Positions 1 to 64,000 of a stretch of 64,000 nt of DNA are shown in pieces. Below the pieces are notes generated by a model that worked only from the letters and a program-made list of their open reading frames with translations, did no database searches and had not been told where the DNA came from. The stretch covers positions 1 through 64,000 of the IMG/VR virus record IMGVR_UViG_3300025536_000010. The stretch is one strand, 5' to 3'. The translations under genes and the position numbers were made by a program. The number at the start of each line of letters is the position of its first letter. Within the stretch, counting starts at the first letter, position 1.

Positions 1-1200
1 TTCCCCCCCGACGCTCTGTTCCACATGAAGGAGCCGACGCTCTCCGGTATCATCTGTCGCGGCTGGGGCTTGCCGCGCATCCTCAGCAACTTCCGCCAGA
101 TCTGGTATGTCCAGGTGCTGCGGCGCTTCAACGAAGCTATCGCCCTCGACTACGTTGTGCCCTTCCGCATTCTTACGCCGGCACCGGCGCAAGGCAGCAC
201 GGGTCGGGGCGGCATGAGCATCGACCCGATGAGCATGTTCGCTGGGCACGACTTCCGCGGCCTGGCTCGCAAGATGATCCGTGACCGCCGCCGCGATCCG
301 GCGTCGATCCAGGTTTTCCCGTTCCCGGTCAACTTCCAGATGTTCGGGGCCGACGCGAACCAGCTAGCCCCGCGTGACCTCATGGATCAGGGTCTGGAAA
401 CGTTGCTCAACGACGCCGGCACGCCCATCGAACTGTACAATGGTAGTCTCCAGTTGCAGACGGCCCCTGTGGCCCTGCGTCTGTTTGAGTCGACCTGGCA
501 TCATCTGGTCCACGACGCTAATTCCTTCCTGGCCTGGCTTGTGCGGCAGGTTTCGCAGATCATGTCCTGGGAGGCCGTGGACGCGGAACTCAAGCGGGTC
601 ACCATCGCGGACAACCTCGAAAAGCAGATGATGGCTGCCCAGCTGATGATGTCGCAGCAGCTGTCTGGCTCGACCGTGCTGGGCGACCTGGGCTTCGTCT
701 GGAAGAAGGAGCAGAAGCAGATTGCCGAAGAGGCACGCTACCAGTCCGAACTCCAGTCGCGTGCGCAGGAGGAGATGGACCAGACGGGGTTCGCCCAGCA
801 GATCGCCAAGGGCCAGGCCGCCTCCGGCGGTGGCGATCCGACTGCCCAGGGAGGCGCTGCTGGAGGTGCCGGCGGCCAGGCTGCCGCAGGCGCACCTCCG
901 GGGCCGATGGGCGCAATGGGCGGTCAGGGGCCGGTGTCGGCTTACCTGGGCTCCATGACGCCCAACGTGCCGCAGACGCCAGAGGACATGATGGCAGTGG
1001 CCGACAGCCTGGCCAACGACCTCCTGGGTCTGCCAGAGTCGGTCAAGGACAGCGAGCTGCGCAAGCTCAAGCAGTACAACGAGGCGCTGCACTCGATGGT
1101 GAAGGCCCGCATGCAGCAAAAACGGAGCGACGCCAAGAGTTCGGCGGGGAACGCTGCTGTCGGCCAGATGCAGCAAGGTGGTGGCGCTCCCCCCATGTAA
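1..1200 (+). CDS. Putative phage portal protein, C-terminal part (5' truncated by window edge)
   Basis: Frame is open from base 1 (FPPDALFH-MKEP...). The helical segment GWGLPRILSNFRQIWYVQVLRRFNEAIALDYVVPFR and the Q/G/P-rich tail resemble large-phage portal proteins; recognition by eye. Confidence 0.5.
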   Translation, partial: FPPDALFHMKEPTLSGIICRGWGLPRILSNFRQIWYVQVLRRFNEAIALDYVVPFRILTPAPAQGSTGRGGMSIDPMSMFAGHDFRGLARKMIRDRRRDPASIQVFPFPVNFQMFGADANQLAPRDLMDQGLETLLNDAGTPIELYNGSLQLQTAPVALRLFESTWHHLVHDANSFLAWLVRQVSQIMSWEAVDAELKRVTIADNLEKQMMAAQLMMSQQLSGSTVLGDLGFVWKKEQKQIAEEARYQSELQSRAQEEMDQTGFAQQIAKGQAASGGGDPTAQGGAAGGAGGQAAAGAPPGPMGAMGGQGPVSAYLGSMTPNVPQTPEDMMAVADSLANDLLGLPESVKDSELRKLKQYNEALHSMVKARMQQKRSDAKSSAGNAAVGQMQQGGGAPPM

Positions 1201-1209
1201 GGGAGCACC

Positions 1210-2034
1210 ATGAGCATCGCAATCATCATCCCGACTTACGGACACTTCGAGTACGCCGAACGGGCGCTCCGTTCGGCGTACCAGAAAACGCGCGACGAGG
1301 CGTCTATCATCTTCGTGGATGACGCCAGCCCCGATTGGGACTCACCGCCGCCGGCAAACGTCAAGGGCAGCATGGACGGCCTCTGGCAGGCATACGGCGA
1401 GATCCCGGAGGGCCGCAAGAAATTCTTCCACTTCGCCAAGAACGCTGGGCTGACGTCCGCCTGGAACTTCGGCCTGCACGTTGCCCGCGACATGGGTTGC
1501 ACCTATACCTGTGTCACCAACAGCGACGTAATCTTTTCACAGGACTGGGACAAGCCGATCCTGGCCAACTTGGAAGGCTCTAAGCGCAAGCGCTGGGATC
1601 TTCTTGGTCCGGTCACCAACGGCCCTGGCAGCGAGCAGGATCAGCACGTCCGCGGCCATCACCCGCCGCCCGGTTACGTCCAGTCGGACGCGGAACACGA
1701 GATCGACTACACTAGCCGCATGCTCCAGTGGCATAACGAAGACCACGTCAGTCGCCACGCCATCAACGGCTTCTGCATGGTCGCCAAGACCGAAACATGG
1801 TGGCAGTACGCCTACACCAAAGATGCAGTCTTCAAACCAAAGAACGAGTTCAACTCGAAGATGCAGCGCAACCCGACGCCTGGTATGACGTTGCAGGAGT
1901 ATGAACTCCAGGCTCGTTGGCGCGAGGCGGGCTTGCGTATCGGGTACTGCCCCGGTAGCTTCGTGTTCCATTACCGCTCGGTGACACGCGGCGACCGCTA
2001 TAAAGGTGCCAACTGGTACAGGACAAAGGCATGA
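1210..2034 (+). CDS. Glycosyltransferase family 2 (GT-A)
   Basis: IIIPTYG, FVDDAS, AWNFGL, VTNSDV, FVFHYRS motifs; RBS GGGAG. Confidence 0.85.
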   Translation: MSIAIIIPTYGHFEYAERALRSAYQKTRDEASIIFVDDASPDWDSPPPANVKGSMDGLWQAYGEIPEGRKKFFHFAKNAGLTSAWNFGLHVARDMGCTYTCVTNSDVIFSQDWDKPILANLEGSKRKRWDLLGPVTNGPGSEQDQHVRGHHPPPGYVQSDAEHEIDYTSRMLQWHNEDHVSRHAINGFCMVAKTETWWQYAYTKDAVFKPKNEFNSKMQRNPTPGMTLQEYELQARWREAGLRIGYCPGSFVFHYRSVTRGDRYKGANWYRTKA

Positions 2035-3077
2035 TCTGCATACTCTCTCCTTACGGTCGCGGCGAGGTCACTACCGCCGCGATCCGTCTCGCGGACCTCG
2101 TGCTGTCTATCGGCACCGAGGTCCGTTTTGTGGCGTGCGGACGCATGGAAAAGAACGTCCACCCGTTTTGGGACAGCCGCGTGCTGACCGGGCGCGGCGA
2201 GGGCGTCTACAAGGCAGCGCGTGGTTGTGAGCGGGTCATTCACTTCCTTGTGGACCCCGCGCACGTTGAGCGCGTTAAGCTCGTGGCTGAGAAGGCTGAG
2301 CATATTCTGGTGCCCTCATGGCACGACCTGCGGCCGTGCGACGTGCGCCACTTGGCCTCCTACGGTTTGATCGTTGCTCCTACGCAAATGGCTGCCAGGC
2401 TGCTGCAACAGGAGTGCTTCGGCGGTACGCACCCGTCGTTGACCTGGTGTCGCTGGGACGCTGGACTACCGCCGACACGCCGCGACGGCGTGGTCGCGGA
2501 CAAAGTCATCCGGGCTTGTTTCTACTGCGACGCCTCGGCTATCGACTTCTGCGGCCCGTTGGTGCTGCACGTTGCGCACGAACTGCTGTCCCTGCTCGGG
2601 CGCCTGGAGATCACACTGCTGTCGACTAAATCGTGGTCGAAGCAGGACCGGCAGGAGATGAAACGGTTCATGACCCGCTGGCCTGGCCGCCTAAAACATA
2701 AGCGCGTCGGCAACACCATCGAGCAGGCCAAGGATTTCCACGCCCACGACTGGGTTGTTTTCCCTGGTGTGCGTGGCGATTTTGGCATCAACGTGGTGCG
2801 TGCTTTGGCGTGCGGCGCGCCCTGCGTCGTCTATGACGTGGAGCCGTTCAGCGAGCTTATCTCGGATGACAGGAATGGTGTCCTTGTGCCCTGCGAGGTC
2901 AGGGTTACGGCCATGAAGGCCCCGCTGGCTGTGCCGAGCGCGGATAAGCTGATTGCCGGTTGTGCGCGAGCGTTTGCCGATACGCAACTGCTCATTGCCA
3001 TGCAGCAGCGCGACTGGATGATTAAGGAACACCAAGGGGCGTTCAACGAGGCGTGGCTCAGAGCTATCGGTTATTGA
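2031..3077 (+). CDS. Glycosyltransferase, GT-B (GT4-like)
   Basis: C-terminal VVFPGVRGDFGINVVRALACGAPCVVYDVEPFSELISDDRNGVLVP matches the GT4 E-x7-E region; ATGA overlap with previous gene. Confidence 0.75.
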   Translation: MICILSPYGRGEVTTAAIRLADLVLSIGTEVRFVACGRMEKNVHPFWDSRVLTGRGEGVYKAARGCERVIHFLVDPAHVERVKLVAEKAEHILVPSWHDLRPCDVRHLASYGLIVAPTQMAARLLQQECFGGTHPSLTWCRWDAGLPPTRRDGVVADKVIRACFYCDASAIDFCGPLVLHVAHELLSLLGRLEITLLSTKSWSKQDRQEMKRFMTRWPGRLKHKRVGNTIEQAKDFHAHDWVVFPGVRGDFGINVVRALACGAPCVVYDVEPFSELISDDRNGVLVPCEVRVTAMKAPLAVPSADKLIAGCARAFADTQLLIAMQQRDWMIKEHQGAFNEAWLRAIGY

Positions 3078-3095
3078 CTAAAAGCCAGTTTTGAG
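3078..3095 (+). repeat. Dispersed AAAAGCC-nn-TTTT motif copy
   Basis: CTAAAAGCCAGTTTTGAG, intergenic. Confidence 0.7.
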
Positions 3096-3108
3096 AACCT
3101 GGCCGACT

Positions 3109-3117
3109 TGTTATACT
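3109..3117 (+). promoter_or_regulatory. Extended -10 promoter element upstream of the tubulin operon
   Basis: TG-T-TATACT about 30 nt before the RBS/ATG at 3148. Confidence 0.5.
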
Positions 3118-3147
3118 CTGGGAGTCCGAAAGGCGAAAGGAGTCGCT

Positions 3148-3324
3148 ATGAGGAATCCTGCACTGATCGCGTGGCTGGCCAAACAAGCAGCTGTTACGTC
3201 TCGTTCGCGGGTCGTACCGGCCAAGGACGCCGAGAGCGTCGCCAAGGCCCTCAAAGAGGAGCCACCCACAGCTTCGCAGGCGGCGACGCGCTACGGCCGT
3301 AAACCTTATCTACGGGGACCATGA
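3148..3324 (+). CDS. Small hypothetical protein (58 aa)
   Basis: Strong RBS AAAGGAG; MRNPALIAWLAKQAA...; stop 1 nt before tubulin start. Confidence 0.6.
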   Translation: MRNPALIAWLAKQAAVTSRSRVVPAKDAESVAKALKEEPPTASQAATRYGRKPYLRGP

Positions 3325-3325
3325 C

Positions 3326-4603
3326 ATGGCTGATGACAAAGACCTCAACAAGTCGCTCGAAGCTGCCCAGCAGCGCCCTGTTCGCGCTGGTAAGCTGACG
3401 CCGGCCAAGAAGGAGGCCAGTGCCCCAGCGCCAGGTGCCAAGGGGCCTGGCAACATCGCCGCCCGCCTCAACCCTGCGGCCCACCAGCAGGCCACCAAGC
3501 AGGTCGTAGTCAACGACGACTTCGATTACGACACGGCGATGCACATGGCTTTCATCGGCGCCGGCCAGGGTGGCTCGCGCATCGCCAACAGTTTCTGGAA
3601 GCTGGGTTACCGCCGCGTGGGCATCTTCAATACCACCGAAAGCGACTTCGAGGGCCTGGAGGCTGAGATCCCCAAACTCTCGCTCGATATTGGCGGGGCT
3701 GCCAAGGACATGAAGTTTGCTCGGCAGGCCCTCGACGGCCGCACCGAAGAGATCTGGGATCTCATGATTCGGTCCTGGGGTAACAACCCAGACTGTGCTC
3801 TGGTTTGCGTCGGCCTGGGCGGTGGTTCGGGCTCCGGTTGCGCTCTGCCCATCGTGCAGCTGGCCCGCAAGTACATGGAGGCCAAGAATCGGCCGCCGCG
3901 CGTCGGTGCCATCGTCAGCCTGCCCAGCGTGACAGAGGGCCAAATCGTGGCTCGCAACGCCGTCACGGCCTTTGGTGAGTTGCTCCAGGCCAAGGTGAGC
4001 CCGCTGCTCATCATCGACAACAGCCGCGTCCATAGTCTGTATCGGCCGTCCATGAGTCAGCTGTTGCCCAAGAGCAACGAACTGGTCAGCCAGATGCTGC
4101 ACCTGTTCAACCAGCTGGCGGCCATCCATAGTCCGCACATCACCTTCGACCGTAATGAGTTTGCCCAGCTGCTCGATGGTGGTATCTGCGTCATGGGCTG
4201 CGCCGACATCAACAAGCTGGACAGCCCGGCGGACATCTCGGCCGCGATCCGCGACGAACTGGCCCAGAGCATCCTGGCCGAGGTTGATCTGCGCCGTGGG
4301 CGTAAAGCCGCCTGCCTGTTTGTGGGTCATCAGGACATTCTGGACTCGCTCGACCTGGACTATTTTGATGCTGGGTTCACCACGCTCGACCGCATCGTGG
4401 GCTCGGCGTACCAGGACAAGGACAAAGACCCCACGGTCATTCATCGTGGCCTTTACCCGGGTGTGGACGCTGGGTTACAGTGCTATACGATGATTTCGGA
4501 ACTCGACCCGCCTCGGGGTCGCCTCCAGGAGCTTGCCAAGAAAGGCGGGCTCGCCGTGACGCAAGGGGCGTCGGTGGCGAAACACCTGGGCGTCGGGGAC
4601 TGA
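3326..4603 (+). CDS. Tubulin/FtsZ-family GTPase (PhuZ/TubZ-like)
   Basis: FIGAGQGGSRIA, NTTESD, GLGGGSGSG tubulin signature, LPSVTEG, IIDN, T7-like TFDRNEF. Confidence 0.92.
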   Translation: MADDKDLNKSLEAAQQRPVRAGKLTPAKKEASAPAPGAKGPGNIAARLNPAAHQQATKQVVVNDDFDYDTAMHMAFIGAGQGGSRIANSFWKLGYRRVGIFNTTESDFEGLEAEIPKLSLDIGGAAKDMKFARQALDGRTEEIWDLMIRSWGNNPDCALVCVGLGGGSGSGCALPIVQLARKYMEAKNRPPRVGAIVSLPSVTEGQIVARNAVTAFGELLQAKVSPLLIIDNSRVHSLYRPSMSQLLPKSNELVSQMLHLFNQLAAIHSPHITFDRNEFAQLLDGGICVMGCADINKLDSPADISAAIRDELAQSILAEVDLRRGRKAACLFVGHQDILDSLDLDYFDAGFTTLDRIVGSAYQDKDKDPTVIHRGLYPGVDAGLQCYTMISELDPPRGRLQELAKKGGLAVTQGASVAKHLGVGD

Positions 4604-4633
4604 ACTACATACACGGCGGCCCCAGGTGCCATC

Positions 4634-5014
4634 ATGGACCGAGCTTTCAATGTCGATCCCTATGCGTGCGGGTCGTTGCCGCCGCGACCCGGACGCCTGT
4701 GCAACCCGCGCTACGACGCAGGGACAAGGCAGCACACCTTGTCCTTGCCGCCTTGCCCGCCCGGCGTAAAACGCCGGGCCGTGTTTTTCGAGGTGCGCGG
4801 CCAGGGCACCAGCACGGTGCAGGTTCGTCCCGGCCTCGACACCGTGAGCATCGCCTTGCCGCCCAACGCTTCCGTGGTGGCCTTTGTTATGCACTACGGG
4901 CCACACGGCGAGGCTGTCGCCGGTCCCTTGTCAGCCTTCCGGGCGACGACCAAGGCCCCACCAAGGCCCAAGCGCCCCAAGGTCAATCGTACTGAGGAGA
5001 GGACGCCGGCATGA
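4634..5014 (+). CDS. Hypothetical protein
   Basis: ORF coupled by ATGA overlap to next gene; basic C-terminus. Confidence 0.55.
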   Translation: MDRAFNVDPYACGSLPPRPGRLCNPRYDAGTRQHTLSLPPCPPGVKRRAVFFEVRGQGTSTVQVRPGLDTVSIALPPNASVVAFVMHYGPHGEAVAGPLSAFRATTKAPPRPKRPKVNRTEERTPA

Positions 5015-5319
5015 ACCAACCACCCTGCGACATCTGCCCGCACAGCAACAACGTCCAGCCGTGCGACCAGCCTTGCGTGTTCCTCATGGCGGTACTGCAC
5101 CTACCAGGTGGGACGCCCAAGGTCGTCACCTCGCCGCGCTACACGGTGGAGATGTCTCGCCTGGGCGAACTGGTCGACAAGATCCCCGATTTCGGCAACG
5201 ACATCGCCAACGAACTGCGCAACCAGCTGCAACTTCCGCCTGTCGCCAGTACGCTCTACGGCAAGGTGGAAATGGCCGGAGACACCAATGTCGATCAAAC
5301 CAAGCCTGAGCCAAAATAA
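5011..5319 (+). CDS. Hypothetical protein
   Basis: RBS GAGGAG, N-terminal Cys cluster CDIC..CDQPC. Confidence 0.6.
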   Translation: MNQPPCDICPHSNNVQPCDQPCVFLMAVLHLPGGTPKVVTSPRYTVEMSRLGELVDKIPDFGNDIANELRNQLQLPPVASTLYGKVEMAGDTNVDQTKPEPK

Positions 5320-5908
5320 AGCGAACGTCGTCATCGTGGACGACTTTTTCGAGAACCCCAATGACGTGCGCAACTTCGCCACGGGCATGCCCTACGTCCG
5401 TGAGGACACGCGCTACAAGGTCCAGCGCTCGCAGGAGCGTTACCTCTTCTCCGGCGTCAAGGAACGCTTCGAGGCCCTGCTGGGCAAGAAGATCACGGTC
5501 TGGGAGGCCCACGGTTTCAACGGCGTCTTCCAGCTGTCGGTCAGCGGCGACAAAGTCGTCTACCACAGCGATCATCAGAGCTATGCGGGCGTGGTCTACT
5601 TGACGCCGGACGCGCCGCCACAAAGCGGCACGGTGCTGATCCGCTCGAAGGGTAACAAACTGCGCTGCCCCGAGGAGGCCGTGAAAGCGAACCTCTCGAC
5701 CGAGCTAGCTTCGCGGCAAATGTACGGGGACGGTAACCCGGGCAAGCTGCTCGACCCAACTGCTTGGGAGATCGTCGACGTCATCGGTAACCGCTACAAC
5801 CGCCTGGCCATCTGGAATGCCCGTCTGGCCCATGCGGGCATGAACTACTTCGGCAACAACATCAACGATGGAAGGCTAGTACAAATGTACTTCTTTGACT
5901 GTGGGTGA
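5288..5908 (+). CDS. 2OG-Fe(II) oxygenase (DUF6445-like)
   Basis: VVIVDDFFENP, HSD metal motif (VYHSDHQSYAGVVYLTP), distal His (NRLAIWNARLAH), RLVQMYFFD. Confidence 0.8.
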   Translation: MSIKPSLSQNKANVVIVDDFFENPNDVRNFATGMPYVREDTRYKVQRSQERYLFSGVKERFEALLGKKITVWEAHGFNGVFQLSVSGDKVVYHSDHQSYAGVVYLTPDAPPQSGTVLIRSKGNKLRCPEEAVKANLSTELASRQMYGDGNPGKLLDPTAWEIVDVIGNRYNRLAIWNARLAHAGMNYFGNNINDGRLVQMYFFDCG

Positions 5909-6378
5909 TTTTCATGCTGACTTTGTGGGATACGAAAACGTGTACGACGTGTAAGAAAGAGAAACTGTCGGACCAGTTTCGTGTGGGGAGGCGAGACTGC
6001 GTCGAGTGCTCCAAAGAAAACTGTCGTGATTGGTACGCCAACAACAAGGAGCACGCTCGTCGCTATCACGCAAGCGCCGACCGAAGGGCGCGCTGTAAAA
6101 CCACGCACCTGCTGCGCACCTATGGGCTCTCGTACGAAGACTACGAGGCCCTCGTCACGAAACAAAAAGGTCGCTGCGCTATCTGCCGCAAGAAGTGCGT
6201 TTCCATGTCAGCGTATCGCGGACTCCGTGGTGCGGACGGGTCTTCTTTCCGCGTCGATCATTGCCACAAAACTGGCAGGGTTCGTGGTCTGTTGTGCGTA
6301 GAGTGCAACATTGGACTTGGCAAGTTCAAGGACGACGCCGGTTTACTGAAAAAGGCGTACGAGTATCTGGAAAAGTAA
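5905..6378 (+). CDS. Endonuclease VII-family (HNH-like) nuclease
   Basis: CAIC...VDHCHKTGRVRGLLCVECNIGLGKFKDD...AYEYL. Confidence 0.9.
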   Translation: MIFMLTLWDTKTCTTCKKEKLSDQFRVGRRDCVECSKENCRDWYANNKEHARRYHASADRRARCKTTHLLRTYGLSYEDYEALVTKQKGRCAICRKKCVSMSAYRGLRGADGSSFRVDHCHKTGRVRGLLCVECNIGLGKFKDDAGLLKKAYEYLEK

Positions 6379-6384
6379 AACGAC

Positions 6385-6609
6385 ATGCCTGACGTTATCA
6401 AACTGCACGACCTGGCTGGCAACTTCCTCTGCGAGGCCAAATTGTCTCCCAAGAAGAACAGGTCGTTGCTGCCCCTGATTGCCTGGTTCGATGAGGGCAG
6501 CAAGCGTCGGTATTTCTTGCAGCACCCACTGGCAGTCGAGAACTACCACGAGGTCGACTGCGTCGAAGACATGCTGCCCGTGGAGCCGCAACCATGCCAA
6601 ACACCCTGA
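6385..6609 (+). CDS. Hypothetical protein
   Basis: ORF in operon context. Confidence 0.55.
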   Translation: MPDVIKLHDLAGNFLCEAKLSPKKNRSLLPLIAWFDEGSKRRYFLQHPLAVENYHEVDCVEDMLPVEPQPCQTP

Positions 6610-7166
6610 CCTTTCGGGCGCACTGCTACGAGGAGTCGTGCGACCTGGGCGGTGTCGAGTACACCTGCCCCGCGTGCGGCAAAGACGACACGGACTACGA
6701 CGATCTGTGGTGGAAGCGCGACGAGTATGTACAGCCGGGCGGCTGGATCGACTTCTGTTGTTCCAGTTGCGCGCGGCGTATCGTCGCTTTCTACGAGGAC
6801 GGCGACATGGTCCTTTACGACGCCGTGCAGGTGCGTAAAGACTGGTGGGAGGGCGCAGTGGATAGCGGCGCTGACTTGCGTTACCTGCTCAGAAAGATTC
6901 AAAAGACCACGCCGCCTGGCGCGGAGCTGCGAAAGGACAACATCGTGGAAGTACAACTGATAAGCCGGATTGGTACGCCGCTGGGCACTGCCGAAGTTCT
7001 CAAGGATGCAACCGAAGGCGGTTTGGCCAGGCGCGTCCTTATCGTCGAGAACGTCAAGGGCGAGGTGCATCGCTGTTTCGAGCCCACCGAGGATAAACTG
7101 GTCTACAAGGAAGTCGATTTCGAGGAGATCAAAATCACGCCGCGCGAAGCGCCGAAGAAGGTCTGA
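6594..7166 (+). CDS. Hypothetical protein with N-terminal Zn-ribbon
   Basis: CPAC...CSSC Cys pairs. Confidence 0.6.
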   Translation: MPNTLTFRAHCYEESCDLGGVEYTCPACGKDDTDYDDLWWKRDEYVQPGGWIDFCCSSCARRIVAFYEDGDMVLYDAVQVRKDWWEGAVDSGADLRYLLRKIQKTTPPGAELRKDNIVEVQLISRIGTPLGTAEVLKDATEGGLARRVLIVENVKGEVHRCFEPTEDKLVYKEVDFEEIKITPREAPKKV

Positions 7167-7215
7167 GGTCCGCGCGGTTGCAGGCCGGTCGGCCAGCGCA
7201 AACAAGGAGGTTATC

Positions 7216-7665
7216 ATGTCCGGTCAGAACCTGTACGGGTCGTTCGGCAACACGATCCAGGTCAACCAGGGCGGGTTGTTCGACGAGATCCAGCACACTC
7301 AGGGGGGTCACCCCCACATCATGCAGTACCTGTGGACCAAGTATTGCAAGTACCTCCAGGACCAGGTGCAGGCGCGCCAGGCGAAAGGTTTGCCGTGCCT
7401 GAGCCTGTCCGAAGCGCTCCGCAAGGCCCCGGCGCTTGGCTTCGTTACCTGGGCCGCCGAGTTCTTGAAGGACTGTCGGCCTGTGCAAGCCTTCTTCGTC
7501 GACGAAAATCAGGGGCTGATCCTGGAGAACAATGACTGCGTCTGTATCTCTCCAGGCGTTCCTGTCCAGGGCACCATGCAGGACAGTGGTGCGGTTCAGG
7601 TCACGGAAGGCAGAAGTCGTGAGGGCAGTGAAGGCGTCATTCAGACGCCAGCCCTCAGAATCTAA
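7216..7665 (+). CDS. Hypothetical protein
   Basis: RBS AAGGAGG before ATG 7216. Confidence 0.7.
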   Translation: MSGQNLYGSFGNTIQVNQGGLFDEIQHTQGGHPHIMQYLWTKYCKYLQDQVQARQAKGLPCLSLSEALRKAPALGFVTWAAEFLKDCRPVQAFFVDENQGLILENNDCVCISPGVPVQGTMQDSGAVQVTEGRSREGSEGVIQTPALRI

Positions 7666-7680
7666 AAGCCACTATTTGAG
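7662..7680 (+). repeat. Dispersed AAAAGCC-nn-TTTT motif copy
   Basis: CTAAAAGCCACTATTTGAG overlapping the TAA stop. Confidence 0.65.
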
Positions 7681-7686
7681 GAACAC

Positions 7687-8442
7687 ATGGCAGCCAAGCA
7701 ACCGCAGCAGGAGCTTCACGAAAACCTCGTGGTCCTTCTCCAACACCTGTTCCATCAGAAGTTCTGTCCAGCCGAGGAGATCGACGCGCAGAAACGTGCG
7801 CACATCATGCCAGTCTACTTCTACGGCTGGCTGGATAAGCACATGAACATGATGAACGCCGAAGAGGAGTGCGCCGCTGCCGGCGTCTCGCTCGACACCT
7901 GGCATGTGCTGGAGGAGATCGTCAACTCGGGCGTCGCCGTCGAGCGCACTTTTCAGGTGTGGTACACCGTCGTCCTGGCGCACCGCCCGCAGCCGAAGGT
8001 CGACCTCGAACGCTGCACGGTCACCATGCAGCTGCACTACGCGGACGGTACGATCACGCCGATCCAGGTCATGCTGGACCGGCGCTTGATCGAGGGGCCT
8101 GGGTTCACGGACGGCTTGATTGCGGCCCAGCTGACCAGGCACATGCAAGCCTTCATCAGCGAGATCTTGGAAAGCGGTCTGGACGGTCTGCGCAAGAAGG
8201 GCAAGAACTATCGCGGTGGGACGCCCGAAGACCCCTTCGAGGTCATGATGGGCCTCATGCTCAAGCACATGATCCCCAAACTCCAGCCCGAGTACCGGCA
8301 GCCCGTCGAAGACTATGTGCGCTACGCTCAGGCGATTCTGCGCCCGGTCGTGCCGCCCGAGATGATCGCGCACTTCGAGCGCGAGAAGGCCAAGTCGGAG
8401 CCCCAGCCCGAAGGTCCAGCTCGGGGCGGCTGGGACGTCTAG
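7687..8442 (+). CDS. Hypothetical protein
   Basis: RBS GAGGA; GC3-rich codon pattern. Confidence 0.7.
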   Translation: MAAKQPQQELHENLVVLLQHLFHQKFCPAEEIDAQKRAHIMPVYFYGWLDKHMNMMNAEEECAAAGVSLDTWHVLEEIVNSGVAVERTFQVWYTVVLAHRPQPKVDLERCTVTMQLHYADGTITPIQVMLDRRLIEGPGFTDGLIAAQLTRHMQAFISEILESGLDGLRKKGKNYRGGTPEDPFEVMMGLMLKHMIPKLQPEYRQPVEDYVRYAQAILRPVVPPEMIAHFEREKAKSEPQPEGPARGGWDV

Positions 8443-8504
8443 GGGTAGCGTAAGCCCTGGCGATTGACGATAATACGGGCATGGCTTATTCACGGAGGAA
8501 CGCC

Positions 8505-9056
8505 ATGCCCGTACTGCCTGCGAACTTCTTCACCCGGACGGAACTGCAACGGCTGCTCGTCCGCGCCGATGAATTGCTGCACGCGACCCAGGACGGCGAA
8601 CTGGCCTACTGCTTGCGTCAGCTGCTCACCGGCGCCGCGAACCTCGACGGCGTGCTGGCCGAATTGCCTGTCACGCCGCATCCCGTCAACAAGGCTCTGG
8701 AGAACCCGAACAACTGGGCTTCGGCCTGGGTGGGCGGGTCTTGCTCCGTTCACACGCACAAGGGCCGCTTCCGCATCGAGTACGGTCAGCAAGTCCTCAA
8801 GCGGCCCAATGGCGACGTTATCGGTACGAGTCGCTACCGCATTCGCATTGGCGATGGTGAGGATGCGGAAGAGTACACGTCCTGCGACCGCACCAACCTC
8901 CGCAACGTGGCCTTCTCTTACCTGAGCAAGTTCGAGGACACGCCGGCCGACAACGTCCGTGACGTACTGCTCAGGTTGTTCGGAGCGCACCCGCGCGACG
9001 ACGAGGGCATGGTGGACGCGCTCGCCGAACTACCCAAAACCAAGGAGGGTTCGTAG
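8505..9056 (+). CDS. Hypothetical protein
   Basis: RBS GGAGG before ATG 8505. Confidence 0.7.
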   Translation: MPVLPANFFTRTELQRLLVRADELLHATQDGELAYCLRQLLTGAANLDGVLAELPVTPHPVNKALENPNNWASAWVGGSCSVHTHKGRFRIEYGQQVLKRPNGDVIGTSRYRIRIGDGEDAEEYTSCDRTNLRNVAFSYLSKFEDTPADNVRDVLLRLFGAHPRDDEGMVDALAELPKTKEGS

Positions 9057-9058
9057 CC

Positions 9059-10576
9059 ATGCCGTTCAAGTCTAAGGCCCAGAAGGGCTGGATGTTTGCC
9101 AATCACCCCAAGATGGCTGAGCGCTGGGCTCACCACACGAAGGACATTAGCGCGCTGCCCGAACGTGTTGGCAGCAAGGAGAAGCAGTCGATGGACCAGA
9201 TCGCTGTCCTCGCCCGGCAGGCGGCCGAGTCTCGCTACGTCGAGAAGCTCGCCGCCGACACGGAAGTCACTCCGAGCCTGATTCGGCATTTTGCCGGCCA
9301 GGTCAAGTTGAGCCCGCTGGCCTTCTGCAAGCTGGCTTACGCGAACCCCGACCAGTACGTCACGTTTCTCAAGCTGGCGACCGGCGTCAAATTGACGCCG
9401 CAGCAGGTCAAGCACGCTGCCGGCGCGAACAAGCTGGTGGAGTTGCTGCTCAAGGCCAAAGGCGCTGTCGGCCAGGGTGCCAGCGCTGCTGGCGGTATGG
9501 CCAGTAAGGGCCTGGCCGCAGCTTCGCCCATCGCCAAGTCGACGCCCGGCAAGATCGGTGCGGGCGTGCTGGGCGCGGGTGGTATCGGTGCAGGCGCTTA
9601 TTCGCTGCTGGGCAGCGGTGGTGCGCCTGCTGGTCCCACGGAACAAGCGGCCAACCTGGGCTCGCAAATGTCGCAGCCGGCGGCGGCTCCCAAGGCCATG
9701 CCGCAAGCACCTTCGGGTAGCGCGCAAGGACCGAGCGCGGGCAGCGGTGGTGGCGTCGATCCCAAGCTGCTGGCCCTGGGCGGCGGCGCCGCTGCGCTGG
9801 GTCTGGGCGGTTACGCCCTGGCGCGGCGGCGCAAGCAGGAGAAGATGTCCAGGGACGAACTGGTCCGCGATGTCGTGCGGCGCGTGCTGGTGAAAAGAGC
9901 AGCGGCGACGATCAAGACGGGCGCGGCCAAAATCCTCAGTGCGCACCTGAACGAAGTGGCGGCGCTCATGCCGCTGGAGAAGAGTGCCGCGGTGCGCCAA
10001 CTCCAGAAAGCCGTCGCCGAGGGCAAACCGCTCAGCCAGGCTATCAAGCTGGCGTTCCCGCTGCTGAGCGGTGAACAGCGCGGCATCATGGCGGTGAAGC
10101 TGACCAAGGCAGCGACCGAGTGGTTCACGCGCAAGACTGCCAACGTGAACTGTGGCCCGAGCAGCGGGGCCATGCCGACGCAAACGATGCAGACGTTCAA
10201 CGGTCCCGCGGCCCAGGGCATGGACCAGCTGAGCAAGATGGCCGAAGTCGATCCGATGGCCACCGGGATTGGTGCGGGTGGCGGCGGTTTGCTCGGCGGC
10301 ATGGCCGGCAAAGGTGTGGGCAACTTCATGGCCAACAGCGGCCAGAGTATGCTGCGGCAGGGGATGCGCAGCAATGCGGGCAGCATGATGCGGGCTGGCC
10401 GGGCGCGCGTCAACGGAGCGGGTAAATGGGCTCCGATCCTGGCGTTGCTCGGCGCTGGTTTGGGTGGCGGGATCGGCGCTTCGGCGGGCGGGAAACCGTC
10501 GATTCAGCCGACGCCGCCTGGCATGGTCGGTAAAGGTTTCGGTGGTGCTGCTGGCGCCTTGCAGCAGCAGCCCTAG
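9059..10576 (+). CDS. Gly/Ala-rich putative virion (internal/ejected) protein
   Basis: N-terminal MPFKSKAQ..MFANHP..A..WA module seen in phage proteins; several glycine-zipper hydrophobic segments; many K-x-A motifs. Confidence 0.6.
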   Translation: MPFKSKAQKGWMFANHPKMAERWAHHTKDISALPERVGSKEKQSMDQIAVLARQAAESRYVEKLAADTEVTPSLIRHFAGQVKLSPLAFCKLAYANPDQYVTFLKLATGVKLTPQQVKHAAGANKLVELLLKAKGAVGQGASAAGGMASKGLAAASPIAKSTPGKIGAGVLGAGGIGAGAYSLLGSGGAPAGPTEQAANLGSQMSQPAAAPKAMPQAPSGSAQGPSAGSGGGVDPKLLALGGGAAALGLGGYALARRRKQEKMSRDELVRDVVRRVLVKRAAATIKTGAAKILSAHLNEVAALMPLEKSAAVRQLQKAVAEGKPLSQAIKLAFPLLSGEQRGIMAVKLTKAATEWFTRKTANVNCGPSSGAMPTQTMQTFNGPAAQGMDQLSKMAEVDPMATGIGAGGGGLLGGMAGKGVGNFMANSGQSMLRQGMRSNAGSMMRAGRARVNGAGKWAPILALLGAGLGGGIGASAGGKPSIQPTPPGMVGKGFGGAAGALQQQP

Positions 10577-10598
10577 ACGTCTTCCGTTTTGTCCCCCA

Positions 10599-10647
10599 AA
10601 CGGGTAAGGTCGTGACCGCGACCAAATCAGTCACGACCTTACCCGTT
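10599..10647. repeat. Perfect 18-bp inverted repeat (13-nt loop)
   Basis: AACGGGTAAGGTCGTGAC (10599-10616) / GTCACGACCTTACCCGTT (10630-10647). Confidence 0.9.
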
Positions 10648-10670
10648 CAGCCCAGCAAAGGAGAATCACC

Positions 10671-11288
10671 ATGATGAACCGTCGTGAAGCCTTGAAAGCC
10701 GGCCTGGCGAGTTTGCTGACGGCGCTGAGTCCGTTCAAGGCCGCTGCCGATCCTGTTGTGGAAGCGTATGTCGCCAATGGTTTCGTGAACGAGGAACGGG
10801 TAGGCGACGATCTGATCGAGACGTACGCTTTCACCCGTGGTGTGCTCTTGGTCGGCGACATGACTCCTGGCTTGCTGGTCGCCGATGGTTCGTTCAGCGT
10901 GACTGTGCGCAAGGTGCAGCCCCGTTGTGATGTCAGCGGCTTGTTCACGCATCTCCTGGGTCCGTATCCCATCATGCAGGCCACGCATGACATCTTTGGC
11001 GACTGGGAGCGCTCGAAGACGAGCTTCTGGCGTCTGGGCCTGCTCAAGACGGACAAGACCTCGGTGTGGTTCAAGATCTCAAAACCACTTTTTACCCAGA
11101 TCGGCGTGAGCGTGGTGGCCCGGGTCAACAAACCGGGACAAACAGACAACCGGGGCGACGAGTTCGTGCCCCAATTCCCTGGCGACGATGGCACGATGAT
11201 GGTGACGGAGTGGGCGAACTTCATGAGTTGCGAAGAACCCAAACTCTGTCCAGCACCCAAGGATTATCAAATCCCGGGAGCACGCTAA
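10671..11288 (+). CDS. Hypothetical exported protein with twin-arginine (Tat)-like signal
   Basis: MMNRREALKAGLASLLTALSPFKAAA; RBS AAAGGAG. Confidence 0.65.
   Translation: MMNRREALKAGLASLLTALSPFKAAADPVVEAYVANGFVNEERVGDDLIETYAFTRGVLLVGDMTPGLLVADGSFSVTVRKVQPRCDVSGLFTHLLGPYPIMQATHDIFGDWERSKTSFWRLGLLKTDKTSVWFKISKPLFTQIGVSVVARVNKPGQTDNRGDEFVPQFPGDDGTMMVTEWANFMSCEEPKLCPAPKDYQIPGAR
11078..11096 (+). repeat. Dispersed motif, weaker copy inside CDS
   Basis: CTCAAAACCACTTTTTACC. Confidence 0.4.
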
Positions 11289-11342
11289 CGTCGCAGCCGG
11301 TGCAAGAGCGCCCGCTAACTCAAGAAAGTCACGGAGGACGCT

Positions 11343-14300
11343 ATGAACCCAGCAGCCGCTCCAGGCCCCGTTATCAACAACATCAACGGCGGTATGGCCC
11401 AGCAGGGTCGGTTCTCGGGCATGTTCGGCATGCACCCGGGTTTCAACTTCATGGCGGCGACGCAGCACGCCCAGCGGAACCCAAATGCAGCGGCTCACCC
11501 GACGATTCCGCAGCAGGGTATGGCCACAGCGGGTGGAGTGCAGCAGGCCCTGCAAAAGGCGAGTTTCGCGGCGCGGGGAGATTACCTGGACGACGTGCTT
11601 TTCGAGCTTTGGGAGGGGCAGAAGCGGGCGGAAGCACAGACAGCGGGGTCGATGGCGGCCGGAGCGAGCGCAACTGCGCCTGCGGGTGGCCAAAATGGTG
11701 GGCAGCAGCCGAACAGGTCGACGCGGGGCATGATGGGTGGCGGTTATCGCGGTGCGCGCGGTGGTGGCGGGCAAAACCACGGAGTCGTGGGACAAACCAG
11801 CGGGCCGCAACCGCTCGTGGGGAACGTGAACCCACTCGGGCAAATGGGCAATCCGATGGCTACCGCCGCCCGACAAGGCATGGCGAGCCTCGCCCCCCGC
11901 CCCTTTGGGGGGACAATGGCCCCACAGCCGCTAAAAATGGCGATGATGGTGCCCGGTCCTGGCGGCATGGCTCCGAACCCAGGCGCCACGGCCCCCATGC
12001 CGCCGCCTCCGGGGCCTCCGGGCATGGCTGCGCCTGGTGGCGGTGGGCCGCTGCCGCCGCCTCCTCCGAATGGCGGCGCACCGATCCCCGGACAGCCTCC
12101 GGTCGACCCCATGACAGGCCAACCGATGGACCCTGCTGCGATGGGCGGCGGTGCGCCTCCGGGGCCTATCGACCCCATGACGGGACAACCTGTGCAGGCT
12201 CCAATGGCCTCGCCGCCGGCTCCGCCGTTGCCTGCTAACCCGCGGCCTGCGCAAGCCTCGCCCAAGGACAGCCAACAGGCCCAGCGGGAGGCAAACATGC
12301 TGCGCATGCTGGAGCAAAAACAGCAGTCGGAGGCATCTGCGACCCCGCAGGACGCCAACGATGACATCCAGGCGCAGAGCATGGCTTTGGCCAAGACGGC
12401 TGAGTCGCCTGGTATGCGGATGATGCGTGAGAACCACAACCGCATCACGCTGGGCGTGCTGGGCGAAGACCTCCGCCGCAAGTACGGTATGGGGCCGTTC
12501 TCCAAGCGTGCCTCCGAGAGTGATTCGTTCTCCGACATGAACGAGGACGATACGTTGGGCAGCCCCAAGGCCATGAGCAAAGGCTGGCAGTGGCGCTACA
12601 TGAACAAGGACGTCGACGAGGGCCTCAGTCAGTGGTTGCCCAGGCTGTTCAAGAGCCAGCACACGCCTGTCAGTGAACTGCTGGCCTCGCCGGGCAAGCA
12701 GGGGCTGCTCGGCGGCCTGGGCGGGCTCGCGTTGGGTGGCGCCGGCGGTGCGCTGGGCGCCCAACATCTCGGTGCAAACCCGGTGCTCGGTGGTTTAGGT
12801 GGCGCCGGGCTTGGGGCGATCCTGGGCGGCCTCAGCGGCTATGGCTCGCGCCGCAAGAAGAATGACAAGCTGATCGACGCCATGCGTTTCATGCCGCCGG
12901 GAGCCACACTGGGCGAGATGGACCAGCTGGAGGCAGCCAAGAAAGCACCCAAGCCAGACCCCATCGCCGGCTCGGCGGTCCAAAAACTGGCTTTTGAGAA
13001 ATTCGCCCAGGCGCTCAAGCAGAGCATGGAGGTCGAGCAGGCTGTCCCGCTCGGTCTGGCGGGCGTGGGCGCTGGTGTTGGTATGTTCGCTGGCGGTGCC
13101 CAGGGACGCGACCTGGCCCAACGGAACATGCAGGCCCAACTGCCCGGTCAGATCGAGGCCGCACGGCTCCAGCACCGCAACTCGATGAACCAGGGCCTCG
13201 ACAAGATGTACGGCCGTGGCCTCGACAACTGGGCGAAGCGGCGGGCGGGTATCCTCCAGGAACGCATGGCCATCGGCCCGGACGGCAATTTCAAGGTGCC
13301 GCGTCCGGCGGGGAATGAGGGCTGGGAGCGGATGCGCGATCAGCATGGGCAACTCGCGGCTTCGGGGCCACAGCTGCGCCAGGGTTTCAATCCGCAGCAG
13401 GCCGCAGCCGCCAAGCAGAAGTTCCTGGCTTCGGGGCAGGCTCAGCAGTTCATCCAGCAGCAACGTGGGGCCTGGCAGAACCAGCTGGGACGCATGCAGA
13501 GTCAGGCACCTGGACAGGTTGCCGCGGCCGGGCGTCGGGGCATGCTGCGCGGTGGTTTGGCGGGCGGTTTGGGCGGCCTGGCTGTGGCGAGCGCCCCCAT
13601 GCTCATGGGCATGTTCGGTGGTAAGCAGGCCGAGGATGGCAGCATCTATCTGGAGAAGCAGGCCAAGGAGGTCACCTACACGGACCCCAAAACGGGCAAG
13701 CAGGTGACGACGGACCATGAGGCCCTTGGTAAGAAATGCGCGGAGATGCTCTACAAGACCGTCGACGACGGGGACACGCAGCTTATCCACGCCGCCATGC
13801 TCGATCACCTGCTGCGTCTCAATAAGCGCTCGGCTGATGCCGAGCGTGACACAAACTGCCCGCTCTGCGGCATGCTGCACGAGTTCGGGCTGGCGTGCAG
13901 CACCAAAAAGGCCGAGCAAGAGGATACCAGTCTCAAGTCGCCCAACCGCAGCGCCTCGGGCGAGAGCAAGGGCCTGACCTTCGCGCACCGTGCGGACGAT
14001 CACGCCACGGGTCCAGCGGCCTGGCAGAGCATCGACCGTTTCCTCTCGAAAGACGTCACCGTGAAGACGGACCCCTACAAGGGCAAGCACGGCGGCACCA
14101 AGAAGGACACGGTCAACTACAAGCTCGCCGCCCTCAGTGGTGTCGAGTCGGGCTTGCTGGGCCTCAAGGGGCGCCTGATGCAGCCAGGCGGTTGGCTGGA
14201 TGAACTCATGGATGCCCAACGCAGCCCCGTTCAAGCGGGCGGTTCGACCTTTGGTACGCTGCCCAAACTCAAGCCACCCGATCTCAAGGGTTTGCTGGGC

Positions 14301-16139
14301 AAGCTCACGGGTGCTGCTCCCGCTGCGCCCACGGACGCGCCTGCGGATGCGCACCTGGCGCCGTTGCCGGTCGCGCTAGCCGGTGCGGGTATTGGTTTGG
14401 GCGGTGCCGGTCTGGGCTATGGCCTGGGCAAGCTGATGGGTAAGAAAAAGGAGGAACCCGAGAAGAGTGGGGCGGACGCTTTGCGGGAACTATCGCTGAG
14501 CCCGGCAGCCGTGGGCTTCTTCGACTACTGCGACCGTTTGGGCCTCGACGCGACCCAGGTCAAACAGGCTGTCGACGTGGCGTGTGCCAAGTTCCCCGAA
14601 GCGGAAGGAGAACTGCGTCATGGCCTCGCCAAGCGAGCCCAGGCGCAGGTGCCCTTTTGCCTGGAGAAACAGGCGAACAAGTTGCGTGGGATGCTGAACG
14701 CCGGCAAGAGCGCCTGGGGCTGGATGCGCGGGGCCAAGCCCGTCATGGCGCAGGGCCTCCAGACCGCTCCGGTGACCAGGGCGACAGCTTCACCATTGGT
14801 GCAGCAGGCGGCGCAACTGCGGCAGGCGACGCCTGGCCTGGGCGTACAGCAGGCGATGGCGCAGGCGCGCTCGCAGCAGCCTGGCATGCAGGGCGTCTTC
14901 AATAACTACATGCGCGGTGCCACGCCCTACTCGGTGGCTTCGTCGGTCGGCCAAACGGCGATGGGTGGCCTCGGCGGTGCTTTCGCTGGCGAAGAACTGG
15001 GCCTACCTGGCGGTGGTTGGACTGGGGCCGCAGCTGGTGCGTTGGCCATGAACCCGATGGCCCGGCGCTTCATGGCCAGGAACCCCAGGAGCCTGGCTCA
15101 GCCCTTCATGCGGGGCGGGCAAGGAGCCATCGGCGGCGGTTTCGCCGGCAGCGCGATCGACCAGACAGCGGGTGCTCTGGGTTACGACACCAACGGGCGT
15201 TTCGCTCAGGCCGGTGCCGGGTTCGGTTTGCTTGCTGGCGGCGGACGCGGCCTCGCAGCCATGCGTGTCGCTCGCCACGGTGCGTTCTTGCCGGGCGTGA
15301 TGGCGCAGGCGTCCAAGATGTCGGGACCAGCGCGTGCGGACTTCTTGGCCAAGAACATGAGCATGGCGGGCCAGGTCAACTCGCTGGGCGCCAAGGCTAC
15401 GCAGGGCCTGGAGCAGTTCGCGCGTGGTTCAATGGCTCCCCTCACGGGCGTCGGCAAGACGGGCTGGAACCTGATGACGGGGGCCAAGAACCCGTTCAGC
15501 AGTGCCTGGAAGGGTGCGGTTCCGGGCACTCGTCTGGGACGCATTGGCGCTACCGTGGGCGGCGTTGGCATGGGCGCCACGGCGCTGGGCATGGGCTCGG
15601 AGTACCTCCATAACCGATTCAGCAACGCGGTCGATGAAAAGCTGGGCGACGTCTACAACCAGGCCATGCCGCAATTCCAGGATGATGCGGCGGGCTTCCT
15701 CGACCAGTACATGCAGAGTCGGGGTCTGATGAACGAGCAGGGCCAGTTCGATCCCATGCAGACGGTCAACCGCAACGGCGGCATCATGGGCAGCATGATG
15801 CAGGGCAGCGACAAGATCTTCCAGGGCCTGGGCATGGACCCGAGTCGCATGAGCCCCATGCAGAAGATGATGATTATGGGCGGCGCACTCGGCCTGGGCG
15901 GCGGGGCAATGGGCGGTTCGCCGGGCGTGGCAGGCGCAGGCGGCCTTGCCATGATGGGCGGGCTTCTGCCTACACTGATGCAGGGTCAGGGGCAGGGCGG
16001 ACAACGCTATTCGGGCTACAACCCGATGCAGCAGCAGTCGGCCCCTGGTTACGAAGGCCAGGCGCCTGGACAGAACCCGAACTCCCCACAGGCCCGCAAC
16101 GAATGGCTGCACCAGCAACAACTCCAGCAGGGAGGTTAA
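11343..16139 (+). CDS. Giant (1598 aa) Gly/Pro/Met/Gln-rich putative virion/ejection polyprotein
   Basis: RBS GGAGG; Pro-rich region with DPMTGQP x2; repeated glycine-zipper segments; K-x-A motifs between blocks. Confidence 0.65.
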   Translation: MNPAAAPGPVINNINGGMAQQGRFSGMFGMHPGFNFMAATQHAQRNPNAAAHPTIPQQGMATAGGVQQALQKASFAARGDYLDDVLFELWEGQKRAEAQTAGSMAAGASATAPAGGQNGGQQPNRSTRGMMGGGYRGARGGGGQNHGVVGQTSGPQPLVGNVNPLGQMGNPMATAARQGMASLAPRPFGGTMAPQPLKMAMMVPGPGGMAPNPGATAPMPPPPGPPGMAAPGGGGPLPPPPPNGGAPIPGQPPVDPMTGQPMDPAAMGGGAPPGPIDPMTGQPVQAPMASPPAPPLPANPRPAQASPKDSQQAQREANMLRMLEQKQQSEASATPQDANDDIQAQSMALAKTAESPGMRMMRENHNRITLGVLGEDLRRKYGMGPFSKRASESDSFSDMNEDDTLGSPKAMSKGWQWRYMNKDVDEGLSQWLPRLFKSQHTPVSELLASPGKQGLLGGLGGLALGGAGGALGAQHLGANPVLGGLGGAGLGAILGGLSGYGSRRKKNDKLIDAMRFMPPGATLGEMDQLEAAKKAPKPDPIAGSAVQKLAFEKFAQALKQSMEVEQAVPLGLAGVGAGVGMFAGGAQGRDLAQRNMQAQLPGQIEAARLQHRNSMNQGLDKMYGRGLDNWAKRRAGILQERMAIGPDGNFKVPRPAGNEGWERMRDQHGQLAASGPQLRQGFNPQQAAAAKQKFLASGQAQQFIQQQRGAWQNQLGRMQSQAPGQVAAAGRRGMLRGGLAGGLGGLAVASAPMLMGMFGGKQAEDGSIYLEKQAKEVTYTDPKTGKQVTTDHEALGKKCAEMLYKTVDDGDTQLIHAAMLDHLLRLNKRSADAERDTNCPLCGMLHEFGLACSTKKAEQEDTSLKSPNRSASGESKGLTFAHRADDHATGPAAWQSIDRFLSKDVTVKTDPYKGKHGGTKKDTVNYKLAALSGVESGLLGLKGRLMQPGGWLDELMDAQRSPVQAGGSTFGTLPKLKPPDLKGLLGKLTGAAPAAPTDAPADAHLAPLPVALAGAGIGLGGAGLGYGLGKLMGKKKEEPEKSGADALRELSLSPAAVGFFDYCDRLGLDATQVKQAVDVACAKFPEAEGELRHGLAKRAQAQVPFCLEKQANKLRGMLNAGKSAWGWMRGAKPVMAQGLQTAPVTRATASPLVQQAAQLRQATPGLGVQQAMAQARSQQPGMQGVFNNYMRGATPYSVASSVGQTAMGGLGGAFAGEELGLPGGGWTGAAAGALAMNPMARRFMARNPRSLAQPFMRGGQGAIGGGFAGSAIDQTAGALGYDTNGRFAQAGAGFGLLAGGGRGLAAMRVARHGAFLPGVMAQASKMSGPARADFLAKNMSMAGQVNSLGAKATQGLEQFARGSMAPLTGVGKTGWNLMTGAKNPFSSAWKGAVPGTRLGRIGATVGGVGMGATALGMGSEYLHNRFSNAVDEKLGDVYNQAMPQFQDDAAGFLDQYMQSRGLMNEQGQFDPMQTVNRNGGIMGSMMQGSDKIFQGLGMDPSRMSPMQKMMIMGGALGLGGGAMGGSPGVAGAGGLAMMGGLLPTLMQGQGQGGQRYSGYNPMQQQSAPGYEGQAPGQNPNSPQARNEWLHQQQLQQGG
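12980..12998 (-). repeat. Dispersed motif copy inside CDS (reverse orientation)
   Basis: Reverse complement CTCAAAAGCCAGTTTTTGG. Confidence 0.6.
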
Positions 16140-16140
16140 G

Positions 16141-16299
16141 ATGGCAAGCACTGGCGATCTGGCGCGTCGACTCTTCCGCCTGCGCACCAAGCGGGCCAGG
16201 CTCGAATGCCAGATCAGCCAGTTGGCTGCCCGCATAGCCAAGAAGCGTCAGCCGGGCGAACCGCGTCCGCGCTGGGGGAACTGTGCCAAGGCGAAATAG
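16141..16299 (+). CDS. Small basic hypothetical protein (52 aa)
   Basis: RBS GGAGG; MASTGDLARRLFRLRTKRARLECQ...; below ORF-track cutoff, translated by hand. Confidence 0.5.
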   Translation: MASTGDLARRLFRLRTKRARLECQISQLAARIAKKRQPGEPRPRWGNCAKAK

Positions 16300-16300
16300 C

Positions 16301-16498
16301 ATGGCCGCTTTCTACCTGGCTTGTGTCCTGGCCTGTGCCGACGAACGCGAAGGGGTTCGGCACCAGGCCAGCTATTGCCTCCAGCGAGGCGGATGGCATA
16401 GTCTGGGCCTTGTATTGTGGGGCACGCAGCACCCGGACCCGGAGGTTCGGCAACGCTGCCACGCGATCCTCGATCCGTATCTCTCACCGAAGAAGTAA
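16301..16498 (+). CDS. Small hypothetical protein (HEAT-like)
   Basis: HPDPEVRQRCHAIL resembles a HEAT repeat. Confidence 0.45.
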   Translation: MAAFYLACVLACADEREGVRHQASYCLQRGGWHSLGLVLWGTQHPDPEVRQRCHAILDPYLSPKK

Positions 16499-16508
16499 GG
16501 AGACACCG

Positions 16509-17015
16509 ATGCGCAACCCGACCTGGATCGTCACTCTCACCTTCGCCCTGGTCATCGCGGGTTATCTGGGCCTGGTCATCCTCGCGGAGGACGCGGCCAA
16601 AGGGGTCTATGCGGCCGGCATCGACAAGACAGCGGTGCAGGAGCCCGAGAAGATCGGCCCGCCCAAGGCGTATCAGCCCGAGCCAGGCTACTACATCTGC
16701 ACGGGCGGTCAGGAGCACAAGCTCTACGAGATGGTGCTGACGATCAAAGAGAGCCCGGCCAAGCGTGGTGTCTACATCGTGCAGTGGTCGAACACCTACA
16801 CGGGCGTCGGCCGCATGGAGGGAGACACGTTCATCGTGGGCTGGAGCGGCAACGGTTGTACCGGCTTTACCACCTACAAGGGCGTCTGGGATACCGAAAC
16901 CAAGAGGCACCGCTGGGAGGGCAAGCAGCTGTTCATCCCCTCGGATGGTGAACTCTACCCGGAGAAGTTGGAGTACCTACGGCCCTTCAAGGTCTTGAAG
17001 AAGGAGCGGGAATAG
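16509..17015 (+). CDS. Membrane-anchored/secreted hypothetical protein
   Basis: RBS AAGGAG; N-terminal hydrophobic helix WIVTLTFALVIAGYLGLVILA. Confidence 0.7.
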   Translation: MRNPTWIVTLTFALVIAGYLGLVILAEDAAKGVYAAGIDKTAVQEPEKIGPPKAYQPEPGYYICTGGQEHKLYEMVLTIKESPAKRGVYIVQWSNTYTGVGRMEGDTFIVGWSGNGCTGFTTYKGVWDTETKRHRWEGKQLFIPSDGELYPEKLEYLRPFKVLKKERE

Positions 17016-17060
17016 GCCACCGCCTGGGTAGACTGCTGCTGTGGCGATCCCTACGAGTTC

Positions 17061-17279
17061 GTGGACCGCGACCCCTATACGCAGTGCCTGGTCGTCAAGC
17101 ATAACCTGAGCCGCGTGGCCTGGCTGCCGGCTAAGCTGAGCACGGTCGGCCAGGCCCTGCGGTTCAAGCGGGACGACGGCAGCTGGGATGATGGCTGGAA
17201 GGTACTGGCCGCTTACCAGACGCTGCCTGAGTATCAGATCCCAGAGGGCCGGTTGACCAAGGCATGCAAGCGGAGATGA
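17061..17279 (+). CDS. Hypothetical protein
   Basis: QCLVVK..VAWLP..W..GWKV pattern; GTG start. Confidence 0.55.
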   Translation: MDRDPYTQCLVVKHNLSRVAWLPAKLSTVGQALRFKRDDGSWDDGWKVLAAYQTLPEYQIPEGRLTKACKRR

Positions 17280-18361
17280 CCATGCAGAACGACAACCGCA
17301 ACCCGTACATCACAGGGCCACGCTACCGCTGCATGCACGACACGCCCGCCCCCAGGCGCTCTCGCTTTTTCCACCCCGAGGCGGATGGTACGCCGCGCTG
17401 TTTCCCCTGGCGCTGGCTACTCTGGGCGCTGCTGGCCCTGCTCGTCGTCGTGCTGCTGAGCCTGGGCAAGGCGCACGGTCAGGAGCCGCCGGCCGATCCC
17501 GACGTACCGAAGATCAAGATCGCCCAAGAACACCGCGTCGCCAACCGCACGGACCACGGCATCTGCTGGTTCTGCTCGGCGGAGATGCTGGGCAAGCACC
17601 TGGGCATCATGCCGCTGCATACGCTCACCGAGCGGGTCGTGCAGACAGGCGTGGGCCTGCGTGGTGGGGCTACCGTGGAAGCGGTCGATCACTGGGTCAA
17701 GACCCTGGGCGTCAAGCCGCGCGTCAACCCGCACGGACGTAGCCAGGAAGGCGTGCGCTGGTTGCAAGCACAGCTGGATGCGGGCTTGCCCGTGGTTGTG
17801 AGCTACTACGATGGTCGCTACAAGGACGGCAGTCGAGCGACTCATGCCGTGCTGCTGACGCACATCACGCGCCAAAAAGTGGCTTTTGGAACTGGCCAGG
17901 ACTACTCGGTCCATTACGTCGATCCCAACGGCATGAAAGACCAGCGCTACAACTGGGCCTGGTTCTGGGACGCCTGGACGGGCAGGGCCTACACCTTCGA
18001 CCCCCGCGAGCAGCCGCCGCAGTTCGTGCAGGCTCCGCCTATGGGCGATCCGCGGCGACCTCTGGTGGCCACGCATTGCGTCAAGAAGATCGTCCACCCC
18101 GACGTGCAAGCGCGTATTCAGCGCTACGTCAATCCGCCTCTGGAGATCCGCCAGCAGCAGGTGCCAGGCACGCCGACGCACCAGCTGCCCTACAAGACGG
18201 ACCAGTACGTCAACGCGGTATTCAACGTCAAGCTGGCGAGCAACCAGGACATCAAGGACGGCGTTATGCGGCCTGACGATCAGTTCCGCTTTGGCTGCTA
18301 CACCTACCACGGGCACGACTACTTCTCCGAGTACAGGCAGGCGACTGGAGCGAAGAAGTAA
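17276..18361 (+). CDS. Membrane-anchored papain-fold cysteine peptidase (C39-like)
   Basis: TM helix, then GICWFCSAEML (Cys), THAVLL (His), YVDPN (Asp). Confidence 0.65.
   Translation: MTMQNDNRNPYITGPRYRCMHDTPAPRRSRFFHPEADGTPRCFPWRWLLWALLALLVVVLLSLGKAHGQEPPADPDVPKIKIAQEHRVANRTDHGICWFCSAEMLGKHLGIMPLHTLTERVVQTGVGLRGGATVEAVDHWVKTLGVKPRVNPHGRSQEGVRWLQAQLDAGLPVVVSYYDGRYKDGSRATHAVLLTHITRQKVAFGTGQDYSVHYVDPNGMKDQRYNWAWFWDAWTGRAYTFDPREQPPQFVQAPPMGDPRRPLVATHCVKKIVHPDVQARIQRYVNPPLEIRQQQVPGTPTHQLPYKTDQYVNAVFNVKLASNQDIKDGVMRPDDQFRFGCYTYHGHDYFSEYRQATGAKK
17872..17889 (-). repeat. Dispersed motif copy inside CDS (reverse orientation)
   Basis: Reverse complement CCAAAAGCCACTTTTTGG. Confidence 0.6.
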
Positions 18362-18492
18362 TGGACCAGCTGCTAATGACCCTCGGTATCGTTCTCTACG
18401 GGGCGCCGGCTGCGACCTTGTGGGCTGCTGTGCTGGCCTTCGTGCTGCTACCACCCGGCCTGGGTTGGCTGCTTGCAAAGGTGTTGCCATGA
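18361..18492 (+). CDS. Small hydrophobic membrane peptide (43 aa)
   Basis: MDQLLMTLGIVLYGAPAATLWAAVLAFVLLPPGLGWLLAKVLP; overlaps both neighbours. Confidence 0.45.
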   Translation: MDQLLMTLGIVLYGAPAATLWAAVLAFVLLPPGLGWLLAKVLP

Positions 18493-18578
18493 AGCGTTGG
18501 TTACTCGGCCTGGCGATCCGGGCGACGTTGCTGTACCGTTTTGTTCTGGAGGCGATCAAGGGTTGGTTCGGGAGGTGA
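18489..18578 (+). CDS. Small amphipathic peptide (29 aa)
   Basis: MKRWLLGLAIRATLLYRFVLEAIKGWFGR; ATGA overlap. Confidence 0.35.
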   Translation: MKRWLLGLAIRATLLYRFVLEAIKGWFGR

Positions 18579-18581
18579 GCC

Positions 18582-19169
18582 GTGGCAGAGACAAACGGGC
18601 ATCTGAATGGGCACCAGAACAACGGTTTCCCCGCTCGGCCAGTGCCGACCGAGGAACTGAACTTCACGGCTTTCCCGAAAGATCATCGTCGGCTTATCCC
18701 TGGCGAGCACCTGGAGGCTGGTGACCTGGTGCGCGACTGCACCAAGCGGAAGACGCCCTGGCGCCCTGTCGGGGCGCATCGGCTCGGCCGCGAGGTCACC
18801 TACACCCGTTTCACCTACGCCCGCCCACTGACCGGCTCGAAGCCGCCCATGTGGCTGATCCACAACTACATGTTCGGCCTGGTGGCCTTCGTGATTGAGG
18901 AGTCGTGGTTGGTCGAGTCGCTGGCCACGGACCAGTTCACCCGCAAGCGTTGCCAGGCGTGCGGCGGCAGGGGCACGATCAACGAGCAAGTCCTCGCCGA
19001 CATGGAAGAGGACGGTGTCGAGATCGTTAAGCCGCCACGCGACTATGTCCACTGCGAGGACTGCCCGGTCCAGGCGTTCTCGTGTTCGCTGATGATGTTC
19101 GAGGATGCGTTCGACACTTACCTGCGGACCTACGGGGTCAAGTTCCACGAGGAGCCGCAGAGCACCTGA
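18582..19169 (+). CDS. Hypothetical protein with Zn-finger
   Basis: RBS GGAGG, GTG start; CQACGGRG...HCEDC. Confidence 0.65.
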   Translation: MAETNGHLNGHQNNGFPARPVPTEELNFTAFPKDHRRLIPGEHLEAGDLVRDCTKRKTPWRPVGAHRLGREVTYTRFTYARPLTGSKPPMWLIHNYMFGLVAFVIEESWLVESLATDQFTRKRCQACGGRGTINEQVLADMEEDGVEIVKPPRDYVHCEDCPVQAFSCSLMMFEDAFDTYLRTYGVKFHEEPQST

Positions 19170-19188
19170 TCCGCGAAGGGAGTTACCC

Positions 19189-19911
19189 ATGCTTATCAAT
19201 CGTCGTGAGAGCCTGGTCGGCATGCTAGCCGGCATCGTGGGCCTGCTCTTTGGTAAGGTGGCACAGGCCACCGTGGGGCGCTGGCGGGAGCGGGAGTCCG
19301 GCGGCTTCGTTAGCGCCAGCGGCTGGGGTATCAACTACAATCAGCGCTTCTTCGACCGTCAGGTTGGTACCCAGAAGGAGTACAAGAGCGACTGGCCGGT
19401 CCTCAGCGTCTGCCACGACGGCTTCCTCTGGGGTCAGTGGTCTACGGATCATTTCCCGGTGAAGACGTGGTACGACTTCAACCAGGGCAAGTACGACAGC
19501 CCGCTCGTGCGCAAGCTGGCCGACCAGGTGGGCTACTGCCTGGCCCTGGACAAGGAGTTCATTTTCAACAGGCCGCGCCGGAAGTACCTGCGGCACATGT
19601 ACAACACCGACCCGTTCGCCCGCATGGTCCTGGAGGCCGCTGCTGCGCATGACGAGGCATTCGCCGTGTGGCACGATATGACCCCGCAGGAGATGATGGA
19701 GCGCGCCGAGGCCGTTGCTTGGGAGATCATTCGCCTGCCGGCCGAAGCCCGCGAGCAGGCTATGCTGGCGCTCAAGCACCAGGTTTCCCCCGAGATGGTC
19801 TGCCTGGTGAAGTACAAGATGCGGAAGCTGTGGTACGACTCCGCGCTGTTCCGCTACCAGGAAGCCCTGACTCACGACTACCTCGTCCCGTTCAAAGTTA
19901 TCTCGGCCTGA
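19189..19911 (+). CDS. Hypothetical protein with Tat-like signal
   Basis: MLINRRESLVGMLAGIVGLLFGKVAQA; RBS AAGGGAG. Confidence 0.65.
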   Translation: MLINRRESLVGMLAGIVGLLFGKVAQATVGRWRERESGGFVSASGWGINYNQRFFDRQVGTQKEYKSDWPVLSVCHDGFLWGQWSTDHFPVKTWYDFNQGKYDSPLVRKLADQVGYCLALDKEFIFNRPRRKYLRHMYNTDPFARMVLEAAAAHDEAFAVWHDMTPQEMMERAEAVAWEIIRLPAEAREQAMLALKHQVSPEMVCLVKYKMRKLWYDSALFRYQEALTHDYLVPFKVISA

Positions 19912-19942
19912 CGGAGCGCTCGCTTCTGTGAGGATGGGCATC

Positions 19943-20305
19943 ATGAAAGTGCTGTGCGTGTGCGAGCGGGGCAACAGTCGCTCCGTGTGCATGACCTGGC
20001 TGCTCAAGGATCACTACGGCGTGGAGGCGCTCGCCTGCGGTATCACGGCCATCACCGCGGACACCTGGCGATTGCTGTACAGTTGGGCGGACAAGGTCAT
20101 CCTCATGCACGCTCCGCTCCGCAGGCACATTCCAGGCGGCGACCCGGAGTTGAAAATGGTCGTCTGCGATGTCGGGGCCGACGTGTACTGGGAGCCGCCG
20201 CACGCCGATCTAACCGATCAGTGTCGAAGTTTCATTGAGAGCCGCCTGGGCCTGGCCCGCGGCCGGTTTCTGGGGGGTAAAGCGCCGTGTGGCAGAACTT
20301 CCTGA
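19943..20305 (+). CDS. Low-molecular-weight protein tyrosine phosphatase-like protein
   Basis: KVLCVCERGNSRS (C-x5-R P-loop), WADKVILM. Confidence 0.75.
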   Translation: MKVLCVCERGNSRSVCMTWLLKDHYGVEALACGITAITADTWRLLYSWADKVILMHAPLRRHIPGGDPELKMVVCDVGADVYWEPPHADLTDQCRSFIESRLGLARGRFLGGKAPCGRTS

Positions 20306-20859
20306 ACAACCTGTGGGCCTGGTTGGGCGCTGGCAAACCTGCACCGCCGCCGCCCAGGCCGCCAACCACGCCGGAACCGCCACCGCTCAATCCTGGCCAG
20401 GGCTTCGACGTGGAATTGCTGGACGCGCACAACCAGGCACGCAAGACCGCTGGGTTGCAGGCCCTGACTCTGCATGTGCAGCTGGACGCCGCCGCCCAGG
20501 CCCACGCGGACTGGATGGCCCGCAACCGCGACATGGATCACAATGAGACGCCGGGCACGCCGAGCTACTACGGCGTCGAGTTCGACGACCGCATTCGCAA
20601 AGCGGGCTACAACCCGCGCTCGGGCGGCGAGAACATTGCAGCCGGGCAACGCTCCGCGCAGCAGGTGTTCACCGCCTGGATGAACTCCTCGGGGCACCGC
20701 CGGAACATCCTCAACACGGTGTACTGGCACTGCGGCTTCGGGGCAGCCCGGGACCAGTACGGGAATCTCTACTGGTGCGCTGTTTTTGCCTCGCCTGTGC
20801 ATCGTGCCAGGGTGCAAGCAACCTACCACCTGCCGCGGGCGTTGGTCCGGCGGGGGTAA
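20287..20859 (+). CDS. CAP/SCP domain protein
   Basis: LLDAHNQAR..AGL, AAAQAHA, GENIAAGQ, AWMNSSGHRRNILN, YWCAVFA. Confidence 0.9.
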   Translation: MWQNFLNNLWAWLGAGKPAPPPPRPPTTPEPPPLNPGQGFDVELLDAHNQARKTAGLQALTLHVQLDAAAQAHADWMARNRDMDHNETPGTPSYYGVEFDDRIRKAGYNPRSGGENIAAGQRSAQQVFTAWMNSSGHRRNILNTVYWHCGFGAARDQYGNLYWCAVFASPVHRARVQATYHLPRALVRRG

Positions 20860-21008
20860 GCGGGAGGACGCGCCGATGCGTCTACCAAGCCACGGAGGGC
20901 AGAGCCCGGTACGAGGCCGGTGCTCATGTGGTACGGAGATCGTCAACCTGGGCAGCAGGCGGGGCTGGTGTCCCACCTGCTGCCGGGTCCATACAGGGGA
21001 TGGAACCC

Positions 21009-21461
21009 ATGACTCGCGTGATGACACCGATAGTGAAGGAGAAGTTGTGGGGGGTGACGAGGCCGGTTGACATCAGCCCCACGCACGAACTGCACCATGC
21101 CACGATCAAGGCGGGCGGGTTCAGCAGCCAGCACTGTCACCACCGGAAGTTTAACGGCTTCTATGTCGTTTCCGGCACGTTGCTGGTACACTTCTATCGA
21201 CGTAAGGGCGACGCAACCCCTTACGACACTGGACGGGCAGAAGCTGGCAGCAGCGTCATTGCCGTCTGGGACGAATGGCACCGCTTCGAGGCGGTGACCG
21301 ACGTAGAGTTGATTGAGTGGTATTTCAACGACCACGTCGACCCCACCGACATCGAGCGTTACGACGAGGGGGGTCTGACGCCGCCCTCAGAGGACGCAAC
21401 ACAGCCATGTCCAACCTCTTCGACGTCACCGAGCAAACCAAGCAAATCGCCGAGTTCGTGA
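21009..21461 (+). CDS. Cupin-domain protein (sugar isomerase-like)
   Basis: KLWG, SSQHCHHRKFNGFYVVSGTL, EWHRFEA. Confidence 0.7.
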   Translation: MTRVMTPIVKEKLWGVTRPVDISPTHELHHATIKAGGFSSQHCHHRKFNGFYVVSGTLLVHFYRRKGDATPYDTGRAEAGSSVIAVWDEWHRFEAVTDVELIEWYFNDHVDPTDIERYDEGGLTPPSEDATQPCPTSSTSPSKPSKSPSS

Positions 21462-22027
21462 AGGCGTTGCCGCCCAGGCTGCTCACGCACGATCCCAAGA
21501 GCAGGCCCGTGCATGTGCCGCAGGCCGTGGCCTACTACGTCAAACCCACGGACGAGGTCCGGGCCATCCCTTGCCCGCCGTGGTTGGAGGAGATGGCCGC
21601 GGCCATCCGACGTAACGACGTGGAGGTCGCCGCTGCCCTGGTGCCGCTGACCAAGCCGGTGTTCAGCCGGCTCGCCGCGCACGTCATGGGTGATAACCCA
21701 CCCGGCGAGTTCCATGAGTCTACCGACTTGCTCGCTCACATCCGGTCGGTCAACCCGAAGTTGCGTATCAGTCCCGTCAGCGGCGTGAAGCTCGACATCG
21801 ACAAGGACGAAATGGACGGGCACGCTCTGGGCATGTTTTTCCTGCCGATCTTACGGCTGGCCCAGACCCTCGACAGGACAGCCCGCGACGTGGCCGACAA
21901 GGCAGCTAAAGCCGGCGGCAAGGGCCGCTACAAGATGTACTACTCGGGCATCGAATACTTCGTGACCCGCGAGGCGTTCCTGGTGACCGCCTATCCCTGG
22001 ACGCATATTGTCGGTTGGGGGGAATAA
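21407..22027 (+). CDS. Hypothetical protein
   Basis: RBS GAGGA; GC3-rich. Confidence 0.65.
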   Translation: MSNLFDVTEQTKQIAEFVKALPPRLLTHDPKSRPVHVPQAVAYYVKPTDEVRAIPCPPWLEEMAAAIRRNDVEVAAALVPLTKPVFSRLAAHVMGDNPPGEFHESTDLLAHIRSVNPKLRISPVSGVKLDIDKDEMDGHALGMFFLPILRLAQTLDRTARDVADKAAKAGGKGRYKMYYSGIEYFVTREAFLVTAYPWTHIVGWGE

Positions 22028-22449
22028 TGGCCGAGCACCTGCCAGCCACGTTGCAGGAAGCCTTTCAAAGCACGAAGGATCGTATCGCCGACCGCATCAA
22101 GTCCTCGTTTGTGGAGTTGATGCCAGACGAACTCTGGAAGTCGATGGTGCAGAAAGAACTCCAGTGGTTCACCACGGAGCCACCGCGCAACTACTACGAC
22201 AAGGAAACGGTGGCACCGCTGCGGGGCATGATCCGCGAGGCCATCCGCGCCAAGATCAAAGAGGACATCGTCGCGGAGATCGGCAAGCCTGAGTACGAGG
22301 CCATTTTCGGGGGGACTGCGCTGCGCCCCGGCGAGGCCGTGCGGGACATCATCAAGGAGTTGTTGCCGGAGATGGTGGTGGCCATGTTCCAGGGCGTCGT
22401 CCACGCATCCGTCGACAAGCTGCGGCAGGAACTGACCAGGCACGACTAA
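22027..22449 (+). CDS. Hypothetical phage protein
   Basis: TAATG coupling to previous gene. Confidence 0.65.
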   Translation: MAEHLPATLQEAFQSTKDRIADRIKSSFVELMPDELWKSMVQKELQWFTTEPPRNYYDKETVAPLRGMIREAIRAKIKEDIVAEIGKPEYEAIFGGTALRPGEAVRDIIKELLPEMVVAMFQGVVHASVDKLRQELTRHD

Positions 22450-22476
22450 GTATCGCCTCAACGCGGAGGGACCACC

Positions 22477-22821
22477 ATGACGGTCACGCAACCCAGAAAG
22501 AAGTACATCGGCTACGCGGTACTGTACCGCAACGCGCCCAGGCACAAGGGCATCGACATCTTCCTGCGGGTGATGAACGAACGCGAGGGCCTGGCCGAGC
22601 AGCGCACGGCCAACTTGTGGGAGGCTACTACGTTCTCCGAGGAGGAGGCCGCACGCTGGTTGGAGAGGTATCCGCGTGCCAGCGACGCGCACCTGCCTGG
22701 CGAGATCGTGCCGGTCTTCGAGGAGACGACCAGGACGCTTACGCCGCCGGATGGTCCGAAGCGCCCAATTGCCATGCAAGTGGATACTGTGTTCGCGGCG
22801 TCGGGAAAGAAAGCGAGTTGA
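22477..22821 (+). CDS. Hypothetical protein
   Basis: RBS GGAGGG. Confidence 0.65.
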   Translation: MTVTQPRKKYIGYAVLYRNAPRHKGIDIFLRVMNEREGLAEQRTANLWEATTFSEEEAARWLERYPRASDAHLPGEIVPVFEETTRTLTPPDGPKRPIAMQVDTVFAASGKKAS

Positions 22822-22854
22822 CCGAACGGCCGGGCAGAGCCCACGGAGGGGCCA

Positions 22855-23505
22855 ATGATCCGGGACGTTGTGGAGAAAGTGAGCGAGCTTCGAGACAAGC
22901 CGTGGTTGATCCTGGGCAAAGGTCCAAGCCTGGATCTCCGCGGCTGTTTCGACCTCGACGATTACCATGTCTTCACGCTCAATCACGCCTGCAAGGTCCA
23001 CCGGGCTACAGCAGCCCATTTCACGGACCTGGAGGCCCTCCACGATTGCTGGGACGACTTGATCGTGGTGCAGGGAGTGTCGCTTCCCTATGTACCGAGC
23101 CTGGTGATGCCGTGGGTGCCACACCGGGACATGGGACCAGGACACTTCAACCTTTCGGAACTTATCCAGGAAGGGGTGGAACCACGCCTGCGGTTGCTCT
23201 CGGATATTGATCGGCTGTGGTCGTATAACTCGACCCGGGTGCCCACTAGCCGGTGGCATAAGAGCCTGACGCCGGTGCGGGTCCGCTACTTTTCGGCGGT
23301 GGCAGCTTTCAATATCCTGGGCCTGGCTGGCTGTAAGCGCGTGTACAGCTTGGGCGTCGACGGCGGCGTCAAGTACGCCAAGGGTTTCGACCCGCGCCAC
23401 TGTCTGGCGAACGGACGGACGAGCTTCGACATACAGTTCAAAGAGATCACGGCGACGCTGGAGCGCCATCGCATGACTTGGACCAACCTGGCTGACAAAG
23501 TGTGA
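22855..23505 (+). CDS. MptE-like / GT42-GT29-like Rossmann transferase
   Basis: WLILGKGPSL, FTLNHA, AGCKRVYSLGVDG. Confidence 0.7.
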   Translation: MIRDVVEKVSELRDKPWLILGKGPSLDLRGCFDLDDYHVFTLNHACKVHRATAAHFTDLEALHDCWDDLIVVQGVSLPYVPSLVMPWVPHRDMGPGHFNLSELIQEGVEPRLRLLSDIDRLWSYNSTRVPTSRWHKSLTPVRVRYFSAVAAFNILGLAGCKRVYSLGVDGGVKYAKGFDPRHCLANGRTSFDIQFKEITATLERHRMTWTNLADKV

Positions 23506-23513
23506 GGTGCTGT

Positions 23514-23738
23514 ATGAAGCTGCGTGCGAATGTCACCGTGGCTAACGGTAACACGATTACGACCGACTCTGTGGAGTCGGTGAGCGACCTGGCGGAGAAA
23601 CTGCGAGGCCAACCTGCCGAGGACGTGACGCTGGTGCTCACGTTCGATAAACTGAGCGAGGCCCTGGTCCTAGCCCGCGAACTGGCGAGCGGTTTGCCGG
23701 TGATCGCGGAGTGTTTTGCGCATAAACCGCCCGAATAA
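23514..23738 (+). CDS. Small hypothetical protein, paralog A
   Basis: MKLRANVTVANGNTITT..S..LAEKLRG..VTL...LPVIAECF. Confidence 0.65.
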   Translation: MKLRANVTVANGNTITTDSVESVSDLAEKLRGQPAEDVTLVLTFDKLSEALVLARELASGLPVIAECFAHKPPE

Positions 23739-23755
23739 CGAGGAGGCGTTCAAGG

Positions 23756-23968
23756 ATGAACATTCGCGCTGCTATAACCTTGCCCAACGGCAATGTCGTG
23801 CAGACTGGCAACTGCCAGTCCTGTGCGACCCTGGCGGAGCGCCTGCGCGGCTACGCAGCCGTCAAGGTCACGCTCCAGGTCGAGTTCGAGAGCCAGGAAG
23901 ACACTAAACAACTCCAGCACGCTATGCCCGTGCTGGCTGACTGTTTCGGCCCGCCCAAGGATCGCTAA
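23756..23968 (+). CDS. Small hypothetical protein, paralog B
   Basis: MNIRAAITLPNGNVVQT..S..LAERLRG..VTL...MPVLADCF. Confidence 0.65.
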   Translation: MNIRAAITLPNGNVVQTGNCQSCATLAERLRGYAAVKVTLQVEFESQEDTKQLQHAMPVLADCFGPPKDR

Positions 23969-23969
23969 C

Positions 23970-24263
23970 ATGCCACTGGAGATGATCCCGCGCACCGTGG
24001 AATACTACTACCTGCTACGGCACTTGGTCGCAGGCAGCGTGGTCAAAGCCAGGGATCGGCTCTGGACTGTCGAGCGCTTCGACTGGTCCAAGGGCCGGTT
24101 CTCTGCGCCTGTCTGGGTGGCCGGCTACACGCCACAGGGTAAGCTGGAACGCTTGGTCGTCCGCCTGCCGGAGATCACCGATGTCATGGTGCCGGTCGAC
24201 CACCAGATCCCCGGCGGCCAGATTGACCCCTGCTTTATTGACCAGGTGCCTCCGCATGGCTAA
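23970..24263 (+). CDS. Hypothetical protein
   Basis: Starts 1 nt after previous stop. Confidence 0.55.
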   Translation: MPLEMIPRTVEYYYLLRHLVAGSVVKARDRLWTVERFDWSKGRFSAPVWVAGYTPQGKLERLVVRLPEITDVMVPVDHQIPGGQIDPCFIDQVPPHG

Positions 24264-24306
24264 GATCGCCCGGCGATGTTACCATAGCGATATGGAGGCA
24301 AGGACC

Positions 24307-24744
24307 ATGACTGAGCAAGAACAAGAGATCGCGCGACTGCGGCAGTGGGTGGCCGATTTGCAGAGCGGCATGTACGTCAACTGCGTCTATTGTGGGCACA
24401 ACTACGGCCCCAAGGACAAGGTGCCCTGCACGATGGCGGATGCGCTCAAGCAGCACGTCGAGCAGTGCCCCGAACACCCCCTGAGCAAGCTGCGGGCGGC
24501 GACCATGCAGGTGCTGCGCGACGTGGGCGGCTTCATTGCAGCAGCTGATAAGCTCTACCTGTGGGACAAGAAGTTCCCGCGCGGCTTGATGTTGCAGATG
24601 GGGGAGTCCGGGCGCAAGTGCCGTGAGTTCTTGGGTCCGCACCACCTGGCGGACCTGACCAACGACCCGACCGTAGCCGCGGTTATCCGCAAGGCCCTGG
24701 CCCCGGTCGACAACGCTGCCGAGATCGAGGAACTGCTGCGGTAG
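24307..24744 (+). CDS. Phage protein with Cys/His Zn-binding motif
   Basis: LQSGMYVNCVYCGHNYGP...HVEQCPEHP; RBS GGAGG; upstream TG-T-TACCAT at 24277-24285. Confidence 0.7.
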   Translation: MTEQEQEIARLRQWVADLQSGMYVNCVYCGHNYGPKDKVPCTMADALKQHVEQCPEHPLSKLRAATMQVLRDVGGFIAAADKLYLWDKKFPRGLMLQMGESGRKCREFLGPHHLADLTNDPTVAAVIRKALAPVDNAAEIEELLR

Positions 24745-24745
24745 C

Positions 24746-24763
24746 CTAAAAGCCACTTTTGAG
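24746..24763 (+). repeat. Dispersed AAAAGCC-nn-TTTT motif copy
   Basis: CTAAAAGCCACTTTTGAG, intergenic. Confidence 0.7.
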
Positions 24764-24782
24764 AAGCTCCAGGGAGGGAACG

Positions 24783-25652
24783 ATGGCTGTACGGAACACC
24801 GCCGAGAAGATCAGGGTTTTCATCGGCACGGAGCCCAAGACCGAGATCGCTCGCCGGGTGCTGGAGTGCAGCATCATCCGCCGCACGGAGATGAAGGTGG
24901 ACTTCGTCCCCATGATCGGCAAGGACTGGGAGTACAGCACTCAGGGCATCCAGGTAGGGACCGGGTTTAGTCTGCGGCGCTGGATGATTCCGGCCTACTG
25001 CAACTGGACTGGCCGGGCGATCTACCTGGATGCCGACCAACTGGTGTTCGGGGACATCTGGGACTTGTGGACCAAACCAGAACAACTGGGCAAGCCGCAC
25101 CAGTCGACGTACTGCACCTACCAACCCGACAAGTTCAGCAAGGAGCCGTGGCCCCAGACGTCGGTCATGGTTATCAACTGTGACGCGGCCAAGCAGGAGT
25201 GGGGCTGGCAGCTTACCCAGGTGCTGGACTACCTGCGGAAGTCGCCCAGCCGGGAGGTCTACACCAACTTCATGCACTTGATCGCCGACAAGAAGTGGTG
25301 GACGACGCAACCGCCTGGGCAGATCGAGACGCCGTGGAATCATCTGTGCGCCTTCCAGCCCGGTAAGACGAAGCTCCTGCACTACACCAAGGAACCCGAA
25401 CAGCCCTGGTACAAACCCGACCATCCGCTGGCCGCTCAATGGAAACTCGAACTCTCTGTCGCCATCAGTGCTGGGTACGTCACGGAAGACATGCTCAATG
25501 CCGCCCTGGCCAGGTGGGACGTCAAGGAAGACTGGCGACCGACCAACGGCTTGCACCCCGACTACGACCGCTTCCGCCCCAGCGTCAGCGCAAGCAAGAA
25601 CGGTAACATCCTGGCCAAACGTAAGAAGCCAGCAACTCAGGAGAAAGCATGA
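24783..25652 (+). CDS. Glycosyltransferase, GT-A (GT8-like)
   Basis: RVFIG..SI, TGFSLRRWMIP, AIYLDADQL (DxD), TSVMVINC, LLHYT. Confidence 0.8.
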   Translation: MAVRNTAEKIRVFIGTEPKTEIARRVLECSIIRRTEMKVDFVPMIGKDWEYSTQGIQVGTGFSLRRWMIPAYCNWTGRAIYLDADQLVFGDIWDLWTKPEQLGKPHQSTYCTYQPDKFSKEPWPQTSVMVINCDAAKQEWGWQLTQVLDYLRKSPSREVYTNFMHLIADKKWWTTQPPGQIETPWNHLCAFQPGKTKLLHYTKEPEQPWYKPDHPLAAQWKLELSVAISAGYVTEDMLNAALARWDVKEDWRPTNGLHPDYDRFRPSVSASKNGNILAKRKKPATQEKA

Positions 25653-26101
25653 GCAACAAGGACGACATCATCAGTCCGGTAACGGTTGGCGCGCCGGGCA
25701 TGACACCAGCCGAGATCCAGGAGGCCATGCGGCAGGCGATGGCTGGACCCGCAGACCAGGTTTGCTGTGTCATCGAACCCGGGCGCCTCGGGGCTGAGGG
25801 CAGCGACGGCAAGCCGCTCGAACGCCCTGGCCTGATGCTGGACGACCGGGCGTACGTCACGCCCATCGACCAGTCCAAGGGTGCGTACCTTGACGGCCGC
25901 TATCACCCGGAGCCGCAGTTCCTGCACACGGCACCGGCCACGTCGGCCATGACCAGGCTGGTCCGCCAGGCTCAGGTCGGCCTGTTCTTGGCACACCTGA
26001 AACTCGCGCGCTCGCACAGCAAGGCAGCCGTCGTCGAGTTGTGGCGGGCGGCGTGCAATACTGTGACCTTGTGGAAACTCTGGTTCAAAGGCCGACCATG
26101 A
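25649..26101 (+). CDS. Hypothetical protein
   Basis: ATGA overlap, RBS AGGAG. Confidence 0.6.
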   Translation: MSNKDDIISPVTVGAPGMTPAEIQEAMRQAMAGPADQVCCVIEPGRLGAEGSDGKPLERPGLMLDDRAYVTPIDQSKGAYLDGRYHPEPQFLHTAPATSAMTRLVRQAQVGLFLAHLKLARSHSKAAVVELWRAACNTVTLWKLWFKGRP

Positions 26102-26619
26102 TTATCTGCCCCCAAGAACATCACCTGCATGGCCCCGACACCCACTGCGGGGAGATCGGCTGCACCTGCACCTGCCTGCTGTGTGTCCGCCGCCGGGCCT
26201 TCTGGGACGAGGCGGCCAAAGACCACTACAAGGTCGTCGGTGGACCGTGCGACGGCGTCCACACCTGGAAGTCCACGTTCCCTGGCCTCCAGGAGGGTGG
26301 TGTGGTCTGCTGTACCGTGCCTGGGTCCAGCACCAAGCGCCCGGGGCGCTATCGCCGCGAGGGGAACAAGCTGATCTACGTCGGCTCCGAGAACGTGGTG
26401 CTGTTCGAGGGTGGGCCGCTGCATGGCAGCAACTACCCGGTCAAGCACCTGACGATCCCGGAGAACGGCTTGCTGCTGGTGCCGGCTGACCGGGGTACGG
26501 TGATGCGTTACCGTCTGGAGGCTGGCAAGCTGCACTACGTCGACACCGTGCCGGAGGCCGTGACGACTGAGCCGGAGATGCCTTTCCTGGGCGAGGGGCC
26601 TGGCCTGGAGATCCGCTAA
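26098..26619 (+). CDS. Hypothetical Cys-rich protein
   Basis: ATGA overlap; internal repeat VVGGPCDG / FEGGPLHG. Confidence 0.6.
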   Translation: MIICPQEHHLHGPDTHCGEIGCTCTCLLCVRRRAFWDEAAKDHYKVVGGPCDGVHTWKSTFPGLQEGGVVCCTVPGSSTKRPGRYRREGNKLIYVGSENVVLFEGGPLHGSNYPVKHLTIPENGLLLVPADRGTVMRYRLEAGKLHYVDTVPEAVTTEPEMPFLGEGPGLEIR

Positions 26620-26630
26620 GGAGGCGCACG

Positions 26631-27665
26631 GTGAAGGTCGGCATATTCAACACGAAAGAGACGCCGCGTGCCCGCTATATCATGGACTGCCTAGCCGAGG
26701 GTATGCGGGCCAACGGGGACGAGTGCGTCTGGATCGAGAACCGCAAACACCTGGGGACGCTCCAGCACGTCGACGTCACCGCCCAGATGTGCATGGTCAA
26801 CCAGCACCGCAGCGGCGACCCTATCAACCTCTTCCGCGTGGAGGCATGGCAGGAGGCTCGGCGTTTGGGTCTGCGGACCCTAGTGCTGGATACCGGCTTC
26901 GTCAGCAACCAGTACGACTACATCGCCAAGCAGAAACGCAACCCGGTCGTGCCGCGCTTTGACCTGGGCGACGTCAAGACATTCTCGGTGGCCGAGCGCA
27001 CCGTCTACTACGAGATAGCGTACGACGGTATCAAGGGTTTCGGCGATCACTGCACGGCTGGGGCTTTGCCGCTCGACCGCTGGAAGCTGCTCAACCGTAG
27101 CGTCAAACCCTGGCGGTTACGCGGTAGTAAGATCCTGTTTATGACGCAGCCTCTGCATGGCCAATCGAGCCAGGGTACGGACGTCTTCGCCTGGTACGGC
27201 AAGAAGTTCCGCGAGATCCGCGCGTTCACCCAGATGCCGGTCGTGGTACGCATCCACCCGCGCGTCGACAAGTTCCAGACCTCGAAGCGGCACACCGACA
27301 AGTACCGTGCGCGTATCAAAGAAGTCATCAACCATAAGGACGTGCGCTGGTCTGAAAAAATCTGTCTGGAGGAAGACCTGCTCGTCGCCCGTTTCGCTGT
27401 GGCCTACTCGACCAGCGCCGCCGTGGCTGCCGTGCTGGAGGGTGTGCCCGTTTGCGTCGGCAGCCCGGGCTGCATGGCCTGGCCGATGGCTCAGCCAGAC
27501 CTGAAAACGGCGTCCACCAGGCTCTGCACGATCCAGCGCAGCCCGTGGTTGGCTGCCCTGGCGTACAGCCAGTGGAACTGTGCGGAACTGCGGAACGGAT
27601 CGGCGTGGTCCCACTACCGCAGTCACGCGACATCCCCAAGGAAGGAGAGCGTTCATGTCGTCTGA
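26631..27665 (+). CDS. GT-B capsule-synthesis (KpsS/KpsC-like) glycosyltransferase, paralog 1
   Basis: VVRIHP, AVAYSTSAAVAAVLEGVPV, WLAALAYSQWNCAELRNG. Confidence 0.65.
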   Translation: MKVGIFNTKETPRARYIMDCLAEGMRANGDECVWIENRKHLGTLQHVDVTAQMCMVNQHRSGDPINLFRVEAWQEARRLGLRTLVLDTGFVSNQYDYIAKQKRNPVVPRFDLGDVKTFSVAERTVYYEIAYDGIKGFGDHCTAGALPLDRWKLLNRSVKPWRLRGSKILFMTQPLHGQSSQGTDVFAWYGKKFREIRAFTQMPVVVRIHPRVDKFQTSKRHTDKYRARIKEVINHKDVRWSEKICLEEDLLVARFAVAYSTSAAVAAVLEGVPVCVGSPGCMAWPMAQPDLKTASTRLCTIQRSPWLAALAYSQWNCAELRNGSAWSHYRSHATSPRKESVHVV

Positions 27666-28473
27666 GATCCTGTTCGTGACGTCCTACACCAAGGAACTGT
27701 ACGCGGCCTCGGGTCGCCGGCTCCTGGAGTCGTTCCGCGTGGTCAAGCAGCCCGGCGCCATGCTGGCTTGCACCGAGGGCTTTAAGCGCCCTGAGAAAGC
27801 GTTCGAGGGCAAGCCCTACATCTACCACAACCTGGACGACGATCCCTTTTTGGGTCGCTGGCTGATGGAAAACAAGGACGTCATCCCCGATCACCTGGGC
27901 GGCGACACGAAAATGTGCGACTGCCCGGGGGCCAACGAGCGGCACGGCCGCGAGCACAAGACGGGCTGCCACTGGCACTGGATGAACCGTAACGCCAGCC
28001 GCTGGTTTCGCAAAGTGGCCTCGCTGCGCCAGGGTGTGAGGGTGGCCGACGCCCTGGGCACGCCTTGGATGGTCTGGCTGGACGCCGACGACCACTTCAT
28101 CCGGCCGCTGCCTCTGGACTATCTCAAGGAGAAGCTCAGGGACGTGGCCCTGTTCCACTTCCGCGGCCACCGCGAGGCCACCGAGTCTGGCATCCTGGGC
28201 ATCCAGCTGGCTCAGGGCGGTCGGGAGTTCGTCGCGGCTCTGTGCGAGCGCTACACCAGCAAGGACTACCGCAAATACGAGCGCTGGGACGACGGCTACC
28301 AGATCAGCCGCCTGGTGCTGGAAGGCAAGGTCAAGGCCCGCGACCTAGTCCACCCCACGAAGTACAAGAGCGGCGACCTCCGCACGGAGGACGTCATCCC
28401 GACCACGGACATCAAGAAGTTCCTGGTTCACGACAAAGGTCGCCACGGTCAGTACCTGGGTCTGATGAAGTAA
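27655..28473 (+). CDS. Nucleotide-diphospho-sugar transferase (GT-A)
   Basis: FVTSY, RWFRKVASL, VWLDAD (DxD), ESGILG, HDKG. Confidence 0.7.
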   Translation: MSSEILFVTSYTKELYAASGRRLLESFRVVKQPGAMLACTEGFKRPEKAFEGKPYIYHNLDDDPFLGRWLMENKDVIPDHLGGDTKMCDCPGANERHGREHKTGCHWHWMNRNASRWFRKVASLRQGVRVADALGTPWMVWLDADDHFIRPLPLDYLKEKLRDVALFHFRGHREATESGILGIQLAQGGREFVAALCERYTSKDYRKYERWDDGYQISRLVLEGKVKARDLVHPTKYKSGDLRTEDVIPTTDIKKFLVHDKGRHGQYLGLMK

Positions 28474-28486
28474 CAAGGAGGTTTCA

Positions 28487-29707
28487 ATGCAGCAGCTGCA
28501 AACGCTCAAGGACGGCGACCGTAAGGCCCTCGTCCCGCTCAACGACAAACACTTTGGCGGCAAGGACAAGAAGGGTCGACCGCTCTGGAAGGACTATCAG
28601 TACGACCGGCTGGTGGCCGCTTACCACCACATCACCGACTACTCGGTGGCCGTAGACGTGGGCGCCCACGTCGGCCTGATCTCGCAGCGCCTGGCCGAGC
28701 GCTTCGGCACCGTCTACGCTTTTGAGCCCGACCCGCAGAACTTCTTGTGTCTGTGGCACAACACCCGGTTTCTAACGCCGGTGCTGCGCGTGCCGATGGC
28801 CCTGGGCGACAAGACGGCAACCGGCGGCATCGACCGCGGCAAGGGCGAGAACAGCGGCGACGTGTGTATCGACCCCAAAGGCACCGGCGTCGACATCATG
28901 GCCCTGGACGATTACGACCTGCCAGACCTGGGCCTGCTCAAGATCGACGTGCAGGGCTACGAACACCTGGTCCTGGAAGGTGCCCGTAAGCTCATCCAGG
29001 CGTTCGCCCCGGTGGTCATCGTGGAGTGCGAGGAGCCTGGCAAGCTGCGCCGGGACTACTCCAAAGGCAAAGACCTGGTCGGGGCTTTCTTCGCCCAGGA
29101 GCACTGGGATTACCGCCTGGTTGCCAAGGTCGGCCACGACCGCATCTACGCCCCCGGCCCTAACGGTGCGCGGCCCTACACCAAGTACGCCATCCGGGGC
29201 GACTACCACTGGCAGCAGAACATCCCTGGCAAGGTGATGGGGAAGTGCATCAAAGAAGTCACCGACTACATCAACGCCCAAAAGCACGAGGCCGTGCTGG
29301 ACGTCGGCTGCGGTGACGGGCACTGCACCAGCATGCTCAAAAACGCTTTCGGCACCGACGACAACGGCACGGCCCTGGCCCTGGCCCGTCGTCATGGTAT
29401 CCCTTGTGCGCAGCTGTCGGCGTACCGCTTGCAGTATCTGGGTCGCCAGTTCGGCGGCGTCTGCATGCTCGACGTCCTCGAACACCTGCCGCGGCAGGAG
29501 CAAGCCCTGCGGATCGCCGCCCAGGTCGGCGACAACCTCTACATTCTGAACCCGGACCCGGTCGGCACGCACTGGCACGCCAGCGAGTTTACCGACGAGG
29601 CCCTGCTCAAGTTCGTCACCGCCAACGGCTGGCAGGTGAAGTACCACAAGCGCTACGAGATGTCCGACGACAACAAAAAGACCTTCGTTCATCTGGTCAA
29701 GCCATGA
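28487..29707 (+). CDS. Tandem methyltransferase: FkbM-family plus class I SAM domain
   Basis: VDVGAHVG..AFEPDP..LKIDVQGYE (FkbM); second domain LDVGCGDG..DVLEHL. Confidence 0.85.
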   Translation: MQQLQTLKDGDRKALVPLNDKHFGGKDKKGRPLWKDYQYDRLVAAYHHITDYSVAVDVGAHVGLISQRLAERFGTVYAFEPDPQNFLCLWHNTRFLTPVLRVPMALGDKTATGGIDRGKGENSGDVCIDPKGTGVDIMALDDYDLPDLGLLKIDVQGYEHLVLEGARKLIQAFAPVVIVECEEPGKLRRDYSKGKDLVGAFFAQEHWDYRLVAKVGHDRIYAPGPNGARPYTKYAIRGDYHWQQNIPGKVMGKCIKEVTDYINAQKHEAVLDVGCGDGHCTSMLKNAFGTDDNGTALALARRHGIPCAQLSAYRLQYLGRQFGGVCMLDVLEHLPRQEQALRIAAQVGDNLYILNPDPVGTHWHASEFTDEALLKFVTANGWQVKYHKRYEMSDDNKKTFVHLVKP

Positions 29708-30615
29708 AACTGCGTGTTGCTTTCTACGCCCTCACGGGGCACAGGTTCGACAAGGGCATCTCCGGGGCGTTTGCCTCGGGGGTGCTGGCTTGCGGGGACG
29801 ACTACATCCAGCCTCGGCTGGAGGAGTACACAGGCACGCCCGACCCGAACGTGGACGTCGCGGTGTTCCTGGGCGTCAAGAACAACACCAGGGACGTGTT
29901 TCGCAGTTACCTGGCGGCGGGTAAGGCGGCAGTGATCTGGGACAAGGGTTACACCCGCATCCGTGGCGGGCCGCTCAAGACGCTCTACTGGCGGGTGTCG
30001 GTCAACGCCTTCCAGCCGCACCACTACCTGTTCAACACGCCGCACGACTCGGAGCGCTGGGAGCGCCTGGGCTTGAAAATCAAGCCGATGAAGCCCGAGC
30101 GGAAGACGGGCCAGGGGCGCATCCTCTACTGCGGCGGCTCGCAGAAGTATTGCGACTGGCACGATCTGGGAGACGCCACCAAGTACGCCGAGTGGGTGCT
30201 GCGTAAGGCTCGCAAGTACACAACGCGGCCTTTGGCCTACCGCCCCAAGCCAGGCTGGGAGGAGGCCACGCCGATCCCCGGTGTCACCTACGCCACTGGC
30301 TTGTTCGGCACTTTCGGCAAGGAGCTACCTGGCACCTACCAGGTGGTCGTCTTCGGCTCGAACGCCGCGTTCGAGGCGCTCATCAACGGCGTACCCGCTA
30401 CGGTGCTTGGTGACGGTATCGCCCGCTCGTTGGCCAACACCAGTCTGCGCGACCTGGAACGGCCGCGGCTGCCAAGCCAAGACGAGGTTTACAAGCTGGC
30501 CAGCGCGGCGGCATACTGTCAGTGGACGATGGAGGAGATGGCCTCGGGGGTTGCCTGGGAGCACGTCAGGACGACGGTGCTACAGCACAAGGAGGGAGCG
30601 TATGGGCCAGGTTAA
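29704..30615 (+). CDS. GT-B capsule-synthesis-like glycosyltransferase, paralog 2
   Basis: LAYRPKP, VVVFGSNAAFEALINGVP, AAYCQWTMEEMASG; similar to the 26631 protein. Confidence 0.65.
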   Translation: MKLRVAFYALTGHRFDKGISGAFASGVLACGDDYIQPRLEEYTGTPDPNVDVAVFLGVKNNTRDVFRSYLAAGKAAVIWDKGYTRIRGGPLKTLYWRVSVNAFQPHHYLFNTPHDSERWERLGLKIKPMKPERKTGQGRILYCGGSQKYCDWHDLGDATKYAEWVLRKARKYTTRPLAYRPKPGWEEATPIPGVTYATGLFGTFGKELPGTYQVVVFGSNAAFEALINGVPATVLGDGIARSLANTSLRDLERPRLPSQDEVYKLASAAAYCQWTMEEMASGVAWEHVRTTVLQHKEGAYGPG

Positions 30616-31156
30616 ACGGTTTTTGTTCGTGGCCGCTGGTCCGACGGCGCAGGAGGCCAAACGCTTCCTGCGCTATGGCCCGCTGGTCACCATGAACTGG
30701 GCGCTGGAGTTGTTCGACAAGGTCGACATCGCCTGTTTCGGCTCGCCGAATAAGGCACGCACGACCCGCGAGCACTGGCACCGAGCCAAGCTGCTCGTAC
30801 CGCTGTTCCCCCAAGGCAAAGCCGACAAACTCGGCATGCCGGCCGAGAAAACAACCTGCTTCCATATTCCCGAGCCGCCGCGGGAACCGGAGAAGAACTT
30901 CCGTTTTCTCCGCGAGTACATTCGGGCCGGTAACGTCCTGGGCCGCGCGACCAAGGTGCTGCACTTCATGAGGAAGGCTGGCTACGGCGAGGTCTGGTTG
31001 TTCGGCCACGACGGCGGCACGTTCTACCACCCGGCGTTAGGCCAGGAGCGCCTGACGCGCCGGCACGACAAAGACCGTTTTGTCGTCGAAGAGACGCTCA
31101 AGCATCTGGGGTTCGCTTACAAGTTCTGGCCCTCGATACCTGACGGCTGGCTCTAG
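30602..31156 (+). CDS. MptE-like / GT42-like transferase, paralog 2
   Basis: LFVAAGPT, VTMNWA, GYGEVWLFGHDG. Confidence 0.55.
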   Translation: MGQVKRFLFVAAGPTAQEAKRFLRYGPLVTMNWALELFDKVDIACFGSPNKARTTREHWHRAKLLVPLFPQGKADKLGMPAEKTTCFHIPEPPREPEKNFRFLREYIRAGNVLGRATKVLHFMRKAGYGEVWLFGHDGGTFYHPALGQERLTRRHDKDRFVVEETLKHLGFAYKFWPSIPDGWL

Positions 31157-31168
31157 CACGGAGGACAA

Positions 31169-31864
31169 ATGAGCAACCGCATCTTTATCGGGTGGGACAG
31201 CCGGTTCCCCGAGCCGGCTTTGGTGCTGGAGTACAGCCTGCGGCGGCGCTCCAGCATACCGCTCGACATCCGCTTCTTGGATGCCCGGCACTTGGCGGAC
31301 TGCCACGGCTTCCGCCTGCCGGCGGACAAGTTAGCCAGCACCGAGTTCACCTACAGCCGCTTCCTGGTGCCCTGGCTGTGCGGTTATGAGGGCAAGGCCC
31401 TGTTCCTGGACAACGACATGGTCTGCCTGGGCGACGTCGCCGAGTTGTTCGCCCTGCCCATGACCGTGCCGGATGGTGTCAGTTCGCGGCTGCTGGCCCT
31501 CCGCGTGGTCAAGCACGACCACCAGCCGGTCGACGGTTCGGTGAAGATGTACGGGGCCGTGCAGACGGCCTACCCGCGCAAAAACTGGTCCAGTCTGATG
31601 CTCATGGACTGCGACCAGCTGCGCTGCTGGACCAAGGAGGTTGTCGAGGCTGGCAACGGCGCCCGGCTGCACCGCTTTGCCGACCTGGCTGACTCCCAGA
31701 TCGGCGACGTCCACCCGTCCTGGAACTCCCTGGACACGCTGGACGCCGGCACCAAACTCATCCACTGGACCAGCGGCGGCCCCTGGTACGAGCAGTATCG
31801 GGACTGCCCGCACGCTGACCTCTGGTTCAAGACCCGCGAGCTTATGCAACGAGAGCGTCGATGA
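31169..31864 (+). CDS. Glycosyltransferase, GT-A (GT8-like, phage type)
   Basis: RIFIGWDSR, STEFTYSRFLVP, ALFLDNDM, YPRKNWSSLML, LIHWTSGGPW. Confidence 0.85.
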   Translation: MSNRIFIGWDSRFPEPALVLEYSLRRRSSIPLDIRFLDARHLADCHGFRLPADKLASTEFTYSRFLVPWLCGYEGKALFLDNDMVCLGDVAELFALPMTVPDGVSSRLLALRVVKHDHQPVDGSVKMYGAVQTAYPRKNWSSLMLMDCDQLRCWTKEVVEAGNGARLHRFADLADSQIGDVHPSWNSLDTLDAGTKLIHWTSGGPWYEQYRDCPHADLWFKTRELMQRERR

Positions 31865-32502
31865 AGCGCTTCATCAACCTGTTCCACGCCCTGGACAAGC
31901 TCGGCGGTCAGGGCGGCACGCACCTGGGCCTCCTGGAAGTCGGCACTGGCGAGGGCGTCCGGGCAGCCCAGCTGCTGAACTACTGGCTGGCTGCTGGTCA
32001 GCGTTCGGCCAGCTACCGTGGTTTCGATCTCTGGGAACAGCTGACGCCGGACGTAGCCAGGGAAGACGGTGTCAAGATGCCGGAGCGGTTGCCGCAGCGC
32101 CAGGAAGTCCTGCGGCGACTGTCGCGCACTGGAGCAGGCGTGACCCTCTACCAAGGCAACACCCGCGAAACCCTGCCGGCTTTCGCGGCCGAGTGCCAGA
32201 AGTCTGGCATGCTGTTCAACCTGATCTTCATCGACGGCGGCGCCAGCTTTGACACTATCACCTCGGACTGGAAAGCAGTCAGCAAACTGGTGCGCCCCGA
32301 CACCATCGTTCTCTTCGACGGCTACTACGACAACCGGGACGACCTTGGCTGCTGGTCGGTGATCCAGTACCTTGCCCTGGGTAAGGCGTTCCGCGTATTC
32401 AAGCTGGACCCGGTCGACTACATCCACGACTCGGGTTTGGAGGTCCGCATGGTCTGGGTGGAGAGGGCGGCCCATGCGCTTCTGGAAACCAAAAACCGTT
32501 GA
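31861..32502 (+). CDS. Class I SAM-dependent methyltransferase
   Basis: LEVGTGEG, GFDLWE, LIFIDGG, VLFDGY. Confidence 0.8.
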   Translation: MKRFINLFHALDKLGGQGGTHLGLLEVGTGEGVRAAQLLNYWLAAGQRSASYRGFDLWEQLTPDVAREDGVKMPERLPQRQEVLRRLSRTGAGVTLYQGNTRETLPAFAAECQKSGMLFNLIFIDGGASFDTITSDWKAVSKLVRPDTIVLFDGYYDNRDDLGCWSVIQYLALGKAFRVFKLDPVDYIHDSGLEVRMVWVERAAHALLETKNR

Positions 32503-33103
32503 AGGTGCCCCGCGCGTCGGTATCGGCGTGGCTTCGTTCCTGAACGGGGACACCCGCCGCCAGGCGGCTTTGCGCTCGCTGGTGGCGTCCTTCCAGGCCC
32601 AGACCTGGGACAACTGGAAGATGCTCATTTACCACGATGGACCGCTCGACCGGAACATCCGCCTGGAGTGGGACCAGCAGGTCAAAGACAACCGCGTCGA
32701 CCTGATCGAGACGGCCGAGCGCAAACAGAAGTTTGGCCACCCCCACCGGCAGAAAGCCGTCGATACCCTCTGCGCGACCTGCCAGTGGGTCATGCTCACC
32801 AACGACGACAACTGGTACGCCCCGGTCTTCCTGGAGTGGTTACTGGCCGCCGGCACCAAGAAGGGCGCCAAGTTCGTCTACTGCGACATGGTTCACTCGC
32901 ACAAGCTGTGGAAATACCTGCCGACGCAGCCGCGCTACCGGCATCTGGACCTGGGTGGTTTCCTGGTCCATTCCTCTCTTGCGAAAAAGCACCCCTTCGA
33001 CAAAACTGCTTTCAACGCGGACGGCGACTGGATCAACCGTTTAGCGGTTGCTGCCGGCAGCCGTATCGAGAAGGTGCCACATGTGCTTTTCGTTCACAAC
33101 TAG
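32474..33103 (+). CDS. Glycosyltransferase family 2
   Basis: QAQTWDNWKMLIYHDG, LTNDDNWY (DxD-like), FVYCD, DGDW. Confidence 0.8.
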   Translation: MRFWKPKTVEGAPRVGIGVASFLNGDTRRQAALRSLVASFQAQTWDNWKMLIYHDGPLDRNIRLEWDQQVKDNRVDLIETAERKQKFGHPHRQKAVDTLCATCQWVMLTNDDNWYAPVFLEWLLAAGTKKGAKFVYCDMVHSHKLWKYLPTQPRYRHLDLGGFLVHSSLAKKHPFDKTAFNADGDWINRLAVAAGSRIEKVPHVLFVHN

Positions 33104-33111
33104 GAGCTACC

Positions 33112-33834
33112 ATGCGTGAAGTGACCCTGCACCGCTGCGGCGCTGGCATTGACGAACTGTTGAGCGTCGGGGCCAGTGAAGAGAACACCAATCACTACGT
33201 CATCGGCGTCAACCTCCGACCTTTGGGCACCATTCAGGAGATGCCGCAGACCTGGCTCTTGCGGTTCCAACAAGGCCCGCTGGGCGACGATAAGACCAAC
33301 GTCAACGGCCTCACCCTGGAGGCGGTCATCGCGGTCTGCATCGACCGGCTCACTCGTTTGAACGGCGAAGTACCTTGCCCGGAGAACATCGTTGCCCTGT
33401 GTCGTCTGGAAGACGCCATGCGGGCACTGCACGCACGCACCCGCGCCCGTAACAACCAAGGAGTTGAAGGCACCATGAGCAAGCACGCGAGCGGAGCCCC
33501 CAGTGAAGTCGGCGCGAAGGCGACACCGGGCGACACCGGCCCCCAGGGCCACCAAGGGGAACAGGGCGAGCCTGGCCTGCGGGTCAGCGTTCGGCGCAGT
33601 ACCACGGCAACCCAGCTGGTCCTGCGGCATAAGGACAGCGAGCGCGTCCTGGGCGTCGACTACGTCAAAGACAACTGGAAAGCCTGGGGCGAGATCGAGA
33701 GCGTCGTGCGGCACTATCACCCACGGCTCACCAGCGACGAGTGGGCGGTGCTGGAGGGTCTGGCGACAAAGGTGCCGTCGAAGAACGGCCTGGCCGAACT
33801 CAAGTCGGCCCTGTTGCAGGCCGGCAAGCTCTAA
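33112..33834 (+). CDS. tad1: Tad1-like anti-defence signal sponge with collagen-like linker and C-terminal extension
   Basis: FQQGP...VNGLTLEAVIAVCIDRL...CPENIVALCRLEDAMRALHARTRARNNQGVEGT matches the Tad1 family pattern; followed by G-X-Y run GDTGPQGHQGEQGEPG. Confidence 0.75.
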   Translation: MREVTLHRCGAGIDELLSVGASEENTNHYVIGVNLRPLGTIQEMPQTWLLRFQQGPLGDDKTNVNGLTLEAVIAVCIDRLTRLNGEVPCPENIVALCRLEDAMRALHARTRARNNQGVEGTMSKHASGAPSEVGAKATPGDTGPQGHQGEQGEPGLRVSVRRSTTATQLVLRHKDSERVLGVDYVKDNWKAWGEIESVVRHYHPRLTSDEWAVLEGLATKVPSKNGLAELKSALLQAGKL

Positions 33835-33835
33835 C

Positions 33836-33853
33836 CCAAAAACCAGTTTTTGC
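33836..33853 (+). repeat. Dispersed motif copy
   Basis: CCAAAAACCAGTTTTTGC, intergenic. Confidence 0.55.
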
Positions 33854-33868
33854 AGCCCGGAGGCAGTC

Positions 33869-34807
33869 ATGTGGGAAACCGTCAAGAAGAAGTGGTGGAT
33901 CGCCCTCGCGGCCGTCTTCGTGATCCCGTACTTCGCGTACCAGAACATGAACGAGCGGCTGGGCGAGCAGACCGTGATCCTGGACGACAAAATCCCGGAT
34001 CTCCAGCTGACGGTGAACGTCAACGGCGCCTGGGTGATCTACCAGGACGGCAAGAAGCTGCCGGCTGAGGGCCTCGGCCTGGTGACCGTGACGCTCGAAG
34101 ACCACAAGACGAATCCCGACAAGCTCAAGCGCCAGGGCCTGGATCTCAAGGAGGCAGACTTCCCGGTCGTGGTCTTCTTCAACCAGTCTGGTTTCGATGC
34201 CACGGGCGACCCCGTGCTTGTGCGGCGCGCCAGGGACGGCGAACTCTTGTTTTCCGTCAAGACGACGGTGCCACGCCTGACGCTCCTCCAGGCCGTGCGT
34301 TCAGGCGGGTTCCGGGCATGGACGCCCGGCGACAAGGGTAAAGCCAGAACGATCACCGACGACGAGTTCTACAAGGATTACATGGGAGTCGAGCCGCCGC
34401 AGCAGCTGCCGCCGGCTGACCAACTCGACAAGATGTCGGACGAGGAACTCAAGAAGCTGGGCGTCACCCGCCGACCTAACGCCGAGCAGTCTAAGACCGG
34501 CATCCGCGGTAGCGTCTTCAAGGTCGGCGGTAACCCGGCGGTCGCGCCGCTCAAGGTGCCCGTCCATGCCTACAAGGGGAAGATTAAACCCTTCGAGAAG
34601 TTCGACGACAAGGACGACCGCCGCGCTCTTTCGGGCATGAGCGAGCCAGACGGCTACTTCTCTTTGGCGCTGCCGCCAGGCGTCTATACCATCGTTGTCG
34701 AGGTCGACGGTAAATGTCGTGGCAACGCCCTCAGCAGTACGGACTGGCCCACCGTCGAGGTCAAAGATCAATGGCTCGATTACGAGTTTCGCGTGCCGGC
34801 GAGGTGA
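33869..34807 (+). CDS. Membrane-anchored protein with C-terminal carboxypeptidase-regulatory-like domain
   Basis: N-terminal TM; DGYFSLALPPGVYTIVVE. Confidence 0.65.
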   Translation: MWETVKKKWWIALAAVFVIPYFAYQNMNERLGEQTVILDDKIPDLQLTVNVNGAWVIYQDGKKLPAEGLGLVTVTLEDHKTNPDKLKRQGLDLKEADFPVVVFFNQSGFDATGDPVLVRRARDGELLFSVKTTVPRLTLLQAVRSGGFRAWTPGDKGKARTITDDEFYKDYMGVEPPQQLPPADQLDKMSDEELKKLGVTRRPNAEQSKTGIRGSVFKVGGNPAVAPLKVPVHAYKGKIKPFEKFDDKDDRRALSGMSEPDGYFSLALPPGVYTIVVEVDGKCRGNALSSTDWPTVEVKDQWLDYEFRVPAR

Positions 34808-35064
34808 TGATGCGTCGTAGCGCTGCTTCGGGTTTGATGTTGGAAGCGAACTGTTTCCCCTATAAAGGGCGCCTGCTGCTGCCTGTCGTTCACCCGGAAT
34901 CGGCCGAGACGTTGCGTGCGCGGTTCGAGCGCATGATCGAAGATCTGCCCGACGCAATCAAAGCAGAAGCCAGGGTCGAACTAGAGCGGCGGTTGCCGTG
35001 CTACCTTGCCGAGGGTGAGGCTGCCCTGGATAGGCAGATCGCGGACGTTTACTGGGACGAATAG
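34807..35064 (+). CDS. Hypothetical protein
   Basis: TGATG coupling. Confidence 0.5.
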   Translation: MMRRSAASGLMLEANCFPYKGRLLLPVVHPESAETLRARFERMIEDLPDAIKAEARVELERRLPCYLAEGEAALDRQIADVYWDE

Positions 35065-35074
35065 GGGACACGAG

Positions 35075-35416
35075 ATGGACAAATGGCTCGACGCTTACGG
35101 CACCTGGCCGGCGAACTATCAGATGACCTTCTCGATCATCTTCATGATTCTCGGGCTGATCTGGTTCTTCCTGCTGGGGCTTTGGCTCCTCCAGATGTCG
35201 GGCCACGCCAGCGTCTGGTTCCGCGGTTGGCCGACGCAGCGGGTAGAGAGCGCTGCTAAGCCGCCGCTCAACTGCCCGATCCCTGGCATACTCGACTGGC
35301 GTGCCGAGCGGATGAAGGTTCAGGAAGAGATGGAGTACCAGGCCAAGCTCCAGCGTGAAACAGAAACCGGCCAGCTGGCGATGACGCCAGAAAAACCACC
35401 TGAAAAAGTTGCCTAA
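35075..35416 (+). CDS. Membrane protein
   Basis: TM segment FSIIFMILGLIWFFLLGLWLL. Confidence 0.6.
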   Translation: MDKWLDAYGTWPANYQMTFSIIFMILGLIWFFLLGLWLLQMSGHASVWFRGWPTQRVESAAKPPLNCPIPGILDWRAERMKVQEEMEYQAKLQRETETGQLAMTPEKPPEKVA

Positions 35417-35535
35417 ACGCGGCACAATAAGTGACGTCTACGGACATACCTATGAGGGGCCTGGTGCTCGCACCAAGGCTCCTCGTGGCGTATAATAGGC
35501 ACTATGTAACCGTCGCACCCCAAAGGAGCCGCACC

Positions 35536-36576
35536 ATGCCAAAGATTCGCTACCGGACCTTCAAGTTCAAGCCGGAGACGCTGGAACGCATCGACAAGGT
35601 CAACCAGATCGTCCAGCAGTACGCTGCCCAGGGCATCTATCTAACCCTGCGTGGTATCTACTACCAGTTCGTCAGCCGTGACTGGTTCCCCGAGTCCTGG
35701 AAAGACCCCAAGACTGGCAGCACTAACAACGAAAAGTCGTACGACAAGCTGGGCAACATCATTGCCGATGGACGCCTGGCGGGCCTGATCGACTGGGACG
35801 GCGTCGTCGACCGCACCAGGCAGGTCCGGGAGTTGAACAGCTGGCGTAACCCGCAGACCATCGTCAAGGCTTGCTCCGAGCAGTTTCGCCTGGACAAGTG
35901 GGCCAACCAGGACCACTACATCGAAGTCTGGGTCGAGAAGGATGCTGCTTTGGGCAGCATCGAGACGGTCTGTAACGAGAACTTCGTGCCCTACATGTCG
36001 TGCCGCGGGTATGCGTCGGCTTCCGAGATTTGGACGGCCGGGCATAACCGTTTCAAGCCGCGCGTCCACAAGAAGAAGTGCCACGTTCTCTACCTGGGCG
36101 ACCACGACCCCTCCGGGTTGGACATGCCACGCGACCTCCAGGAGCGCCTGGACATGTTCACCCGCGCCCCGGGCGGCGTCAGCCTGGAACGCCTGGCCCT
36201 TAACATGGACCAGGTCGACCAGTACAACCCGCCGCCCAATCCCACGAAGATGACGGACAGCCGCGCGGCCAAGTACGTCGAGGAGTACGGGGAGACGTGC
36301 TGGGAACTGGACGCGCTGGACCCGGTTGTCATCCGCGATTTGATTCAGAATGCCATCGACCAGTATAAGGACGTGGACCGCTGGCAGGAGGCGCTAGACG
36401 AAGAGAAGGAGGCCCGAGGCCACCTTGCAAGCATTGCCAGGAACTGGGAAGATGTCGTCGACAACTTGCCCGTCGAGACACCGGACGACGATGACGTCGA
36501 GGAGCCCCAAGAAGAGGCGGAAACGGATGCCGCCGAGAAACCCAAGGACGACGAGGAAGAAGACTATTTTGCTTAG
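35536..36576 (+). CDS. Topoisomerase VI subunit A / Spo11-like winged-helix plus TOPRIM protein
   Basis: TLRGIYYQ (candidate catalytic Tyr), VWVEKD, LYLGDHDPSG, ELDAL; acidic tail; TATAAT at 35491; RBS AAAGGAG. Confidence 0.8.
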   Translation: MPKIRYRTFKFKPETLERIDKVNQIVQQYAAQGIYLTLRGIYYQFVSRDWFPESWKDPKTGSTNNEKSYDKLGNIIADGRLAGLIDWDGVVDRTRQVRELNSWRNPQTIVKACSEQFRLDKWANQDHYIEVWVEKDAALGSIETVCNENFVPYMSCRGYASASEIWTAGHNRFKPRVHKKKCHVLYLGDHDPSGLDMPRDLQERLDMFTRAPGGVSLERLALNMDQVDQYNPPPNPTKMTDSRAAKYVEEYGETCWELDALDPVVIRDLIQNAIDQYKDVDRWQEALDEEKEARGHLASIARNWEDVVDNLPVETPDDDDVEEPQEEAETDAAEKPKDDEEEDYFA

Positions 36577-36584
36577 GAGTATCC

Positions 36585-37124
36585 ATGCACCCAATGAGCG
36601 AAGACCGCGAGCCCGATCTGTTCGACAGCGCCGTGAGCCGTATCGTCAGGGCCGCTCAGAAGTTCAAAGAAGTGGCTGGCGACGACGTCGACAAATTCAT
36701 GGCCGAGGAGAATAACACCTTCATCCGTATTCCCCTCAGCGGTTTCTGCCTCCAGCTGGCGCACCAAGTTTGGCTGGAGGCCCTCGCACAGCAGCGCTAC
36801 GCCGAAGAGTTGCGGCGGCAGCCGGCAGGGCCGGCGATGGGCTATGTCCCGTTCGGCATGCTGGGCGCCAGCATGCTGCATCCCGGCATGATGGCAGCGC
36901 AGCAGCAATACGTCCCGCCGGACGGCGGCGGCCCGCCCGGTTACATGCCGCACCCCAAAGCACAACCGAGTAGCGAGCCGCCGCTGAGCCGGCGCCGCCG
37001 GGCACCACAGAACGAGAATTCTTCGGTCGACCAGCTGGTCAACCTGGCCGCCCAGCACATGACGCCCGAACAACGCTTGGAGGTCATCCGCGGCCTTCAA
37101 GCAGTCGATGCGGAGAAGCAGTAA
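36585..37124 (+). CDS. Hypothetical protein
   Basis: RBS AGGAG. Confidence 0.65.
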   Translation: MHPMSEDREPDLFDSAVSRIVRAAQKFKEVAGDDVDKFMAEENNTFIRIPLSGFCLQLAHQVWLEALAQQRYAEELRRQPAGPAMGYVPFGMLGASMLHPGMMAAQQQYVPPDGGGPPGYMPHPKAQPSSEPPLSRRRRAPQNENSSVDQLVNLAAQHMTPEQRLEVIRGLQAVDAEKQ

Positions 37125-37360
37125 TGCCGGACGACACCACCTGGATTGTGAGCAAGGAACAAAAGGAAGAAGCCGACCGGAGGACTGCGGAGTTCAACGA
37201 CCTGACCAACGCGATCTTCGCGGACCTGGCGGACCAGGAGCGCAGTAAGAAAGCCGTAGAAGCCGTAAACGAGTACACGCGCTCCCTCGTACAGCAAGAA
37301 GATCCTGAGCGGGTAAGTGGTGTCGGCCGTGAGGTAGGCCAGCCAGGGCCTGACAAGTAG
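37124..37360 (+). CDS. Hypothetical protein
   Basis: TAATG coupling. Confidence 0.6.
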   Translation: MPDDTTWIVSKEQKEEADRRTAEFNDLTNAIFADLADQERSKKAVEAVNEYTRSLVQQEDPERVSGVGREVGQPGPDK

Positions 37361-37373
37361 CTGACACGTTCCA

Positions 37374-37625
37374 CGGTCGCCGGAGAGCATACGGAGACCG
37401 CGGGTGCCGCCAGACGAAAGTGCCTCACACTCGGCACCCGGGCAACGGGAGGGGCGGATAAACGCGGTTCCTGCGGTCTGGGCTCCTTCTGCCGTGCCGC
37501 ATCCAGAACCAACCCCGCTCCCGGACAGAGGACAGGAAGTCCGGTGAAGGGTCACGGAGGACGAGAGTCACCTACACCAAACCGGGTGAACCATGCACCC
37601 GGGGGCGGCTCAGAGCCTTGGTGCT
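37374..37625 (+). ncRNA. Candidate structured RNA rich in GGA motifs (CsrB/RsmZ-like sponge?)
   Basis: Nine GGA in 37382-37561; stems GGGTGCCG/CGGCACCC, CCGGAC/GTCCGG (loop AGAGGACAGGAA), GTC-ACGGAG-GAC, CCGGGTG/CACCCGG. Confidence 0.45.
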
Positions 37626-37626
37626 G

Positions 37627-37655
37627 TTGCCTAGCCCGCTTCAATACAGTATCGT
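37627..37655 (+). promoter_or_regulatory. Sigma70-like promoter upstream of groES
   Basis: TTGCCT-N17-TATCGT. Confidence 0.5.
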
Positions 37656-37678
37656 TCGCCCATGACGATCTACTTACC

Positions 37679-37710
37679 TTCGGTGAACCCGTACAACCGG
37701 GTTCACCGAA
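37679..37710. promoter_or_regulatory. Perfect 13-bp inverted repeat in groES leader
   Basis: TTCGGTGAACCCG-TACAAC-CGGGTTCACCGAA. Confidence 0.7.
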
Positions 37711-37739
37711 TTCATCCACACACCCTGGAGGCGATGCAC

Positions 37740-38141
37740 ATGGCGAAGACGGCTACGACCACGAAAAAGACCGAGGCCCCAACCAAGGCTCCCAAGAATG
37801 CCAAGGCCCTGGCCGAGGCCCTCAACAGCGAACACCCGCTGGCCCGCTGCCACCCGCGCGGCGACCGCGTGGTCATCCGCCGCGACCTGCCCAAGAAGCA
37901 GACCGAAGGCGGCATCCTGCTGCCGGACACAGTCGCCAACGCCAAACAGCAGACCGGCCTGGTCGTCCGCGTCGGCCCCGGCCCGCTAGTCAACGGCGCG
38001 CGTGTGCCGTTGGACTTGGAACCCGGCGACCGCGTCATCATCACCGGCTACGCCGGCCTGGAACTGCGTGACCAGAACACCCGCGAAGGCGACGAGTTCT
38101 GCATGCTCCGCGAAGAGGACGTGCTGGCCAAGCTGTCCTGA
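37740..38141 (+). CDS. groES: Co-chaperonin GroES with N-terminal extension
   Basis: HPRGDRVVI, TEGGILLPD, VVRVGPG, GDRVIITGYAG, LREEDVLAKL. Confidence 0.93.
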   Translation: MAKTATTTKKTEAPTKAPKNAKALAEALNSEHPLARCHPRGDRVVIRRDLPKKQTEGGILLPDTVANAKQQTGLVVRVGPGPLVNGARVPLDLEPGDRVIITGYAGLELRDQNTREGDEFCMLREEDVLAKLS

Positions 38142-38176
38142 TTTTCGGTTCGCCCATTTCACCACGGACTCGCAAC

Positions 38177-38521
38177 ATGGACGAAGTCATTCCTATCCGC
38201 GTGCGCGCCACCAAGCAGATCGACTACTGGTGCGGTGGCCAGTGGCACAGCAGCGGGGTCATGATCCCCGAACATACCATCGGCACGCTCCTCGGTAACT
38301 CCGGGAGTCACCCGTCTACCGGCACGCCGCTCATGGCCGTCCGCTGGGACTACGCCCTGGTGAACGGCGAGCCGAAAAACGGGCACGTCGAGCGCTGTGC
38401 GACTAACGAGATCGCTATCGCTAACGACGCCTCCCCTTTTCTCATCATCGAACAGCGGAAGACGAACGCGCTATTGGAGCGCCTCGTCAATGCTATCGAA
38501 GGATACACGAGCCAACGATGA
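38177..38521 (+). CDS. Hypothetical protein
   Basis: ORF in operon context. Confidence 0.6.
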   Translation: MDEVIPIRVRATKQIDYWCGGQWHSSGVMIPEHTIGTLLGNSGSHPSTGTPLMAVRWDYALVNGEPKNGHVERCATNEIAIANDASPFLIIEQRKTNALLERLVNAIEGYTSQR

Positions 38522-39396
38522 CCATACCAATCGACACGAAACCACGCCCGCCGGACCTGGAGAAGGATCGGTTCCTGCTCGTCCAGGGCGGCGCGCTACC
38601 AGGCCCGGTCAGCCCCTGTCGGCTTGTCTGGCCGTTTATGAACAACGCGATCATCGTTCACACGCTCAGTGTGAGCGGGCTAGCGAAACTCCAGGAAGCC
38701 AAAACGGAAGGGCAGCCGCTCTACCCCAGGGGCAGCATGTTCCGGGTCATGGGCGACATCAACGTCGGCACCATCGACGAGTTGTGCGCCAAGTACCGAA
38801 CGGGTTTAACGAACGCGCTGCGCCAAAGTCTGCTGATCGACGCCGACCCGCAGTACGAGGAGCTTCGCCAGCAGGCTTGGGCAGGCCACCAGCGCTGGCA
38901 GCAGATGTTCGCGGACGCTGGCATCCTGGCCGAGGACGGCAAAAAACCGCGGAACACGGTTCTGGGCAGCGACCTGGTCATGTGCTACGGCACGCCGGAG
39001 TACAACGAGAAATTCGGCGATCTGCGCCGCGAGATGGAGAAAGACAACCCTTGCCCGCTATCCGACGCCCACCGCGATCTGGTCGAGGGTCTGGTGCTGC
39101 TTGGCCTGGGCCGTGAGGGCACCAACGGCATGGACGCCCGCCAAGTCGGGGAGATGTTCATCAAGTACGCCGACTGGAAAGAGGGCTTTAGCCGCGACTA
39201 TTTGTGCGAGCGCGTCAAAGCGTTTTACCGGCAGCACAACCGCGAGCCGACGCGCGTGTACCTTACCGAGAAACAGACGGATCTGGTGCTCAGCTGGTGC
39301 CCCAGACAGGAGGGCGACGAGAAACCGGCGCGAAACGGCTTGACGGTTTTAGGCATCCCGATCACGCCCGACGCGCCCGCTTTCAAACTGGAGTAA
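38518..39396 (+). CDS. Hypothetical protein
   Basis: ATGA overlap; GC3-rich. Confidence 0.7.
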   Translation: MTIPIDTKPRPPDLEKDRFLLVQGGALPGPVSPCRLVWPFMNNAIIVHTLSVSGLAKLQEAKTEGQPLYPRGSMFRVMGDINVGTIDELCAKYRTGLTNALRQSLLIDADPQYEELRQQAWAGHQRWQQMFADAGILAEDGKKPRNTVLGSDLVMCYGTPEYNEKFGDLRREMEKDNPCPLSDAHRDLVEGLVLLGLGREGTNGMDARQVGEMFIKYADWKEGFSRDYLCERVKAFYRQHNREPTRVYLTEKQTDLVLSWCPRQEGDEKPARNGLTVLGIPITPDAPAFKLE

Positions 39397-39400
39397 TACC

Positions 39401-39970
39401 TTGATCGAAGACCTGCTCAAGACCTACGCCTACAAGACGGGCGAGTTCACCCTCGCTTCGGGACAGACGTCCGACGAGTACCTGGACGTCAAGGAAGCCA
39501 TGCACCACCCCTACGCCGCGCGCCGGCTGGTACAGTGCGTGCTGGATGAGTTCGTCGGCACCGAGATCGCCCTGGCCGGCGTGGCGGACGGCAGCATCGC
39601 CATCGCCGCCGTTGCCGTCTACGTTCGCAACTTGTACTCGCCGCAATCGTGTCACCTGCTGACAATCCTCAAGGAGCGCAAGCAACACGGCACCAAACAG
39701 CAGATCGTGGGCCTGGACAACCTCAAGGATTTCAAGAACGACTACAGGTTCGTTGGGATCATTGAGGATGTCTGGACCACGGGCGAGTCGACGGCCAAGG
39801 CGATCCGCGCAGCTCAGGCGGAAGGATTGAACGTACGCCAGTGCGTGGCCGTCGTCGACCGCGAGGCGGGCGCTGTGGCGCGGCTGACGAAAGAGTTCCC
39901 CAAGATTGTCTTCTCCGGCGTTACGACGCTCAAGGCCGTCCGCGACGGCAAGCGCTGGCATGAGGGCTAA
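39401..39970 (+). CDS. pyrE: Orotate phosphoribosyltransferase
   Basis: GEFTLASGQTSDEYLD, RKQHGTKQ, PRPP-binding IEDVWTTGES, AVVDRE; TTG start. Confidence 0.88.
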   Translation: MIEDLLKTYAYKTGEFTLASGQTSDEYLDVKEAMHHPYAARRLVQCVLDEFVGTEIALAGVADGSIAIAAVAVYVRNLYSPQSCHLLTILKERKQHGTKQQIVGLDNLKDFKNDYRFVGIIEDVWTTGESTAKAIRAAQAEGLNVRQCVAVVDREAGAVARLTKEFPKIVFSGVTTLKAVRDGKRWHEG

Positions 39971-39984
39971 AAGCCGTTTTTGAG
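39967..39984 (+). repeat. Dispersed AAAAGCC-nn-TTTT motif copy
   Basis: CTAAAAGCCGTTTTTGAG overlapping the pyrE stop. Confidence 0.7.
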
Positions 39985-39999
39985 AACACCGCTTCACAG

Positions 40000-40035
40000 A
40001 AAACCACCCTCCCTACGGAGAGGCGTGGTTTTTTT
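40000..40035 (+). terminator. Intrinsic terminator
   Basis: AAAACCAC..CTCC-CTAC-GGAG..GTGGTTTT followed by a T run. Confidence 0.7.
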
Positions 40036-40097
40036 CTTAGCTATTAGGTAGACTCGCATTTGATTCAGAGATGTCTCAAAGGCCAGGGAGGGCTACC

Positions 40098-40895
40098 ATG
40101 CCACGGCAGGCACTGTGCGTCGGCGTCAACTACGCCAACACCGAGTTCGAGCTGCGCGGCTGCGTCAACGACGCGAACGACTGGGCGCAGTTTTTCGACA
40201 AGCGCGGCTTCTCCACGTCCGTCCTGACCGAGAACCAGGCGACCCGCCAGAACATGCTCGCGGCGATGGAGAGCCTGGTGCGGCAACTGCAACCGGGTGA
40301 GATCGGGGCGATCCAGTTCAGCGGCCACGGCACCTGGCTGCCCGACCGAGACGGGGACGAACCGGATGGCCGAGACGAGGCCCTGGTGCCGCACGACGTC
40401 ACCGACGACGGCCGCGGCCTCATCATCGACGACGAGTTGCGTGTTATCTTCGGCCGGCTCCGCGAGGGCGCACGGCTCCTGTGGATCTCGGACTGCTGCC
40501 ACTCGGGTACGGCTTTCCGCTTCTTCGGCAACGGTGCCTCCAAACGCCGCGTACGCTTCTTGCCGCCGTCTCACTTCCTGGTCGATACCGGCCTGGTGCG
40601 TCGCATGGAGCGGGCCTACGGTCAACCGCCCAAGCGGACCAACGCAGCTCTACCTGGCGTTCTCCACCTTTCGGGCTGCCGCGATCACGAGTACAGCGCC
40701 GACGCCGAGATCGACGGCCGGTTCAGCGGGGCGTTATCCTACTACGCTTTGCTGGCGTTCAAGCAGGTAGTCCAGCAGAAGGGCACCTACCAGGACGTCC
40801 ACAAACTCGTCCGCCAGTACCTGCCCAGTTGGGACTTCCAGCAGACCCCGCAGCTGAATGGCGCGACGGCCTTGAAACGGACGCCGCTGTTCTAG
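40098..40895 (+). CDS. Metacaspase (peptidase C14)
   Basis: ALCVGVNY, LRGCVNDA, FSGHG (His), DGRDEALVP, SDCCHSG (Cys). Confidence 0.92.
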   Translation: MPRQALCVGVNYANTEFELRGCVNDANDWAQFFDKRGFSTSVLTENQATRQNMLAAMESLVRQLQPGEIGAIQFSGHGTWLPDRDGDEPDGRDEALVPHDVTDDGRGLIIDDELRVIFGRLREGARLLWISDCCHSGTAFRFFGNGASKRRVRFLPPSHFLVDTGLVRRMERAYGQPPKRTNAALPGVLHLSGCRDHEYSADAEIDGRFSGALSYYALLAFKQVVQQKGTYQDVHKLVRQYLPSWDFQQTPQLNGATALKRTPLF

Positions 40896-40928
40896 TACAC
40901 TCAGACCGTCTTGCCTCCTCTGTTCCAG

Positions 40929-40969
40929 CCTCGTCAGTGGGTCCGCCCCGCTGGCGAGGTTTTTCTTTG
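40929..40969 (+). terminator. Intrinsic terminator
   Basis: 13-bp stem CCTCGTCAGTGGG/CCCGCTGGCGAGG followed by TTTTTTCTTT. Confidence 0.8.
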
Positions 40970-41047
40970 CGCCGGGCTAAATAAGCGGTAGGGTTGTGTC
41001 ACAATAAATGATGGGAATCCCTACCCTTTTATCCTGGAGAGCGCTAC

Positions 41048-41296
41048 ATGCCCGGCATCCTACTCTTCGTGGCCAGCAACGATGCCCCCAAGCCTAACAG
41101 GCGCTGCAAGCGCTGCTGCTGTCAGATCGACAAGGGGCTGTTCCTGTGCCTGTCTTGTGAGGAGGTCGTGGCCTACTGGAGTCAGCTGGGCGAGTGTCCT
41201 AACTGCACAGGTCACATCAACCAGGCACGCAAAAGTAAGTTTTGCCCGCACTGCGGCGTGCCTCTGCGTAACCCCAAACCGCGGAAGAAGCAGTAA
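41048..41296 (+). CDS. Zn-ribbon protein
   Basis: Multiple CxxC pairs. Confidence 0.6.
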   Translation: MPGILLFVASNDAPKPNRRCKRCCCQIDKGLFLCLSCEEVVAYWSQLGECPNCTGHINQARKSKFCPHCGVPLRNPKPRKKQ

Positions 41297-41332
41297 CTTT
41301 TCCCTGTTCCGTGTTCCCGAAAGGAGCGGTCG

Positions 41333-42340
41333 ATGTTTGACAACATGAGGCGCGTTCTGTGCGCGACCCACGACGGCATCTTCCACGCAGATGACGTTGT
41401 GTCTTTTGCCTTGTTGACGCTGCTGCACAGGTTTCTGCCGGGCTTCCCCACGCCGCAGCTAACCCGCACCCGCGACCCGAAAGTGCTGGGCGAGCAGCAC
41501 ATCGTTTTCGACGTCGGCGGGGAATATGAAGTCGTCCGCGCGCACAACGTCTACCGTCTCGATCATCATCAGCGCGGCGGCGCCGGGTTGCGGCCTAACG
41601 GCGTACCCTACGCCGCAGCGGGGCTGATGTGGAAGACGTTCGGCCTCGAACTCTGTGGGGCAATGGCTGCGGAGCACGCCCTGTCCGTGCTGCACGACAA
41701 CGCCGTGTTCGAGAAGTTCGATCAGCAGTTCATTCAGCCGATTGACGCGAACGACTGCGGCTTCGAGATGGCCAGGGACTGGGAAGTACCGACGCTGCGC
41801 CCGCTTACGCTCAGCAGCATCATCTCTGGGTTCAACCCACGTTGGGATGAGGACATGTCGGCCGCCGAATCGCTGCGCAGGTTTGGCGCGGCAGCACAGG
41901 TGGCGCGTACGAGCATCGAACACGCGCTGGGCGGCATGCTGGCGGCGAAGAAGGCTGCGGACATCGTCCGCGACAGCGACCGCGTTTTCGCTGACAAGGT
42001 ACTGGCGCTTGGGCGTTTTTGTCCGTGGACCGAAGCCGTCCTGGAGAACGTAACCATGACCGACATCTTGTACGTCGTCTACAAACAGCCGGGCGAGGGG
42101 CAGCCGACCTGGATGGTTCAGTGCGTGCCGTGCTCGCTGGGCTCGTTCAGCAAGCGGAAGGCCCTGCCCGAGCCGTGGGCTGGGCTCCGCAGCAAGGAGG
42201 AGACGAAGGGCGACGGCCCGACCATCGAGGCCGTCAGCGGTGTCGCGGACGCCGTTTTCTGTCATCCAGGCCGCTTTATCTGCGGTGCGAAGTCCAAGGC
42301 CGGCGCTCTCAAGCTCGCTGAGATCGCGGTTATGACGTAA
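41333..42340 (+). CDS. MYG1-family (DHH-like) exonuclease
   Basis: THDGIFHADD, FDVGG, DHHQ, AAGLMWK, IDANDCG, FCHPGRF. Confidence 0.9.
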   Translation: MFDNMRRVLCATHDGIFHADDVVSFALLTLLHRFLPGFPTPQLTRTRDPKVLGEQHIVFDVGGEYEVVRAHNVYRLDHHQRGGAGLRPNGVPYAAAGLMWKTFGLELCGAMAAEHALSVLHDNAVFEKFDQQFIQPIDANDCGFEMARDWEVPTLRPLTLSSIISGFNPRWDEDMSAAESLRRFGAAAQVARTSIEHALGGMLAAKKAADIVRDSDRVFADKVLALGRFCPWTEAVLENVTMTDILYVVYKQPGEGQPTWMVQCVPCSLGSFSKRKALPEPWAGLRSKEETKGDGPTIEAVSGVADAVFCHPGRFICGAKSKAGALKLAEIAVMT

Positions 42341-42379
42341 CCTGCACGAGCCACCCCACCTGCTACGGGGACCGGCTCG

Positions 42380-42434
42380 GCAGGCAGACAACGAGGCGCT
42401 TCATGCGCCCTTAGTTGTCTGCCTGCTTTTCTTT
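42380..42434 (+). terminator. Intrinsic terminator
   Basis: GCAGGCAGACAAC/GTTGTCTGCCTGC perfect 13 bp plus inner stem, followed by TTTTCTTT. Confidence 0.8.
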
Positions 42435-42497
42435 ACCCATCACCCGGATTTGAGTACCATCGAAGTAGTGACCACCCCACTTCCTATGGAGATCCCG

Positions 42498-43124
42498 ATG
42501 GTCATGGAACGACCGCTACGGGAGTTTTTGGCGGCAGTCGACAGTCGGAAGCCATTCGCACTGAGCCGCTGGGGGGAGCACGAATGGCACTGCATCTTCG
42601 GCGAGCGAAACGGCTTCATTCCGCCAGACGGGCACGGGTATTTCCCGGCCCTCTGCCGCGACCTGACGGCCGTGCTGCATAGTCGACCAGATTACCGCCT
42701 GGGTATCCCTGCCGAAGCCTACAGCGACCGGGTGCGCAGCTATATCGACGGCTGCGCTCTGGACGATCTGGATTGGCAAGTCGACGTCCTCAAACTCACA
42801 CACGTCGATCAACTGTTAGGGCTGGTCGGGGCCGTATCGCGCGTGCCCCTGTTGGTGGTCGGCCCGCCGCGCCTGCGTAAGTCAAAAGCGCTCCTGCGCT
42901 GGCGGGCCTTCGTAGACGTGCCGCCGCGGAACTCGTACTTGTGCCGCGACGACATAGTTCGTAACGTGTTGGCTGCTTTGGAGGACTTCAAGGTGCCCGC
43001 TCTGGTATCGGTATCGGCCGGTGTCACGGCACCGCTAATCATCAACGACCTCGCCCGTCGTCCCGGAGGCTGCCGGCATCAGCTGGTCGACTTCGGCTCG
43101 CTCTGGGAGTCCTTCGGCGGCTAA
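42498..43124 (+). CDS. GT-D fold (DUF1792-like) glycosyltransferase-like protein
   Basis: KPFALSRWGEHE, LLVVGP, VSAG..A..II, LVDFGS. Confidence 0.55.
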   Translation: MVMERPLREFLAAVDSRKPFALSRWGEHEWHCIFGERNGFIPPDGHGYFPALCRDLTAVLHSRPDYRLGIPAEAYSDRVRSYIDGCALDDLDWQVDVLKLTHVDQLLGLVGAVSRVPLLVVGPPRLRKSKALLRWRAFVDVPPRNSYLCRDDIVRNVLAALEDFKVPALVSVSAGVTAPLIINDLARRPGGCRHQLVDFGSLWESFGG

Positions 43125-43141
43125 GCAAGGAGGTGTGCGTA

Positions 43142-43324
43142 ATGACCGATCAAGTCCCGCTGGCGGACGTGATTAACCTACTCTGGCGACAGGGACAGAA
43201 ACGGGTCGAGAACAACCAAGCGAAGACCAAGGACGGGGCGGCCGAGCCGACGTGGCCCACGCCCGCCGACCCACCAACCGTTATCACCCGGCCGGAGCAT
43301 CGCCCAAAGGTGCAAGGCACATGA
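43142..43324 (+). CDS. Small hypothetical protein
   Basis: RBS AAGGAGG. Confidence 0.55.
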   Translation: MTDQVPLADVINLLWRQGQKRVENNQAKTKDGAAEPTWPTPADPPTVITRPEHRPKVQGT

Positions 43325-43632
43325 ACGACAGGAAGTTCAAAAAGTCGCTGGCCAACCCGAACTCTTACGGGAACCGGAAGGCCGCGAAGAAGGCCGCCAA
43401 GCAGGACGCGAAACGGGAGAAGAAGGAGCTTCGCAAAACCTACCCCGGGTGGTTCAAGGTAACCGGCCAGGCCATCTGCGGGTGTTGCGAGGCCGTCCTC
43501 TACTACGAAACCCGCGCTCGGGCCGAGGCCGCGTGCAAGAAAGTCACCAACAAGCACGCGCTCATGGTAGACGACGCCGGGAACGAAGAGATGGTGGACG
43601 GCTTTTACGGTTTCACAGTGGAGCAAGTATGA
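43321..43632 (+). CDS. Basic hypothetical protein
   Basis: ATGA overlap; Lys-rich; CGCC motif. Confidence 0.6.
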   Translation: MNDRKFKKSLANPNSYGNRKAAKKAAKQDAKREKKELRKTYPGWFKVTGQAICGCCEAVLYYETRARAEAACKKVTNKHALMVDDAGNEEMVDGFYGFTVEQV

Positions 43633-44279
43633 GCAAGATTATCGTCGCCCTGGACGGCATGACCTGGAGCAAGAGCCTGCACATGGCCATGCAACTCAAG
43701 GAGTGCGTCTGGGGGTTCAAGCTGAACGACCTCCTGCTGGAGTATGGCGTCAGCGCCGTCCGGGAGTTCAAAAAAGTCGGGCCGGTCATGGCCGACCCCA
43801 AACTCCACGATATTCCCAACACGGTCGGTAACGGCGTCCGCCGGCTGCACGCGGCCGGTGCCGACCTCATCACGGTCCATGCCTCCGGCGGCCTGGACAT
43901 GCTCACCAACGCGGTTGCCCTGGCCGGCGAGGCGAAGATCCTGGCGGTCACCGTACTGACCAGCCTGAACGACCACGGCTGCGAGTACAGCTACGGCGGC
44001 AACGTCCGCAACACGGTTCGCCGGTTTATGGACCTGGCCAACCGCGCCGGCGTCGCAGGCGTAGTCTGCTCGCCGCAGGAGGAAGACCTGGCCGCCGAGG
44101 TGCCGAATCTCATCAAGGTAGTCCCCGGCATCCGCCTACCCGATCAGCGCGTCGACGACCAGGCACGCACCGGGCTGCCGAAGTGGGCCAACTACGTCGT
44201 GGTTGGTCGACCCATCACGCAGGCCGCGGACCCCATCGCCGCGGCGCACGAGATCAACAAGGCCCTGGAGGCAGCATGA
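43629..44279 (+). CDS. pyrF: Orotidine-5'-phosphate decarboxylase
   Basis: IVALD, DPKLHDIPNT signature, TVHASGG, AVTVLTS, VVCS, VPGIR, VVGRPIT. Confidence 0.95.
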   Translation: MSKIIVALDGMTWSKSLHMAMQLKECVWGFKLNDLLLEYGVSAVREFKKVGPVMADPKLHDIPNTVGNGVRRLHAAGADLITVHASGGLDMLTNAVALAGEAKILAVTVLTSLNDHGCEYSYGGNVRNTVRRFMDLANRAGVAGVVCSPQEEDLAAEVPNLIKVVPGIRLPDQRVDDQARTGLPKWANYVVVGRPITQAADPIAAAHEINKALEAA

Positions 44280-45460
44280 AGAAGCTCGACCCAGACACCC
44301 TGCCGGAGACGTTCGAGATCCCGGCCATGTTCGATGCCCACGTTCACTTCCGCGAACGCGAGGCGCTTTACGTCCTGGTCCCGCAAACCGCCCGGGTGTG
44401 CGACCGCGCGCTGGTGATGCCCAACACCAGCACGCCCATTACCGATGGCAGGCTCGCCAAGACCTACCGCGAGTGCATCGTGCAGGTTGCCGAGGAGGCC
44501 GGCTTCCCGGACTTCAACCCGCTGATGACGCTCTACCTGGAACCGGACACGCCTTACCGAACGATCCAGGAGGCCGTCCGGCTGTGCGGTAAGCACCTGG
44601 CCGGCGTGAAAATCTACCCCAAGGGCGGCACGACCAACAGCGACAAGGGCATCCCTATCGACTGGCTGTACAAGCCTGGCGTGCAGGACCACGTCAACTC
44701 GATGCCGCCCTGGCTCCGCGATACCTTGAAAGCCATCGCGGGCGAGGGCCTGGTACTCAACGTCCACGGCGAAGACCCCGAACAGGAACTGCTCGAACGC
44801 GAAGGTAAGTTCATGTGGTCGGGGTTCGCCGAGTGGTATCTGGAGACGCACAAGGGAGCCCGCCTGGTCCTGGAGCATGTATCAACCGACTCGGGCTTGG
44901 ACCTGGTTGACCGTCTGGCCAAGAAAGGGCACCAGATCGCGGCGTCTCTAACGCTGCACCACTGCTACGACACTGTCGACAACGCTTATCGACAGTGCCA
45001 CAACTGCTGCTGGCCGCCGCCGAACTACCGCCGACATCGGGACGCGGTGCGGGCCAAGGCCCAGTGCGCCTTTACGGTCAACCCCACAGACGCGCTCGTG
45101 TTCCTGGGGAGCGATACGGCCGCGCACACGGTCGCGTCCAAAGAGCGAGCCGTTTGTGCCTGCGGCGACTATACGGCGCCGCTGCTGGCCGAGAAGTTGG
45201 CTGAGATGTTCGCCGAGCCGTCGTGGATCGACATGGGCCGGACGCTGCCGTCGCATGAGCGGCGGATGACCGTGTTCACCAGCACCAATGCCGCGGCGTT
45301 CTACAACGTCGAGGGCTCAGGACGGAAAATCCACCTGGTCAAGCGCCCGTGGACCGTACCACAACGGATGCACGGCGTCGTGCCGTGGCAAGCAGGCAAG
45401 GAAGTGCTGTATCGCGTGGAAGGAGAACCGCGATGGCTCAAGACGGGGGACTGGTTATGA
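44276..45460 (+). CDS. pyrC: Dihydroorotase (type II)
   Basis: DAHVHFR, VMPN, VKIYPKGGTTNS, VHGE, EHVST, GSDTAAH. Confidence 0.92.
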   Translation: MKKLDPDTLPETFEIPAMFDAHVHFREREALYVLVPQTARVCDRALVMPNTSTPITDGRLAKTYRECIVQVAEEAGFPDFNPLMTLYLEPDTPYRTIQEAVRLCGKHLAGVKIYPKGGTTNSDKGIPIDWLYKPGVQDHVNSMPPWLRDTLKAIAGEGLVLNVHGEDPEQELLEREGKFMWSGFAEWYLETHKGARLVLEHVSTDSGLDLVDRLAKKGHQIAASLTLHHCYDTVDNAYRQCHNCCWPPPNYRRHRDAVRAKAQCAFTVNPTDALVFLGSDTAAHTVASKERAVCACGDYTAPLLAEKLAEMFAEPSWIDMGRTLPSHERRMTVFTSTNAAAFYNVEGSGRKIHLVKRPWTVPQRMHGVVPWQAGKEVLYRVEGEPRWLKTGDWL

Positions 45461-45804
45461 AAGCCGTCCAGGACGAACTCGACAAGGGCATGGCGCGTCT
45501 GTTGAGTGATGCCGGCATCGACCCGGAAGACCGCGACATGGTCAGTGAGGCCGCTGCGGCTTTGCGGGAGTACGAGCGGCGGGAGGCGTACTGGGGGCAG
45601 TTCGCTGGGCGGGCGCAGCCAATGCCGGACATCACCAAGCTAACGACGGACATAAAACAGCTGTGCCAGCGCCTGTCTGCGGTGCTCGGTGTCACCCTAC
45701 CGCGGAACCCGTTTTTCGACACGCAACTGGGCGAGTCCCACGTTCCAAAAAACGGCTTTGAGGAGTGCGATACCCCCGTTGTTGTGACCGTGGAAAAATC
45801 TTGA
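45457..45804 (+). CDS. Hypothetical protein
   Basis: ATGA overlap. Confidence 0.6.
   Translation: MKAVQDELDKGMARLLSDAGIDPEDRDMVSEAAAALREYERREAYWGQFAGRAQPMPDITKLTTDIKQLCQRLSAVLGVTLPRNPFFDTQLGESHVPKNGFEECDTPVVVTVEKS
45745..45762 (-). repeat. Dispersed motif copy inside CDS (reverse orientation)
   Basis: Reverse complement CTCAAAGCCGTTTTTTGG. Confidence 0.5.
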
Positions 45805-45823
45805 AAATCTTTGAACCCGGTGC

Positions 45824-45852
45824 TTGACAGGGGTCAAACCCTGGCATAACCT
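45824..45852 (+). promoter_or_regulatory. Sigma70 promoter
   Basis: TTGACA-N17-TAACCT with AT-rich upstream tract. Confidence 0.75.
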
Positions 45853-45891
45853 ATCATCTGGTGCGACTGACTGGGCGACGGTTGCGCCGGA

Positions 45892-46050
45892 CAGGCCGGC
45901 AGCGACTGGCACCGGGAAAGATAGCTCAACCTGACGGTAGCGGCCACCGTGCCGTGGGGCGACCTCAAAAATCGAACCACGAACGCGGAGGACGCCGCCG
46001 GTAGGCTGGGCCTTCTGGAACGGTGTCCGTCGCTGCCGGCCTGCTCTTTT
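45892..46050 (+). ncRNA. Candidate rod-shaped RNA (6S-like architecture)
   Basis: Perfect 15-bp closing stem 45892-45906/46029-46043, extended by nested imperfect stems to an apical loop near 45960-45972; followed by CTCTTTT. Confidence 0.5.
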
Positions 46051-46065
46051 GCGCCCGGAGCAAAC

Positions 46066-46992
46066 ATGGAAGACTTCCTCAAGCATCTCGCCTGGGTTGG
46101 ACCCCTGGCGGTCATGGCCCTTGTGGGCCTCCTGGCGGCTCTACGCCGCGTCATTGAGCGGAAGAAGGCCCAGAAGCCTACCTTGCCGCCCGAGAGGCTT
46201 AGGCAGCCTCCCAGAGCCATTTCCAAGCAGCCTGTCGATTACGACGCCCCGCCTTTCCCGCCGGCCGAACTGAGGACCGAGGAACGGCCCGGGGAGCGCC
46301 GCCGCCTGACCAAGGAAGAGGCTGCGATCCACGACGCCATGACAGTAGCAACCAAGGCCGCTGACGCTGGCGAGCCGGCTGAGCGCTTTATGGTTCCGAT
46401 CACCGGCCCCCAGGCCGGCAGCGTCGTCCAGCTGGGCAAGACCGAGTACATCGAGAAGCCTGTGGAGGGTGAGCGAGACGCCAGGGCAGACGTGCAGATG
46501 CCTGGCGATCTCGAACAGAAGCCCATCGACGACGGCAGCAGTTCGGCGATGCGGTACGCTCGCCGTCAGGGGCGCATCGGTGAGGACGGCAGTGTCGACC
46601 ACGGTGGCGGCGTCACGTCACACCCGCTGCGGCCTGGCGAGGTGACGGAGCGCATCGACGGCTACCAGCAGTACCTGGCCAAGCTGAACACCAAGGCCGA
46701 TGCAGCCTTCGCGGAAGAGTTGGTCATGATTAAACGGGACGCCGAGTGCCTGGCCCGCCACAAGTTCCTGACGCCCGAACGCAAAGCGCAGCTGCTTGCC
46801 CAGGAGCGGATCGAAGCGCCAGAGGAACACCGCGACCCCAGGCCCGACGACGAGGTTATCGAAGCGTTCGTGGCTCACTGTGTCCAGGCAGCCGTCGACC
46901 AGGCCAAAGGCATCTATGCTTCGCCCAACCCCGACCTCTTGAAGAAAGTCACGCCTGAGCGGATCAGGTCTGGGCAGTTTTTCTCGCACTGA
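46066..46992 (+). CDS. Membrane-anchored hypothetical protein
   Basis: RBS GGAG; TM helix LAWVGPLAVMALVGLLAAL followed by basic residues. Confidence 0.7.
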   Translation: MEDFLKHLAWVGPLAVMALVGLLAALRRVIERKKAQKPTLPPERLRQPPRAISKQPVDYDAPPFPPAELRTEERPGERRRLTKEEAAIHDAMTVATKAADAGEPAERFMVPITGPQAGSVVQLGKTEYIEKPVEGERDARADVQMPGDLEQKPIDDGSSSAMRYARRQGRIGEDGSVDHGGGVTSHPLRPGEVTERIDGYQQYLAKLNTKADAAFAEELVMIKRDAECLARHKFLTPERKAQLLAQERIEAPEEHRDPRPDDEVIEAFVAHCVQAAVDQAKGIYASPNPDLLKKVTPERIRSGQFFSH

Positions 46993-46998
46993 TCTCCC

Positions 46999-47042
46999 AA
47001 GCCGTCGACCCGGTATGCTGGGCGGCGGCTTACTCATTTCTT
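46999..47042 (+). terminator. Probable terminator hairpin
   Basis: AAGCCGTCG/CGGCGGCTT stem followed by ACTCATTTCTT. Confidence 0.45.
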
Positions 47043-47057
47043 CGCAATCGGGTTTGC

Positions 47058-47284
47058 GTTTTGTCCCCCATTCGAGTATATTTGGCCGCAGTCCAATATC
47101 TCGACACACGCGGTACGGAAGCCTCGGTCGAGCCGCATGGCAATGAGGCTGTGCGTCGGTTGGAGCCGCTAACGAAGTCCTTTTCGGACTCAGGCCCGTT
47201 CCCGACGCTCTCTACTTCCAATGCTGCGCCTACACGGTCGCCGTGCAGGCTTTGCTCGGCTTCCGCCGCATGGGAGGACAAAGC
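47058..47284 (+). promoter_or_regulatory. Multi-stem structured leader that pairs with the RBS of the downstream GT2 gene
   Basis: GTTTTGTCCCCCA (47058-70) pairs with TGGGAGGACAAAGC (47271-84); inner stems CGGAAGCC/GGCTTCCG and GCGTCGG/CCGACGC. Confidence 0.5.
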
Positions 47285-47285
47285 A

Positions 47286-48353
47286 ATGGCTGACGGGCAG
47301 CGTATCGCTGGTACAGCGCGCATCCCCGTTGCAGAGATGGCCAAAGACAATCTGCAACACATTTTCCCCCACCTTACGCCCGAACAGATCGAGGCGATGA
47401 AAGCCGGCAAGCCGGTCCCGCCGTCGCCGGATTGGCAAGGCAGTACGACAGCGCCAGTCTCCAGCGGTGCAGCGTGCGAGATCCCGCGTCGGCAAGAGCC
47501 AGAAGCCGCTCAGGTCGACCTGACGGGCTTGCCGGCTCCGGTTATCGCGGAGAACGAGCACCTGCCGCTGGTGACCTGCATTCTCGTTTTTGGCATCCGC
47601 GAGCGGTTGCGGATGGCGCGCAAGGCGGTCAACCAGTTCGTCCGTCAGCATTACCCGCGCAAGCAGTTGGTGATCGTCAACACCACCGACCTCGACGTCA
47701 CCAACCGGCCGCACCCGGCGATCAAGGAGCGCAAGGTCTTCACCGGGCAAAAGCTGCCGACCGGACAGATGCGCAACCAGGGCATGGACCTGGCGGACGG
47801 CGACTGGATCGTGCCTTGCTGGGACGATGACGACTACTACGATCCCTGGCGGCTCGTCTACCAGATGTGTCTCCGGCGTCCCGGGCACGCGGTCCTGCTG
47901 ACGAACCAGATCCGCGTCCACATCGACAGCACTACGGCGTTCATGCACCACCAGGCCGAGGGCATCCCGAACACGATGCTCGTCCCGAACCTGCCCGAGA
48001 CGCGCTTCGACGAGGAGGCGCAGATCGGCGAAGACCTGGCGTTCTGGATGAAGCACTACGGCGTCAAAACGGTCATCGCCAACAACGTCGAGTTCCCGCT
48101 CAATCATCTCTCGATGGCCGCCTACCACGGCCACAACATTACGCCGGTCGGCGAGTTCATGCGCGGCTATCACGGACCCGAGCACCAGGGGCACATTTAT
48201 CTGCCCCCGGAAGAGATCGACAACCTGCGCACTATCCTCAGCGACTTTGGCGTGCAACTGTCTACGACGCCTCCGGGGGAGGCGTCTGGCGACCAAGGTC
48301 CGGCAGGCTCGCCAGAGCCCGCTGAGACGAGCGAGGTCGCCATTCTCTCCTAG
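47286..48353 (+). CDS. Glycosyltransferase family 2 with N-terminal extension
   Basis: PLVTCIL, QHYPRKQLVIVN, RNQG..LADGDWI..WDDDDY. Confidence 0.8.
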   Translation: MADGQRIAGTARIPVAEMAKDNLQHIFPHLTPEQIEAMKAGKPVPPSPDWQGSTTAPVSSGAACEIPRRQEPEAAQVDLTGLPAPVIAENEHLPLVTCILVFGIRERLRMARKAVNQFVRQHYPRKQLVIVNTTDLDVTNRPHPAIKERKVFTGQKLPTGQMRNQGMDLADGDWIVPCWDDDDYYDPWRLVYQMCLRRPGHAVLLTNQIRVHIDSTTAFMHHQAEGIPNTMLVPNLPETRFDEEAQIGEDLAFWMKHYGVKTVIANNVEFPLNHLSMAAYHGHNITPVGEFMRGYHGPEHQGHIYLPPEEIDNLRTILSDFGVQLSTTPPGEASGDQGPAGSPEPAETSEVAILS

Positions 48354-48380
48354 TCCGTCCCAGTGGCAGAAAGGGCAGGT

Positions 48381-49178
48381 ATGAGCATCGTGGCGCAAAG
48401 CCAGGGCGTCCTGAACTTCGTCGTTACGGGTGAGATCAGGAGCGGCGCCTCCGTCGTGCAATCGAGTATCGACGGACGAGCCGACTGTGTCTGCCATGCA
48501 GACCTGTTCCACCCGGACGACGCCGTGCGGCGAGAAGCCCATGAGGGCTACTTCGGCCCCAGCAAAGACCCGGAACGGATGCCCGAGTGGTTCAAGGATG
48601 GCGAGACGGTGCCTTTCCAGTACATCAACCACGCGGTACTGGACAACCCCATGCAAGGAGAATGCGCAGTCGGTTTCAAAGTTTTGTACCCGGCTGTGCG
48701 CAGGTGGGAACTGTTTGAGTTGTTTGAAGAACGGTGCCGAGAAGGTGATTTCTGTTTGGTGCATGTCGCTCGAAACCCGGTGGCCTGTTTCGTAAGTCTC
48801 AAGCAGGCCGAGCAGTCTGGTGTGTGGGCGCGGGGCTGGAACAGCTTGCGGCAAACAAGCTGCCCCAGCGCCGTCACCGTGGATGCAGGCGAGTTGATAG
48901 CGTTCTGTCGCAACCACGCCTCTCTCTACGGCAAAATCCGTGCCGCATGTAAGGACTCCTTGGAAATCTCCTACCGGGACGTACTGCTCGACTACCAGGA
49001 CACCATGCGGAAGGTGTTTAAGTTCCTGGAACTCCCCGAGTCCGACGAGCCAGCCGTGCCCGGCTGCCGCCGGCTCAAGAACCGGGACATATTGGCAAGG
49101 ATCGCTAACCTGAACCGGCTGCGCAGCGAGGTGCCTTCGGACATCCGCGCGCTGCTGGACGACGAGGAGTTACTCTGA
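48381..49178 (+). CDS. Sulfotransferase (Stf0-like)
   Basis: FVVTGEIRSGAS (5'-PSB loop), VGFKVLY, HVARNPVACFVS (3'-PB), ISYRD. Confidence 0.75.
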   Translation: MSIVAQSQGVLNFVVTGEIRSGASVVQSSIDGRADCVCHADLFHPDDAVRREAHEGYFGPSKDPERMPEWFKDGETVPFQYINHAVLDNPMQGECAVGFKVLYPAVRRWELFELFEERCREGDFCLVHVARNPVACFVSLKQAEQSGVWARGWNSLRQTSCPSAVTVDAGELIAFCRNHASLYGKIRAACKDSLEISYRDVLLDYQDTMRKVFKFLELPESDEPAVPGCRRLKNRDILARIANLNRLRSEVPSDIRALLDDEELL

Positions 49179-49705
49179 TGCGCCGCAACCGCGCGCTGTG
49201 GTGGTCTATCGTTTCCCTGGTCGCCGGCATCGCCACCAGCATTGCGCTAGTGGCGGTGGTGACGCACCCGGAACCCAGACCACCGGCCGCGGCGCAGCGC
49301 AGCGAACTGCCGCACGTCGAACAGGGCACAGAACCGGCCGCAGCCGGTCCCCGGCGTATGCCGGTGGCCGGGGCGCCGGGATACTGGGTCGTGGTCAACA
49401 CGGACGGTTCGAGCTATCTGGAAGGACCGGACGGTCAGCGCACAGCGCTGGCCGCTGCCGGCCCTTCGGTCCCGGAGCAGCGCGTCGCCGACGCCATCGC
49501 TAAACGACTTGCCAAGACCCCCGAGAAACGTAAGGGCCTGGGCCAGTTGGTGGTGTGCGATAGTGGCGTGGTGGATGTGCCGAAAGACGCCATCATCACG
49601 TTCGTCGGTGTCGACAAAGTCGTCACCCTCGATCCGAACGATGGTTCTTCGACGGCCCACTACGTCGATGGTCGCGTGCAGCGCCGGGAGCGTGTGGAGC
49701 GTTAG
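49178..49705 (+). CDS. Membrane-anchored hypothetical protein
   Basis: N-terminal TM helix; TGATG coupling. Confidence 0.65.
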   Translation: MRRNRALWWSIVSLVAGIATSIALVAVVTHPEPRPPAAAQRSELPHVEQGTEPAAAGPRRMPVAGAPGYWVVVNTDGSSYLEGPDGQRTALAAAGPSVPEQRVADAIAKRLAKTPEKRKGLGQLVVCDSGVVDVPKDAIITFVGVDKVVTLDPNDGSSTAHYVDGRVQRRERVER

Positions 49706-49762
49706 GTCACGGTGGCCTAATGCTGCGCGATGCAAGGAATATCCCTGGAAGGAGTGCTCTCC

Positions 49763-50317
49763 ATGTCCCTTAGCACGGTTGCTGCGATCATCGTCCAGAC
49801 CCCGAAGGTGTTCAGCTGGCTGGGTCACATGCCCGTCATGACCTGGTCCCTCAACCAACTGCTCGAAGTCCGCGGCGTCGACCGGATCGTCTGCGTCGCG
49901 GTCCCCGATCTTGCTGCCCGCGCCGGGCGGATACTGGTCAAGGACGAGATCGAGGTGACCACCATCCCCGACAACGTGAAAGACCAGACCACGCTGCACA
50001 AATGGTTGTGCGCTGCCAACGGTCCCGCGGCCACGGCTGACGTCCTGGTTGCCATCAAGCCGACCGCGCCGTTTTTGCCCTCCGCCAAGATCGAGGCGTG
50101 CCTGCACAAGGTCAAGCGCTGCAAGAACTGCGATCATTGCACGCTGCACCGCTACGCCACTGTTGACAGCCTCCAAGTCTTTAAGGTACAGGCAGTGATC
50201 GAATCCGTGGCGCTCCAGCGGGCCGCGGTGCCGGTGAGTCTGATCGAGTCGCTCGACGTCACCGACCCCGAAGGGCTCCGCGTGGCCACCGCCCTGGTCG
50301 TTAGCGGCACGGCTTGA
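49763..50317 (+). CDS. Cytidylyltransferase-like (NeuA/KdsB fold), degenerate
   Basis: LGHMPVMTWS, VDRIV, KPTAPFL..IEAC, ESLDVTDPEG; the canonical N-terminal ARxGSK loop is absent. Confidence 0.6.
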   Translation: MSLSTVAAIIVQTPKVFSWLGHMPVMTWSLNQLLEVRGVDRIVCVAVPDLAARAGRILVKDEIEVTTIPDNVKDQTTLHKWLCAANGPAATADVLVAIKPTAPFLPSAKIEACLHKVKRCKNCDHCTLHRYATVDSLQVFKVQAVIESVALQRAAVPVSLIESLDVTDPEGLRVATALVVSGTA

Positions 50318-50356
50318 CCGTTTCCCCGGAAGCCAGCATTCAGGAAGGATAGCTCA

Positions 50357-51277
50357 ATGGCCGAACTACCGCTCGTCTCTTGCCTGTGCGCCAGCAGCCC
50401 CAAACGGTGGGCGCAGTTGCAGCGGGCCATCCTGGACTTCACCAGGCAGACCTACCCGAACAAGGAACTCATCATCGGCGTTGACCTGCGCACAGACTTC
50501 GCCGGCATGATCGAATTGTTCGTGGAAGACGCGCTGGCCAGCGTGCCGCCGACGCGCGTGCATGATGGCGAGCGGATCATCCGCGACCTGCCCTACCGGA
50601 TCAAAGTGTTCGGCCGCCCCAACAGTAACTCGCCGATGGACTGCCTGATCCAGGCGCTCTGTCACGCCCGCGGCGACATCGTTGCCCTTTGGGACGACGA
50701 TAACCTCAACCTGCCGAGCCGCTTGACGGATCAGGTGGTTCGGCAGCAACGGCACCAGGATACACTCACGGCGCTCTCGGAATGCCTGTACTACTTCCAC
50801 GAGAGCAAAGAGTTGTTCGTGGTGAACCACGAAAACCCGGAGGCCGAGGTCAGCGAGCGCATCGCTATCTCGTCGCTCATGAGCCCGCGCGACGCGCTGC
50901 CAGCGTTGGAGCCGCACTATCGAACCAACCCAGCGTTGCACTTGGTCAACGGCCTCCAGGCGCGCAACCGCAAACTGCTGGGCATCACCGGCAAGCCGTT
51001 TCACCACCTAGTCGGCGTGTCGGGCGACAACCTGCGCGGCTACAGCGACCATCGTAAAATCGCGCAGGGTCACTCGCGTTCGGCGGACTGGATCAATGAG
51101 CGCGCGGATGCGCTTGTTGAAGCGCTGAACCAGTATTACTGGGACGCGGACAAAGTGAACGTCGTGGGCGCGGATGCCCTGGCGTTTGAGTACACCCCCA
51201 AGCTACGACATTCCAAAGACCTCTACGAAATCGCTATCAAGGACGCCGAAGCCGAAGAGGTCGTCAGAGAGGATTGA
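50357..51277 (+). CDS. Glycosyltransferase family 2
   Basis: PLVSCL, QTYPNKELII, ARGDIVALWDDD...RL..Q. Confidence 0.8.
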   Translation: MAELPLVSCLCASSPKRWAQLQRAILDFTRQTYPNKELIIGVDLRTDFAGMIELFVEDALASVPPTRVHDGERIIRDLPYRIKVFGRPNSNSPMDCLIQALCHARGDIVALWDDDNLNLPSRLTDQVVRQQRHQDTLTALSECLYYFHESKELFVVNHENPEAEVSERIAISSLMSPRDALPALEPHYRTNPALHLVNGLQARNRKLLGITGKPFHHLVGVSGDNLRGYSDHRKIAQGHSRSADWINERADALVEALNQYYWDADKVNVVGADALAFEYTPKLRHSKDLYEIAIKDAEAEEVVRED

Positions 51278-51312
51278 CCATGCCAATGATCGCTGTCCAA
51301 GGAGGGACACGA

Positions 51313-51525
51313 ATGAGCGCTCCCACCAATCTGAGCGAGCGCGAGCGGGACGTCCTGCACGGTATCGTGGAGGACAAAACCTACCGAGAGATCGCGGCCG
51401 GCATGGGCGTCTCTACCGAGACGGTGAAAACCTATGCCAACCGCCTCCGGCGCAAGCTCGGCATCAACAGCAAGACGGGGCTGGCTTTGTGGGCCGCCTC
51501 ACACCTAGACGCCTATGGGTTTTGA
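51313..51525 (+). CDS. Stand-alone LuxR-type HTH regulator
   Basis: LSERERDVL..TYREIA..MGVSTETVKTY..RLRRKLG. Confidence 0.9.
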   Translation: MSAPTNLSERERDVLHGIVEDKTYREIAAGMGVSTETVKTYANRLRRKLGINSKTGLALWAASHLDAYGF

Positions 51526-51528
51526 ACC

Positions 51529-52026
51529 ATGTGGACCATTTTGAAAAATATCACGGACTGGACGCAGTACCAGGGGACCGCTGCTCGGCAGCTGCATCTG
51601 GTCGGCGTGCAGATCGAGTGGGGCAAAGGTCCGAAAGAGTTCCCCTGCCTGGTCACCACTTATTGCCCCGACCCGGCCCCTGGTAAGCAGCCGACTCTCA
51701 TCTCCGCGTACGTCTATCAGTCGGACGCAGAGGCCCTGCTCAAGGCCGCTGGCGTGACCACGGCACCGCCCAGCACAGAGCGTGCAGCACTCCCGCCCGG
51801 CGTCGTCGACGCCAAGCAGGCTCAGTTCAACCGCTGGGTGTCGGCCCACCTGCTGGCGCTGGTGCAGCAGCTGGTCGACCGTAAAGAAGTGTTCAGCCGC
51901 AAGGACTATGAAGAGAGCCTGGATGAGGGGCTCGACGCCGTGCGGCACTGGGGTAACGCGGCGGCGCGCAAGATCCTCTCCGAAGACCAACGTACTCTGC
52001 TGGATCGGCTCGAACCGCCTGGGTAA
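51529..52026 (+). CDS. Hypothetical protein
   Basis: ORF in operon context. Confidence 0.65.
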   Translation: MWTILKNITDWTQYQGTAARQLHLVGVQIEWGKGPKEFPCLVTTYCPDPAPGKQPTLISAYVYQSDAEALLKAAGVTTAPPSTERAALPPGVVDAKQAQFNRWVSAHLLALVQQLVDRKEVFSRKDYEESLDEGLDAVRHWGNAAARKILSEDQRTLLDRLEPPG

Positions 52027-52050
52027 AATACCTTCAACACAGAGCCCGTC

Positions 52051-52069
52051 CTAAAAGCCGGTTTTTGGA
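52051..52069 (+). repeat. Dispersed AAAAGCC-nn-TTTT motif copy
   Basis: CTAAAAGCCGGTTTTTGGA, intergenic. Confidence 0.7.
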
Positions 52070-52080
52070 GGCTGAGCGCA

Positions 52081-53985
52081 ATGCGGGACGGTTTCTGGAG
52101 GAGGTTACTCATGCCCTGGCAATCGGAAGCGGACTTCGTCAAAACTGCTGGGCAGTCTGGCCACGCCGGGCTGCCCAACAAACACATCCACGTCGACACG
52201 GCCAAACAGCCCTCCGTCTCCGAACAGACGGAGGGTCAGCTGTACTCCGACATCGTCGCCAAGTTAATCGACGTCGAGCCGCGCATGTGCTGCCCTAACT
52301 GCGGCGCACGCGCACACGACATCAAAGACGGTGGCCAGGTTTACACCCGCGACATCTTGGAGTCGGGCGGGAAAACACACAAGGGCGACATCCCCAAGTG
52401 TCCGATCCCCGGCCTGGACATCCCGACGATGGCATACACGGTTAGTCCGTGCGGCTGCCGCGTAAGCGTGGAATGGGCCGGGGCGTTCGCGGCCGAACTC
52501 CAGAGCCGCCTGGGTGGCAGTAAACCGGCCCCCATCATCGGCGTCACGCCCAAACAGCGTGAGTTCAAACTGAACAAGCTGGAGGCGGACCTGGCGAGGC
52601 TCTACGCTCTCCAAGACAAAGCAACCGGCGCGCAGAAAGAGGCCGTCGACTACTGGATCGTGGTCGTCGCTGACCAGATCCAGCGGCTCTGTCCCGGCAA
52701 ACACAACCAGCAACCGTTGCCGAAGAAACTGGAGCCCGAAGTGATCCAGTGGGCCGTCAAAAACGCGCACAGTCAGCCGACCGCGCAGGTCACGACGACG
52801 CCCTACTACCCGTTGTTGGCAAGCCAGGGCGGTGCGCTACCGGCGGGTACGCCGCTTTACCAGAGCGCGAGCGGAGCCATGAGCACCGTACCTGTTTACA
52901 GCGGACAAAAACCAGCCGGACACTACGCAGTGCCCGGCCACCCGAACCCTACGGAGCAAACCGACGAGCATCCGAACTGGTCGGCTTGGGGTTACCCGCC
53001 AGGCTACAAGATGCCCAAGAACCTTGGGGTCGCCGCGCGCGTGGCGCAGGACAAGCTGGCAAACACCACGGCGAATCAGGCGGACGCACTGGCCCTGGCG
53101 ATACAGATGACGCAAGCTGGCATAATGAGTGCCACCAGCGTCGGCAAACTGGTCGGCGTCGACCTCGGCAAGGAGAAAACACAGTTCGTGAAGGGTAACG
53201 TCGGCAAAGTCCACAGCGTCAACGTCTACGTTATCCACGGTGAGTACGTCGTGCGGATCGAGACGGAGGCGTTCGAGCCCGTCGAGCGCAAGTTTGGCTC
53301 CCTGGCTGCGTGCATTGCCTACGCCAAACAGCTGAACGACAACCGACACACCAATCCTATCCTGGGTGCGGTGGCTGAGTTGCTATCGCGGCGTTTGAGC
53401 GAGATCCAAAACGCCCAGAAGGCGGCCAACCTGACGAACACGTCGGGTGTACCGCCGTTCAAGACGACCAAATTCACGCCGTCGCCGAACAAGGTCGTCC
53501 TGCACGGAGCCAACGCCGAAGAAACGTCGGTCTATGCGAAAGCAGCGTCGTCGCTGGACGAGATGCTCGGTGCGCTGGGCGTCCCGACCATCGTGCCGGG
53601 ACAGCCGGCGGCGACTCAATACACACCGGCCGACGTCAAGAAGATCCTGAGCTACTTCACCACGCACCAGGGCACCATCTACGGCGTCGTTAGTCAGTAC
53701 CTGCTACCGGCCGGCAGCGCTACGCCGACACTCACGTTGCTGGAGACGGTCGACGAGATCGCTAACAACTTGCGGCAGCACACCGAGAAAGGTATGTCCC
53801 TATCGGCGCTGTCCAAGCAGTTCCTTACGGCCTGGCGGCAGGCAATCGAGATCGGGAAGAAACTCCTCCCCGACGTCCAGGAGGTTGATGCGCCCGCGCC
53901 TACCACAACGCCGGCCCCGCAGCGGGTCGACGTCCGCGGGAAGCGGAAGCGGCGGACTATCCGCCAGATCGAGGATAACGAATGA
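52081..53985 (+). CDS. Large hypothetical protein with N-terminal Cys cluster
   Basis: RBS GGAGG; CCPNC..SPCGC. Confidence 0.7.
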   Translation: MRDGFWRRLLMPWQSEADFVKTAGQSGHAGLPNKHIHVDTAKQPSVSEQTEGQLYSDIVAKLIDVEPRMCCPNCGARAHDIKDGGQVYTRDILESGGKTHKGDIPKCPIPGLDIPTMAYTVSPCGCRVSVEWAGAFAAELQSRLGGSKPAPIIGVTPKQREFKLNKLEADLARLYALQDKATGAQKEAVDYWIVVVADQIQRLCPGKHNQQPLPKKLEPEVIQWAVKNAHSQPTAQVTTTPYYPLLASQGGALPAGTPLYQSASGAMSTVPVYSGQKPAGHYAVPGHPNPTEQTDEHPNWSAWGYPPGYKMPKNLGVAARVAQDKLANTTANQADALALAIQMTQAGIMSATSVGKLVGVDLGKEKTQFVKGNVGKVHSVNVYVIHGEYVVRIETEAFEPVERKFGSLAACIAYAKQLNDNRHTNPILGAVAELLSRRLSEIQNAQKAANLTNTSGVPPFKTTKFTPSPNKVVLHGANAEETSVYAKAASSLDEMLGALGVPTIVPGQPAATQYTPADVKKILSYFTTHQGTIYGVVSQYLLPAGSATPTLTLLETVDEIANNLRQHTEKGMSLSALSKQFLTAWRQAIEIGKKLLPDVQEVDAPAPTTTPAPQRVDVRGKRKRRTIRQIEDNE

Positions 53986-54854
53986 TCGAGAAACTCATTA
54001 TCGGAGCCCCGTTCGGGAACTATCTGCACTTCGCCTACACCACGCCGACCCTGGGCACTTACACCAGTTACTACCGGGGCGGCTTCTGGAAGCGCGTGTG
54101 GCGCGTGCTGACGACGGTGCGCTACTATCCAGGCATCCAAGCCTGGAAAAACAAACTGGGCCTGCCTAACCCCAGCATCCGGCGGCTGACCGAACTGTGT
54201 GGGCCGCCGGCGCACAGCCATATCAGGGCGACCACGCCGCCCAAGCTGATCGTCAAGGACAAGATCGTTTCGGTCACCGGACACAACGACGTACAGTGGG
54301 AGACAGTGATCGTCACGGCGGCTGACGCCAAACCAGCCATGATTGAGATGAACGTGGGCTGCCCCAACTGCCCAGGCGACGACGCTACGCAGGATTATCC
54401 CAAGGTGTTCGCCTGGGCGTCGGAATACTGTTTTCGCAAACAGGTGCCGCTCTGTCTCAAACTGCCGCCGGTCAGCTTCATGCGGATCGTCCGGCAGGCC
54501 GTCGACGGCGGCATTTGCCGCTTCCACTGCTGCAACACGTTACCCACGCCTGGCGGTGGGATGTCGGGCAAGCCGCTCAAGCCCCTGGCCCTCCAGGCGA
54601 GCGAGTATGTACGGAACTACTGCTACGCCCGCAGCTACGCCCTGGACATGCTGATTGGCGGCGGCGGGGTCACACACGCCCAGGACGCGCAGGACTTCCT
54701 CGGCGTGGGCTGTACCAACGTGGCCGTGGCCTCCGTTTTGTTCAACCCGCTCAACTGGCCGCGGGTCCGCCGGATCGCTCACGACCTCTACCTGCGAGAC
54801 GCCCCGCCGCCGCAACCGGCACCGGCGGTCAAGGACGTCGAGCAGCTGCTTTGA
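53982..54854 (+). CDS. pyrD: Dihydroorotate dehydrogenase (class 1-like)
   Basis: NKLGLPNP, EMNVGCPN (catalytic Cys loop), LKLPP, NTL, GGMSG, IGGGGV. Confidence 0.85.
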   Translation: MIEKLIIGAPFGNYLHFAYTTPTLGTYTSYYRGGFWKRVWRVLTTVRYYPGIQAWKNKLGLPNPSIRRLTELCGPPAHSHIRATTPPKLIVKDKIVSVTGHNDVQWETVIVTAADAKPAMIEMNVGCPNCPGDDATQDYPKVFAWASEYCFRKQVPLCLKLPPVSFMRIVRQAVDGGICRFHCCNTLPTPGGGMSGKPLKPLALQASEYVRNYCYARSYALDMLIGGGGVTHAQDAQDFLGVGCTNVAVASVLFNPLNWPRVRRIAHDLYLRDAPPPQPAPAVKDVEQLL

Positions 54855-54889
54855 CTTTGTGAATCTTTCAGGAAACACTCGACGGCGGC

Positions 54890-54918
54890 TAGGCAAAGCC
54901 GCGTTGCGGTGCTACAGT
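54890..54918 (+). promoter_or_regulatory. Extended -10 promoter
   Basis: TAGGCA-N17-TACAGT with TG at the extended position. Confidence 0.5.
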
Positions 54919-54935
54919 GTTAGTAGACCACCGCG

Positions 54936-55005
54936 CATCCTCCGGGGATGGAGGAGCACCGTCGAGGCCGGGCTGCACCAGGACGCAGCCCGGCTTCGTT
55001 CTTTT
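54936..55005 (+). promoter_or_regulatory. Leader/sRNA with two GGA-loop hairpins; the second is terminator-like
   Basis: TCCTCC-GGGGAT-GGAGGA; GAGGCCGGGCTGC-ACCAGGAC-GCAGCCCGGCTTC then GTTCTTTT. Confidence 0.55.
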
Positions 55006-55014
55006 GAGGGGGCC

Positions 55015-55284
55015 ATGCCGCCACTACGAAAACGGAAGTCGAAGATCACAGCCCCGGCAGTGGTCTACTTCACCCAGGCCAAGAACGAGGCGGGCAAGAA
55101 ACAGCTATGCTGCTTCGCTGAGTGCGTCTACGGCGGCACCCGCGTCGGCCCCATCTGGTCCCACACCTCTGCTTCTGTGCGCCGTGCCCTGGCCACGCTC
55201 ACACAGCGCTGCGACTGCGGGCGCAAGTTTCACAAGCACCGTTTCACAGAAGGTCGGCGCGTATTGCGCGACGACGGTTCGTGA
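55015..55284 (+). CDS. Basic Cys/His hypothetical protein
   Basis: RBS GAGGGG; CDCGRKFHKH. Confidence 0.65.
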   Translation: MPPLRKRKSKITAPAVVYFTQAKNEAGKKQLCCFAECVYGGTRVGPIWSHTSASVRRALATLTQRCDCGRKFHKHRFTEGRRVLRDDGS

Positions 55285-55290
55285 TCCGTA

Positions 55291-55320
55291 TAGACCCCCA
55301 GTTCGTAGCCCAGGTACAAT
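55291..55320 (+). promoter_or_regulatory. Sigma70-like promoter directly before structured RNA
   Basis: TAGACC-N18-TACAAT. Confidence 0.45.
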
Positions 55321-55326
55321 GCCGCT

Positions 55327-55549
55327 GTTGACTAACCGGGGCCTGCCGCTGGCGTCGGCCGGTAACGGACAGCAGCTGTTGGTCGCAAGATGTGACTGGC
55401 AGCTGGGAACGGCCCCGTGGCGAAAAGCCGGGGGCCAGGAGGAAATACCAGGCGGCACGCCACCTAGCCGCCCGGTGCCCAAACCCGCAACGGGAGAGGA
55501 TCGGTGCCCCGGCACAATGGGGAAGCTGGGGAGGCCGCGGTTAGTCGAC
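55327..55549 (+). ncRNA. Candidate multibranch structured ncRNA (about 223 nt)
   Basis: 17-nt closing stem 55327-43/55533-49; 14-bp hairpin 55373-86/55392-405 with several G-U pairs; GGCCCC/GGGGCC; GGCGGC/GCCGCC. Confidence 0.65.
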
Positions 55550-55574
55550 CCTTTCAACCACCACGGAGGGTGTC

Positions 55575-55898
55575 ATGCCTGCAATCCTCATCGACCGCTT
55601 CATTCGGCACCTGGGCTACGTCCCGAAATCTGAGATGGACGACGCCCTGGTCGGCCGAGACAAGATCGAGCGAGAACTGCGCCACAGCAAGCGCGACCTC
55701 CAAAACCAACTGTACCTGCGGGACCGACTGGAAAAAGAGGTCGGGTTCTTGCGCGAACTCGAACTGGCCAGGGTGCGCAACAACACGGCGACCCAGCAGG
55801 CCGTGGCGCGCTTGGACGCGGCGACGGACAAACTCGAAGAACTGATGGAGAATACCTGGCCGGCGGCGAACCTCGCCGCGCTTCCCGAACTCGGGTGA
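55575..55898 (+). CDS. Coiled-coil hypothetical protein
   Basis: RBS GGAGGG. Confidence 0.65.
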   Translation: MPAILIDRFIRHLGYVPKSEMDDALVGRDKIERELRHSKRDLQNQLYLRDRLEKEVGFLRELELARVRNNTATQQAVARLDAATDKLEELMENTWPAANLAALPELG

Positions 55899-55944
55899 TC
55901 GCCCGCGTCGAACGAACAACCATCGACGGCTCACGGAGGAGCGC

Positions 55945-56397
55945 ATGACGACCAAGAAAGGGGAGTCCCCTGAAAATCTGCTCATGATTGTCGGGCAACT
56001 GCTGGAGGCCACCAAAGCAGCATCGGACGGCTTGAAAAGTCTTAGCCTTGAAGTGCGCAACAACGCCAGCGCTATCATCAGCGCCGCAAAGACTTTGGAG
56101 TTTGTCGAAAAGACGATCAGCGAACTGAACGCCGTGGTGCGGGCTAACGCGGATTCGTTGGTGTCCCAAACGGCCGAGAACGCTGCGGCTATCGAGGACT
56201 TGCAGACGGGTAAAGCGGAACTCGACAAGGCGGTTGACGAGCTACAACAGATGGTCGACACCTTGGGCGTCGACCGCGTAAAAGCGGACCACTCCCGCGA
56301 CCTCGTCTGGAAGATCATCTACGGCGCCGCCTGGGCCATCACCACCGGCATTGCCGTCTACGCCGCCCTGGGACAGTGGGCGGCCATCAAGCCGTGA
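55945..56397 (+). CDS. Coiled-coil protein with C-terminal TM helix
   Basis: Heptad pattern followed by IIYGAAWAITTGIAVYAALG. Confidence 0.7.
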   Translation: MTTKKGESPENLLMIVGQLLEATKAASDGLKSLSLEVRNNASAIISAAKTLEFVEKTISELNAVVRANADSLVSQTAENAAAIEDLQTGKAELDKAVDELQQMVDTLGVDRVKADHSRDLVWKIIYGAAWAITTGIAVYAALGQWAAIKP

Positions 56398-56404
56398 GGT
56401 AATC

Positions 56405-56959
56405 ATGTCGATCCTGGCCACACACGATGGCCCTCCCCCGTGGGCGAGGGCCATGTTCACCTTGGGGCAAGAGAAAGCCGCGGCAGTCGCGGACCCGCCC
56501 CAGGTGTCTTACGACCTTGCCGGCCAGTTGTTCCTGGCGGCCAACGGTTGGCTGCTCCTGTCCGTGCCGAACGCTTTCGTTCACGGCCTCTATGCTACCA
56601 TCGACGAGCGCGGCGTAGAGTTACCGCCAGGCAAAGACGGCGGGCCGATGAACGCGCACATCAGTGTGATGAAACCGAAAGAGATTGAGCTACTCGGCGG
56701 GGCCGACAAGATCAGCGAGCGCGGCAAGCAGTTCCACTATACGATCAGCCGCCTGTACACAGTCGAGCCGTCAGGCTGGCCGGAGATGAGCAAAGTCTGG
56801 TTTGTGCGCGTTCACTCGCCAGAGTTGCAGGAGTTGCGGAGGAGTTACGGGTTGTCGTCCCTACCCAACGACGGGAAGCATGACTTCCATATTAGCGTCG
56901 CCGTCAGAAGGAGGGGCGTCTTGGGTAGGAACGACAACCGTAAAGGCGAGGCAGCTTAG
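56405..56959 (+). CDS. 2H phosphoesterase-family protein
   Basis: Two HxS motifs (AHISV, FHISV) about 76 aa apart. Confidence 0.7.
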   Translation: MSILATHDGPPPWARAMFTLGQEKAAAVADPPQVSYDLAGQLFLAANGWLLLSVPNAFVHGLYATIDERGVELPPGKDGGPMNAHISVMKPKEIELLGGADKISERGKQFHYTISRLYTVEPSGWPEMSKVWFVRVHSPELQELRRSYGLSSLPNDGKHDFHISVAVRRRGVLGRNDNRKGEAA

Positions 56960-57159
56960 GTTAGTTGTGCAGCAGGGGTGGTTGGCGCGGTTGGTTGGTT
57001 CGCCTGGAGCTTCGCCAGGACTTCCTCCCGGTGAACGGGCACCTTCCGGGGGGCTTCGATGCCGAGGCGGACTTTGCCGCCGTCGATGTCGACAACCGTG
57101 AGGGTGATGTCGTCTCCGATGACGATCTTTTCACCTAACTTGCGAGAGAGTACCAACAT
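56956..57159 (-). CDS. csrA: Carbon storage regulator CsrA/RsmA
   Basis: MLVLSRKLGEKIVIGDDITLTVVDIDGGKVRLGIEAPRKVPVHREE; RBS AAAGGAG on minus strand. Confidence 0.96.
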   Translation of the reverse strand: MLVLSRKLGEKIVIGDDITLTVVDIDGGKVRLGIEAPRKVPVHREEVLAKLQANQPTAPTTPAAQLT

Positions 57160-57210
57160 GTTAGACTCCTTTCACGTCGAAGTGAGCCCTCCAATGACCA
57201 GCAACGCATA

Positions 57211-57226
57211 AGGGTAAGGATACCCT
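57211..57226 (+). promoter_or_regulatory. AGGA-loop hairpin (CsrA-site-like) in leader of the 57260 gene
   Basis: AGGGTA-AGGA-TACCCT, then SD AAGGAG at 57244. Confidence 0.6.
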
Positions 57227-57259
57227 CTTTTGGGGGACAAAGCAAGGAGATTTAGAAAC

Positions 57260-58453
57260 ATGCTAGACTTCGCTGTCCCCACCCTGACCCGCTACGACAC
57301 CATCGTCGCAGCGCTAGCCGGGCTTGAGAAGCTGGCGCTCACCGCCTCACAGCTTACCCGCGAAGCCGCCAAAGTCGACCCCAATCCGACTGACGCCCAG
57401 AAGGAGAGCGGCAACTACCGCAAAGGCCACGTCGCCTGGAAGGGTCTGAACATCACTATCGAGACGGCGGCTGGTCAGGTCCGCCGCGGGGTGGGCAAGG
57501 ATGGCAAGCCGTGGCAGACCAAGATGAGGGACCACTATGGCTATGTTAAAGGTACTGTCTCCGACGCAGACGGAGATCATGTCGACGTGTTCATTAGTTG
57601 CGACCAGCAGCCCGATACCAGGGGGCCGCAGCGAGCCCAACCGGGGTGGGGATGGCTTCGCTCGGAACTCGTCCACGTTATCAACCAGGTCGACCCCGAT
57701 ACCGGCAAGTTCGACGAGCACAAGGTTGTGCTGGGCTGCCTGGATGAAGAGTCTGCGCGCCAATCTTACCTGCGCAACTATGAACCGGGGTGGCAAGGAC
57801 TTGGGTCGGTCACTGCCCTCACCCTGCCGCAGTTCAAATGGTGGCTCGACCGCGCCGACACGTCTAAGGAAATCAAAGAAGGGTTTTTTGCAGCACCGGC
57901 GAATCGTAAGAAATCAGCGACCGACCTGATCCAAAAAACGGCTTTTGACGCCACTGCCACACACATCCTGGTCGTCAAGCGCGCCGAGGACCGCGAAACG
58001 CCTTTCACCGTCGCTGTTGATCTGGACGGCACCCTGGCCGAAAAAGAGGAACCGTTCGACCCAACCTCTATCGGTACGCCGCGCCAGAAAGCCATTGACT
58101 ACGTTCGTCTCTTCCGCGAAGCGGGGGCACGGATTATCATCTTCACGGTTCGCGGCGACAAAGAGTTGGTGGAGGCGTGGCTGGAGGAACACGACGTTCC
58201 CTACGATTACGTCAACGAGAACCCGGACCAGCCCGAAGACGCTTCGGGTAAGGTCATCGCCGACGCTTACTGGGACGACAAGGCGTTCAACGCCGAAGAC
58301 CCGGATGAGTTCGGACCCACGATCCTGCGGAAGGTCATGGGAGGCAAGGACGAGGCGCACGCTGCGCCTGCGCTCCACATCACAGTGGTCAAGAACACGA
58401 CGTTCGTGTTCTCGGCCCCGGAGTTACTGGATGCCATGAAGGAGGCCGCATGA
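57260..58453 (+). CDS. Phage inorganic-pyrophosphatase-like (InPase) domain fused to HAD phosphatase
   Basis: PTDAQKESGNYRKGH..HYGY..DGDHVDVF..FDEHKVVLG; then VDLDGTLA, IFTVR, KVIADAYWDDKA. Confidence 0.8.
   Translation: MLDFAVPTLTRYDTIVAALAGLEKLALTASQLTREAAKVDPNPTDAQKESGNYRKGHVAWKGLNITIETAAGQVRRGVGKDGKPWQTKMRDHYGYVKGTVSDADGDHVDVFISCDQQPDTRGPQRAQPGWGWLRSELVHVINQVDPDTGKFDEHKVVLGCLDEESARQSYLRNYEPGWQGLGSVTALTLPQFKWWLDRADTSKEIKEGFFAAPANRKKSATDLIQKTAFDATATHILVVKRAEDRETPFTVAVDLDGTLAEKEEPFDPTSIGTPRQKAIDYVRLFREAGARIIIFTVRGDKELVEAWLEEHDVPYDYVNENPDQPEDASGKVIADAYWDDKAFNAEDPDEFGPTILRKVMGGKDEAHAAPALHITVVKNTTFVFSAPELLDAMKEAA
57931..57949 (-). repeat. Dispersed motif copy inside CDS (reverse orientation)
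   Basis: Reverse complement GTCAAAAGCCGTTTTTTGG. Confidence 0.6.
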
Positions 58454-58878
58454 GCGACAAAAACGAACTGGTGCCGGCCGTGGTCGAGGAGGGCGGTGGT
58501 CGGCTGGTCAAGTTCCTCGACAAGCTCAACGAGAAAGATCTTACGGCGCTGCGGGAGACGATCCAGGCGACGGAGAACAAACTCAAGGGCATGCGGATGT
58601 TGGAGAAGGTCGTGGCGGCCACGCTCGGCAAGGGCGAGATCAAGGAGAAAAAGTACAAGCCCAAAGCCAAGGAGCCGGTCGACCTCGAAATCACGCTCAA
58701 GGAGAAACGGAAAATCGTCGTGCAGTTTCTAGCGTCGGGCGCCAAGAACGGCCGCGACATCATTACCGAGTGCCGCGTCCAACCAGCCCAGCTGGCGACG
58801 ATTATGAACTGCGACTATTTCCGGCATGACGGCAACATGTACCACATTACAACGGCGGCTCGGAGAGAGTTTCTCTAA
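58450..58878 (+). CDS. Hypothetical protein, possible C-terminal winged helix
   Basis: ATGA overlap, RBS GGAGG. Confidence 0.65.
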   Translation: MSDKNELVPAVVEEGGGRLVKFLDKLNEKDLTALRETIQATENKLKGMRMLEKVVAATLGKGEIKEKKYKPKAKEPVDLEITLKEKRKIVVQFLASGAKNGRDIITECRVQPAQLATIMNCDYFRHDGNMYHITTAARREFL

Positions 58879-58898
58879 CGGGCAAGGACGTGGCAAGG

Positions 58899-59363
58899 AT
58901 GGCACTGGAAGTTCATACGATCCAGGAGCCTCTGTGGATCAGAGCCCTGGTTGAGGAGGTCGTCAAGGAGGCGATGTGGCCGTTGGGCTTCATTGGGCCG
59001 CTCGGTTTTCGTTACTGGGAGCCCGAGGCCCCAACCAATACGTTCGCGGGTTGGCAGGTGGTGGTCTACCCCACCCTGAACGAGGCGGCTGGTCCTCACA
59101 AGCACGACGGCAACAAGTTCGTGAGTGGGTTTCGCCTGAACGTGGGCCACATCGTCACGGCGATGGGTGGCTCGGTGGAGAGTATAGTTTGGAACTCTCC
59201 AGTAGGTTATAATGGAGACTTGGATGGCCCGGAGATCAGCGTGCAGGGACACTTTTGCGGAAAGCACGTCTGGCTTCGTGTCTTCCACTTACCGCCGCCA
59301 GATGAGCCGGTGGCGTGCTACGTTGACCTGCAAACAGGTCGCGCGTGGGCGCACTCGGCTTAA
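58899..59363 (+). CDS. Hypothetical protein
   Basis: GPLGFRY, WQVVVYPT, DG..GF.L pattern. Confidence 0.65.
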   Translation: MALEVHTIQEPLWIRALVEEVVKEAMWPLGFIGPLGFRYWEPEAPTNTFAGWQVVVYPTLNEAAGPHKHDGNKFVSGFRLNVGHIVTAMGGSVESIVWNSPVGYNGDLDGPEISVQGHFCGKHVWLRVFHLPPPDEPVACYVDLQTGRAWAHSA

Positions 59364-59444
59364 TGATGCTGGTGGTCCTGTAACCGCGGGGCATGGTCGC
59401 ATCCGCGGCGTTAGACGGTGTTCTACATCCCAATGGAGGTTGCC

Positions 59445-61811
59445 ATGCAAGATGGCGCTTCGACGGTAACTGCTGCGCGCGCAGCGAATCAGACGTTCTC
59501 TCGTAACGGCTCCAAGCCGTACACACCCGAGGAGTTGTCGGGCGAGTGGACGTGCAAGAAGAGGGACGGCAAGGTCGTCCCGTTCGACCCCAGGAAGATC
59601 CGCCAAGCACTGCGGAAGTGCTTTGCGTCCCTGGGTGAGGCGGTCGAACAGCACACTGACAAGCACGACGAAGTCATCGAGAAGATTACGACGTCGGTCT
59701 GTAACATCCTCGCGGCCCAGAAGAAAAACTGCCCCGATGTCGAGGCAGTGCAGCAGCTGGTGATTCAGCAGCTGTGGGTCGAGGGCATGTTCCAGTACGC
59801 CGAGCATTATCAGAACTACCGCGAGGAGCGGCGCAAGGCTCGGCTGCACAAGCCCATCCCGGAAGAAGTCGTCCAGCGCGTGCTGGCCGACCAGAAGCAT
59901 TTCCCCACCGACCTCCAGTATTACCAGTTCATGGGGAAGTTCTCGCGTTGGCGCGAGGCCGAAAAGCGCCGCGAGACGTGGCACGAGACGGTTCACGAGC
60001 GCGTCATGCCCTGGTTCCAGCGGCTGCCGCTGGTGCAGGGTAAGCTGACCGCAGCCGAGTGGGCCGAACTCACAGACGCCATGTATAAGCTGGAGGCGTC
60101 GCCCGCGATGCGGGTGGTGCAGATGGCCGGGCCGGCGCTGGACCGCTGTCATGTCGGGGTCTACAACTGCGCCTACCAGCCGATTGAAGACCTTTTCTCT
60201 TTCCCGGAACTGCTCTACATCCTCATGCAGGGCACCGGGGCTGGCTTCTCGGTCGAGTCCGACTATGTCGGCGAACTACCGCGCATCAAAAAGCAGCGCG
60301 GCAAACCGGCGGAAACCATCGTCGTACCCGACAGCACCGAGGGCTGGTGCAACTCCTACTTCAAAGGCATCGAACGCTGGTGGGACGGCTACGACGTCCA
60401 CTACGATGTCAGCGGTGTGCGCAGGCAGGGTAGCCGGCTCAAAACCAAAGGCGGGCGTGCCAGCGGACCAGGGCCGTTTCTGGAACTGATGGCGTTCACA
60501 CGCAACATCGTCATGGCACGCCAGGGACGCTACCTGGAAGACACGGACGCGCACCGTCTGGCCTGTTTCACCGGCCGCATTGTTCAGGTTGGCGGCGTGC
60601 GGCGGGCCGCTACCATCTCCATCTCCGACCTGCTGTCGCTGGGCATGCGCCACATCAAAGGCGGCAACTGGTACAACGACACGACCTACTGGACGGACGG
60701 CAAGTACCTCACGATGGCCAACAACTCGGCCTGCTACGAGGCACGCCCGCCCATCGACGTGTTCATGCGCGAGTTCCTGGCCCTGGTCGAATCCAAATCG
60801 GGCGAGCGCGGCATCTTCAACCGACAGGCCATCATCGAGACGCGACCGGCGCGGCGGAAGAAAGCCAAGTTCGGCATGAACCCGTGCGCCGAGATCGTGT
60901 TGCGGCCGTACGAGTTCTGCAACTTGACCATCGTCATCGCCCGCGCGGACGACACGGTCGAGAGCTTGAAGCGGAAGGTGCGCATCGCCACGATCTTCGG
61001 CCTCATGCAGTCGACCTGCACCGACTTCAAATACATCCGCCCGAAATGGAAGGAGAACTGCGAGGACGAGCGGCTGCTCGGCGTCGACATTACCGGCCAC
61101 GCCGACTGCCCGCTGCTGCGCTACGGCGCGGCAGGGCGAGCCGACCTGTTGCGCTTGCTCAAGAAAGTCGTCCACGACACGAAAGCCGAGTACGCCCCAC
61201 GGTTCGGGATCAACCTGTCGGCGGCTGACACCTGCGTCAAGCCTGGCGGCGACTCGGGCGTGTTTTTCGACTGCGCCTCGGGTATCAGCGCACGGTTCTC
61301 GGACTTCCAGCTGCGCTGGGTGCGCGAGTCTAAGGACAGCCCGATCGCGCATTTCCTAATGGACTCGGGCGTGCCTTGGGCACCGGCGCCGGAAGCCCCG
61401 AACGAACTGCTCGTTTTCGGTTTCCCCAAGAAGTCGCCGTTCGGGTCGACAACGCGGAACCAGCTGAACGCCATCGAGCAGCTGGAGAACTGGTTTGAGT
61501 GGAAGCGCGAGTGGGCTGAGCACTCGGTCAGCTGCACCATTTACGTCGAGGACCATGAGTGGCTCCAGGTCGGGGCCTGGTTGTACGACATCGAGCACTG
61601 GAAGTACCTCAGCGGCCTCAGTTTCCTGCCCAAGGACAATGGCGTGTACACTTACGCGCCCAACGAGGAGTTGACCAGCGAGCGGTACGAGGAGGCCAAG
61701 GCGGCCTTTCCCGAATTGAACTGGTCAAAACTCCAGCACTACGAAGAGGAGGACAACACAGGGGCGGCGCAGACATTTGCCTGCACCGGCGATCTGTGTG
61801 AGCGTGTCTGA
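59445..61811 (+). CDS. nrdJ: Class II ribonucleotide reductase with N-terminal ATP-cone
   Basis: KKRDGKVVPFD..KI (ATP-cone), YNCAY, VGGVRRAA, NPCAE catalytic motif, FCNL, TCVKP, C-terminal CTGDLC. Confidence 0.92.
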   Translation: MQDGASTVTAARAANQTFSRNGSKPYTPEELSGEWTCKKRDGKVVPFDPRKIRQALRKCFASLGEAVEQHTDKHDEVIEKITTSVCNILAAQKKNCPDVEAVQQLVIQQLWVEGMFQYAEHYQNYREERRKARLHKPIPEEVVQRVLADQKHFPTDLQYYQFMGKFSRWREAEKRRETWHETVHERVMPWFQRLPLVQGKLTAAEWAELTDAMYKLEASPAMRVVQMAGPALDRCHVGVYNCAYQPIEDLFSFPELLYILMQGTGAGFSVESDYVGELPRIKKQRGKPAETIVVPDSTEGWCNSYFKGIERWWDGYDVHYDVSGVRRQGSRLKTKGGRASGPGPFLELMAFTRNIVMARQGRYLEDTDAHRLACFTGRIVQVGGVRRAATISISDLLSLGMRHIKGGNWYNDTTYWTDGKYLTMANNSACYEARPPIDVFMREFLALVESKSGERGIFNRQAIIETRPARRKKAKFGMNPCAEIVLRPYEFCNLTIVIARADDTVESLKRKVRIATIFGLMQSTCTDFKYIRPKWKENCEDERLLGVDITGHADCPLLRYGAAGRADLLRLLKKVVHDTKAEYAPRFGINLSAADTCVKPGGDSGVFFDCASGISARFSDFQLRWVRESKDSPIAHFLMDSGVPWAPAPEAPNELLVFGFPKKSPFGSTTRNQLNAIEQLENWFEWKREWAEHSVSCTIYVEDHEWLQVGAWLYDIEHWKYLSGLSFLPKDNGVYTYAPNEELTSERYEEAKAAFPELNWSKLQHYEEEDNTGAAQTFACTGDLCERV

Positions 61812-61856
61812 CGGCATCAAGGAGGGGCCGGGCGAACAGCCTGGCCCCGCCTCGTT

Positions 61857-62342
61857 ATGAGCGATTTCCTTGAGGACGACATGAACGAGATCACGGACGA
61901 GTTGCGTGCGGCGTACGGACGCCGACCGCGGGTGCAACGGTGGCAACTCCAGGGTGCCTCGGAGGAACTGCTGGAGTTTCTGGCCCACGTTTTCGACGAG
62001 GCGACGTTGCGCCTGATGGTGTTTTGTGAATCTCCCGCCACGGGGACGCAATATCTGATCCCCGCCGACCGTTGGGGCGGCAAGACGCCGAAGTTCAACC
62101 TCAACGTCGACAGTACCTGGTGGGACTGCAAACCGCAGCCAGGCACAACCTGGCAGCACTACAAAGGCGGGCGTTACCGCGTCGTGCAGAACGCCCACCA
62201 CGTCCTGACAGGCCGGCACTTCGTCATCTACCGTTCCGAGACGGATGGGACGCGCTGGGCCAGGGACGCGGAGTCGTGGTTCAGCCTGGTCAATAACGGC
62301 CAGGACAGGAAAACCTACCGCTTCAACCCGGCCAACAAGTAG
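61857..62342 (+). CDS. DUF1653-domain protein
   Basis: WQHYKGGRYRV...VIYRS...WARD..W. Confidence 0.75.
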   Translation: MSDFLEDDMNEITDELRAAYGRRPRVQRWQLQGASEELLEFLAHVFDEATLRLMVFCESPATGTQYLIPADRWGGKTPKFNLNVDSTWWDCKPQPGTTWQHYKGGRYRVVQNAHHVLTGRHFVIYRSETDGTRWARDAESWFSLVNNGQDRKTYRFNPANK

Positions 62343-62368
62343 CTCGGGGAGCGGCGGCAAGGTATACT
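62340..62368 (+). promoter_or_regulatory. Sigma70-like promoter
   Basis: TAGCTC-N17-TATACT. Confidence 0.45.
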
Positions 62369-62383
62369 CTGTACGGAGGCACT

Positions 62384-62983
62384 ATGGTTGCCGCGAAAAG
62401 GCGAACGGCAAAGAGCGACGATCTGCGTAAGAAGAAATACGGCAAGCTGAGAGTTCTCTCGCTGCTCCGCACCGAGTCGAACGTAGGTCGAATCTGGCAG
62501 TGTCGCTGCAAGTGTGGCAAATTGACAGAGGCGTCCACCGGCAAGCTCGTTTGCGGGCACAAAACCAGTTGCGGCTGTGGACGCAAAGCGAGGGCGGCGG
62601 CGCTCGTTCGGAAGGGTACGCGGCACCCGAAGTGGAAAGGTTACGAGGGGATTACCGGATCGCTGTGGCACCGAATCCGAGCCAGTGCCGCAGCGAGAGG
62701 TATCTCGTTCGAGATCACGATTGAGGAAGCCTGGGAACTGTACCAGGCGCAGGAAGGCCGCTGTAAGTTGTCCGGCGTGCCGCTTTATATGGTCAAGAAC
62801 TCGTTCGCGCTGGCCAACGGCGCAAACACGGCATCGCTCGACCGTATCGACAACGAGAAAGGTTACGTTGTCGGGAACGTGCAGTGGGTGCATACGGTCA
62901 TCAATTACATGAAAGGCACGTTACCGCAGCTTGAGTTTCTTAGTTGGTGCCGTATGGTCGCGGAACGCGACCTACCACAGTAG
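62384..62983 (+). CDS. Free-standing HNH-type homing endonuclease-like protein
   Basis: YGKLRVL..WQCRCKCG..GHKTSCGC; ASLDRIDNEKGYVVGNVQWVH..IN.MK. Confidence 0.8.
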   Translation: MVAAKRRTAKSDDLRKKKYGKLRVLSLLRTESNVGRIWQCRCKCGKLTEASTGKLVCGHKTSCGCGRKARAAALVRKGTRHPKWKGYEGITGSLWHRIRASAAARGISFEITIEEAWELYQAQEGRCKLSGVPLYMVKNSFALANGANTASLDRIDNEKGYVVGNVQWVHTVINYMKGTLPQLEFLSWCRMVAERDLPQ

Positions 62984-63000
62984 CTCGTTAGGAGGCAAGG

Positions 63001-64000
63001 ATGCGCTGGGAAGAGATCCCGCTGGTCACGGATGACTGGGCCGTCAAAGTCGCTGCCCCGGCGTACGACATCCGTTGTGCCGTGGCCGGTGTCTACACGG
63101 CAGTTCCTATCGGTGTCTACTACCACCCGGGCCTGGAAAAAGCCGCGCTGTTCCCGCAAGGGACCGACGCTGCCGACCAGGCCCGGGTGCTCGCTGCGAC
63201 TGAGCGCGCGGTTGGACCCTCCGGGGTCCGACCGCTTTTTCTTACCTATCAGGAGGTGGGGGCTCCCGAAACCCAGTGGGTCAAGGTCGCCTACTCGCCC
63301 ACGCTGCGACGTCTCGGCGAGGCCACAAACTTCTTCCCCGGGCAGTACCCAGGCGGGCTGCCCAACCACCCGTCGCCGGTCGCGGCCATGCTGACGTCCG
63401 GCCTGGTCGGGGCGGGCCTCGGCTGGGGCGGCGGCAAGCTCCTCAACAAGTTGCTGCCCGAGCGCTTCGGGGACAACCTGGGGCGGACGGGCCTGATCCT
63501 CGGCGGCTTGCTGGGGGCTGCCCCCGGCGCCGCGTGGGGCGGTGTCAACACGCTGACCGGCAACCGCTTTAACGACTCCTCCCTCACGCAGGGCGACCCA
63601 CTCCAGGCAGACCTGCTGTTTCCGCGAGCGATGGACGGCTCCAACGCCGTACCGCCGGCGCAGGGGGCCGCGCCGCTTGAAGGGATCAAGGACTTCGTCA
63701 CCACGCAGCGCAGCGTGAACCCCAAGAAGCTGCTCAAATTCTCCGAGGATCTGGAGGCCGTACCGTTGGGCAAACGCTACCAGGCGGCCGTCGACCTGGT
63801 CAAAGAAGCCTTCGGGGACTCTTTCGGCGCGGAACCGGACGACCTGGGACCGACGCCGCTGGACGTCAACGTGAACAGCCTGGGGCAGACGCTTTGGCAG
63901 GCTGGAGCTACGCCGCGTCTGGCAGCCTCCACGATGGGCGCCATGTTCGCCGCTCAGCAGTTCCCCGACGCGCGGGCGCAGCCTGGTCTAGTGACGGCTC
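63001..64000 (+). CDS. Putative virion protein, 3' truncated by window edge
   Basis: RBS AGGAGG; hand translation MRWEEIPLVTDDWAVKVAA... is open to base 64000; glycine-zipper segments and K-x-A motifs. Absent from the ORF track because it has no stop. Confidence 0.75.
   Translation, partial: MRWEEIPLVTDDWAVKVAAPAYDIRCAVAGVYTAVPIGVYYHPGLEKAALFPQGTDAADQARVLAATERAVGPSGVRPLFLTYQEVGAPETQWVKVAYSPTLRRLGEATNFFPGQYPGGLPNHPSPVAAMLTSGLVGAGLGWGGGKLLNKLLPERFGDNLGRTGLILGGLLGAAPGAAWGGVNTLTGNRFNDSSLTQGDPLQADLLFPRAMDGSNAVPPAQGAAPLEGIKDFVTTQRSVNPKKLLKFSEDLEAVPLGKRYQAAVDLVKEAFGDSFGAEPDDLGPTPLDVNVNSLGQTLWQAGATPRLAASTMGAMFAAQQFPDARAQPGLVTA

What the first reader, a model, noticed from the sequence alone, without database searches (positions are those of the whole stretch)
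22855..33103. Ten-kb glycan-building island with internally duplicated enzyme types
Seen: 2 MptE/GT42-like, 2 GT8-like, 2 KpsS-like GT-B, 1 further GT-A and 1 GT2, plus 3 methyltransferase domains, mostly coupled by overlapping start/stop codons. With genes at 1210, 2031, 42498, 47286, 48381, 49763 and 50357, the window holds about 17 glycan-related genes. No flippase, polymerase or nucleotide-sugar synthesis genes are visible. Established: giant eukaryotic viruses encode their own capsid glycosylation, and large phages often carry GT clusters of unclear target. Inference: a virus-encoded pathway for a complex methylated and sulfated glycan on virion proteins, or for DNA hypermodification.
Basis: partly seen in the sequence, partly recalled or inferred. 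Interest (0 to 1): 0.68.

Follow-up and report, generated by a model that had tools for sequence, protein, structure and literature searches.

The report
Jumbo-phage multi-enzyme glycan-building gene island
A 10-kb stretch of an uncultured 235-kb bacteriophage genome really does encode eight sugar-adding enzymes and three methyltransferase domains, built around a five-gene set shared by many uncultured phages, but what the glycan is attached to is still unknown (phage particle proteins are the best guess).

Summary
Window 22855-33103 holds 16 same-strand genes. Ten are glycan enzymes: two Maf/MptE/GT42-fold GTs (g1, g13), two GT8-like (g6, g14), two KpsC/WbbB-fold GT-B (g9, g12), one probable GT-A (g10), one GT2 (g16), a two-domain methyltransferase (g11) and an MT_24 methyltransferase (g15). 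Most were invisible to Pfam, NCBIfam and PHROGs and needed folds or profiles.

The contig is a complete 234,886-bp phage, not a host EPS locus. A core cassette, g1-g6-(g10)-g15-g16, recurs in order in most of 19 viral contigs. Genes g9 and g11-g14 are an add-on shared with one 214-kb relative, which also carries nucleotide-sugar genes there.

All enzymes look soluble. The genome has no initiating phosphoglycosyl transferase, flippase or polymerase. It also lacks ThyA-type hydroxymethylase, TET/JBP dioxygenase and C5 DNA methylase, so DNA glycosylation is disfavoured.

In other phages, g1 homologues sit beside CMP-sugar synthetases, are fused to the GT8-like enzyme, or lie between terminase and portal genes.

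Best reading: stepwise cytoplasmic assembly of a methylated, probably sulfated glycan that may contain an ulosonic acid, on virion proteins (about 0.45). Remodelling of host envelope glycolipid is the main rival. The g9 and g12 families lack the conserved QXXXD aspartate, so they are not bona fide Kdo transferases.

The parts
22855..23505 (+). g1, 216 aa: Maf/MptE/GT42-fold glycosyltransferase and first gene of the conserved core cassette. Family-invariant G-K-G-P near the N-terminus and G-x-D-G-G near residue 167.
   Evidence: No Pfam, NCBIfam or PHROG hit. 162 homologues, none with a Pfam domain. AF2 pLDDT 93.5. VIA Z 13.8 to Maf 5mu5, 13.5 to MptE HPPK, about 11 to Cst-I/II.
23514..23968 (+). 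g2 (23514-23738) and g3 (23756-23968): tandem paralogous small proteins of about 70 aa, function unknown.
   Evidence: 38% identity to each other, E 2e-14. No family hit.
23970..24744 (+). g4 (23970-24263) and g5 (24256-24744, Cys-rich): unknown small proteins. A g4 homologue follows g1 in L001.
24783..25652 (+). g6, 289 aa: GT8-like GT-A with an invariant D-x-D. Core cassette member.
   Evidence: PF01501 E 2e-3, 18.2 bits against a 24.3-bit cut-off. Homologues at 47-67% identity directly after g1 in most viral loci. Family profile finds only GT8-type PDB chains, weakly.
25649..26619 (+). g7 (25649-26101) and g8 (26098-26619, Cys-rich N-terminus): unknown, ATGA-coupled, absent from related loci.
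26631..27665 (+). g9, 344 aa: GT-B with the modified beta-Kdo-transferase fold. Has an invariant H-P-R motif but no QXXXD aspartate.
   Evidence: 8 homologues. AF2 pLDDT 81.8. Foldseek E 3.5e-7 to KpsC. VIA Z 14.1 KpsC-N, 13.4 WbbB, 11.9 KrkA. Motifs.
27655..28473 (+). g10, 272 aa: probable GT-A (nucleotide-diphospho-sugar transferase-like) with an invariant W-x-D-x-D. Frequent cassette member.
   Evidence: Atlas nearest named clusters are PF03407/PF01501, score 0.97. The same fold is fused to MptE-like and MT_24 domains in 578-761 aa phage proteins. Profile tests blank.
28487..29707 (+). g11, 406 aa: two-domain methyltransferase (FkbM-type plus class I SAM-dependent).
   Evidence: PF05050 E 1.4e-12 and PF08241 E 1.2e-9. 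66% identical orthologue in L036.
29704..30615 (+). g12, 303 aa: second GT-B of the same kind, paralogue of g9. Family motifs are G-S-S-Q-K-Y-C-x and Y-R-P-K-P.
   Evidence: 35% identity over 77 aa to g9. Atlas: a PF05159-bearing cluster, all viral, and the fold fused to GT8 in 546-aa phage proteins. 65 homologues. Weak GT-B C-terminal match to PDB UGTs, E 0.03.
30602..31156 (+). g13, 184 aa: second Maf/MptE/GT42-fold glycosyltransferase.
   Evidence: hhalign of the g1 family against the g13 family: probability 98.6%, E 8e-16, 175 columns. Small family of 17 representatives.
31169..31864 (+). g14, 231 aa: second GT8-like GT-A with D-x-D.
   Evidence: PF01501 E 5e-5, 23.4 bits against a 24.3-bit cut-off. 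Paralogue of g6, E 4e-12. 65% identical orthologue in L036.
31861..32502 (+). g15, 213 aa: Methyltransf_24 (class I O-methyltransferase type). Core cassette member.
   Evidence: PF13578 E 2e-11. Homologues in 11 viral loci and in L040.
32474..33103 (+). g16, 209 aa: GT2 glycosyltransferase. Last gene of the core cassette.
   Evidence: PF00535 at 24.4 bits, above the 23.3-bit cut-off. Homologues in 12 viral loci.
20775..21461 (+). Cupin gene (conserved part from about 21010): candidate nucleotide-sugar epimerase. It sits beside the cassette in many relatives.
   Evidence: Cupin_2 E 7e-6. Family profile's best PDB hit is the Cap5F cupin domain, E 7e-5. Neighbour of the cassette in seven viral loci, with a homologue upstream of g1 in L040; Cupin_2-domain genes also lie near g1 homologues in L036, L038 and L041.
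20287..20859 (+). CAP/SCP-domain protein, recurrently next to g1 homologues.
   Evidence: PF00188 E 1.9e-21. Seen next to g1 homologues.
1210..3077 (+). GT2 (1210-2034) and GT1/GT4 (2031-3077). In relatives these two are interleaved with g15 and g16, so they belong to the same gene set.
   Evidence: PF00535 E 1.6e-12 and PF00534 E 3e-9. Synteny in L006, L009, L011.
47061..51277 (+). GT2-like (47061-48353), sulfotransferase (48363-49178), unverified nucleotidyltransferase-like ORF (49730-50317) and GT2 (50357-51277). The two GT2 genes and the sulfotransferase follow the cassette, after one caspase gene, in L005 and L013.
   Evidence: Sulfotransfer_3 at 26.7 bits against a 27-bit cut-off. Synteny. 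49730 is unsupported beyond IspD E 4.5e-3.
33112..33834 (+). g17: short collagen-like, tail-fibre-like protein immediately downstream. Not conserved next to the cassette in relatives.
   Evidence: phrog_2428 E 1.7e-17 and collagen-like tail-fibre PHROGs..

Best explanation
The island is a phage-encoded, cytoplasmic, stepwise glycan-assembly pathway.

A conserved core starts and extends the glycan. It consists of a Maf/GT42-fold transferase (g1), a GT8-like transferase (g6), a probable GT-A (g10), an O-methyltransferase (g15) and a GT2 (g16).

This phage lineage has added a second Maf-fold enzyme (g13), a second GT8-like enzyme (g14), two GT-B enzymes with the beta-Kdo-transferase fold (g9, g12) and a two-domain methyltransferase (g11). 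Further GT2 and GT4 enzymes and a sulfotransferase lie elsewhere in the window.

The enzymes draw on host nucleotide sugars and host PAPS (3'-phosphoadenosine-5'-phosphosulfate, the sulfate donor). The Maf-fold enzymes probably use a CMP-activated ulosonic acid such as Kdo or a nonulosonic acid. Sugars are added one at a time directly to an acceptor, without a lipid carrier or export step.

The most likely acceptor is one or more virion proteins (capsid, tail or fibre). That would give the particle a methylated, acidic, possibly sulfated glycan coat.

Shown: the enzyme folds and families, the paralogy, the conserved cassette, the viral origin, and the absence of export genes and of DNA-base-activating genes. 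Inferred: donor sugars, order of action and the acceptor.
For: Viral origin: the record is a virus record that CheckV rates 100% complete, with RNAP beta-like genes and collagen-like tail fibres. The g10 and g12 families are 88-100% viral in the Atlas.

Cassette: the ordered core appears in most of 19 IMG/VR loci, whose GC ranges from 29 to 63% where measured.

Functional coupling: g1-like and GT8-like are one ORF in L017. The g10 fold is fused to MptE-like and MT_24 domains, and the g12 fold is fused to GT8, in other phages.

Donor hint: a CTP_transf_3 cytidylyltransferase (E 1.9e-21) is start/stop-coupled to the g1 homologue in L019. A related ORF follows the cassette's GT4 in L011 (BLASTP E 3e-7 to the L019 enzyme); its N-terminus looks KdsB-like, which is my own reading of the motif. 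Kdo_hydroxy hits (weak or faint) occur in L039 and L040.

Sugar-pathway nature: NTP_transferase and an NDP-sugar epimerase/dehydratase lie inside the island of the 214-kb relative L036. DegT and Asn_synthase genes lie in L038 and L041.

No lipid-carrier route: no Bac_transf hit, no TM segment in any GT or MT, and no protein with six or more TM segments among the called + strand ORFs.

Virion link: in the 20-kb contig L016 the GT8, GT8-like and g1-like genes lie between the terminase large subunit and the P22-like portal gene. Maf, the best fold match, is a protein (flagellin) glycosyltransferase. The best viral fold match of g1 is a protein of an algal giant virus, where no LPS exists.
Against: No experiment or proteomic data link the enzymes to virion proteins.

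In this genome and its jumbo relatives the cassette lies among non-structural genes (tubulin, caspase, CAP, RNR, with ThyX nearby), not in a head or tail module. The head-module position rests on one small contig.

No major capsid protein was identified, so no candidate acceptor tail could be examined.

GT8, GT4, Kdo-type and KdoO-like enzymes are equally typical of LPS-core assembly.

The Kdo or ulosonic-acid donor is only contextual. This genome has no cytidylyltransferase. The g9 and g12 families lack the conserved QXXXD aspartate.
Confidence: 0.45

Rival explanations
1. The enzymes remodel a host envelope glycoconjugate during infection, such as the LPS inner or outer core or a Kdo-linked glycolipid. 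They would act at the cytoplasmic face of the membrane and rely on the host's own export (MsbA/Lpt or the capsule ABC system). The result could be receptor masking, superinfection exclusion, or protection of progeny from adsorbing to debris.
For: The family mix is that of LPS-core and capsule-linker assembly: GT8-like, GT4, GT2, the KpsC/WbbB fold, a KdsB-like ORF, KdoO-like genes in relatives, and a sulfotransferase. A phage flippase would not be needed, which fits its absence. The cassette lies among non-structural genes in jumbo relatives.
Against: The enzymes have no membrane anchor or amphipathic tail signal. The g9 and g12 families lack the invariant QXXXD aspartate of Kdo transferases. 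The g1 fold also occurs in algal giant viruses. The cassette spans contigs of 29-63% GC, implying varied hosts. In L016 the genes sit between terminase and portal. Best fold match Maf acts on a protein.
Confidence: 0.25
2. The island glycosylates phage DNA, as a sugar hypermodification of a hydroxymethylated base that protects against restriction.
For: Phage GT-A and GT-B enzymes related to LPS enzymes can put mono- to trisaccharides on 5hmC (bioRxiv 10.1101/2023.12.21.572611). ThyX lies next to GT2 and the g1 homologue in L019 and a few kb upstream in L018. This genome has a 422-aa ThyX with an N-terminal extension.
Against: The whole genome has no ThyA-type hydroxymethylase, no TET/JBP dioxygenase and no C5 DNA methylase. 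These are the known routes to the acceptor base, and they normally cluster with the GTs. ThyX argues for ordinary thymine; that inference is mine. At least 12 transferases, three methyltransferase domains and a sulfotransferase far exceed any known DNA glycan. Maf- and Kdo-transferase-type folds were not the classes that paper describes.
Confidence: 0.07
3. The acceptor is something else: a host protein such as flagellin or pilin, a non-virion phage protein, or a small molecule or free oligosaccharide.
For: Maf enzymes glycosylate flagellin. A pilin-like N_methyl/SBP_bac_10 gene lies directly upstream of the g1 homologue in L038. A CAP-domain protein is conserved next to g1.
Against: No specific acceptor is indicated. 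A core cassette kept across very different phages argues for a phage-encoded, conserved acceptor.
Confidence: 0.15
4. The region is a bacterial EPS or LPS locus, either host DNA or a mis-binned contig.
For: The gene families are those of bacterial polysaccharide loci.
Against: It is a single 234,886-bp virus record rated 100% complete. GC is uniform across the window and nearly all called genes are on one strand. The genome carries phage RNAP beta-like genes, tail fibres and RNR. There is no initiating transferase, flippase or polymerase. The homologues lie on viral contigs.
Confidence: 0.01

Closest known systems
Mycobacteriophage virion O-glycosylation (Freeman et al. 2023, Cell Host Microbe; cited in PMC12619734; the paper itself was not held)
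   Same: Phage-encoded soluble glycosyltransferases are thought to decorate capsid and tail proteins in the cytoplasm without a lipid carrier. GT genes can sit in the structural module, as in L016 here.
   Different: To my knowledge those phages have a few GTs next to structural genes. Here there are at least 12 transferases plus three methyltransferase domains and a sulfotransferase, with Maf-fold and Kdo-transferase-fold enzymes, and in the jumbo genomes they lie among non-structural genes. No glycan has been observed here.
Giant-virus virion and fibril glycosylation clusters (chlorovirus capsid glycans; Megavirinae clusters, PMC10117803)
   Same: These are virus-encoded multi-GT pathways with methyltransferases, multidomain GT-GT-MT style enzymes and clade-specific variation. 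DUF115/MptE-like and GT8 proteins occur in giant viruses, and the best viral fold match of g1 is from Pyramimonas orientalis virus.
   Different: The host here is prokaryotic (RBS-coupled, overlapping genes). There are no nucleotide-sugar synthesis genes in this genome. Sequence relationship is at the fold level only.
Bacterial flagellin glycosylation islands (Maf glycosyltransferases, CMP-pseudaminic or legionaminic acid; PDB 5mu5)
   Same: Best fold match of g1 (Z 13.8). Association with a cytidylyltransferase, a DegT aminotransferase, an Asn-synthase-like amidotransferase and methyltransferases in related phage loci.
   Different: g1 and g13 are 184-216 aa and cover only the catalytic core of the roughly 630-aa Maf. 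There is no PF01973 hit and no flagellin gene or NeuB-type synthase here.
Retaining beta-Kdo transferases KpsC, KpsS, WbbB and KrkA (GT107/GT99)
   Same: g9 shares their unusual modified GT-B fold better than any other GT-B. g9 keeps an HP motif.
   Different: The invariant QXXXD aspartate nucleophile is absent from the g9 family and variable in the g12 family. The HP motif is replaced by RP in g12. There is no membrane anchor and no PF05159 hit.
Phage DNA sugar-hypermodification gene clusters (T4 glucosyltransferases; 5mYOX- or ThyS-associated GTs, bioRxiv 10.1101/2023.12.21.572611)
   Same: Phage GT-A and GT-B enzymes derived from LPS-type enzymes, sometimes with secondary GTs.
   Different: The enzymes that make the acceptor base are absent from the whole genome. 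Enzyme number and types differ.

Membership tests
Maf / MptE-like (PF01973) / GT42-type sialyltransferase fold (g1, g13) | Three-dimensional fold of the catalytic domain | tested here: met
   g1 model (pLDDT 93.5) against Maf 5mu5: Z 13.8, 175 aa, rmsd 3.1. MptE HPPK Z 13.5. Cst-I/II Z 10-11. g13 is linked by hhalign at 98.6%.
Maf / MptE-like (PF01973) / GT42-type sialyltransferase fold (g1, g13) | Match to the Pfam family model PF01973 | tested here: not met
   No Pfam hit for g1 or for the ORF containing g13 at E <= 0.01. Only other, second MptE-like genes in related loci carry faint or weak PF01973 hits.
Maf / MptE-like (PF01973) / GT42-type sialyltransferase fold (g1, g13) | Use of a CMP-activated ulosonic acid donor | not testable with these tools
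   Context only: CTP_transf_3 is coupled to the g1 homologue in L019, and a related, KdsB-like ORF lies in L011. This genome has none.
Retaining beta-Kdo glycosyltransferases GT99/GT107 (g9, g12) | Modified GT-B fold shared by KpsC, WbbB and KrkA | tested here: met
   g9: the top 15 VIA rows are all Kdo transferases, Z 11.7-14.1 with rmsd about 4 over about 250 aa. Generic GT-B scores Z about 10 with rmsd 6.5-8. g12 was not modelled here; the Atlas puts it by a PF05159-bearing cluster.
Retaining beta-Kdo glycosyltransferases GT99/GT107 (g9, g12) | Invariant QXXXD motif with the aspartate nucleophile (PMC10148158) | tested here: not met
   In the g9 family the residue four after the conserved Gln of H-G-Q-S-S-Q is Val or Ile. 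In the g12 family the corresponding position is D, N, T, E, Q, S and others across 29 sequences. The register comes from sequence alignment, not a structural superposition.
Retaining beta-Kdo glycosyltransferases GT99/GT107 (g9, g12) | HP motif shared with CMP-sialic-acid-dependent GTs | tested here: inconclusive
   g9 family: H-P-R is invariant in 8 of 8 sequences. g12 family: Y-R-P-K-P instead. Equivalence of position was not checked by superposition.
GT8 (PF01501) (g6, g14) | Pfam model at gathering score, plus a DxD motif | tested here: inconclusive
   18.2 and 23.4 bits against a 24.3-bit cut-off. DxD is invariant in the 12-sequence alignment. The profile finds WbbM (E 0.0076), GlyE (0.017) and glycogenin (about 0.3) and no other fold class at the top.
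GT2 (PF00535) (g16) | Pfam model at gathering score | tested here: met
   24.4 bits against a 23.3-bit cut-off. Found again by the six-frame genome search.
SAM-dependent methyltransferases (g11, g15) | Pfam models at gathering score | tested here: met
   g11: PF05050 at 48.5 bits (cut-off 22.7) and PF08241 at 39.1 bits (cut-off 21.2). g15: PF13578 at 45.1 bits (cut-off 26.3). The substrate (sugar or other) was not tested.
GT-A nucleotide-diphospho-sugar transferase (g10) | Recognisable GT-A homology | tested here: inconclusive
   Atlas features score 0.97 to clusters carrying PF03407/PF01501, and W-x-D-x-D is invariant. There is no PDB or Pfam profile hit, and hhalign against the GT8-like family aligns only the DxD motif.
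DNA sugar-hypermodification cluster | An enzyme that creates the hydroxymethyl-pyrimidine acceptor (ThyA-type hydroxymethylase, or C5-MTase plus TET/JBP 5mYOX) | tested here: not met
   No PF00303, PF12851 or PF00145 match in the 234,886-bp genome, with the control genomes giving the expected hits. Only ThyX is present.
Lipid-carrier polysaccharide locus (Wzx/Wzy or ABC type) | Initiating phosphoglycosyl transferase, flippase, polymerase or permease | tested here: not met
   No PF02397 hit. No protein with six or more TM segments among the called + strand ORFs of the genome, and no TM segment in any GT. PF00953 and the Wzx/Wzy models were not searched directly.
Mycobacteriophage-type virion glycosylation | GT genes inside the virion structural module | tested here: inconclusive
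   Not so in this genome or its jumbo relatives. It is so in L016, where the genes lie between terminase and portal. Acceptor tails on capsid or tail proteins were not tested because the capsid gene was not identified.

The most novel reading that the evidence does not exclude
A previously unannotated glycosylation system is widespread in uncultured tailed phages. Its core is a minimal Maf-fold transferase, a GT8-like enzyme, a GT-A, an O-methyltransferase and a GT2. It would coat virions with an acidic, methylated and sometimes sulfated glycan containing an ulosonic acid, a phage counterpart of the giant-virus glycan coat. In this lineage it includes a new GT-B family that took the beta-Kdo-transferase fold but dropped the aspartate nucleophile, implying a different chemistry or donor.
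Probability: 0.3. Interest if true: 0.75.

Novelty: new variant of a known kind. Interest (0 to 1): 0.55.

Why it matters
Virion glycosylation has been shown in only a few mycobacteriophages and in giant eukaryotic viruses. A conserved cassette of fold-level glycosyltransferases, missed by the family-model libraries scanned here (Pfam, NCBIfam and PHROGs for the island genes, PADLOC not run), across many uncultured phages would suggest the trait is far more common.

It gives a defined five-gene set that can be expressed and assayed. It also flags two enzyme families of biochemical interest: minimal 184-216-aa Maf-fold transferases, and Kdo-transferase-fold GT-B enzymes without the catalytic aspartate.

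If the target is instead host LPS, it would be a rare case of large-scale envelope remodelling by a lytic jumbo phage.

Either way, it cautions against reading phage GT clusters as DNA-modification systems when the base-activating enzymes are missing.

Tried and rejected
Searches that gave nothing useful:
- Megablast of the island against 50,697 phage records found no match.
- tblastn of g1 found nothing. g9 gave one weak hit, and g6 gave two weak hits (Pelagibacter phage Mosig and a spring metagenome phage). So no cultured phage carries the cassette in that collection.
- NCBIfam and PHROGs were blank for all the island GTs left open by Pfam (g1, g6, g9, g10, g12, g13).
- Sequence profiles of the g1, g9, g10 and g13 families against the PDB gave nothing significant.
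- The 391-aa gene at 25-1200, often upstream of the cassette in relatives, stayed unexplained.
- A scan for Ser/Thr-rich tails and analysis of the collagen-like repeats gave no candidate acceptor. The repeats are G-x-Q.

Ideas rejected:
- The 'moraphage' lineage (PMC12619734) was considered as this clade and set aside. It is predicted to infect Bacteroidota and the paper gives no matching features.
- A host EPS locus was rejected (see the rival explanations).

- The Atlas fold library was unavailable.
As a result g10, g12, g13, g14 and g16 were not modelled, the major capsid gene was not identified and the host was not predicted.

Full report
**Setting.** The window is the first 64 kb of a single 234,886-bp contig held as a virus record. 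CheckV rates it 100% complete. GC is about 62% throughout the window, with no compositional break at the island. Nearly all real genes lie on the + strand, as judged by third-position GC. The genome encodes:
- a ribonucleotide reductase;
- a tubulin/FtsZ-like protein, a caspase-domain protein, a CAP-domain protein and a MYG1-family protein;
- two large RNA-polymerase-beta-like proteins and a 1306-aa collagen-like tail fibre;
- a DNA ligase and ThyX;
- no tRNA.

Its nearest cultured relatives, by the RNAP beta-like protein, are Salmonella phage Arash and some Vibrio phages at only about 30% identity. It is therefore an uncultured jumbo tailed phage, not a host polysaccharide locus and not a eukaryotic giant virus. 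Genes have GGAGG-type ribosome-binding sites and ATGA overlaps.

**Gene model.** A GC3 frame plot and start-codon inspection give 16 genes, g1 to g16, from 22855 to 33103. These are exactly the coordinates of the finding.

**Enzyme identities.** Pfam alone recognises only five of the genes:
- the two-domain methyltransferase g11 (FkbM plus Methyltransf_11);
- the Methyltransf_24 protein g15;
- the GT2 g16;
- g6 and g14, both just under threshold for GT8.

NCBIfam and PHROGs add nothing. The other assignments needed deeper tests.

- *g1.* It has 162 homologues without any Pfam domain. Its AlphaFold model (pLDDT 93.5) matches the Maf flagellin glycosyltransferase (Z 13.8), the archaeal MptE kinase (Z 13.5) and the GT42 sialyltransferases Cst-I and Cst-II (Z about 11).
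- *g13.* This belongs to a small family that aligns with the g1 family at hhalign probability 98.6%, E 8e-16.
- *g9.* It has only eight homologues. Its model (pLDDT 81.8) is nearest the retaining beta-Kdo transferases KpsC, WbbB and KrkA (Z 11.7-14.1, rmsd about 4 Å). Ordinary GT-B enzymes follow at Z about 10 with rmsd 6.5-8 Å.
- *g12.* It is a paralogue of g9. The Atlas places it among purely viral clusters, one of which carries Capsule_synth.
- *g10.* The Atlas places it next to viral clusters carrying Nucleotid_trans/GT8, and it has an invariant W-x-D-x-D motif. Profile tests stayed blank, so this is the weakest assignment.
- *g6 and g14.* They are paralogues (E 4e-12). Their joint profile finds only GT8-type chains in the PDB, weakly.

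Six small genes (g2-g5, g7, g8) show no glycan-related signal. g2 and g3 are tandem paralogues.

**Membership limits.** Retaining beta-Kdo transferases are defined by an invariant QXXXD motif, whose aspartate is the nucleophile, and by an HP motif (PMC10148158).
- The g9 family keeps H-P-R but has Val or Ile four residues after its conserved Gln.
- The g12 family has a variable residue there (D, N, T, E, Q, S) and Y-R-P-K-P in place of HP.

These two families therefore share the fold but fail a defining feature. They should not be called Kdo transferases. Likewise, g1 and g13 share the Maf/GT42 fold but do not match PF01973.

**The rest of the window.** Pfam confirms a GT2 at 1210, a GT1/GT4 at 2031, a weak GT2 at 47061, a borderline sulfotransferase at 48363 and a GT2 at 50357. 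The ORFs at 42450 and 49730 could not be confirmed. A cupin at 20775-21461 best matches the cupin domain of the capsule enzyme Cap5F (E 7e-5). It is conserved beside the cassette in relatives.

**Comparative genomics.** A scan of IMG/VR with the g1 family gave 19 loci.
- Most carry, in the same order, homologues of g1, g6, often g10, g15 and g16. This is a conserved core cassette.
- In L005 and L013 the cassette is followed by homologues of the caspase gene (40071), the GT2 (47061), the sulfotransferase (48363) and the GT2 (50357).
- In L006, L009 and L011 the window's 1210 GT2 and 2031 GT4 are interleaved with g15 and g16. The window's scattered glycan genes are therefore one gene set that has been spread out in this genome.
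- g7-g9 and g11-g14 have no homologue in those 19 loci. However, g9, g10, g11, g12 and g14 recur at 45-66% identity in a 213,646-bp relative (L036). There an NTP_transferase and an NDP-sugar epimerase/dehydratase lie within the same island.
- The 'internal duplication' is old: g6 and g14 share 25% identity, and g1 and g13 are related at profile level only. It is a lineage-specific expansion, not a recent tandem copy.

**Clues to mechanism from other contexts.**
- In L017 the g1-like and GT8-like parts form one 489-aa ORF.
- The Atlas shows the g10 fold fused to MptE-like and Methyltransf_24 domains, and the g12 fold fused to GT8, in other phage proteins. These fusions argue that the enzymes act on one product.
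- In L019 (29% GC) the g1 homologue is start/stop-coupled to a CTP_transf_3 cytidylyltransferase (E 1.9e-21) and followed by an FkbM methyltransferase.
- In L011 an ORF with a KdsB-like N-terminus (my own reading of the motif) is related to that enzyme (E 3e-7) and follows the cassette's GT4.
- L039 and L040 carry faint or weak Kdo-hydroxylase hits. L038 and L041 carry DegT and asparagine-synthase-like genes.

Together with the Maf/GT42 fold, this points to a CMP-activated ulosonic acid as one donor. This genome has no cytidylyltransferase, NTP_transferase or epimerase of its own, so it would depend on host pools.

**Where does the glycan go?**
- No GT or methyltransferase has a transmembrane segment. 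The called + strand ORFs of the genome include no polytopic membrane protein and there is no Bac_transf match. A lipid-carrier and export route encoded by the phage is therefore excluded.
- The genome lacks a ThyA-type hydroxymethylase, a TET/JBP dioxygenase and a C5 DNA methylase. These make the acceptor base in all described DNA sugar-hypermodification clusters and usually sit beside the GTs. DNA is thus an unlikely target. One caveat is that ThyX lies next to the g1 homologue in L019 and a few kb upstream of it in L018.
- Several points favour virion proteins. In the small contig L016 the GT8, GT8-like and g1-like genes lie between the terminase large subunit and the portal gene. The best fold match of g1 is a protein glycosyltransferase. 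The g1 fold occurs in algal giant viruses, where LPS does not exist. The cassette spans phages of 29-63% GC.
- Against this, in the jumbo genomes the cassette lies among non-structural genes. The enzyme mix would also suit remodelling of the LPS core or a Kdo-linked glycolipid, using host export.

My estimates are: virion-protein glycosylation about 0.45, host-envelope remodelling about 0.25, another acceptor about 0.15, DNA about 0.07.

**Literature and novelty.** Full-text searches found no description of MptE-like or Maf-fold enzymes in phages, nor of such a cassette in jumbo phages. The nearest precedents are:
- mycobacteriophage virion glycosylation (cited in PMC12619734);
- giant-virus glycan clusters (PMC10117803);
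- phage DNA glycan clusters.

This is a new variant of a known kind, virus-encoded glycosylation. It is notable for its size, its conserved core, and two fold-level enzyme families that the family-model libraries scanned here (Pfam, NCBIfam, PHROGs) miss.

**Limits.**
- Start codons are inferred.
- g10 is weakly supported.
- Motif registers for g9 and g12 come from sequence alignment, not superposition.
- The capsid gene and the host were not identified.

Noticed in passing
window 3326-4603; G000 66967-70113 and 76486-80658: A tubulin/FtsZ-family protein (PF00091 E 7.7e-11) together with two large RNA-polymerase-beta-like proteins. This gene combination recalls nucleus-forming jumbo phages, but the closest cultured relatives share only about 30% identity (Salmonella phage Arash, Vibrio phages).
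   Followed up: partly
window 40071-40895: A caspase-domain protein (Peptidase_C14, E 6e-23). It follows the glycan cassette directly in L005 and L013, and lies about 1 kb downstream of it in L001.
   Followed up: partly
window 41333-42340: A full-length MYG1/UPF0160 family protein (E 6.6e-67), which is unusual in a phage.
   Followed up: no
window 20287-20859: A CAP/SCP (cysteine-rich secretory protein) domain protein. It recurs immediately beside g1 homologues in several unrelated contigs (L006, L009, L039, L040). Its role is unknown.
   Followed up: partly
window 57230-58453: A fusion of an InPase domain (E 2e-48), seen in giant DarB-like and virion proteins by PHROGs, with a HAD/PNKP-like phosphatase.
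   Followed up: no
window 11343-16139: A 1598-aa ORF with no Pfam or PHROG match. Parts of it are conserved in related jumbo contigs.
   Followed up: no
G000 142513-147151: A 1098-aa protein with collagen-like G-x-Q repeats, followed directly by the best-scoring GT2 of the genome (E 2e-18). This is a second possible fibre-plus-transferase pair.
   Followed up: partly
G000 94468-94950: A 160-aa ORF with an extreme Ser/Tyr/Pro low-complexity region.
   Followed up: no
G000 218153-219421: A ThyX of 422 aa, with the Thy1 domain only at residues 131-365. It therefore carries an unexplained N-terminal extension of about 130 aa. ThyX also lies next to the g1 homologue in L019 and near it in L018.
   Followed up: partly
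L017 9842-11311: A single 489-aa ORF that fuses a g1-like Maf-fold domain to a GT8-like domain.
   Followed up: partly
L038 8966-9997: A prepilin-type N_methyl/SBP_bac_10 protein directly upstream of a g1 homologue. To my knowledge this protein type is common in Planctomycetota, so it is a possible host hint for that contig.
   Followed up: no
G000 whole genome: ARAGORN found no tRNA gene in the 235-kb phage genome.
   Followed up: yes

What the first reader, a model, noticed from the sequence alone, without database searches (positions are those of the whole stretch)
33112..33834. Tad1-like immune-signal sponge fused to a collagen-like linker and unknown domain
Seen: a Tad1-pattern N-terminal half of about 120 aa ending in GVEGT, then six G-X-Y triplets (GDTGPQGHQGEQGEPG) and an approximately 85-aa extra domain. 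Established: Tad1 sequesters Thoeris gcADPR and also binds CBASS cyclic oligonucleotides; characterised members are single-domain oligomers. Inference: a tethered or bifunctional anti-defence protein. Some pocket residues look diverged, so the ligand may differ.
Basis: partly seen in the sequence, partly recalled or inferred. Interest (0 to 1): 0.6.

Follow-up and report, generated by a model that had tools for sequence, protein, structure and literature searches.

The report
Two-domain Tad1-like phage sponge protein
A giant uncultured phage encodes a true relative of Tad1, a phage protein that soaks up bacterial immune alarm molecules, joined by a short collagen-like linker to a second, previously undescribed domain that related phages also carry, sometimes on its own.

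Summary
Window 33112-33834 (+) is one 240-aa gene in a 234,886-bp uncultured jumbo-phage record.

- **Ligand pockets:** three of the four known gcADPR/cyclic-dinucleotide pocket residues are kept (N92, R109, R113). F82 is replaced by Leu. The cyclic-trinucleotide and hexamer-interface residues are absent.
- **Collagen-like stretch (residues 140-155):** five full G-X-Y triplets plus a closing Gly, not six. It beats chance (about 1.3e-4) but is absent from all relatives and is below Pfam's Collagen cut-off.
- **C domain (residues 156-240):** a confidently folded domain with no known relatives in Pfam, PHROGs, PDB, BFVD or the ESM Atlas.
- **Not a one-off fusion:** I retrieved about 25 related proteins. 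Seventeen have Tad1-like plus C domain, six have the C domain alone and two have another N-terminal part. Every contig long enough to show flanking genes places them in the same syntenic slot.

Best reading: a two-module anti-defence protein, a dimer-pocket sponge plus an autonomous second module. Function is inferred, not shown. It is a new variant of a known kind.

The parts
33102..33106 (+). Shine-Dalgarno-like AGGAG, 5 nt before the ATG. It overlaps the TAG stop (33101-33103) of the upstream glycosyltransferase-like gene.
   Evidence: Read directly from the sequence.
33112..33834 (+). Whole gene, 240 aa (P0001), stop codon included.
   Evidence: Relatives start with the same MR(E/D/P)V motif.
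33112..33477 (+). Tad1-family domain, residues 1-122: an N-terminal beta-sheet plus a two-helix hairpin ending in QGVEGT. Pocket residues are Leu83 (equivalent of CbTad1 F82), N92, R109 and R113. The cyclic-trinucleotide positions are Pro90 and Cys97.
33478..33528 (+). Unconserved linker predicted to be disordered, residues 123-139 (SKHASGAPSEVGAKATP).
   Evidence: pLDDT below 50. Identity to relatives across the whole linker region (residues 123-155) is 0-35%, mostly 0-20%, and its length is variable.
33519..33539 (+). Perfect 10-bp tandem duplication (GGCGACACCG x 2.1) at the start of the collagen-like stretch.
   Evidence: Tandem Repeats Finder.
33529..33576 (+). Collagen-like stretch, residues 140-155 (GDT GPQ GHQ GEQ GEP G). 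It is private to this phage.
   Evidence: Shuffle test gives p about 1.3e-4. Absent from all 14 aligned relatives.
33577..33831 (+). Conserved C-terminal domain of unknown fold family, residues 156-240: three beta-strands followed by four helices. Invariant or near-invariant residues are R157, W189, W192, E196, T207, E210, N225, G226 and E229.
   Evidence: pLDDT 90-98. Exhaustive phmmer found 20 relatives among 1.84 billion representatives, and a profile word search added 5 more. No match in Pfam, PHROGs, PDB, BFVD or the ESM Atlas.
32474..33103 (+). Upstream neighbour: a GT2-like glycosyltransferase. The start is approximate; the longest ORF begins at 32372. It is the last gene of a methyltransferase/glycosyltransferase cluster (28487-33103). 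This is context, not shown to be part of the feature.
   Evidence: Pfam Glycos_transf_2 E 3e-5. 53-66% identical to the gene directly upstream of the relatives.
33869..34807 (+). Downstream neighbour: a 312-aa protein with an N-terminal hydrophobic anchor and a weak CarboxypepD_reg-like match. Context only.
   Evidence: 47% identical to the downstream gene in L009/L010, and a similar gene follows P0016.

Best explanation
The gene encodes a two-module phage counter-defence protein.

**Module 1 (residues 1-122)** is a Tad1-family sponge domain. By analogy with CbTad1, two copies pair and form pockets at the dimer interface. Asn92, Arg109 and Arg113, with Leu83 in place of the stacking Phe, would hold an ADP-ribose-derived or cyclic-dinucleotide immune signal. 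This would keep a host Thoeris- or CBASS-type effector from being switched on.

This subfamily lacks the Arg/Thr pair and the hydrophobic patch that build the canonical hexamer and its cyclic-trinucleotide site. It is therefore expected to be a dimer-pocket sponge only, possibly with altered ligand preference.

**Module 2 (residues 156-240)** is an autonomous, lineage-specific domain that related phages also encode alone at the same genomic position. It most likely binds a second target, either another small signal or a host or phage protein.

**The linker** between the modules is freely variable. In this phage alone it has acquired five collagen-type triplets, which may add trimerisation but are not required by the family.

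Shown here: homology, predicted fold, residue conservation, conserved architecture and synteny. Inferred: oligomeric state, ligand, anti-defence activity and the role of module 2.
For: - **Pocket residues.** The residues whose mutation abolishes gcADPR and 2',3'-cGAMP binding in CbTad1 are F82, N92, R109 and R113 (bioRxiv 10.1101/2023.11.15.567273). They map to L83, N92, R109 and R113. N, R and R are kept in 14 of 15 members, and the F position is aromatic in 11 of 15.
- **Conserved architecture.** Seventeen of the 25 retrieved family members carry both domains, six have the C domain alone and two have other N-terminal parts.
- **Synteny.** Every contig long enough to show flanking genes places the gene in the same slot.
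- **Faster divergence than neighbours.** The protein is 30-38% identical to relatives, against 53-66% for the adjacent GT2, 37-63% for Cpn10 and 59% for the topoisomerase-like gene. This fits an arms-race gene.
- **Genomic setting.** It lies among auxiliary and DNA-metabolism genes, not with the collagen-like structural ORFs at 96 and 145 kb.
- **Precedents.** Sponge-sponge fusions such as Tad2-Acb4 exist, and Sequestin was discovered through its fusions (bioRxiv 10.1101/2025.07.12.664507). A multi-part Tad1 is known in the jumbo phage PhiKZ.
Against: - No binding or anti-defence activity can be tested here.
- The F82 equivalent is Leu in this protein.
- The hexamer interface and cyclic-trinucleotide site are missing.
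- The Tad1 C-terminal 'lid' is not a free end but continues into the linker.
- One relative (P0010) has lost C89, E91, N92 and R109 yet keeps the architecture. Ligand binding is therefore not indispensable to every member.
- The gene is vertically conserved at a fixed position beside a sugar/methyl-transferase cluster in one phage clade. It is not scattered like many accessory anti-defence genes.
- The local Pfam scan did not reach Acb2_Tad1_hairpin, although a precomputed annotation lists it.
- The host and its defence systems are unknown.
Confidence: 0.5

Rival explanations
1. Virion-delivered Tad1. The C-terminal domain, helped here by the collagen-like stretch, anchors the sponge to a virion component. 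It is then packaged and enters the next cell with the DNA. This is functionally like PhiKZ gp184/Tad1, whose extra part is wedged into the capsid and whose Tad1 part is released and injected.
For: - PhiKZ gp184 is a 230-aa inner-capsid vertex protein carrying a Tad1 domain, and it is reported as injected.
- This is also a jumbo phage.
- Its genome encodes two large collagen-like ORFs with the same G-x-Q style of triplets, GDQGDTGEQG and GPQGHQGDPG. Co-assembly is therefore conceivable.
- Some phage homologues of the N domain are annotated as structural proteins.
Against: - The gene sits among non-structural genes: transferases, a topoisomerase-like gene, Cpn10 and ribonucleotide reductase.
- The extra part is C-terminal and unrelated to the gp184 N-terminal part.
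- The collagen-like stretch is absent from all relatives.
- DNA similarity to the collagen ORFs is only 26 bp at 88%.
- A tether domain occurring alone in sister phages is hard to explain unless it is itself a virion protein.
Confidence: 0.15
2. The protein serves the adjacent glycan or methyl-modification cassette. It would be a nucleotide-sugar or nucleotide-binding accessory, a regulator or a substrate, and not an immune-signal sponge.
For: - In this window and in the longer related contigs (L009, L011, L013, L015, L016, L021) the gene directly follows a GT2-like gene.
- That gene ends a cluster of FkbM-type, Methyltransf_24, MptE-like, GT8, DegT, Kdo-hydroxylase-like and carrier-protein genes.
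- The gap to the upstream gene is 8 nt, so co-transcription is likely.
- The C domain's invariant Trp, Trp, Asn and Glu residues would also suit a carbohydrate site.
Against: - The synteny extends far beyond the cassette, to Cpn10 and Peptidase_C14. It can be explained by common descent of these phages.
- No precedent links the Tad1 fold to glycan synthesis.
- The residues kept are exactly those that bind gcADPR and cGAMP in CbTad1.
- The supposed carrier-protein fusion in P0011 was not confirmed.
Confidence: 0.12
3. The Tad1-like domain is a decayed or repurposed fold that no longer binds a signal. It would serve only as a scaffold or oligomerisation unit for the functionally important C domain.
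For: - F82 is replaced by Leu, and the hexamer and cyclic-trinucleotide residues are lost.
- P0010 has lost most pocket residues.
- The C domain persists without the N domain in six relatives.
- The architecture changed at least twice on the C-domain tree.
Against: N92, R109 and R113 are kept in 14 of 15 members despite only 26-40% overall identity in the N domain. That argues for selection on the pocket.
Confidence: 0.12

Closest known systems
Tad1 (Thoeris anti-defence 1) of the Clostridium botulinum prophage (CbTad1, PDB 7UAV/7UAW/8KBE) and of Bacillus phage SBSphiJ7
   Different: - Canonical proteins are about 125 aa, single-domain and have a free C-terminal lid. This one continues into a linker and a second domain.
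- F82 is Leu.
- The cyclic-trinucleotide and hexamer residues (Cb R90/T97; Cm M102/W103) are not conserved in this subfamily.
- Sequence identity is only 20-27%.
PhiKZ gp184 / Tad1 (PDB 8Y6V chain I)
   Same: It is a jumbo-phage Tad1-family protein of similar length (230 aa) with a Tad1 domain plus an additional part. The profile E is 8.6e-17. It keeps the C89, N92, R109 and R113 equivalents.
   Different: In gp184 the extra part is N-terminal and capsid-embedded, and the protein is processed by the head protease. Here the extra part is C-terminal, unrelated in sequence and preceded by a collagen-like linker. Virion association is untested here.
Sponge-sponge fusion proteins (Tad2-Acb4, Tad2-Sequestin, Sequestin-Acb4)
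   Same: A known sponge domain is fused through a linker to another small domain that also exists as a stand-alone phage protein of about 100 aa. That pattern led to the discovery of Sequestin.
   Different: The partner domain here matches none of those families (no Pfam hit). It is confined to one phage clade at one syntenic slot. Its binding activity is unknown.
Phage and bacterial collagen-like proteins (Pfam PF01391; tail fibres; this phage's own ORFs at genome 95977-99897 and 142513-145809)
   Same: The G-X-Y periodicity has the same residue flavour (G-x-Q, GEPG).
   Different: There are only five triplets. The score is below Pfam's cut-off, the stretch is not conserved in relatives, and no trimerisation is shown.

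Membership tests
Tad1 family (Thoeris anti-defence 1 sponges) | Sequence homology to characterised Tad1 proteins over the whole domain | tested here: met
   Single sequence against 8kbb_A: E 2e-5. Family profile against CbTad1, residues 21-124 of 125: E 3.5e-19.
Tad1 family (Thoeris anti-defence 1 sponges) | Tad1 fold: an antiparallel beta-sheet followed by a two-helix hairpin | tested here: met
Tad1 family (Thoeris anti-defence 1 sponges) | gcADPR/cyclic-dinucleotide pocket residues (CbTad1 F82, N92, R109, R113) | tested here: inconclusive
   N92, R109 and R113 are present. F82 is replaced by Leu83.
Tad1 family (Thoeris anti-defence 1 sponges) | Cyclic-trinucleotide site and hexamer interface (CbTad1 R90, T97; CmTad1 M102, W103) | tested here: not met
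   The equivalents are Pro90, Cys97, Arg104 and Ala105. No member of the subfamily has the Arg/Thr pair. This feature defines the hexameric, trinucleotide-binding mode, not the fold family.
Tad1 family (Thoeris anti-defence 1 sponges) | Homo-oligomer with pockets at the dimer interface | not tested
The N-domain dimer was not modelled.
Tad1 family (Thoeris anti-defence 1 sponges) | Binds and sequesters gcADPR or cyclic nucleotides, and inhibits Thoeris or CBASS in vivo | not testable with these tools
   Needs ITC, mass spectrometry and plaque assays.
Collagen triple-helix repeat proteins (PF01391) | A long uninterrupted G-X-Y run that reaches the family score | tested here: not met
   18.8 bits against a cut-off of 27.2, with five triplets. 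The run is still non-random.
Collagen triple-helix repeat proteins (PF01391) | Trimer formation | tested here: inconclusive
   The complex prediction of 3 copies of residues 123-240 gave no verdict.
FIVAR three-helix module (PF07554) | Profile-level similarity of the C domain to FIVAR repeats | tested here: not met
   phmmer hit a FIVAR-rich LPXTG protein at E 1e-6. However, hhalign probability is 6.7% and there is no Pfam FIVAR hit for P0001.

The most novel reading that the evidence does not exclude
The C-terminal domain (residues 156-240) founds a new family of phage counter-defence modules. It would be either a sponge for a different immune signal or a binder of a host defence protein. It is revealed by its recurrent fusion to Tad1, in the way Sequestin was revealed by its fusions to Tad2 and Acb4. 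In this phage the collagen-like insert would bundle three such units, giving a multivalent, two-specificity trap.
Probability: 0.2. Interest if true: 0.75.

Novelty: new variant of a known kind. Interest (0 to 1): 0.52.

Why it matters
Tad1 is one of the few known phage sponges. According to a 2026 review, it is so far the only anti-defence protein described in jumbo phages.

A conserved Tad1 subfamily that has lost the hexamer and trinucleotide site but gained a second, autonomous domain gives two things:
- a natural experiment on how sponge specificity and oligomeric state evolve;
- a concrete candidate for a new counter-defence domain, testable by simple binding and plaque assays.

If the second domain binds an unknown signal, it could also serve as a handle to discover that signal, as Tad1 and Tad2 did for 3'cADPR and His-ADPR.

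Tried and rejected
- **Word-index protein searches.** The full-length protein and residues 1-125 found nothing but the protein itself. The exhaustive search was then used on the C domain, because the claim rested on absence of relatives.
- **IMG/VR scans.** The protein and a C-domain motif found only collagen matches or nothing.
- **Single-sequence AlphaFold2 model.** It was useless, with pLDDT 44.
- **Pfam Acb2_Tad1_hairpin (PF24729).** It is listed in a precomputed annotation. Neither my scan nor the genome search reproduced it.
- **FIVAR resemblance of the C domain.** Rejected, with hhalign probability 6.7%.
- **Carrier-protein fusion in P0011.** An upstream PP-binding gene in L011 suggested that P0011's N-terminal extension is an acyl-carrier domain. 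This was not confirmed.
- **Origin of the collagen stretch.** Recent copying from this phage's large collagen-like ORFs is not supported. The best match is 26 bp at 88%, E 0.095.
- **Alternative N-terminal parts of P0016 and P0018.** No match in Pfam, PHROGs or PDB.
- **PADLOC.** No hit for the protein.
- **Promoter and terminator scan.** At background level.
- **Complex prediction.** Three copies of residues 123-240 gave no verdict, score 0.24 against a mark of 0.42. This is evidence neither for nor against trimerisation. Six earlier attempts were unanswered.
- **Sequencing runs.** Only one DNA run, from a subsurface metagenome, and it is probably the source. No RNA run was found.
- **VIA-align wide search.** The list was filled by the N-domain hairpin, so the C domain was barely tested there.

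Full report
**What is there**

The window is the first 64 kb of a single-contig IMG/VR virus record of 234,886 bp with 62% G+C. CheckV rates it complete, so it is an uncultured jumbo phage. The only public run that holds the stretch is a subsurface metagenome, probably its source.

At 33112-33834 (+) lies a 240-aa ORF, P0001. An AGGAG sits 5 nt before the ATG and overlaps the stop codon of the upstream gene. The next gene starts 34 nt downstream.
- the N half ends in GVEGT (residues 117-121);
- GDTGPQGHQGEQGEPG occupies residues 140-155;
- 85 further residues follow.

**The N-terminal domain is a Tad1-family domain**

- P0001 alone hits CmTad1 (8kbb) at E 2e-5 and PhiKZ gp184 (8y6v_I) at E 9e-5 in the PDB sequence search. 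It hits PHROG 2428 at E 1.7e-17.
- tblastn against 50,697 phage records finds 59 records. All match residues 1-134 only. The six homologues I inspected were mostly 82-133-aa single-domain proteins, and several records of this set are annotated 'ABC transporter ATPase', as the original Tad1 was.
- A profile of 15 two-domain relatives (alignment A1) matches CbTad1 over residues 21-124 of 125 at E 3.5e-19. It matches gp184 at 8.6e-17 and CmTad1 at 2e-15.
- With that alignment AlphaFold2 gives mean pLDDT 82.8. There are two confident domains (1-122 and 156-240) and a linker (123-153) below 50. The single-sequence model was poor.
- Foldseek against PDB returns only Tad1 chains at E below 1e-3, with probability 1.0 and TM by target 0.63-0.73.
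- BFVD and the ESM Atlas return Acb2/Tad1-hairpin proteins.

**Ligand-site residues**

Li et al. (bioRxiv 10.1101/2023.11.15.567273) report the following:
- CbTad1 F82, N92, R109 and R113 form the pocket for gcADPR and 2',3'-cGAMP at the dimer interface.
- R90 and T97 (CmTad1 R88 and T95) bind cyclic trinucleotides and also build the hexamer.
- CmTad1 M102, W103 and K106 form a hydrophobic hexamer contact.
- Residues 116-122 form a C-terminal lid.

Mapping these through the printed alignments gives:

| CbTad1 or CmTad1 residue | Role | P0001 equivalent |
|---|---|---|
| F82 | pocket | Leu83 |
| N92 | pocket | Asn92 |
| R109 | pocket | Arg109 |
| R113 | pocket | Arg113 |
| R90 | trinucleotide site, hexamer | Pro90 |
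| T97 | trinucleotide site, hexamer | Cys97 |
| Cm M102 | hexamer contact | Arg104 |
| Cm W103 | hexamer contact | Ala105 |

Across the 15 aligned members:
- N92, R109 and R113 are each kept in 14.
- The F82 position is aromatic in 11.
- None has the Arg/Thr pair.

The dimer-interface pocket therefore looks to be under selection. The trinucleotide site and canonical hexamer interface are absent from the whole subfamily. One member (P0010) has lost most pocket residues.

**The collagen-like stretch**

- It holds five complete triplets plus a closing Gly.
- Six Gly at period 3 occurred in 26 of 200,000 shuffles.
- Pfam Collagen scores below its cut-off.
- The stretch is an insertion in a linker that is unconserved in length and sequence, and no relative has it there.
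- P0016 has a short GPAGEAGPAGRP before its C domain.
- A perfect 10-bp tandem duplication sits at its start.
- The same genome holds two large collagen-like ORFs with the same G-x-Q flavour. Nucleotide similarity to them is only 26 bp at 88%.
- A trimer prediction of residues 123-240 gave no verdict.

**The C-terminal domain is conserved, autonomous and without known relatives**

An exhaustive phmmer search of residues 156-240 against 1.84 billion representatives found 20 relatives. A profile search added five more. One relative, a FIVAR-rich LPXTG protein, is rejected below. The other 24, plus P0001 itself, divide as follows:
- 17 carry a Tad1-like N domain plus this domain;
- 6 are the domain alone, at 95-113 aa;
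- 2 carry other, unidentifiable N-terminal parts.

Invariant or near-invariant positions are R157, W189, W192, E196, T207, E210, N225, G226 and E229.

Nothing in Pfam, PHROGs, PDB sequences, Foldseek PDB, BFVD or the ESM Atlas matches it. The hit to a FIVAR-rich LPXTG protein does not survive profile comparison, at 6.7% probability. A caveat applies: the C domain could not be folded and searched on its own.

A maximum-likelihood tree of the C domains is poorly resolved. Its supported branches still force at least two changes of architecture. For example, the stand-alone P0022 nests with the fused P0023 and P0025.

**Context**

The window has, in order:
- a methyltransferase/glycosyltransferase cluster at 28487-33103, with FkbM-type, GT8-like, Methyltransf_24 and GT2 genes;
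- the target gene;
- a membrane-anchored protein;
- a small membrane protein;
- a topoisomerase-like gene;
- Cpn10;
- a caspase-like Peptidase_C14.

The contigs that carry relatives and are long enough to show flanking genes have the same order. In each of those the target follows a GT2-like gene of about 212 aa. Stand-alone C-domain genes occupy exactly the same slot.

Identities to the window's proteins are as follows:

| Protein | Identity to relatives |
|---|---|
| Target | 30-38% |
| GT2 | 53-66% |
| Topoisomerase-like | 59% |
| Cpn10 | 37-63% |
| Peptidase_C14 | 44-48% |

The gene is therefore a vertically inherited but fast-evolving member of a phage clade's auxiliary region. Both domains are single-copy in this genome.

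**Interpretation**

The strongest inference is that residues 1-122 still work as a nucleotide-signal sponge of the dimer-pocket type.

The C domain must have a function of its own, because it persists alone. Fusion to a known sponge, small size and stand-alone occurrence are the features that led to the discovery of Sequestin (bioRxiv 10.1101/2025.07.12.664507). A second binding module is therefore my preferred reading.

The rivals are:
- virion delivery, as in PhiKZ gp184/Tad1 (PMC11297242; bioRxiv 10.1101/2025.11.23.690004; PMC13282480);
- a role in the neighbouring modification cassette;
- a decayed Tad1 fold.

None can be excluded computationally.

**Verdict**

The Tad1 assignment is supported. 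'Tethered or bifunctional' is plausible but untested. The collagen-like linker is a private embellishment.

This is a new variant of a known kind: a Tad1 subfamily with a novel conserved partner domain. Interest is moderate at 0.52. It would rise to about 0.75 if the C domain proves to be a new counter-defence module.

Noticed in passing
Genome G000:C1 95977-99897 (+) and 142513-145809 (+), outside the window: Two very large collagen-like ORFs of 1306 and 1098 aa. They hold hundreds of residues in G-x-Q-type triplets and share a similar non-collagen C-terminal end. They are probably fibre proteins of this jumbo phage.
   Followed up: partly
window 40071-40895 (+): A phage-encoded caspase-like Peptidase_C14 (PADLOC 'caspase' E 2.8e-14). 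It is 44-48% identical to genes in the related contigs L013 and L015, and Peptidase_C14 genes are also annotated at the same place in L016 and L021, a few genes downstream of the target and next to Cpn10.
   Followed up: partly
window 28487-33103 (+) and related loci L009, L011, L013, L016, L021: A variable sugar/methyl-modification cassette: FkbM and other methyltransferases, GT8- and GT2-like, MptE-like, DegT aminotransferase, Kdo-hydroxylase-like, asparagine-synthase-like, a PP-binding carrier protein, sulfotransferase-like and cytidylyltransferase-like genes. This suggests that this phage clade makes or modifies a complex glycan. The target of the modification is unknown.
   Followed up: partly
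window 33519-33539 (+): A perfect 10-bp tandem duplication (GGCGACACCG x 2.1) inside the coding linker, at the start of the collagen-like stretch. The reading frame is nevertheless intact on both sides.
   Followed up: yes
window 35431-36576 (+): A 381-aa protein with a very strong match to PHROG 6247, 'DNA topoisomerase' (E 1.6e-103), but no Pfam hit. It is 59% identical in the related contigs L009 and L010.
   Followed up: no
window, large ORFs such as 11343-16139 (+, 1598 aa), 52081-53985 and 3326-4603: Nine of ten large ORFs tested have no informative PHROG match. Eight had none at all, one had only a short match to a family of unknown function, and only the ribonucleotide reductase at 59418-61811 was recognised. 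The phage lineage is very distant from catalogued phages.
   Followed up: no
Locus L007 (Burkholderia phage FLC9, LC667451.1 135653-136669): A 338-aa hypothetical protein of a 322-kb jumbo phage carries the Tad1-like hairpin at its C-terminus. The arrangement recalls PhiKZ gp184, so it is possibly another packaged Tad1.
   Followed up: no

What the first reader, a model, noticed from the sequence alone, without database searches (positions are those of the whole stretch)
37374..37625. GGA-rich structured intergenic RNA resembling a CsrA/RsmA sponge
Seen: about 265 nt of non-coding sequence in a genome otherwise packed with genes. It has nine GGA in 180 nt (roughly four expected at this composition), with GGA in predicted loops (AGAGGACAGGAA, ACGGAG). 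Established: CsrB/RsmY/RsmZ titrate CsrA through repeated loop GGAs. Inference: a phage sRNA that sponges host and/or phage CsrA.
Basis: partly seen in the sequence, partly recalled or inferred. Interest (0 to 1): 0.6.

Follow-up and report, generated by a model that had tools for sequence, protein, structure and literature searches.

The report
New structured RNA before phage groES
The gap holds a real, evolutionarily conserved, intricately folded RNA of about 235 bases that sits in front of the co-chaperonin gene of a small clade of uncultured giant phages and matches no known RNA family, but it is not GGA-rich beyond chance and does not look like a CsrA sponge.

Summary
The non-coding gap is real: 37361-37739, 379 nt, between a 78-aa ORF and a phage GroES gene. 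The nine GGA are there. They are not more than the local composition gives (dinucleotide shuffles 7.9 +/- 2.0, P = 0.37), and GGA is not enriched in any homologue.

The gap does hold a conserved structured RNA, window 37400-37634, + strand. I found homologues in five further lineages of related uncultured phage contigs. All lie in the same gene block, and five of the six sit directly upstream of groES.

The fold is a 5' hairpin whose loop forms a pseudoknot, followed by a four-way junction closed by a long-range helix. On the alignment, 94% of cells are paired, against 35-47% when the partners are slid. 28 of 53 pairs show compensatory changes. G-U outnumbers A-C 25 to 5, which fixes the strand.

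No Rfam 15 family matches. The RNA is present once in the 235-kb genome.

My best reading is a new cis-acting leader or intercistronic RNA of the groES operon; the mechanism is inferred, not shown. The CsrA-sponge reading is poorly supported. Only one GGAGGA element is conserved, and it lies in a helix. The phage does encode a CsrA, and that element fits the CsrA-site consensus, so binding of a single CsrA dimer is not excluded.

The parts
37400..37634 (+). Conserved structured RNA core (about 235 nt), single copy in the genome
   Evidence: Covariance model R1 hit, 202 bits, E 3.5e-51. Homologues in L034, L014/L015/L016, L011/L012/L013, L025/L024 and L023.
37402..37438 (+). P1 hairpin (GGGTGCCG / CGGCACC) with a 22-nt loop
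   Evidence: 5 of 8 pairs have compensatory changes and 100% of cells are paired. Coordinates.
37410..37415 (+). Pseudoknot strand 1: CCAGAC in the P1 loop
   Evidence: Complementary to GTCTGG at 37476-37481 in all lineages. L025 has CCAGGA with TCCTGG, two compensatory changes.
37476..37481 (+). Pseudoknot strand 2: GTCTGG in the P3b loop
37440..37448 (+). P2 closing helix, 5' strand (GGGCAACGG); it pairs with 37624-37632
   Evidence: The long-range helix has three covarying positions and four different sequence versions across lineages; 98% of cells are paired.
37624..37632 (+). P2 closing helix, 3' strand (CTGTTGCCT)
37451..37504 (+). P3/P3b arm (37451-59 with 37496-504; 37464-68 with 37491-95), with a bulged A and a large loop that carries the pseudoknot strand
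   Evidence: 9 of 13 pairs have compensatory changes.
37503..37511 (+). Junction J3/4, CCAGAACCA; nearly invariant and largely unpaired
   Evidence: Alignments A7 and A9.
37512..37552 (+). P4/P4b arm.
   Evidence: Helices covary. The loop sequence is not conserved; at least one GGA is present in five of six lineages.
37553..37565 (+). Invariant CACGGAGGACGAG. The first eight bases are the 5' strand of P5. The sequence is identical to the ribosome-binding-site variant CACGGAGG used by at least 14 genes of this phage, but no start codon follows it.
   Evidence: Identical in five of six lineages. RBS use. P5 shows no covariation.
37616..37623 (+). Invariant CCTTGGTG, the 3' strand of P5
37565..37611 (+). 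P6 (37565-73 with 37603-11) enclosing hairpin P7 (37582-88 with 37596-602). P7 is absent in L011.
   Evidence: P6: 7 of 8 pairs have compensatory changes. P7 variants CCGGGTG/CACCCGG, CAGGGTG/CACCCTG and CGGGA/TCCCG are read from alignment A7.
37361..37399 (+). 5' flank with a small hairpin (CGGTCGCCG...CGGAGACCG). The window phage lacks the GGGTGAG-N-GAGTTG motif and the longer hairpin that the other five lineages carry here.
37635..37739 (+). Spacer to groES. It holds a perfect 13-bp inverted repeat (37679-37691 / 37698-37710, 6-nt loop) and the GGAGG ribosome-binding site. It is specific to this phage; the spacer is 24-43 nt in four other lineages and 90 nt in L034.
37740..38141 (+). Phage co-chaperonin GroES (133 aa), the gene that follows the RNA
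   Evidence: Pfam Cpn10, E 3.2e-21; phrog_3188.

Best explanation
Window 37400-37634 (+) encodes a previously undescribed, compactly folded RNA.

Shown:
- It is conserved in six lineages of related uncultured large-phage contigs (the window's own genome, 235 kb, is the only complete one).
- It is transcribed-strand specific.
- The fold starts with a 5' hairpin (P1) whose loop (CCAGAC) pairs with a downstream loop (GUCUGG).
- A four-way junction (P2-P3-P4-P5) follows, closed by a 9-bp long-range helix, with a distal P6/P7 arm.
- The junction nucleotides are nearly invariant.
- One helix (P5) is invariant: its 5' strand copies the phage's own ribosome-binding-site variant CACGGAGG, and its 3' strand is the matching CCUUGGUG.

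Inferred:
- The RNA is part of the mRNA that carries groES and acts in cis as a leader or intercistronic regulatory domain.
- Its folded state is stabilised by a ligand, a protein, or the ribosome or CsrA acting on the RBS-like strand, and this sets how much of the downstream operon is expressed.

The sensing partner and the output step are not known.
For: Conservation. A covariance model finds the RNA at E 1e-33 to 1e-56 in L034, L014, L011, L025 and L023. The neighbouring GroES proteins are only 53-61% identical. The RNA is 52-77% identical in nucleotides, about as conserved as the groES coding sequence.

Structure.
- 94.4% of cells are paired, against 35-47% with slid partners.
- 28 of 53 pairs have changes on both sides, against 2-7 when slid and 11.6 +/- 2.3 when shuffled (0 of 500 shuffles reach it).
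- On the MAFFT alignment, which is not fitted to the model, 26 of 53 pairs are compensatory.
- The pseudoknot carries a double compensatory change in L025.

Strand. There are 25 G-U cells against 5 A-C cells.

Not coding. GC3 is flat, and the homologues have stops in all frames.

Cis role.
- In all six lineages the RNA lies on the gene strand just upstream of a ribosome-binding site: 24-43 nt from the start codon in four lineages, 90 nt in L034 and 105 nt here.
- In L011 and L014 only 24-28 nt are left, too few for a separate promoter, so groES must be co-transcribed with the RNA.
- Five of six lineages have groES as the next gene. In L023 one ORF (345 aa) lies between.
- No canonical promoter or + strand terminator flanks the RNA.
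- The phage's recurrent upstream motif CTAAAAGCC-N3-TTTTGAG is absent from this gap.

Phylogeny. Presence follows the GroES tree as one clade.
Against: - No expression data exist. The only sequencing run that holds the sequence is a DNA run of a subsurface metagenome.
- No expression platform was found. Thermodynamic folding gives no pairing of the CCUUGG strand with the real ribosome-binding site, even with the decoy strand blocked (three lineages computed).
- No intrinsic terminator follows the fold.
- In this window and in L034, 90-105 nt separate the RNA from groES. In L023 the next gene is not groES. So the link to groES could be mere synteny.
- All genes in these phages share one strand, so orientation says little.
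- At about 235 nt with a complex fold, the RNA could equally be a stable trans-acting RNA or a ribozyme.
- There are only six lineages, all from metagenomes.
Confidence: 0.45

Rival explanations
1. A stand-alone, stable non-coding RNA that acts in trans. It would be transcribed separately or cut out of the polycistronic transcript. It could be the RNA part of a ribonucleoprotein, or a regulator whose invariant CCUUGGUG strand pairs with the CACGGAGG ribosome-binding sites of phage mRNAs.
For: - The size and tertiary complexity are typical of large bacterial and phage ncRNAs.
- Four lineages have a U-rich run 2-3 nt after a conserved CUCAC(C) tail.
- In the window, a strong 13-bp hairpin lies between the RNA and groES.
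- In L023 the RNA is not adjacent to groES.
- CACGGAGG is the ribosome-binding site of at least 14 phage genes and is complementary to the invariant P5 3' strand.
Against: - No promoter or canonical terminator was recognised.
- In L011 and L014 groES starts 24-28 nt after the RNA, so transcription must continue through it.
- The proposed seed is buried in helix P5.
- No transcript data exist.
Confidence: 0.28
2. A CsrA-binding RNA. The RNA would bind phage or host CsrA through the conserved UCACGGAGGA element and a GGA in the P4b loop. It would either titrate CsrA or be regulated by it.
For: - The phage encodes an intact CsrA.
- UCACGGAGGA fits the published RsmE/CsrA site consensus (A/U)CANGGANG(U/A). 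That consensus is quoted from memory and was not tested here.
- Five of six lineages have at least one GGA in the P4b apical loop.
- 35 of 254 phage ribosome-binding sites carry CANGGANG.
Against: - GGA is not enriched in any homologue.
- At most two candidate sites exist, against roughly 7-22 in known sponges (from knowledge).
- The conserved site is paired in P5.
- The P4b loop GGA is absent in L014, and the conserved site is degenerate in L023.
- No Rfam Csr/Rsm family matches.
- The elaborate conserved fold is not needed for a sponge.
- The CA preference before GGAGG at phage ribosome-binding sites is mild.
- The likely host phylum, Planctomycetota, has no known Csr sRNA.
Confidence: 0.1
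3. A catalytic or processing RNA: a self-cleaving or otherwise reactive element that cuts or marks the polycistronic transcript in front of groES.
For: - Large, highly conserved pseudoknotted folds with invariant junction nucleotides are often ribozymes (general knowledge).
- The RNA sits between cistrons.
Against: - No known ribozyme family matches.
- No cleavage evidence is available.
- Nothing in the sequence points to a specific chemistry.
Confidence: 0.1
4. It is not functional as an RNA. The conservation would reflect a DNA-level site (origin, packaging or protein-binding region) or a decayed gene.
For: No transcript has been observed. In the window phage one frame is open across the whole gap.
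Against: - Compensatory changes occur in 26-28 of 53 pairs.
- G-U strongly exceeds A-C, which only makes sense for an RNA from the + strand.
- Stops occur in all frames in the five other lineages, and composition is non-coding.
Confidence: 0.04

Closest known systems
CsrB / CsrC / RsmX / RsmY / RsmZ (CsrA-titrating sRNAs)
   Same: It is a non-coding RNA in a genome that encodes CsrA. It contains a GGA-bearing element that fits the CsrA-site consensus, and in most lineages a GGA in one apical loop.
   Different: - GGA is not enriched.
- There are one or two candidate sites rather than many.
- It has a single compact pseudoknotted four-way-junction fold rather than repeated short hairpins.
- No Rfam match.
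- No independent promoter or terminator was seen.
Pseudomon-groES RNA motif (Rfam RF01721; Weinberg et al. 2010, PMC2864571)
   Same: It is a conserved structured RNA candidate in the 5' UTR of groES, presumed cis-regulatory.
   Different: That motif is reported from Pseudomonas chromosomes. The RNA here did not match it in cmscan at E up to 10. From knowledge rather than a test, that motif is also much smaller.
Large riboswitch aptamers built on a multi-helix junction plus a loop pseudoknot (for example SAM-I, cobalamin, lysine)
   Same: It has a four-way junction closed by a long-range helix, a loop-loop or loop-junction tertiary pairing, invariant junction nucleotides beside freely covarying helices, and a position just upstream of a ribosome-binding site.
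   Different: - No sequence or structure match to any of them (Rfam).
- No recognisable expression platform.
- The gene context (co-chaperonin) suggests no ligand.
Phage-borne cis-regulatory RNA motifs such as manA and wcaG of cyanophages (PMC2864571)
   Same: They are structured RNAs carried by phages in the 5' UTRs of auxiliary genes, and are known only from comparative genomics.
   Different: They are unrelated in sequence and fold, and come from different phages, hosts and downstream genes.

Membership tests
CsrA sponge sRNAs (CsrB/CsrC/RsmX/Y/Z) | Match to a curated Csr/Rsm covariance model | tested here: not met
   There were no gathering-threshold hits in the window. No Csr/Rsm hit appeared at E up to 10 in 37200-37900 or in four homologous loci.
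CsrA sponge sRNAs (CsrB/CsrC/RsmX/Y/Z) | Many GGA motifs, clearly over-represented | tested here: not met
   There are 9 GGA in 252 nt, against 7.9 +/- 2.0 in dinucleotide shuffles (P = 0.37). The homologues have 6-9 GGA, with P 0.07-0.44.
CsrA sponge sRNAs (CsrB/CsrC/RsmX/Y/Z) | GGAs displayed in the loops of repeated short hairpins or in single-stranded linkers, and conserved between homologues | tested here: not met
   Only GGAGGA (alignment columns 166-171) is shared by five of six lineages, and it lies in helix P5. One apical loop (P4b) carries a GGA in five of six lineages. The other GGAs are lineage-specific.
CsrA sponge sRNAs (CsrB/CsrC/RsmX/Y/Z) | Binds and titrates CsrA | not testable with these tools
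   This needs a gel-shift or in-vivo titration assay with the phage CsrA (window 56956-57159, minus strand).
CsrA sponge sRNAs (CsrB/CsrC/RsmX/Y/Z) | Independent transcript with its own promoter and terminator | tested here: inconclusive
   No sigma-70-like promoter or + strand intrinsic terminator was found. However, the phage has its own multisubunit RNA polymerase, whose signals are unknown. No RNA runs are available.
Cis-regulatory leader / riboswitch-like RNA | Conserved fold supported by covariation | tested here: met
   94.4% of cells are paired, and 28 of 53 pairs are compensatory against 2-7 in slid controls. On the unfitted alignment 26 of 53 are compensatory.
Cis-regulatory leader / riboswitch-like RNA | Consistent position on the sense strand just upstream of homologous genes | tested here: met
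   The RNA is directly upstream of groES in five of six lineages, and upstream of a 345-aa ORF followed by groES in the sixth. It lies 24-105 nt from the next start codon.
Cis-regulatory leader / riboswitch-like RNA | Expression platform (terminator, or alternative pairing that hides the ribosome-binding site) | tested here: inconclusive
   No terminator was found. Folding with the decoy strand blocked gave zero predicted pairing of CCUUGG with the real ribosome-binding site in the three lineages computed. The real site is mostly paired locally in the window and in L014.
Cis-regulatory leader / riboswitch-like RNA | Specific ligand or protein that changes the fold | not testable with these tools
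   This needs in-line probing or SHAPE with candidate ligands, or pull-downs.
Pseudomon-groES RNA (RF01721) | Match to the Rfam model | tested here: not met
   There was no hit at E up to 10. The family is listed in PMC2864571.

The most novel reading that the evidence does not exclude
The RNA is a new class of sensor or decoy. It is a compact phage RNA whose invariant helix hides an exact copy of the phage's own ribosome-binding-site variant (UCACGGAGGA).

When a partner opens or captures that helix, the RNA switches expression of the groES operon, or frees or titrates a translational regulator that acts on the 14 or more phage genes with the same site. The partner could be a metabolite, the phage-encoded CsrA or the 30S subunit.

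This would be a riboswitch-like or RBS-mimic timing device in a giant phage that probably infects Planctomycetota.
Probability: 0.15. Interest if true: 0.8.

Novelty: new variant of a known kind. Interest (0 to 1): 0.62.

Why it matters
Well-supported new families of large structured RNAs are rare, and most of those known turned out to be riboswitches, ribozymes or ribonucleoprotein scaffolds.

This one rests on only six lineages, yet about half of its base pairs show compensatory changes, and it has a covarying pseudoknot.

It sits in giant phages that carry their own RNA polymerase, a GroES and a CsrA, and that probably infect Planctomycetota. RNA-based regulation is almost unexplored in that host group.

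It gives a concrete, short, synthesisable object for structure probing, ligand or protein screening and reporter assays. It could also show how giant phages time chaperonin-dependent assembly.

Tried and rejected
- **Known RNA family.** Rfam 15 at gathering threshold on the whole window, and at E up to 10 on the region and on four homologous loci, gave nothing relevant.
- **tRNA or tmRNA.** None in the window or the whole genome.
- **Repeated element.** No other copy was found in the 235-kb genome by blastn, nhmmer or the covariance model.
- **Hidden gene.** Rejected on composition and on stops in the homologues.
- **GGA enrichment.** Rejected.
- **Close relatives among cultured phages.** None by DNA. 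By protein, only distant topoisomerase-like and GroES hits.
- **IMG/VR.** Two GroES-based locus searches (the single protein, then the 24-sequence alignment), one topoisomerase-like locus search and four DNA pattern scans gave only distant relatives or chance matches, all without the RNA. The pattern was mis-specified. It was corrected and checked on the held loci.
- **GTDB genomes.** One strict pattern scan gave two chance hits.
- **Searches that could not be run.**
  - The full records behind the metagenome loci are not held.
  - A phylum-wide search of Planctomycetota needs a genome handle that I could not obtain.
- **Expression.** The only holder is a DNA run of a subsurface metagenome.
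- **Simple SD / anti-SD / anti-anti-SD switch.** Not supported by partition-function folding in three lineages. The script stopped on the fourth lineage because of a motif mismatch, and I did not repeat it.
- **Outer helix.** In five lineages the conserved upstream GGUGAG could pair with the downstream CUCACC tail; in L025 it would be GAGCAGG with CCUGCUC. This is suggestive, but duplex energies are no better than shuffles.
- **Pseudoknot pair counting.** I did not hand a typed dot-bracket string to the pair-counting tool. The pseudoknot was checked by script only.

Full report
**Setting**

The window is the first 64 kb of a 234,886-bp virus record that CheckV rates complete. It comes from a subsurface metagenome.
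- It has 62% G+C, about 259 predicted genes (my own ORF caller) and 92% coding. All but four genes lie on the + strand.
- It is a tailed jumbo phage. It carries a terminase large subunit, collagen-like tail fibres, a DNA polymerase, an SbcC-like nuclease and a multisubunit RNA-polymerase beta-like gene.
- It has no tRNA or tmRNA.
- It encodes a CsrA on the minus strand at 56956-57159. The closest named CsrA relatives are from Planctomycetota at 65-84% identity. Cellular GroES relatives point the same way. A planctomycete host is therefore likely, but this is inferred.

**The observation**

The gap runs from 37361 to 37739 (379 nt). It lies between a 78-aa ORF and a GroES gene (Pfam Cpn10, E 3e-21), which is preceded by a GGAGG ribosome-binding site.

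Nine GGA lie in 37374-37625.
- Against the whole genome this looks high: the mean is 3.4 per 180 nt, and 1% of windows reach nine.
- The stretch is G- and A-rich. Dinucleotide-preserving shuffles of the same 252 nt give 7.9 +/- 2.0 (P = 0.37).

So the count is right, but the claim of enrichment is not.

**What is there**

GroES homologues of 53-67% identity led to metagenomic contigs with the same gene order: a topoisomerase-like gene, one or two small ORFs, GroES, a phosphoribosyltransferase and a caspase-like peptidase. Several of these contigs also have a 300-390-nt gap in front of GroES.

The gaps align at the nucleotide level. A profile search and then a covariance model recover six lineages at E 1e-33 to 1e-56:
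- the window
- L034
- L014 (= L016; L015 differs at two bases)
- L011 (= L012, L013)
- L025 (with the partial L024)
- L023

Six other relatives lack the RNA within the DNA I could fetch: L010, L017, L018, L019, L020 and L021. On the GroES tree the carriers form one group.

The RNA is single-copy in its genome.

Pairwise nucleotide identity of the RNA is 52-77%. That is about the same as the groES coding sequence (61-72%), while the GroES proteins are 53-61% identical. Unconstrained intergenic DNA would not be expected to stay alignable at that distance.

**Structure**

On the model-based alignment:

| Measure | Observed | Partners slid by 1-3 columns | Shuffled |
|---|---|---|---|
| Cells forming a standard pair | 94.4% | 35-47% | 82.0% |
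| Pairs (of 53) with a change on both sides | 28 | 2-7 | 11.6 +/- 2.3 |

None of 500 shuffles reaches the observed value on any measure. On the plain MAFFT alignment, which was not fitted to any structure, RNAalifold predicts the same helices, and 26 of 53 pairs are compensatory.

The fold, in window coordinates:
- **P1**, 37402-09 / 37432-38, with a 22-nt loop.
- **P2**, 37440-48 / 37624-32. This long-range helix closes a four-way junction and has four different complementary sequence versions among the lineages.
- **P3/P3b**, 37451-59 / 37496-504 and 37464-68 / 37491-95.
- **P4/P4b**, 37512-15 / 37549-52 and 37519-26 / 37539-47.
- **P5**, 37553-60 / 37616-23.
- **P6**, 37565-73 / 37603-11, where 7 of 8 pairs covary.
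- **P7**, 37582-88 / 37596-602. This hairpin is missing in L011.

The P1 loop CCAGAC (37410-15) is complementary to GUCUGG (37476-81) in the P3b loop in every lineage. In L025 both sides change together, to CCAGGA and UCCUGG, which supports a pseudoknot.

G-U pairs outnumber A-C mismatches 25 to 5, so the RNA is read from the + strand.

Junction nucleotides such as CCAGAACCA are nearly invariant, as is the internal loop ACGA / AGAG between P5 and P6.

**A notable detail**

P5 is the one helix without covariation: both strands are fixed. Its 5' strand, CACGGAGG(ACGAG), is identical to a ribosome-binding-site variant that precedes the start codon of at least 14 genes of this phage by 5-10 nt. 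The general logo is C-A-(A/C)-GGAGG. In the RNA no start codon follows it.

It suggests that this strand, or its partner CCUUGGUG, is read by something that also reads real ribosome-binding sites: the 30S subunit, CsrA, or phage mRNAs. That is inference.

**Flanks**

- Five lineages, but not the window, share an upstream GGGTGAG-N-GAGTTG motif and a covarying hairpin.
- Four lineages carry a downstream CUCAC(C) tail; in three of them (and in L025, which has a different tail) a U-rich run follows before the ribosome-binding site of the next gene.
- The next start codon is 24-43 nt from the RNA in four lineages, 90 nt in L034 and 105 nt here.
- The window's spacer contains a perfect 13-bp inverted repeat.
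- In L023 a 345-aa ORF without Pfam hits lies between the RNA and groES.
- No sigma-70-like promoter and no + strand intrinsic terminator flank the RNA in any lineage examined.
- The motif CTAAAAGCC-N3-TTTTGAG recurs upstream of a dozen genes of this phage but is absent from this gap.

With only 24-28 nt left in L011 and L014, groES there must be transcribed through the RNA.

**How it most likely works**

The best-supported reading is a cis-acting leader or intercistronic domain of the groES operon transcript. Its compact fold would be the regulated state (confidence about 0.45).
- Shown: conservation, fold, strand, position.
- Inferred: co-transcription, and any regulatory output.

I found no expression platform. 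A simple switch, in which CCUUGG alternately pairs with the decoy and with the real ribosome-binding site, is not supported by partition-function folding.

Rivals:
- A stable trans-acting RNA (0.28).
- A CsrA-binding RNA with one or two sites (0.10).
- A ribozyme or processing element (0.10).
- No RNA function (0.04); covariation and the G-U bias argue against it.

**Comparison with known systems**

No Rfam 15 family matches at any threshold tried. That includes the Csr/Rsm sRNAs, the Pseudomon-groES motif (RF01721, listed in PMC2864571), RNA thermometers, riboswitches and ribozymes.

The architecture resembles large junction-plus-pseudoknot aptamers. That is a resemblance, not membership.

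As a CsrA sponge it fails the testable defining features: GGA excess, many loop-displayed sites, conservation of those sites, and a model match.

Literature searches found no description of such an RNA.

**Limits**

- There are six lineages, all metagenomic.
- No transcript data exist.
- The full contigs of the relatives could not be searched for csrA or for distant copies.
- Host genomes could not be scanned with the model.
- The covariation test is not phylogeny-corrected. The slid-partner control keeps relatedness, however, and is far below the observed values.

**Verdict**

The locus is real and new as an RNA family. The function is open, with a cis-regulatory leader of the groES operon as the leading hypothesis.

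Noticed in passing
window 3079, 7663, 24747, 39968, 52052; beyond the window at genome 76189, 94023, 109671, 154841, 180044, 189500: A recurrent, partly palindromic intergenic motif, C-TAAAAGCC-N3-TTTTGAG(A/G), lies 20-250 nt upstream of about a dozen gene starts. It is probably a promoter or operator class of this phage, which has its own multisubunit RNA polymerase.
   Followed up: partly
window 56956-57159 (minus strand): An intact CsrA gene (67 aa) is one of only four predicted minus-strand genes. Its closest named homologues are from Planctomycetota (65-84% identity), which suggests the host phylum. The phage has no FliW.
   Followed up: partly
window 8491, 11330, 22842, 31157, 55562, 55932 and more beyond the window: At least 14 genes use the extended ribosome-binding site CACGGAGG 5-10 nt before the start codon. 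35 of 254 ribosome-binding-site regions fit CANGGANG, the CsrA-site consensus as I recall it.
   Followed up: partly
window 37679-37710: A perfect 13-bp inverted repeat with a 6-nt loop lies 30 nt upstream of the groES start. It is absent from the other lineages. It could be a terminator-like hairpin or a protein operator.
   Followed up: no
window 37361-38071: The frame of the upstream ORF stays open for 237 codons after its TAG stop, across the whole gap and into groES out of frame. This occurs only in this phage, the composition is non-coding, and it is judged to be chance.
   Followed up: yes
window 4604-5287, 20860-21406, 46993-47285, 55285-55574; genome 213680-214525, 217331-218168: There are other unusually long gaps between predicted genes, up to 846 nt. 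Those inside the window have no Rfam hit. They were not examined for conserved RNAs or for genes my caller missed.
   Followed up: no
window 39401-42340; L011, L014, L017, L018, L021, L024: The block downstream of groES is conserved: a phosphoribosyltransferase and a caspase-like peptidase (C14), plus a MYG1-family exonuclease in the window. Relatives also carry pyrimidine-synthesis genes (DHO dehydrogenase, OMP decarboxylase) nearby.
   Followed up: no
L018:1166-1777, L020:1791-2438, L021:1549-2151: Relatives that lack the RNA carry homologous ORFs of about 200 aa two genes upstream of groES. Two of them have a weak Acb2/Tad1-hairpin Pfam hit (an anti-CBASS/Thoeris sponge fold). This hints that the neighbourhood is a variable accessory region.
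   Followed up: no
locus of P0019 (no DNA available): Another GroES relative has a 415-nt gap upstream of groES on a 26-kb contig whose DNA could not be fetched. It may hold a further copy of the RNA or a different one.
   Followed up: no
window 35536-36576: A gene matching phrog_6247 ('DNA topoisomerase', E 1.6e-103) has homologues at 42-46% identity in Brevundimonas, Roseobacter, Pseudanabaena and actinobacterial phages. In L011 and L014 it appears to be split or interrupted, with an HNH endonuclease gene next to the fragments in L014.
   Followed up: no
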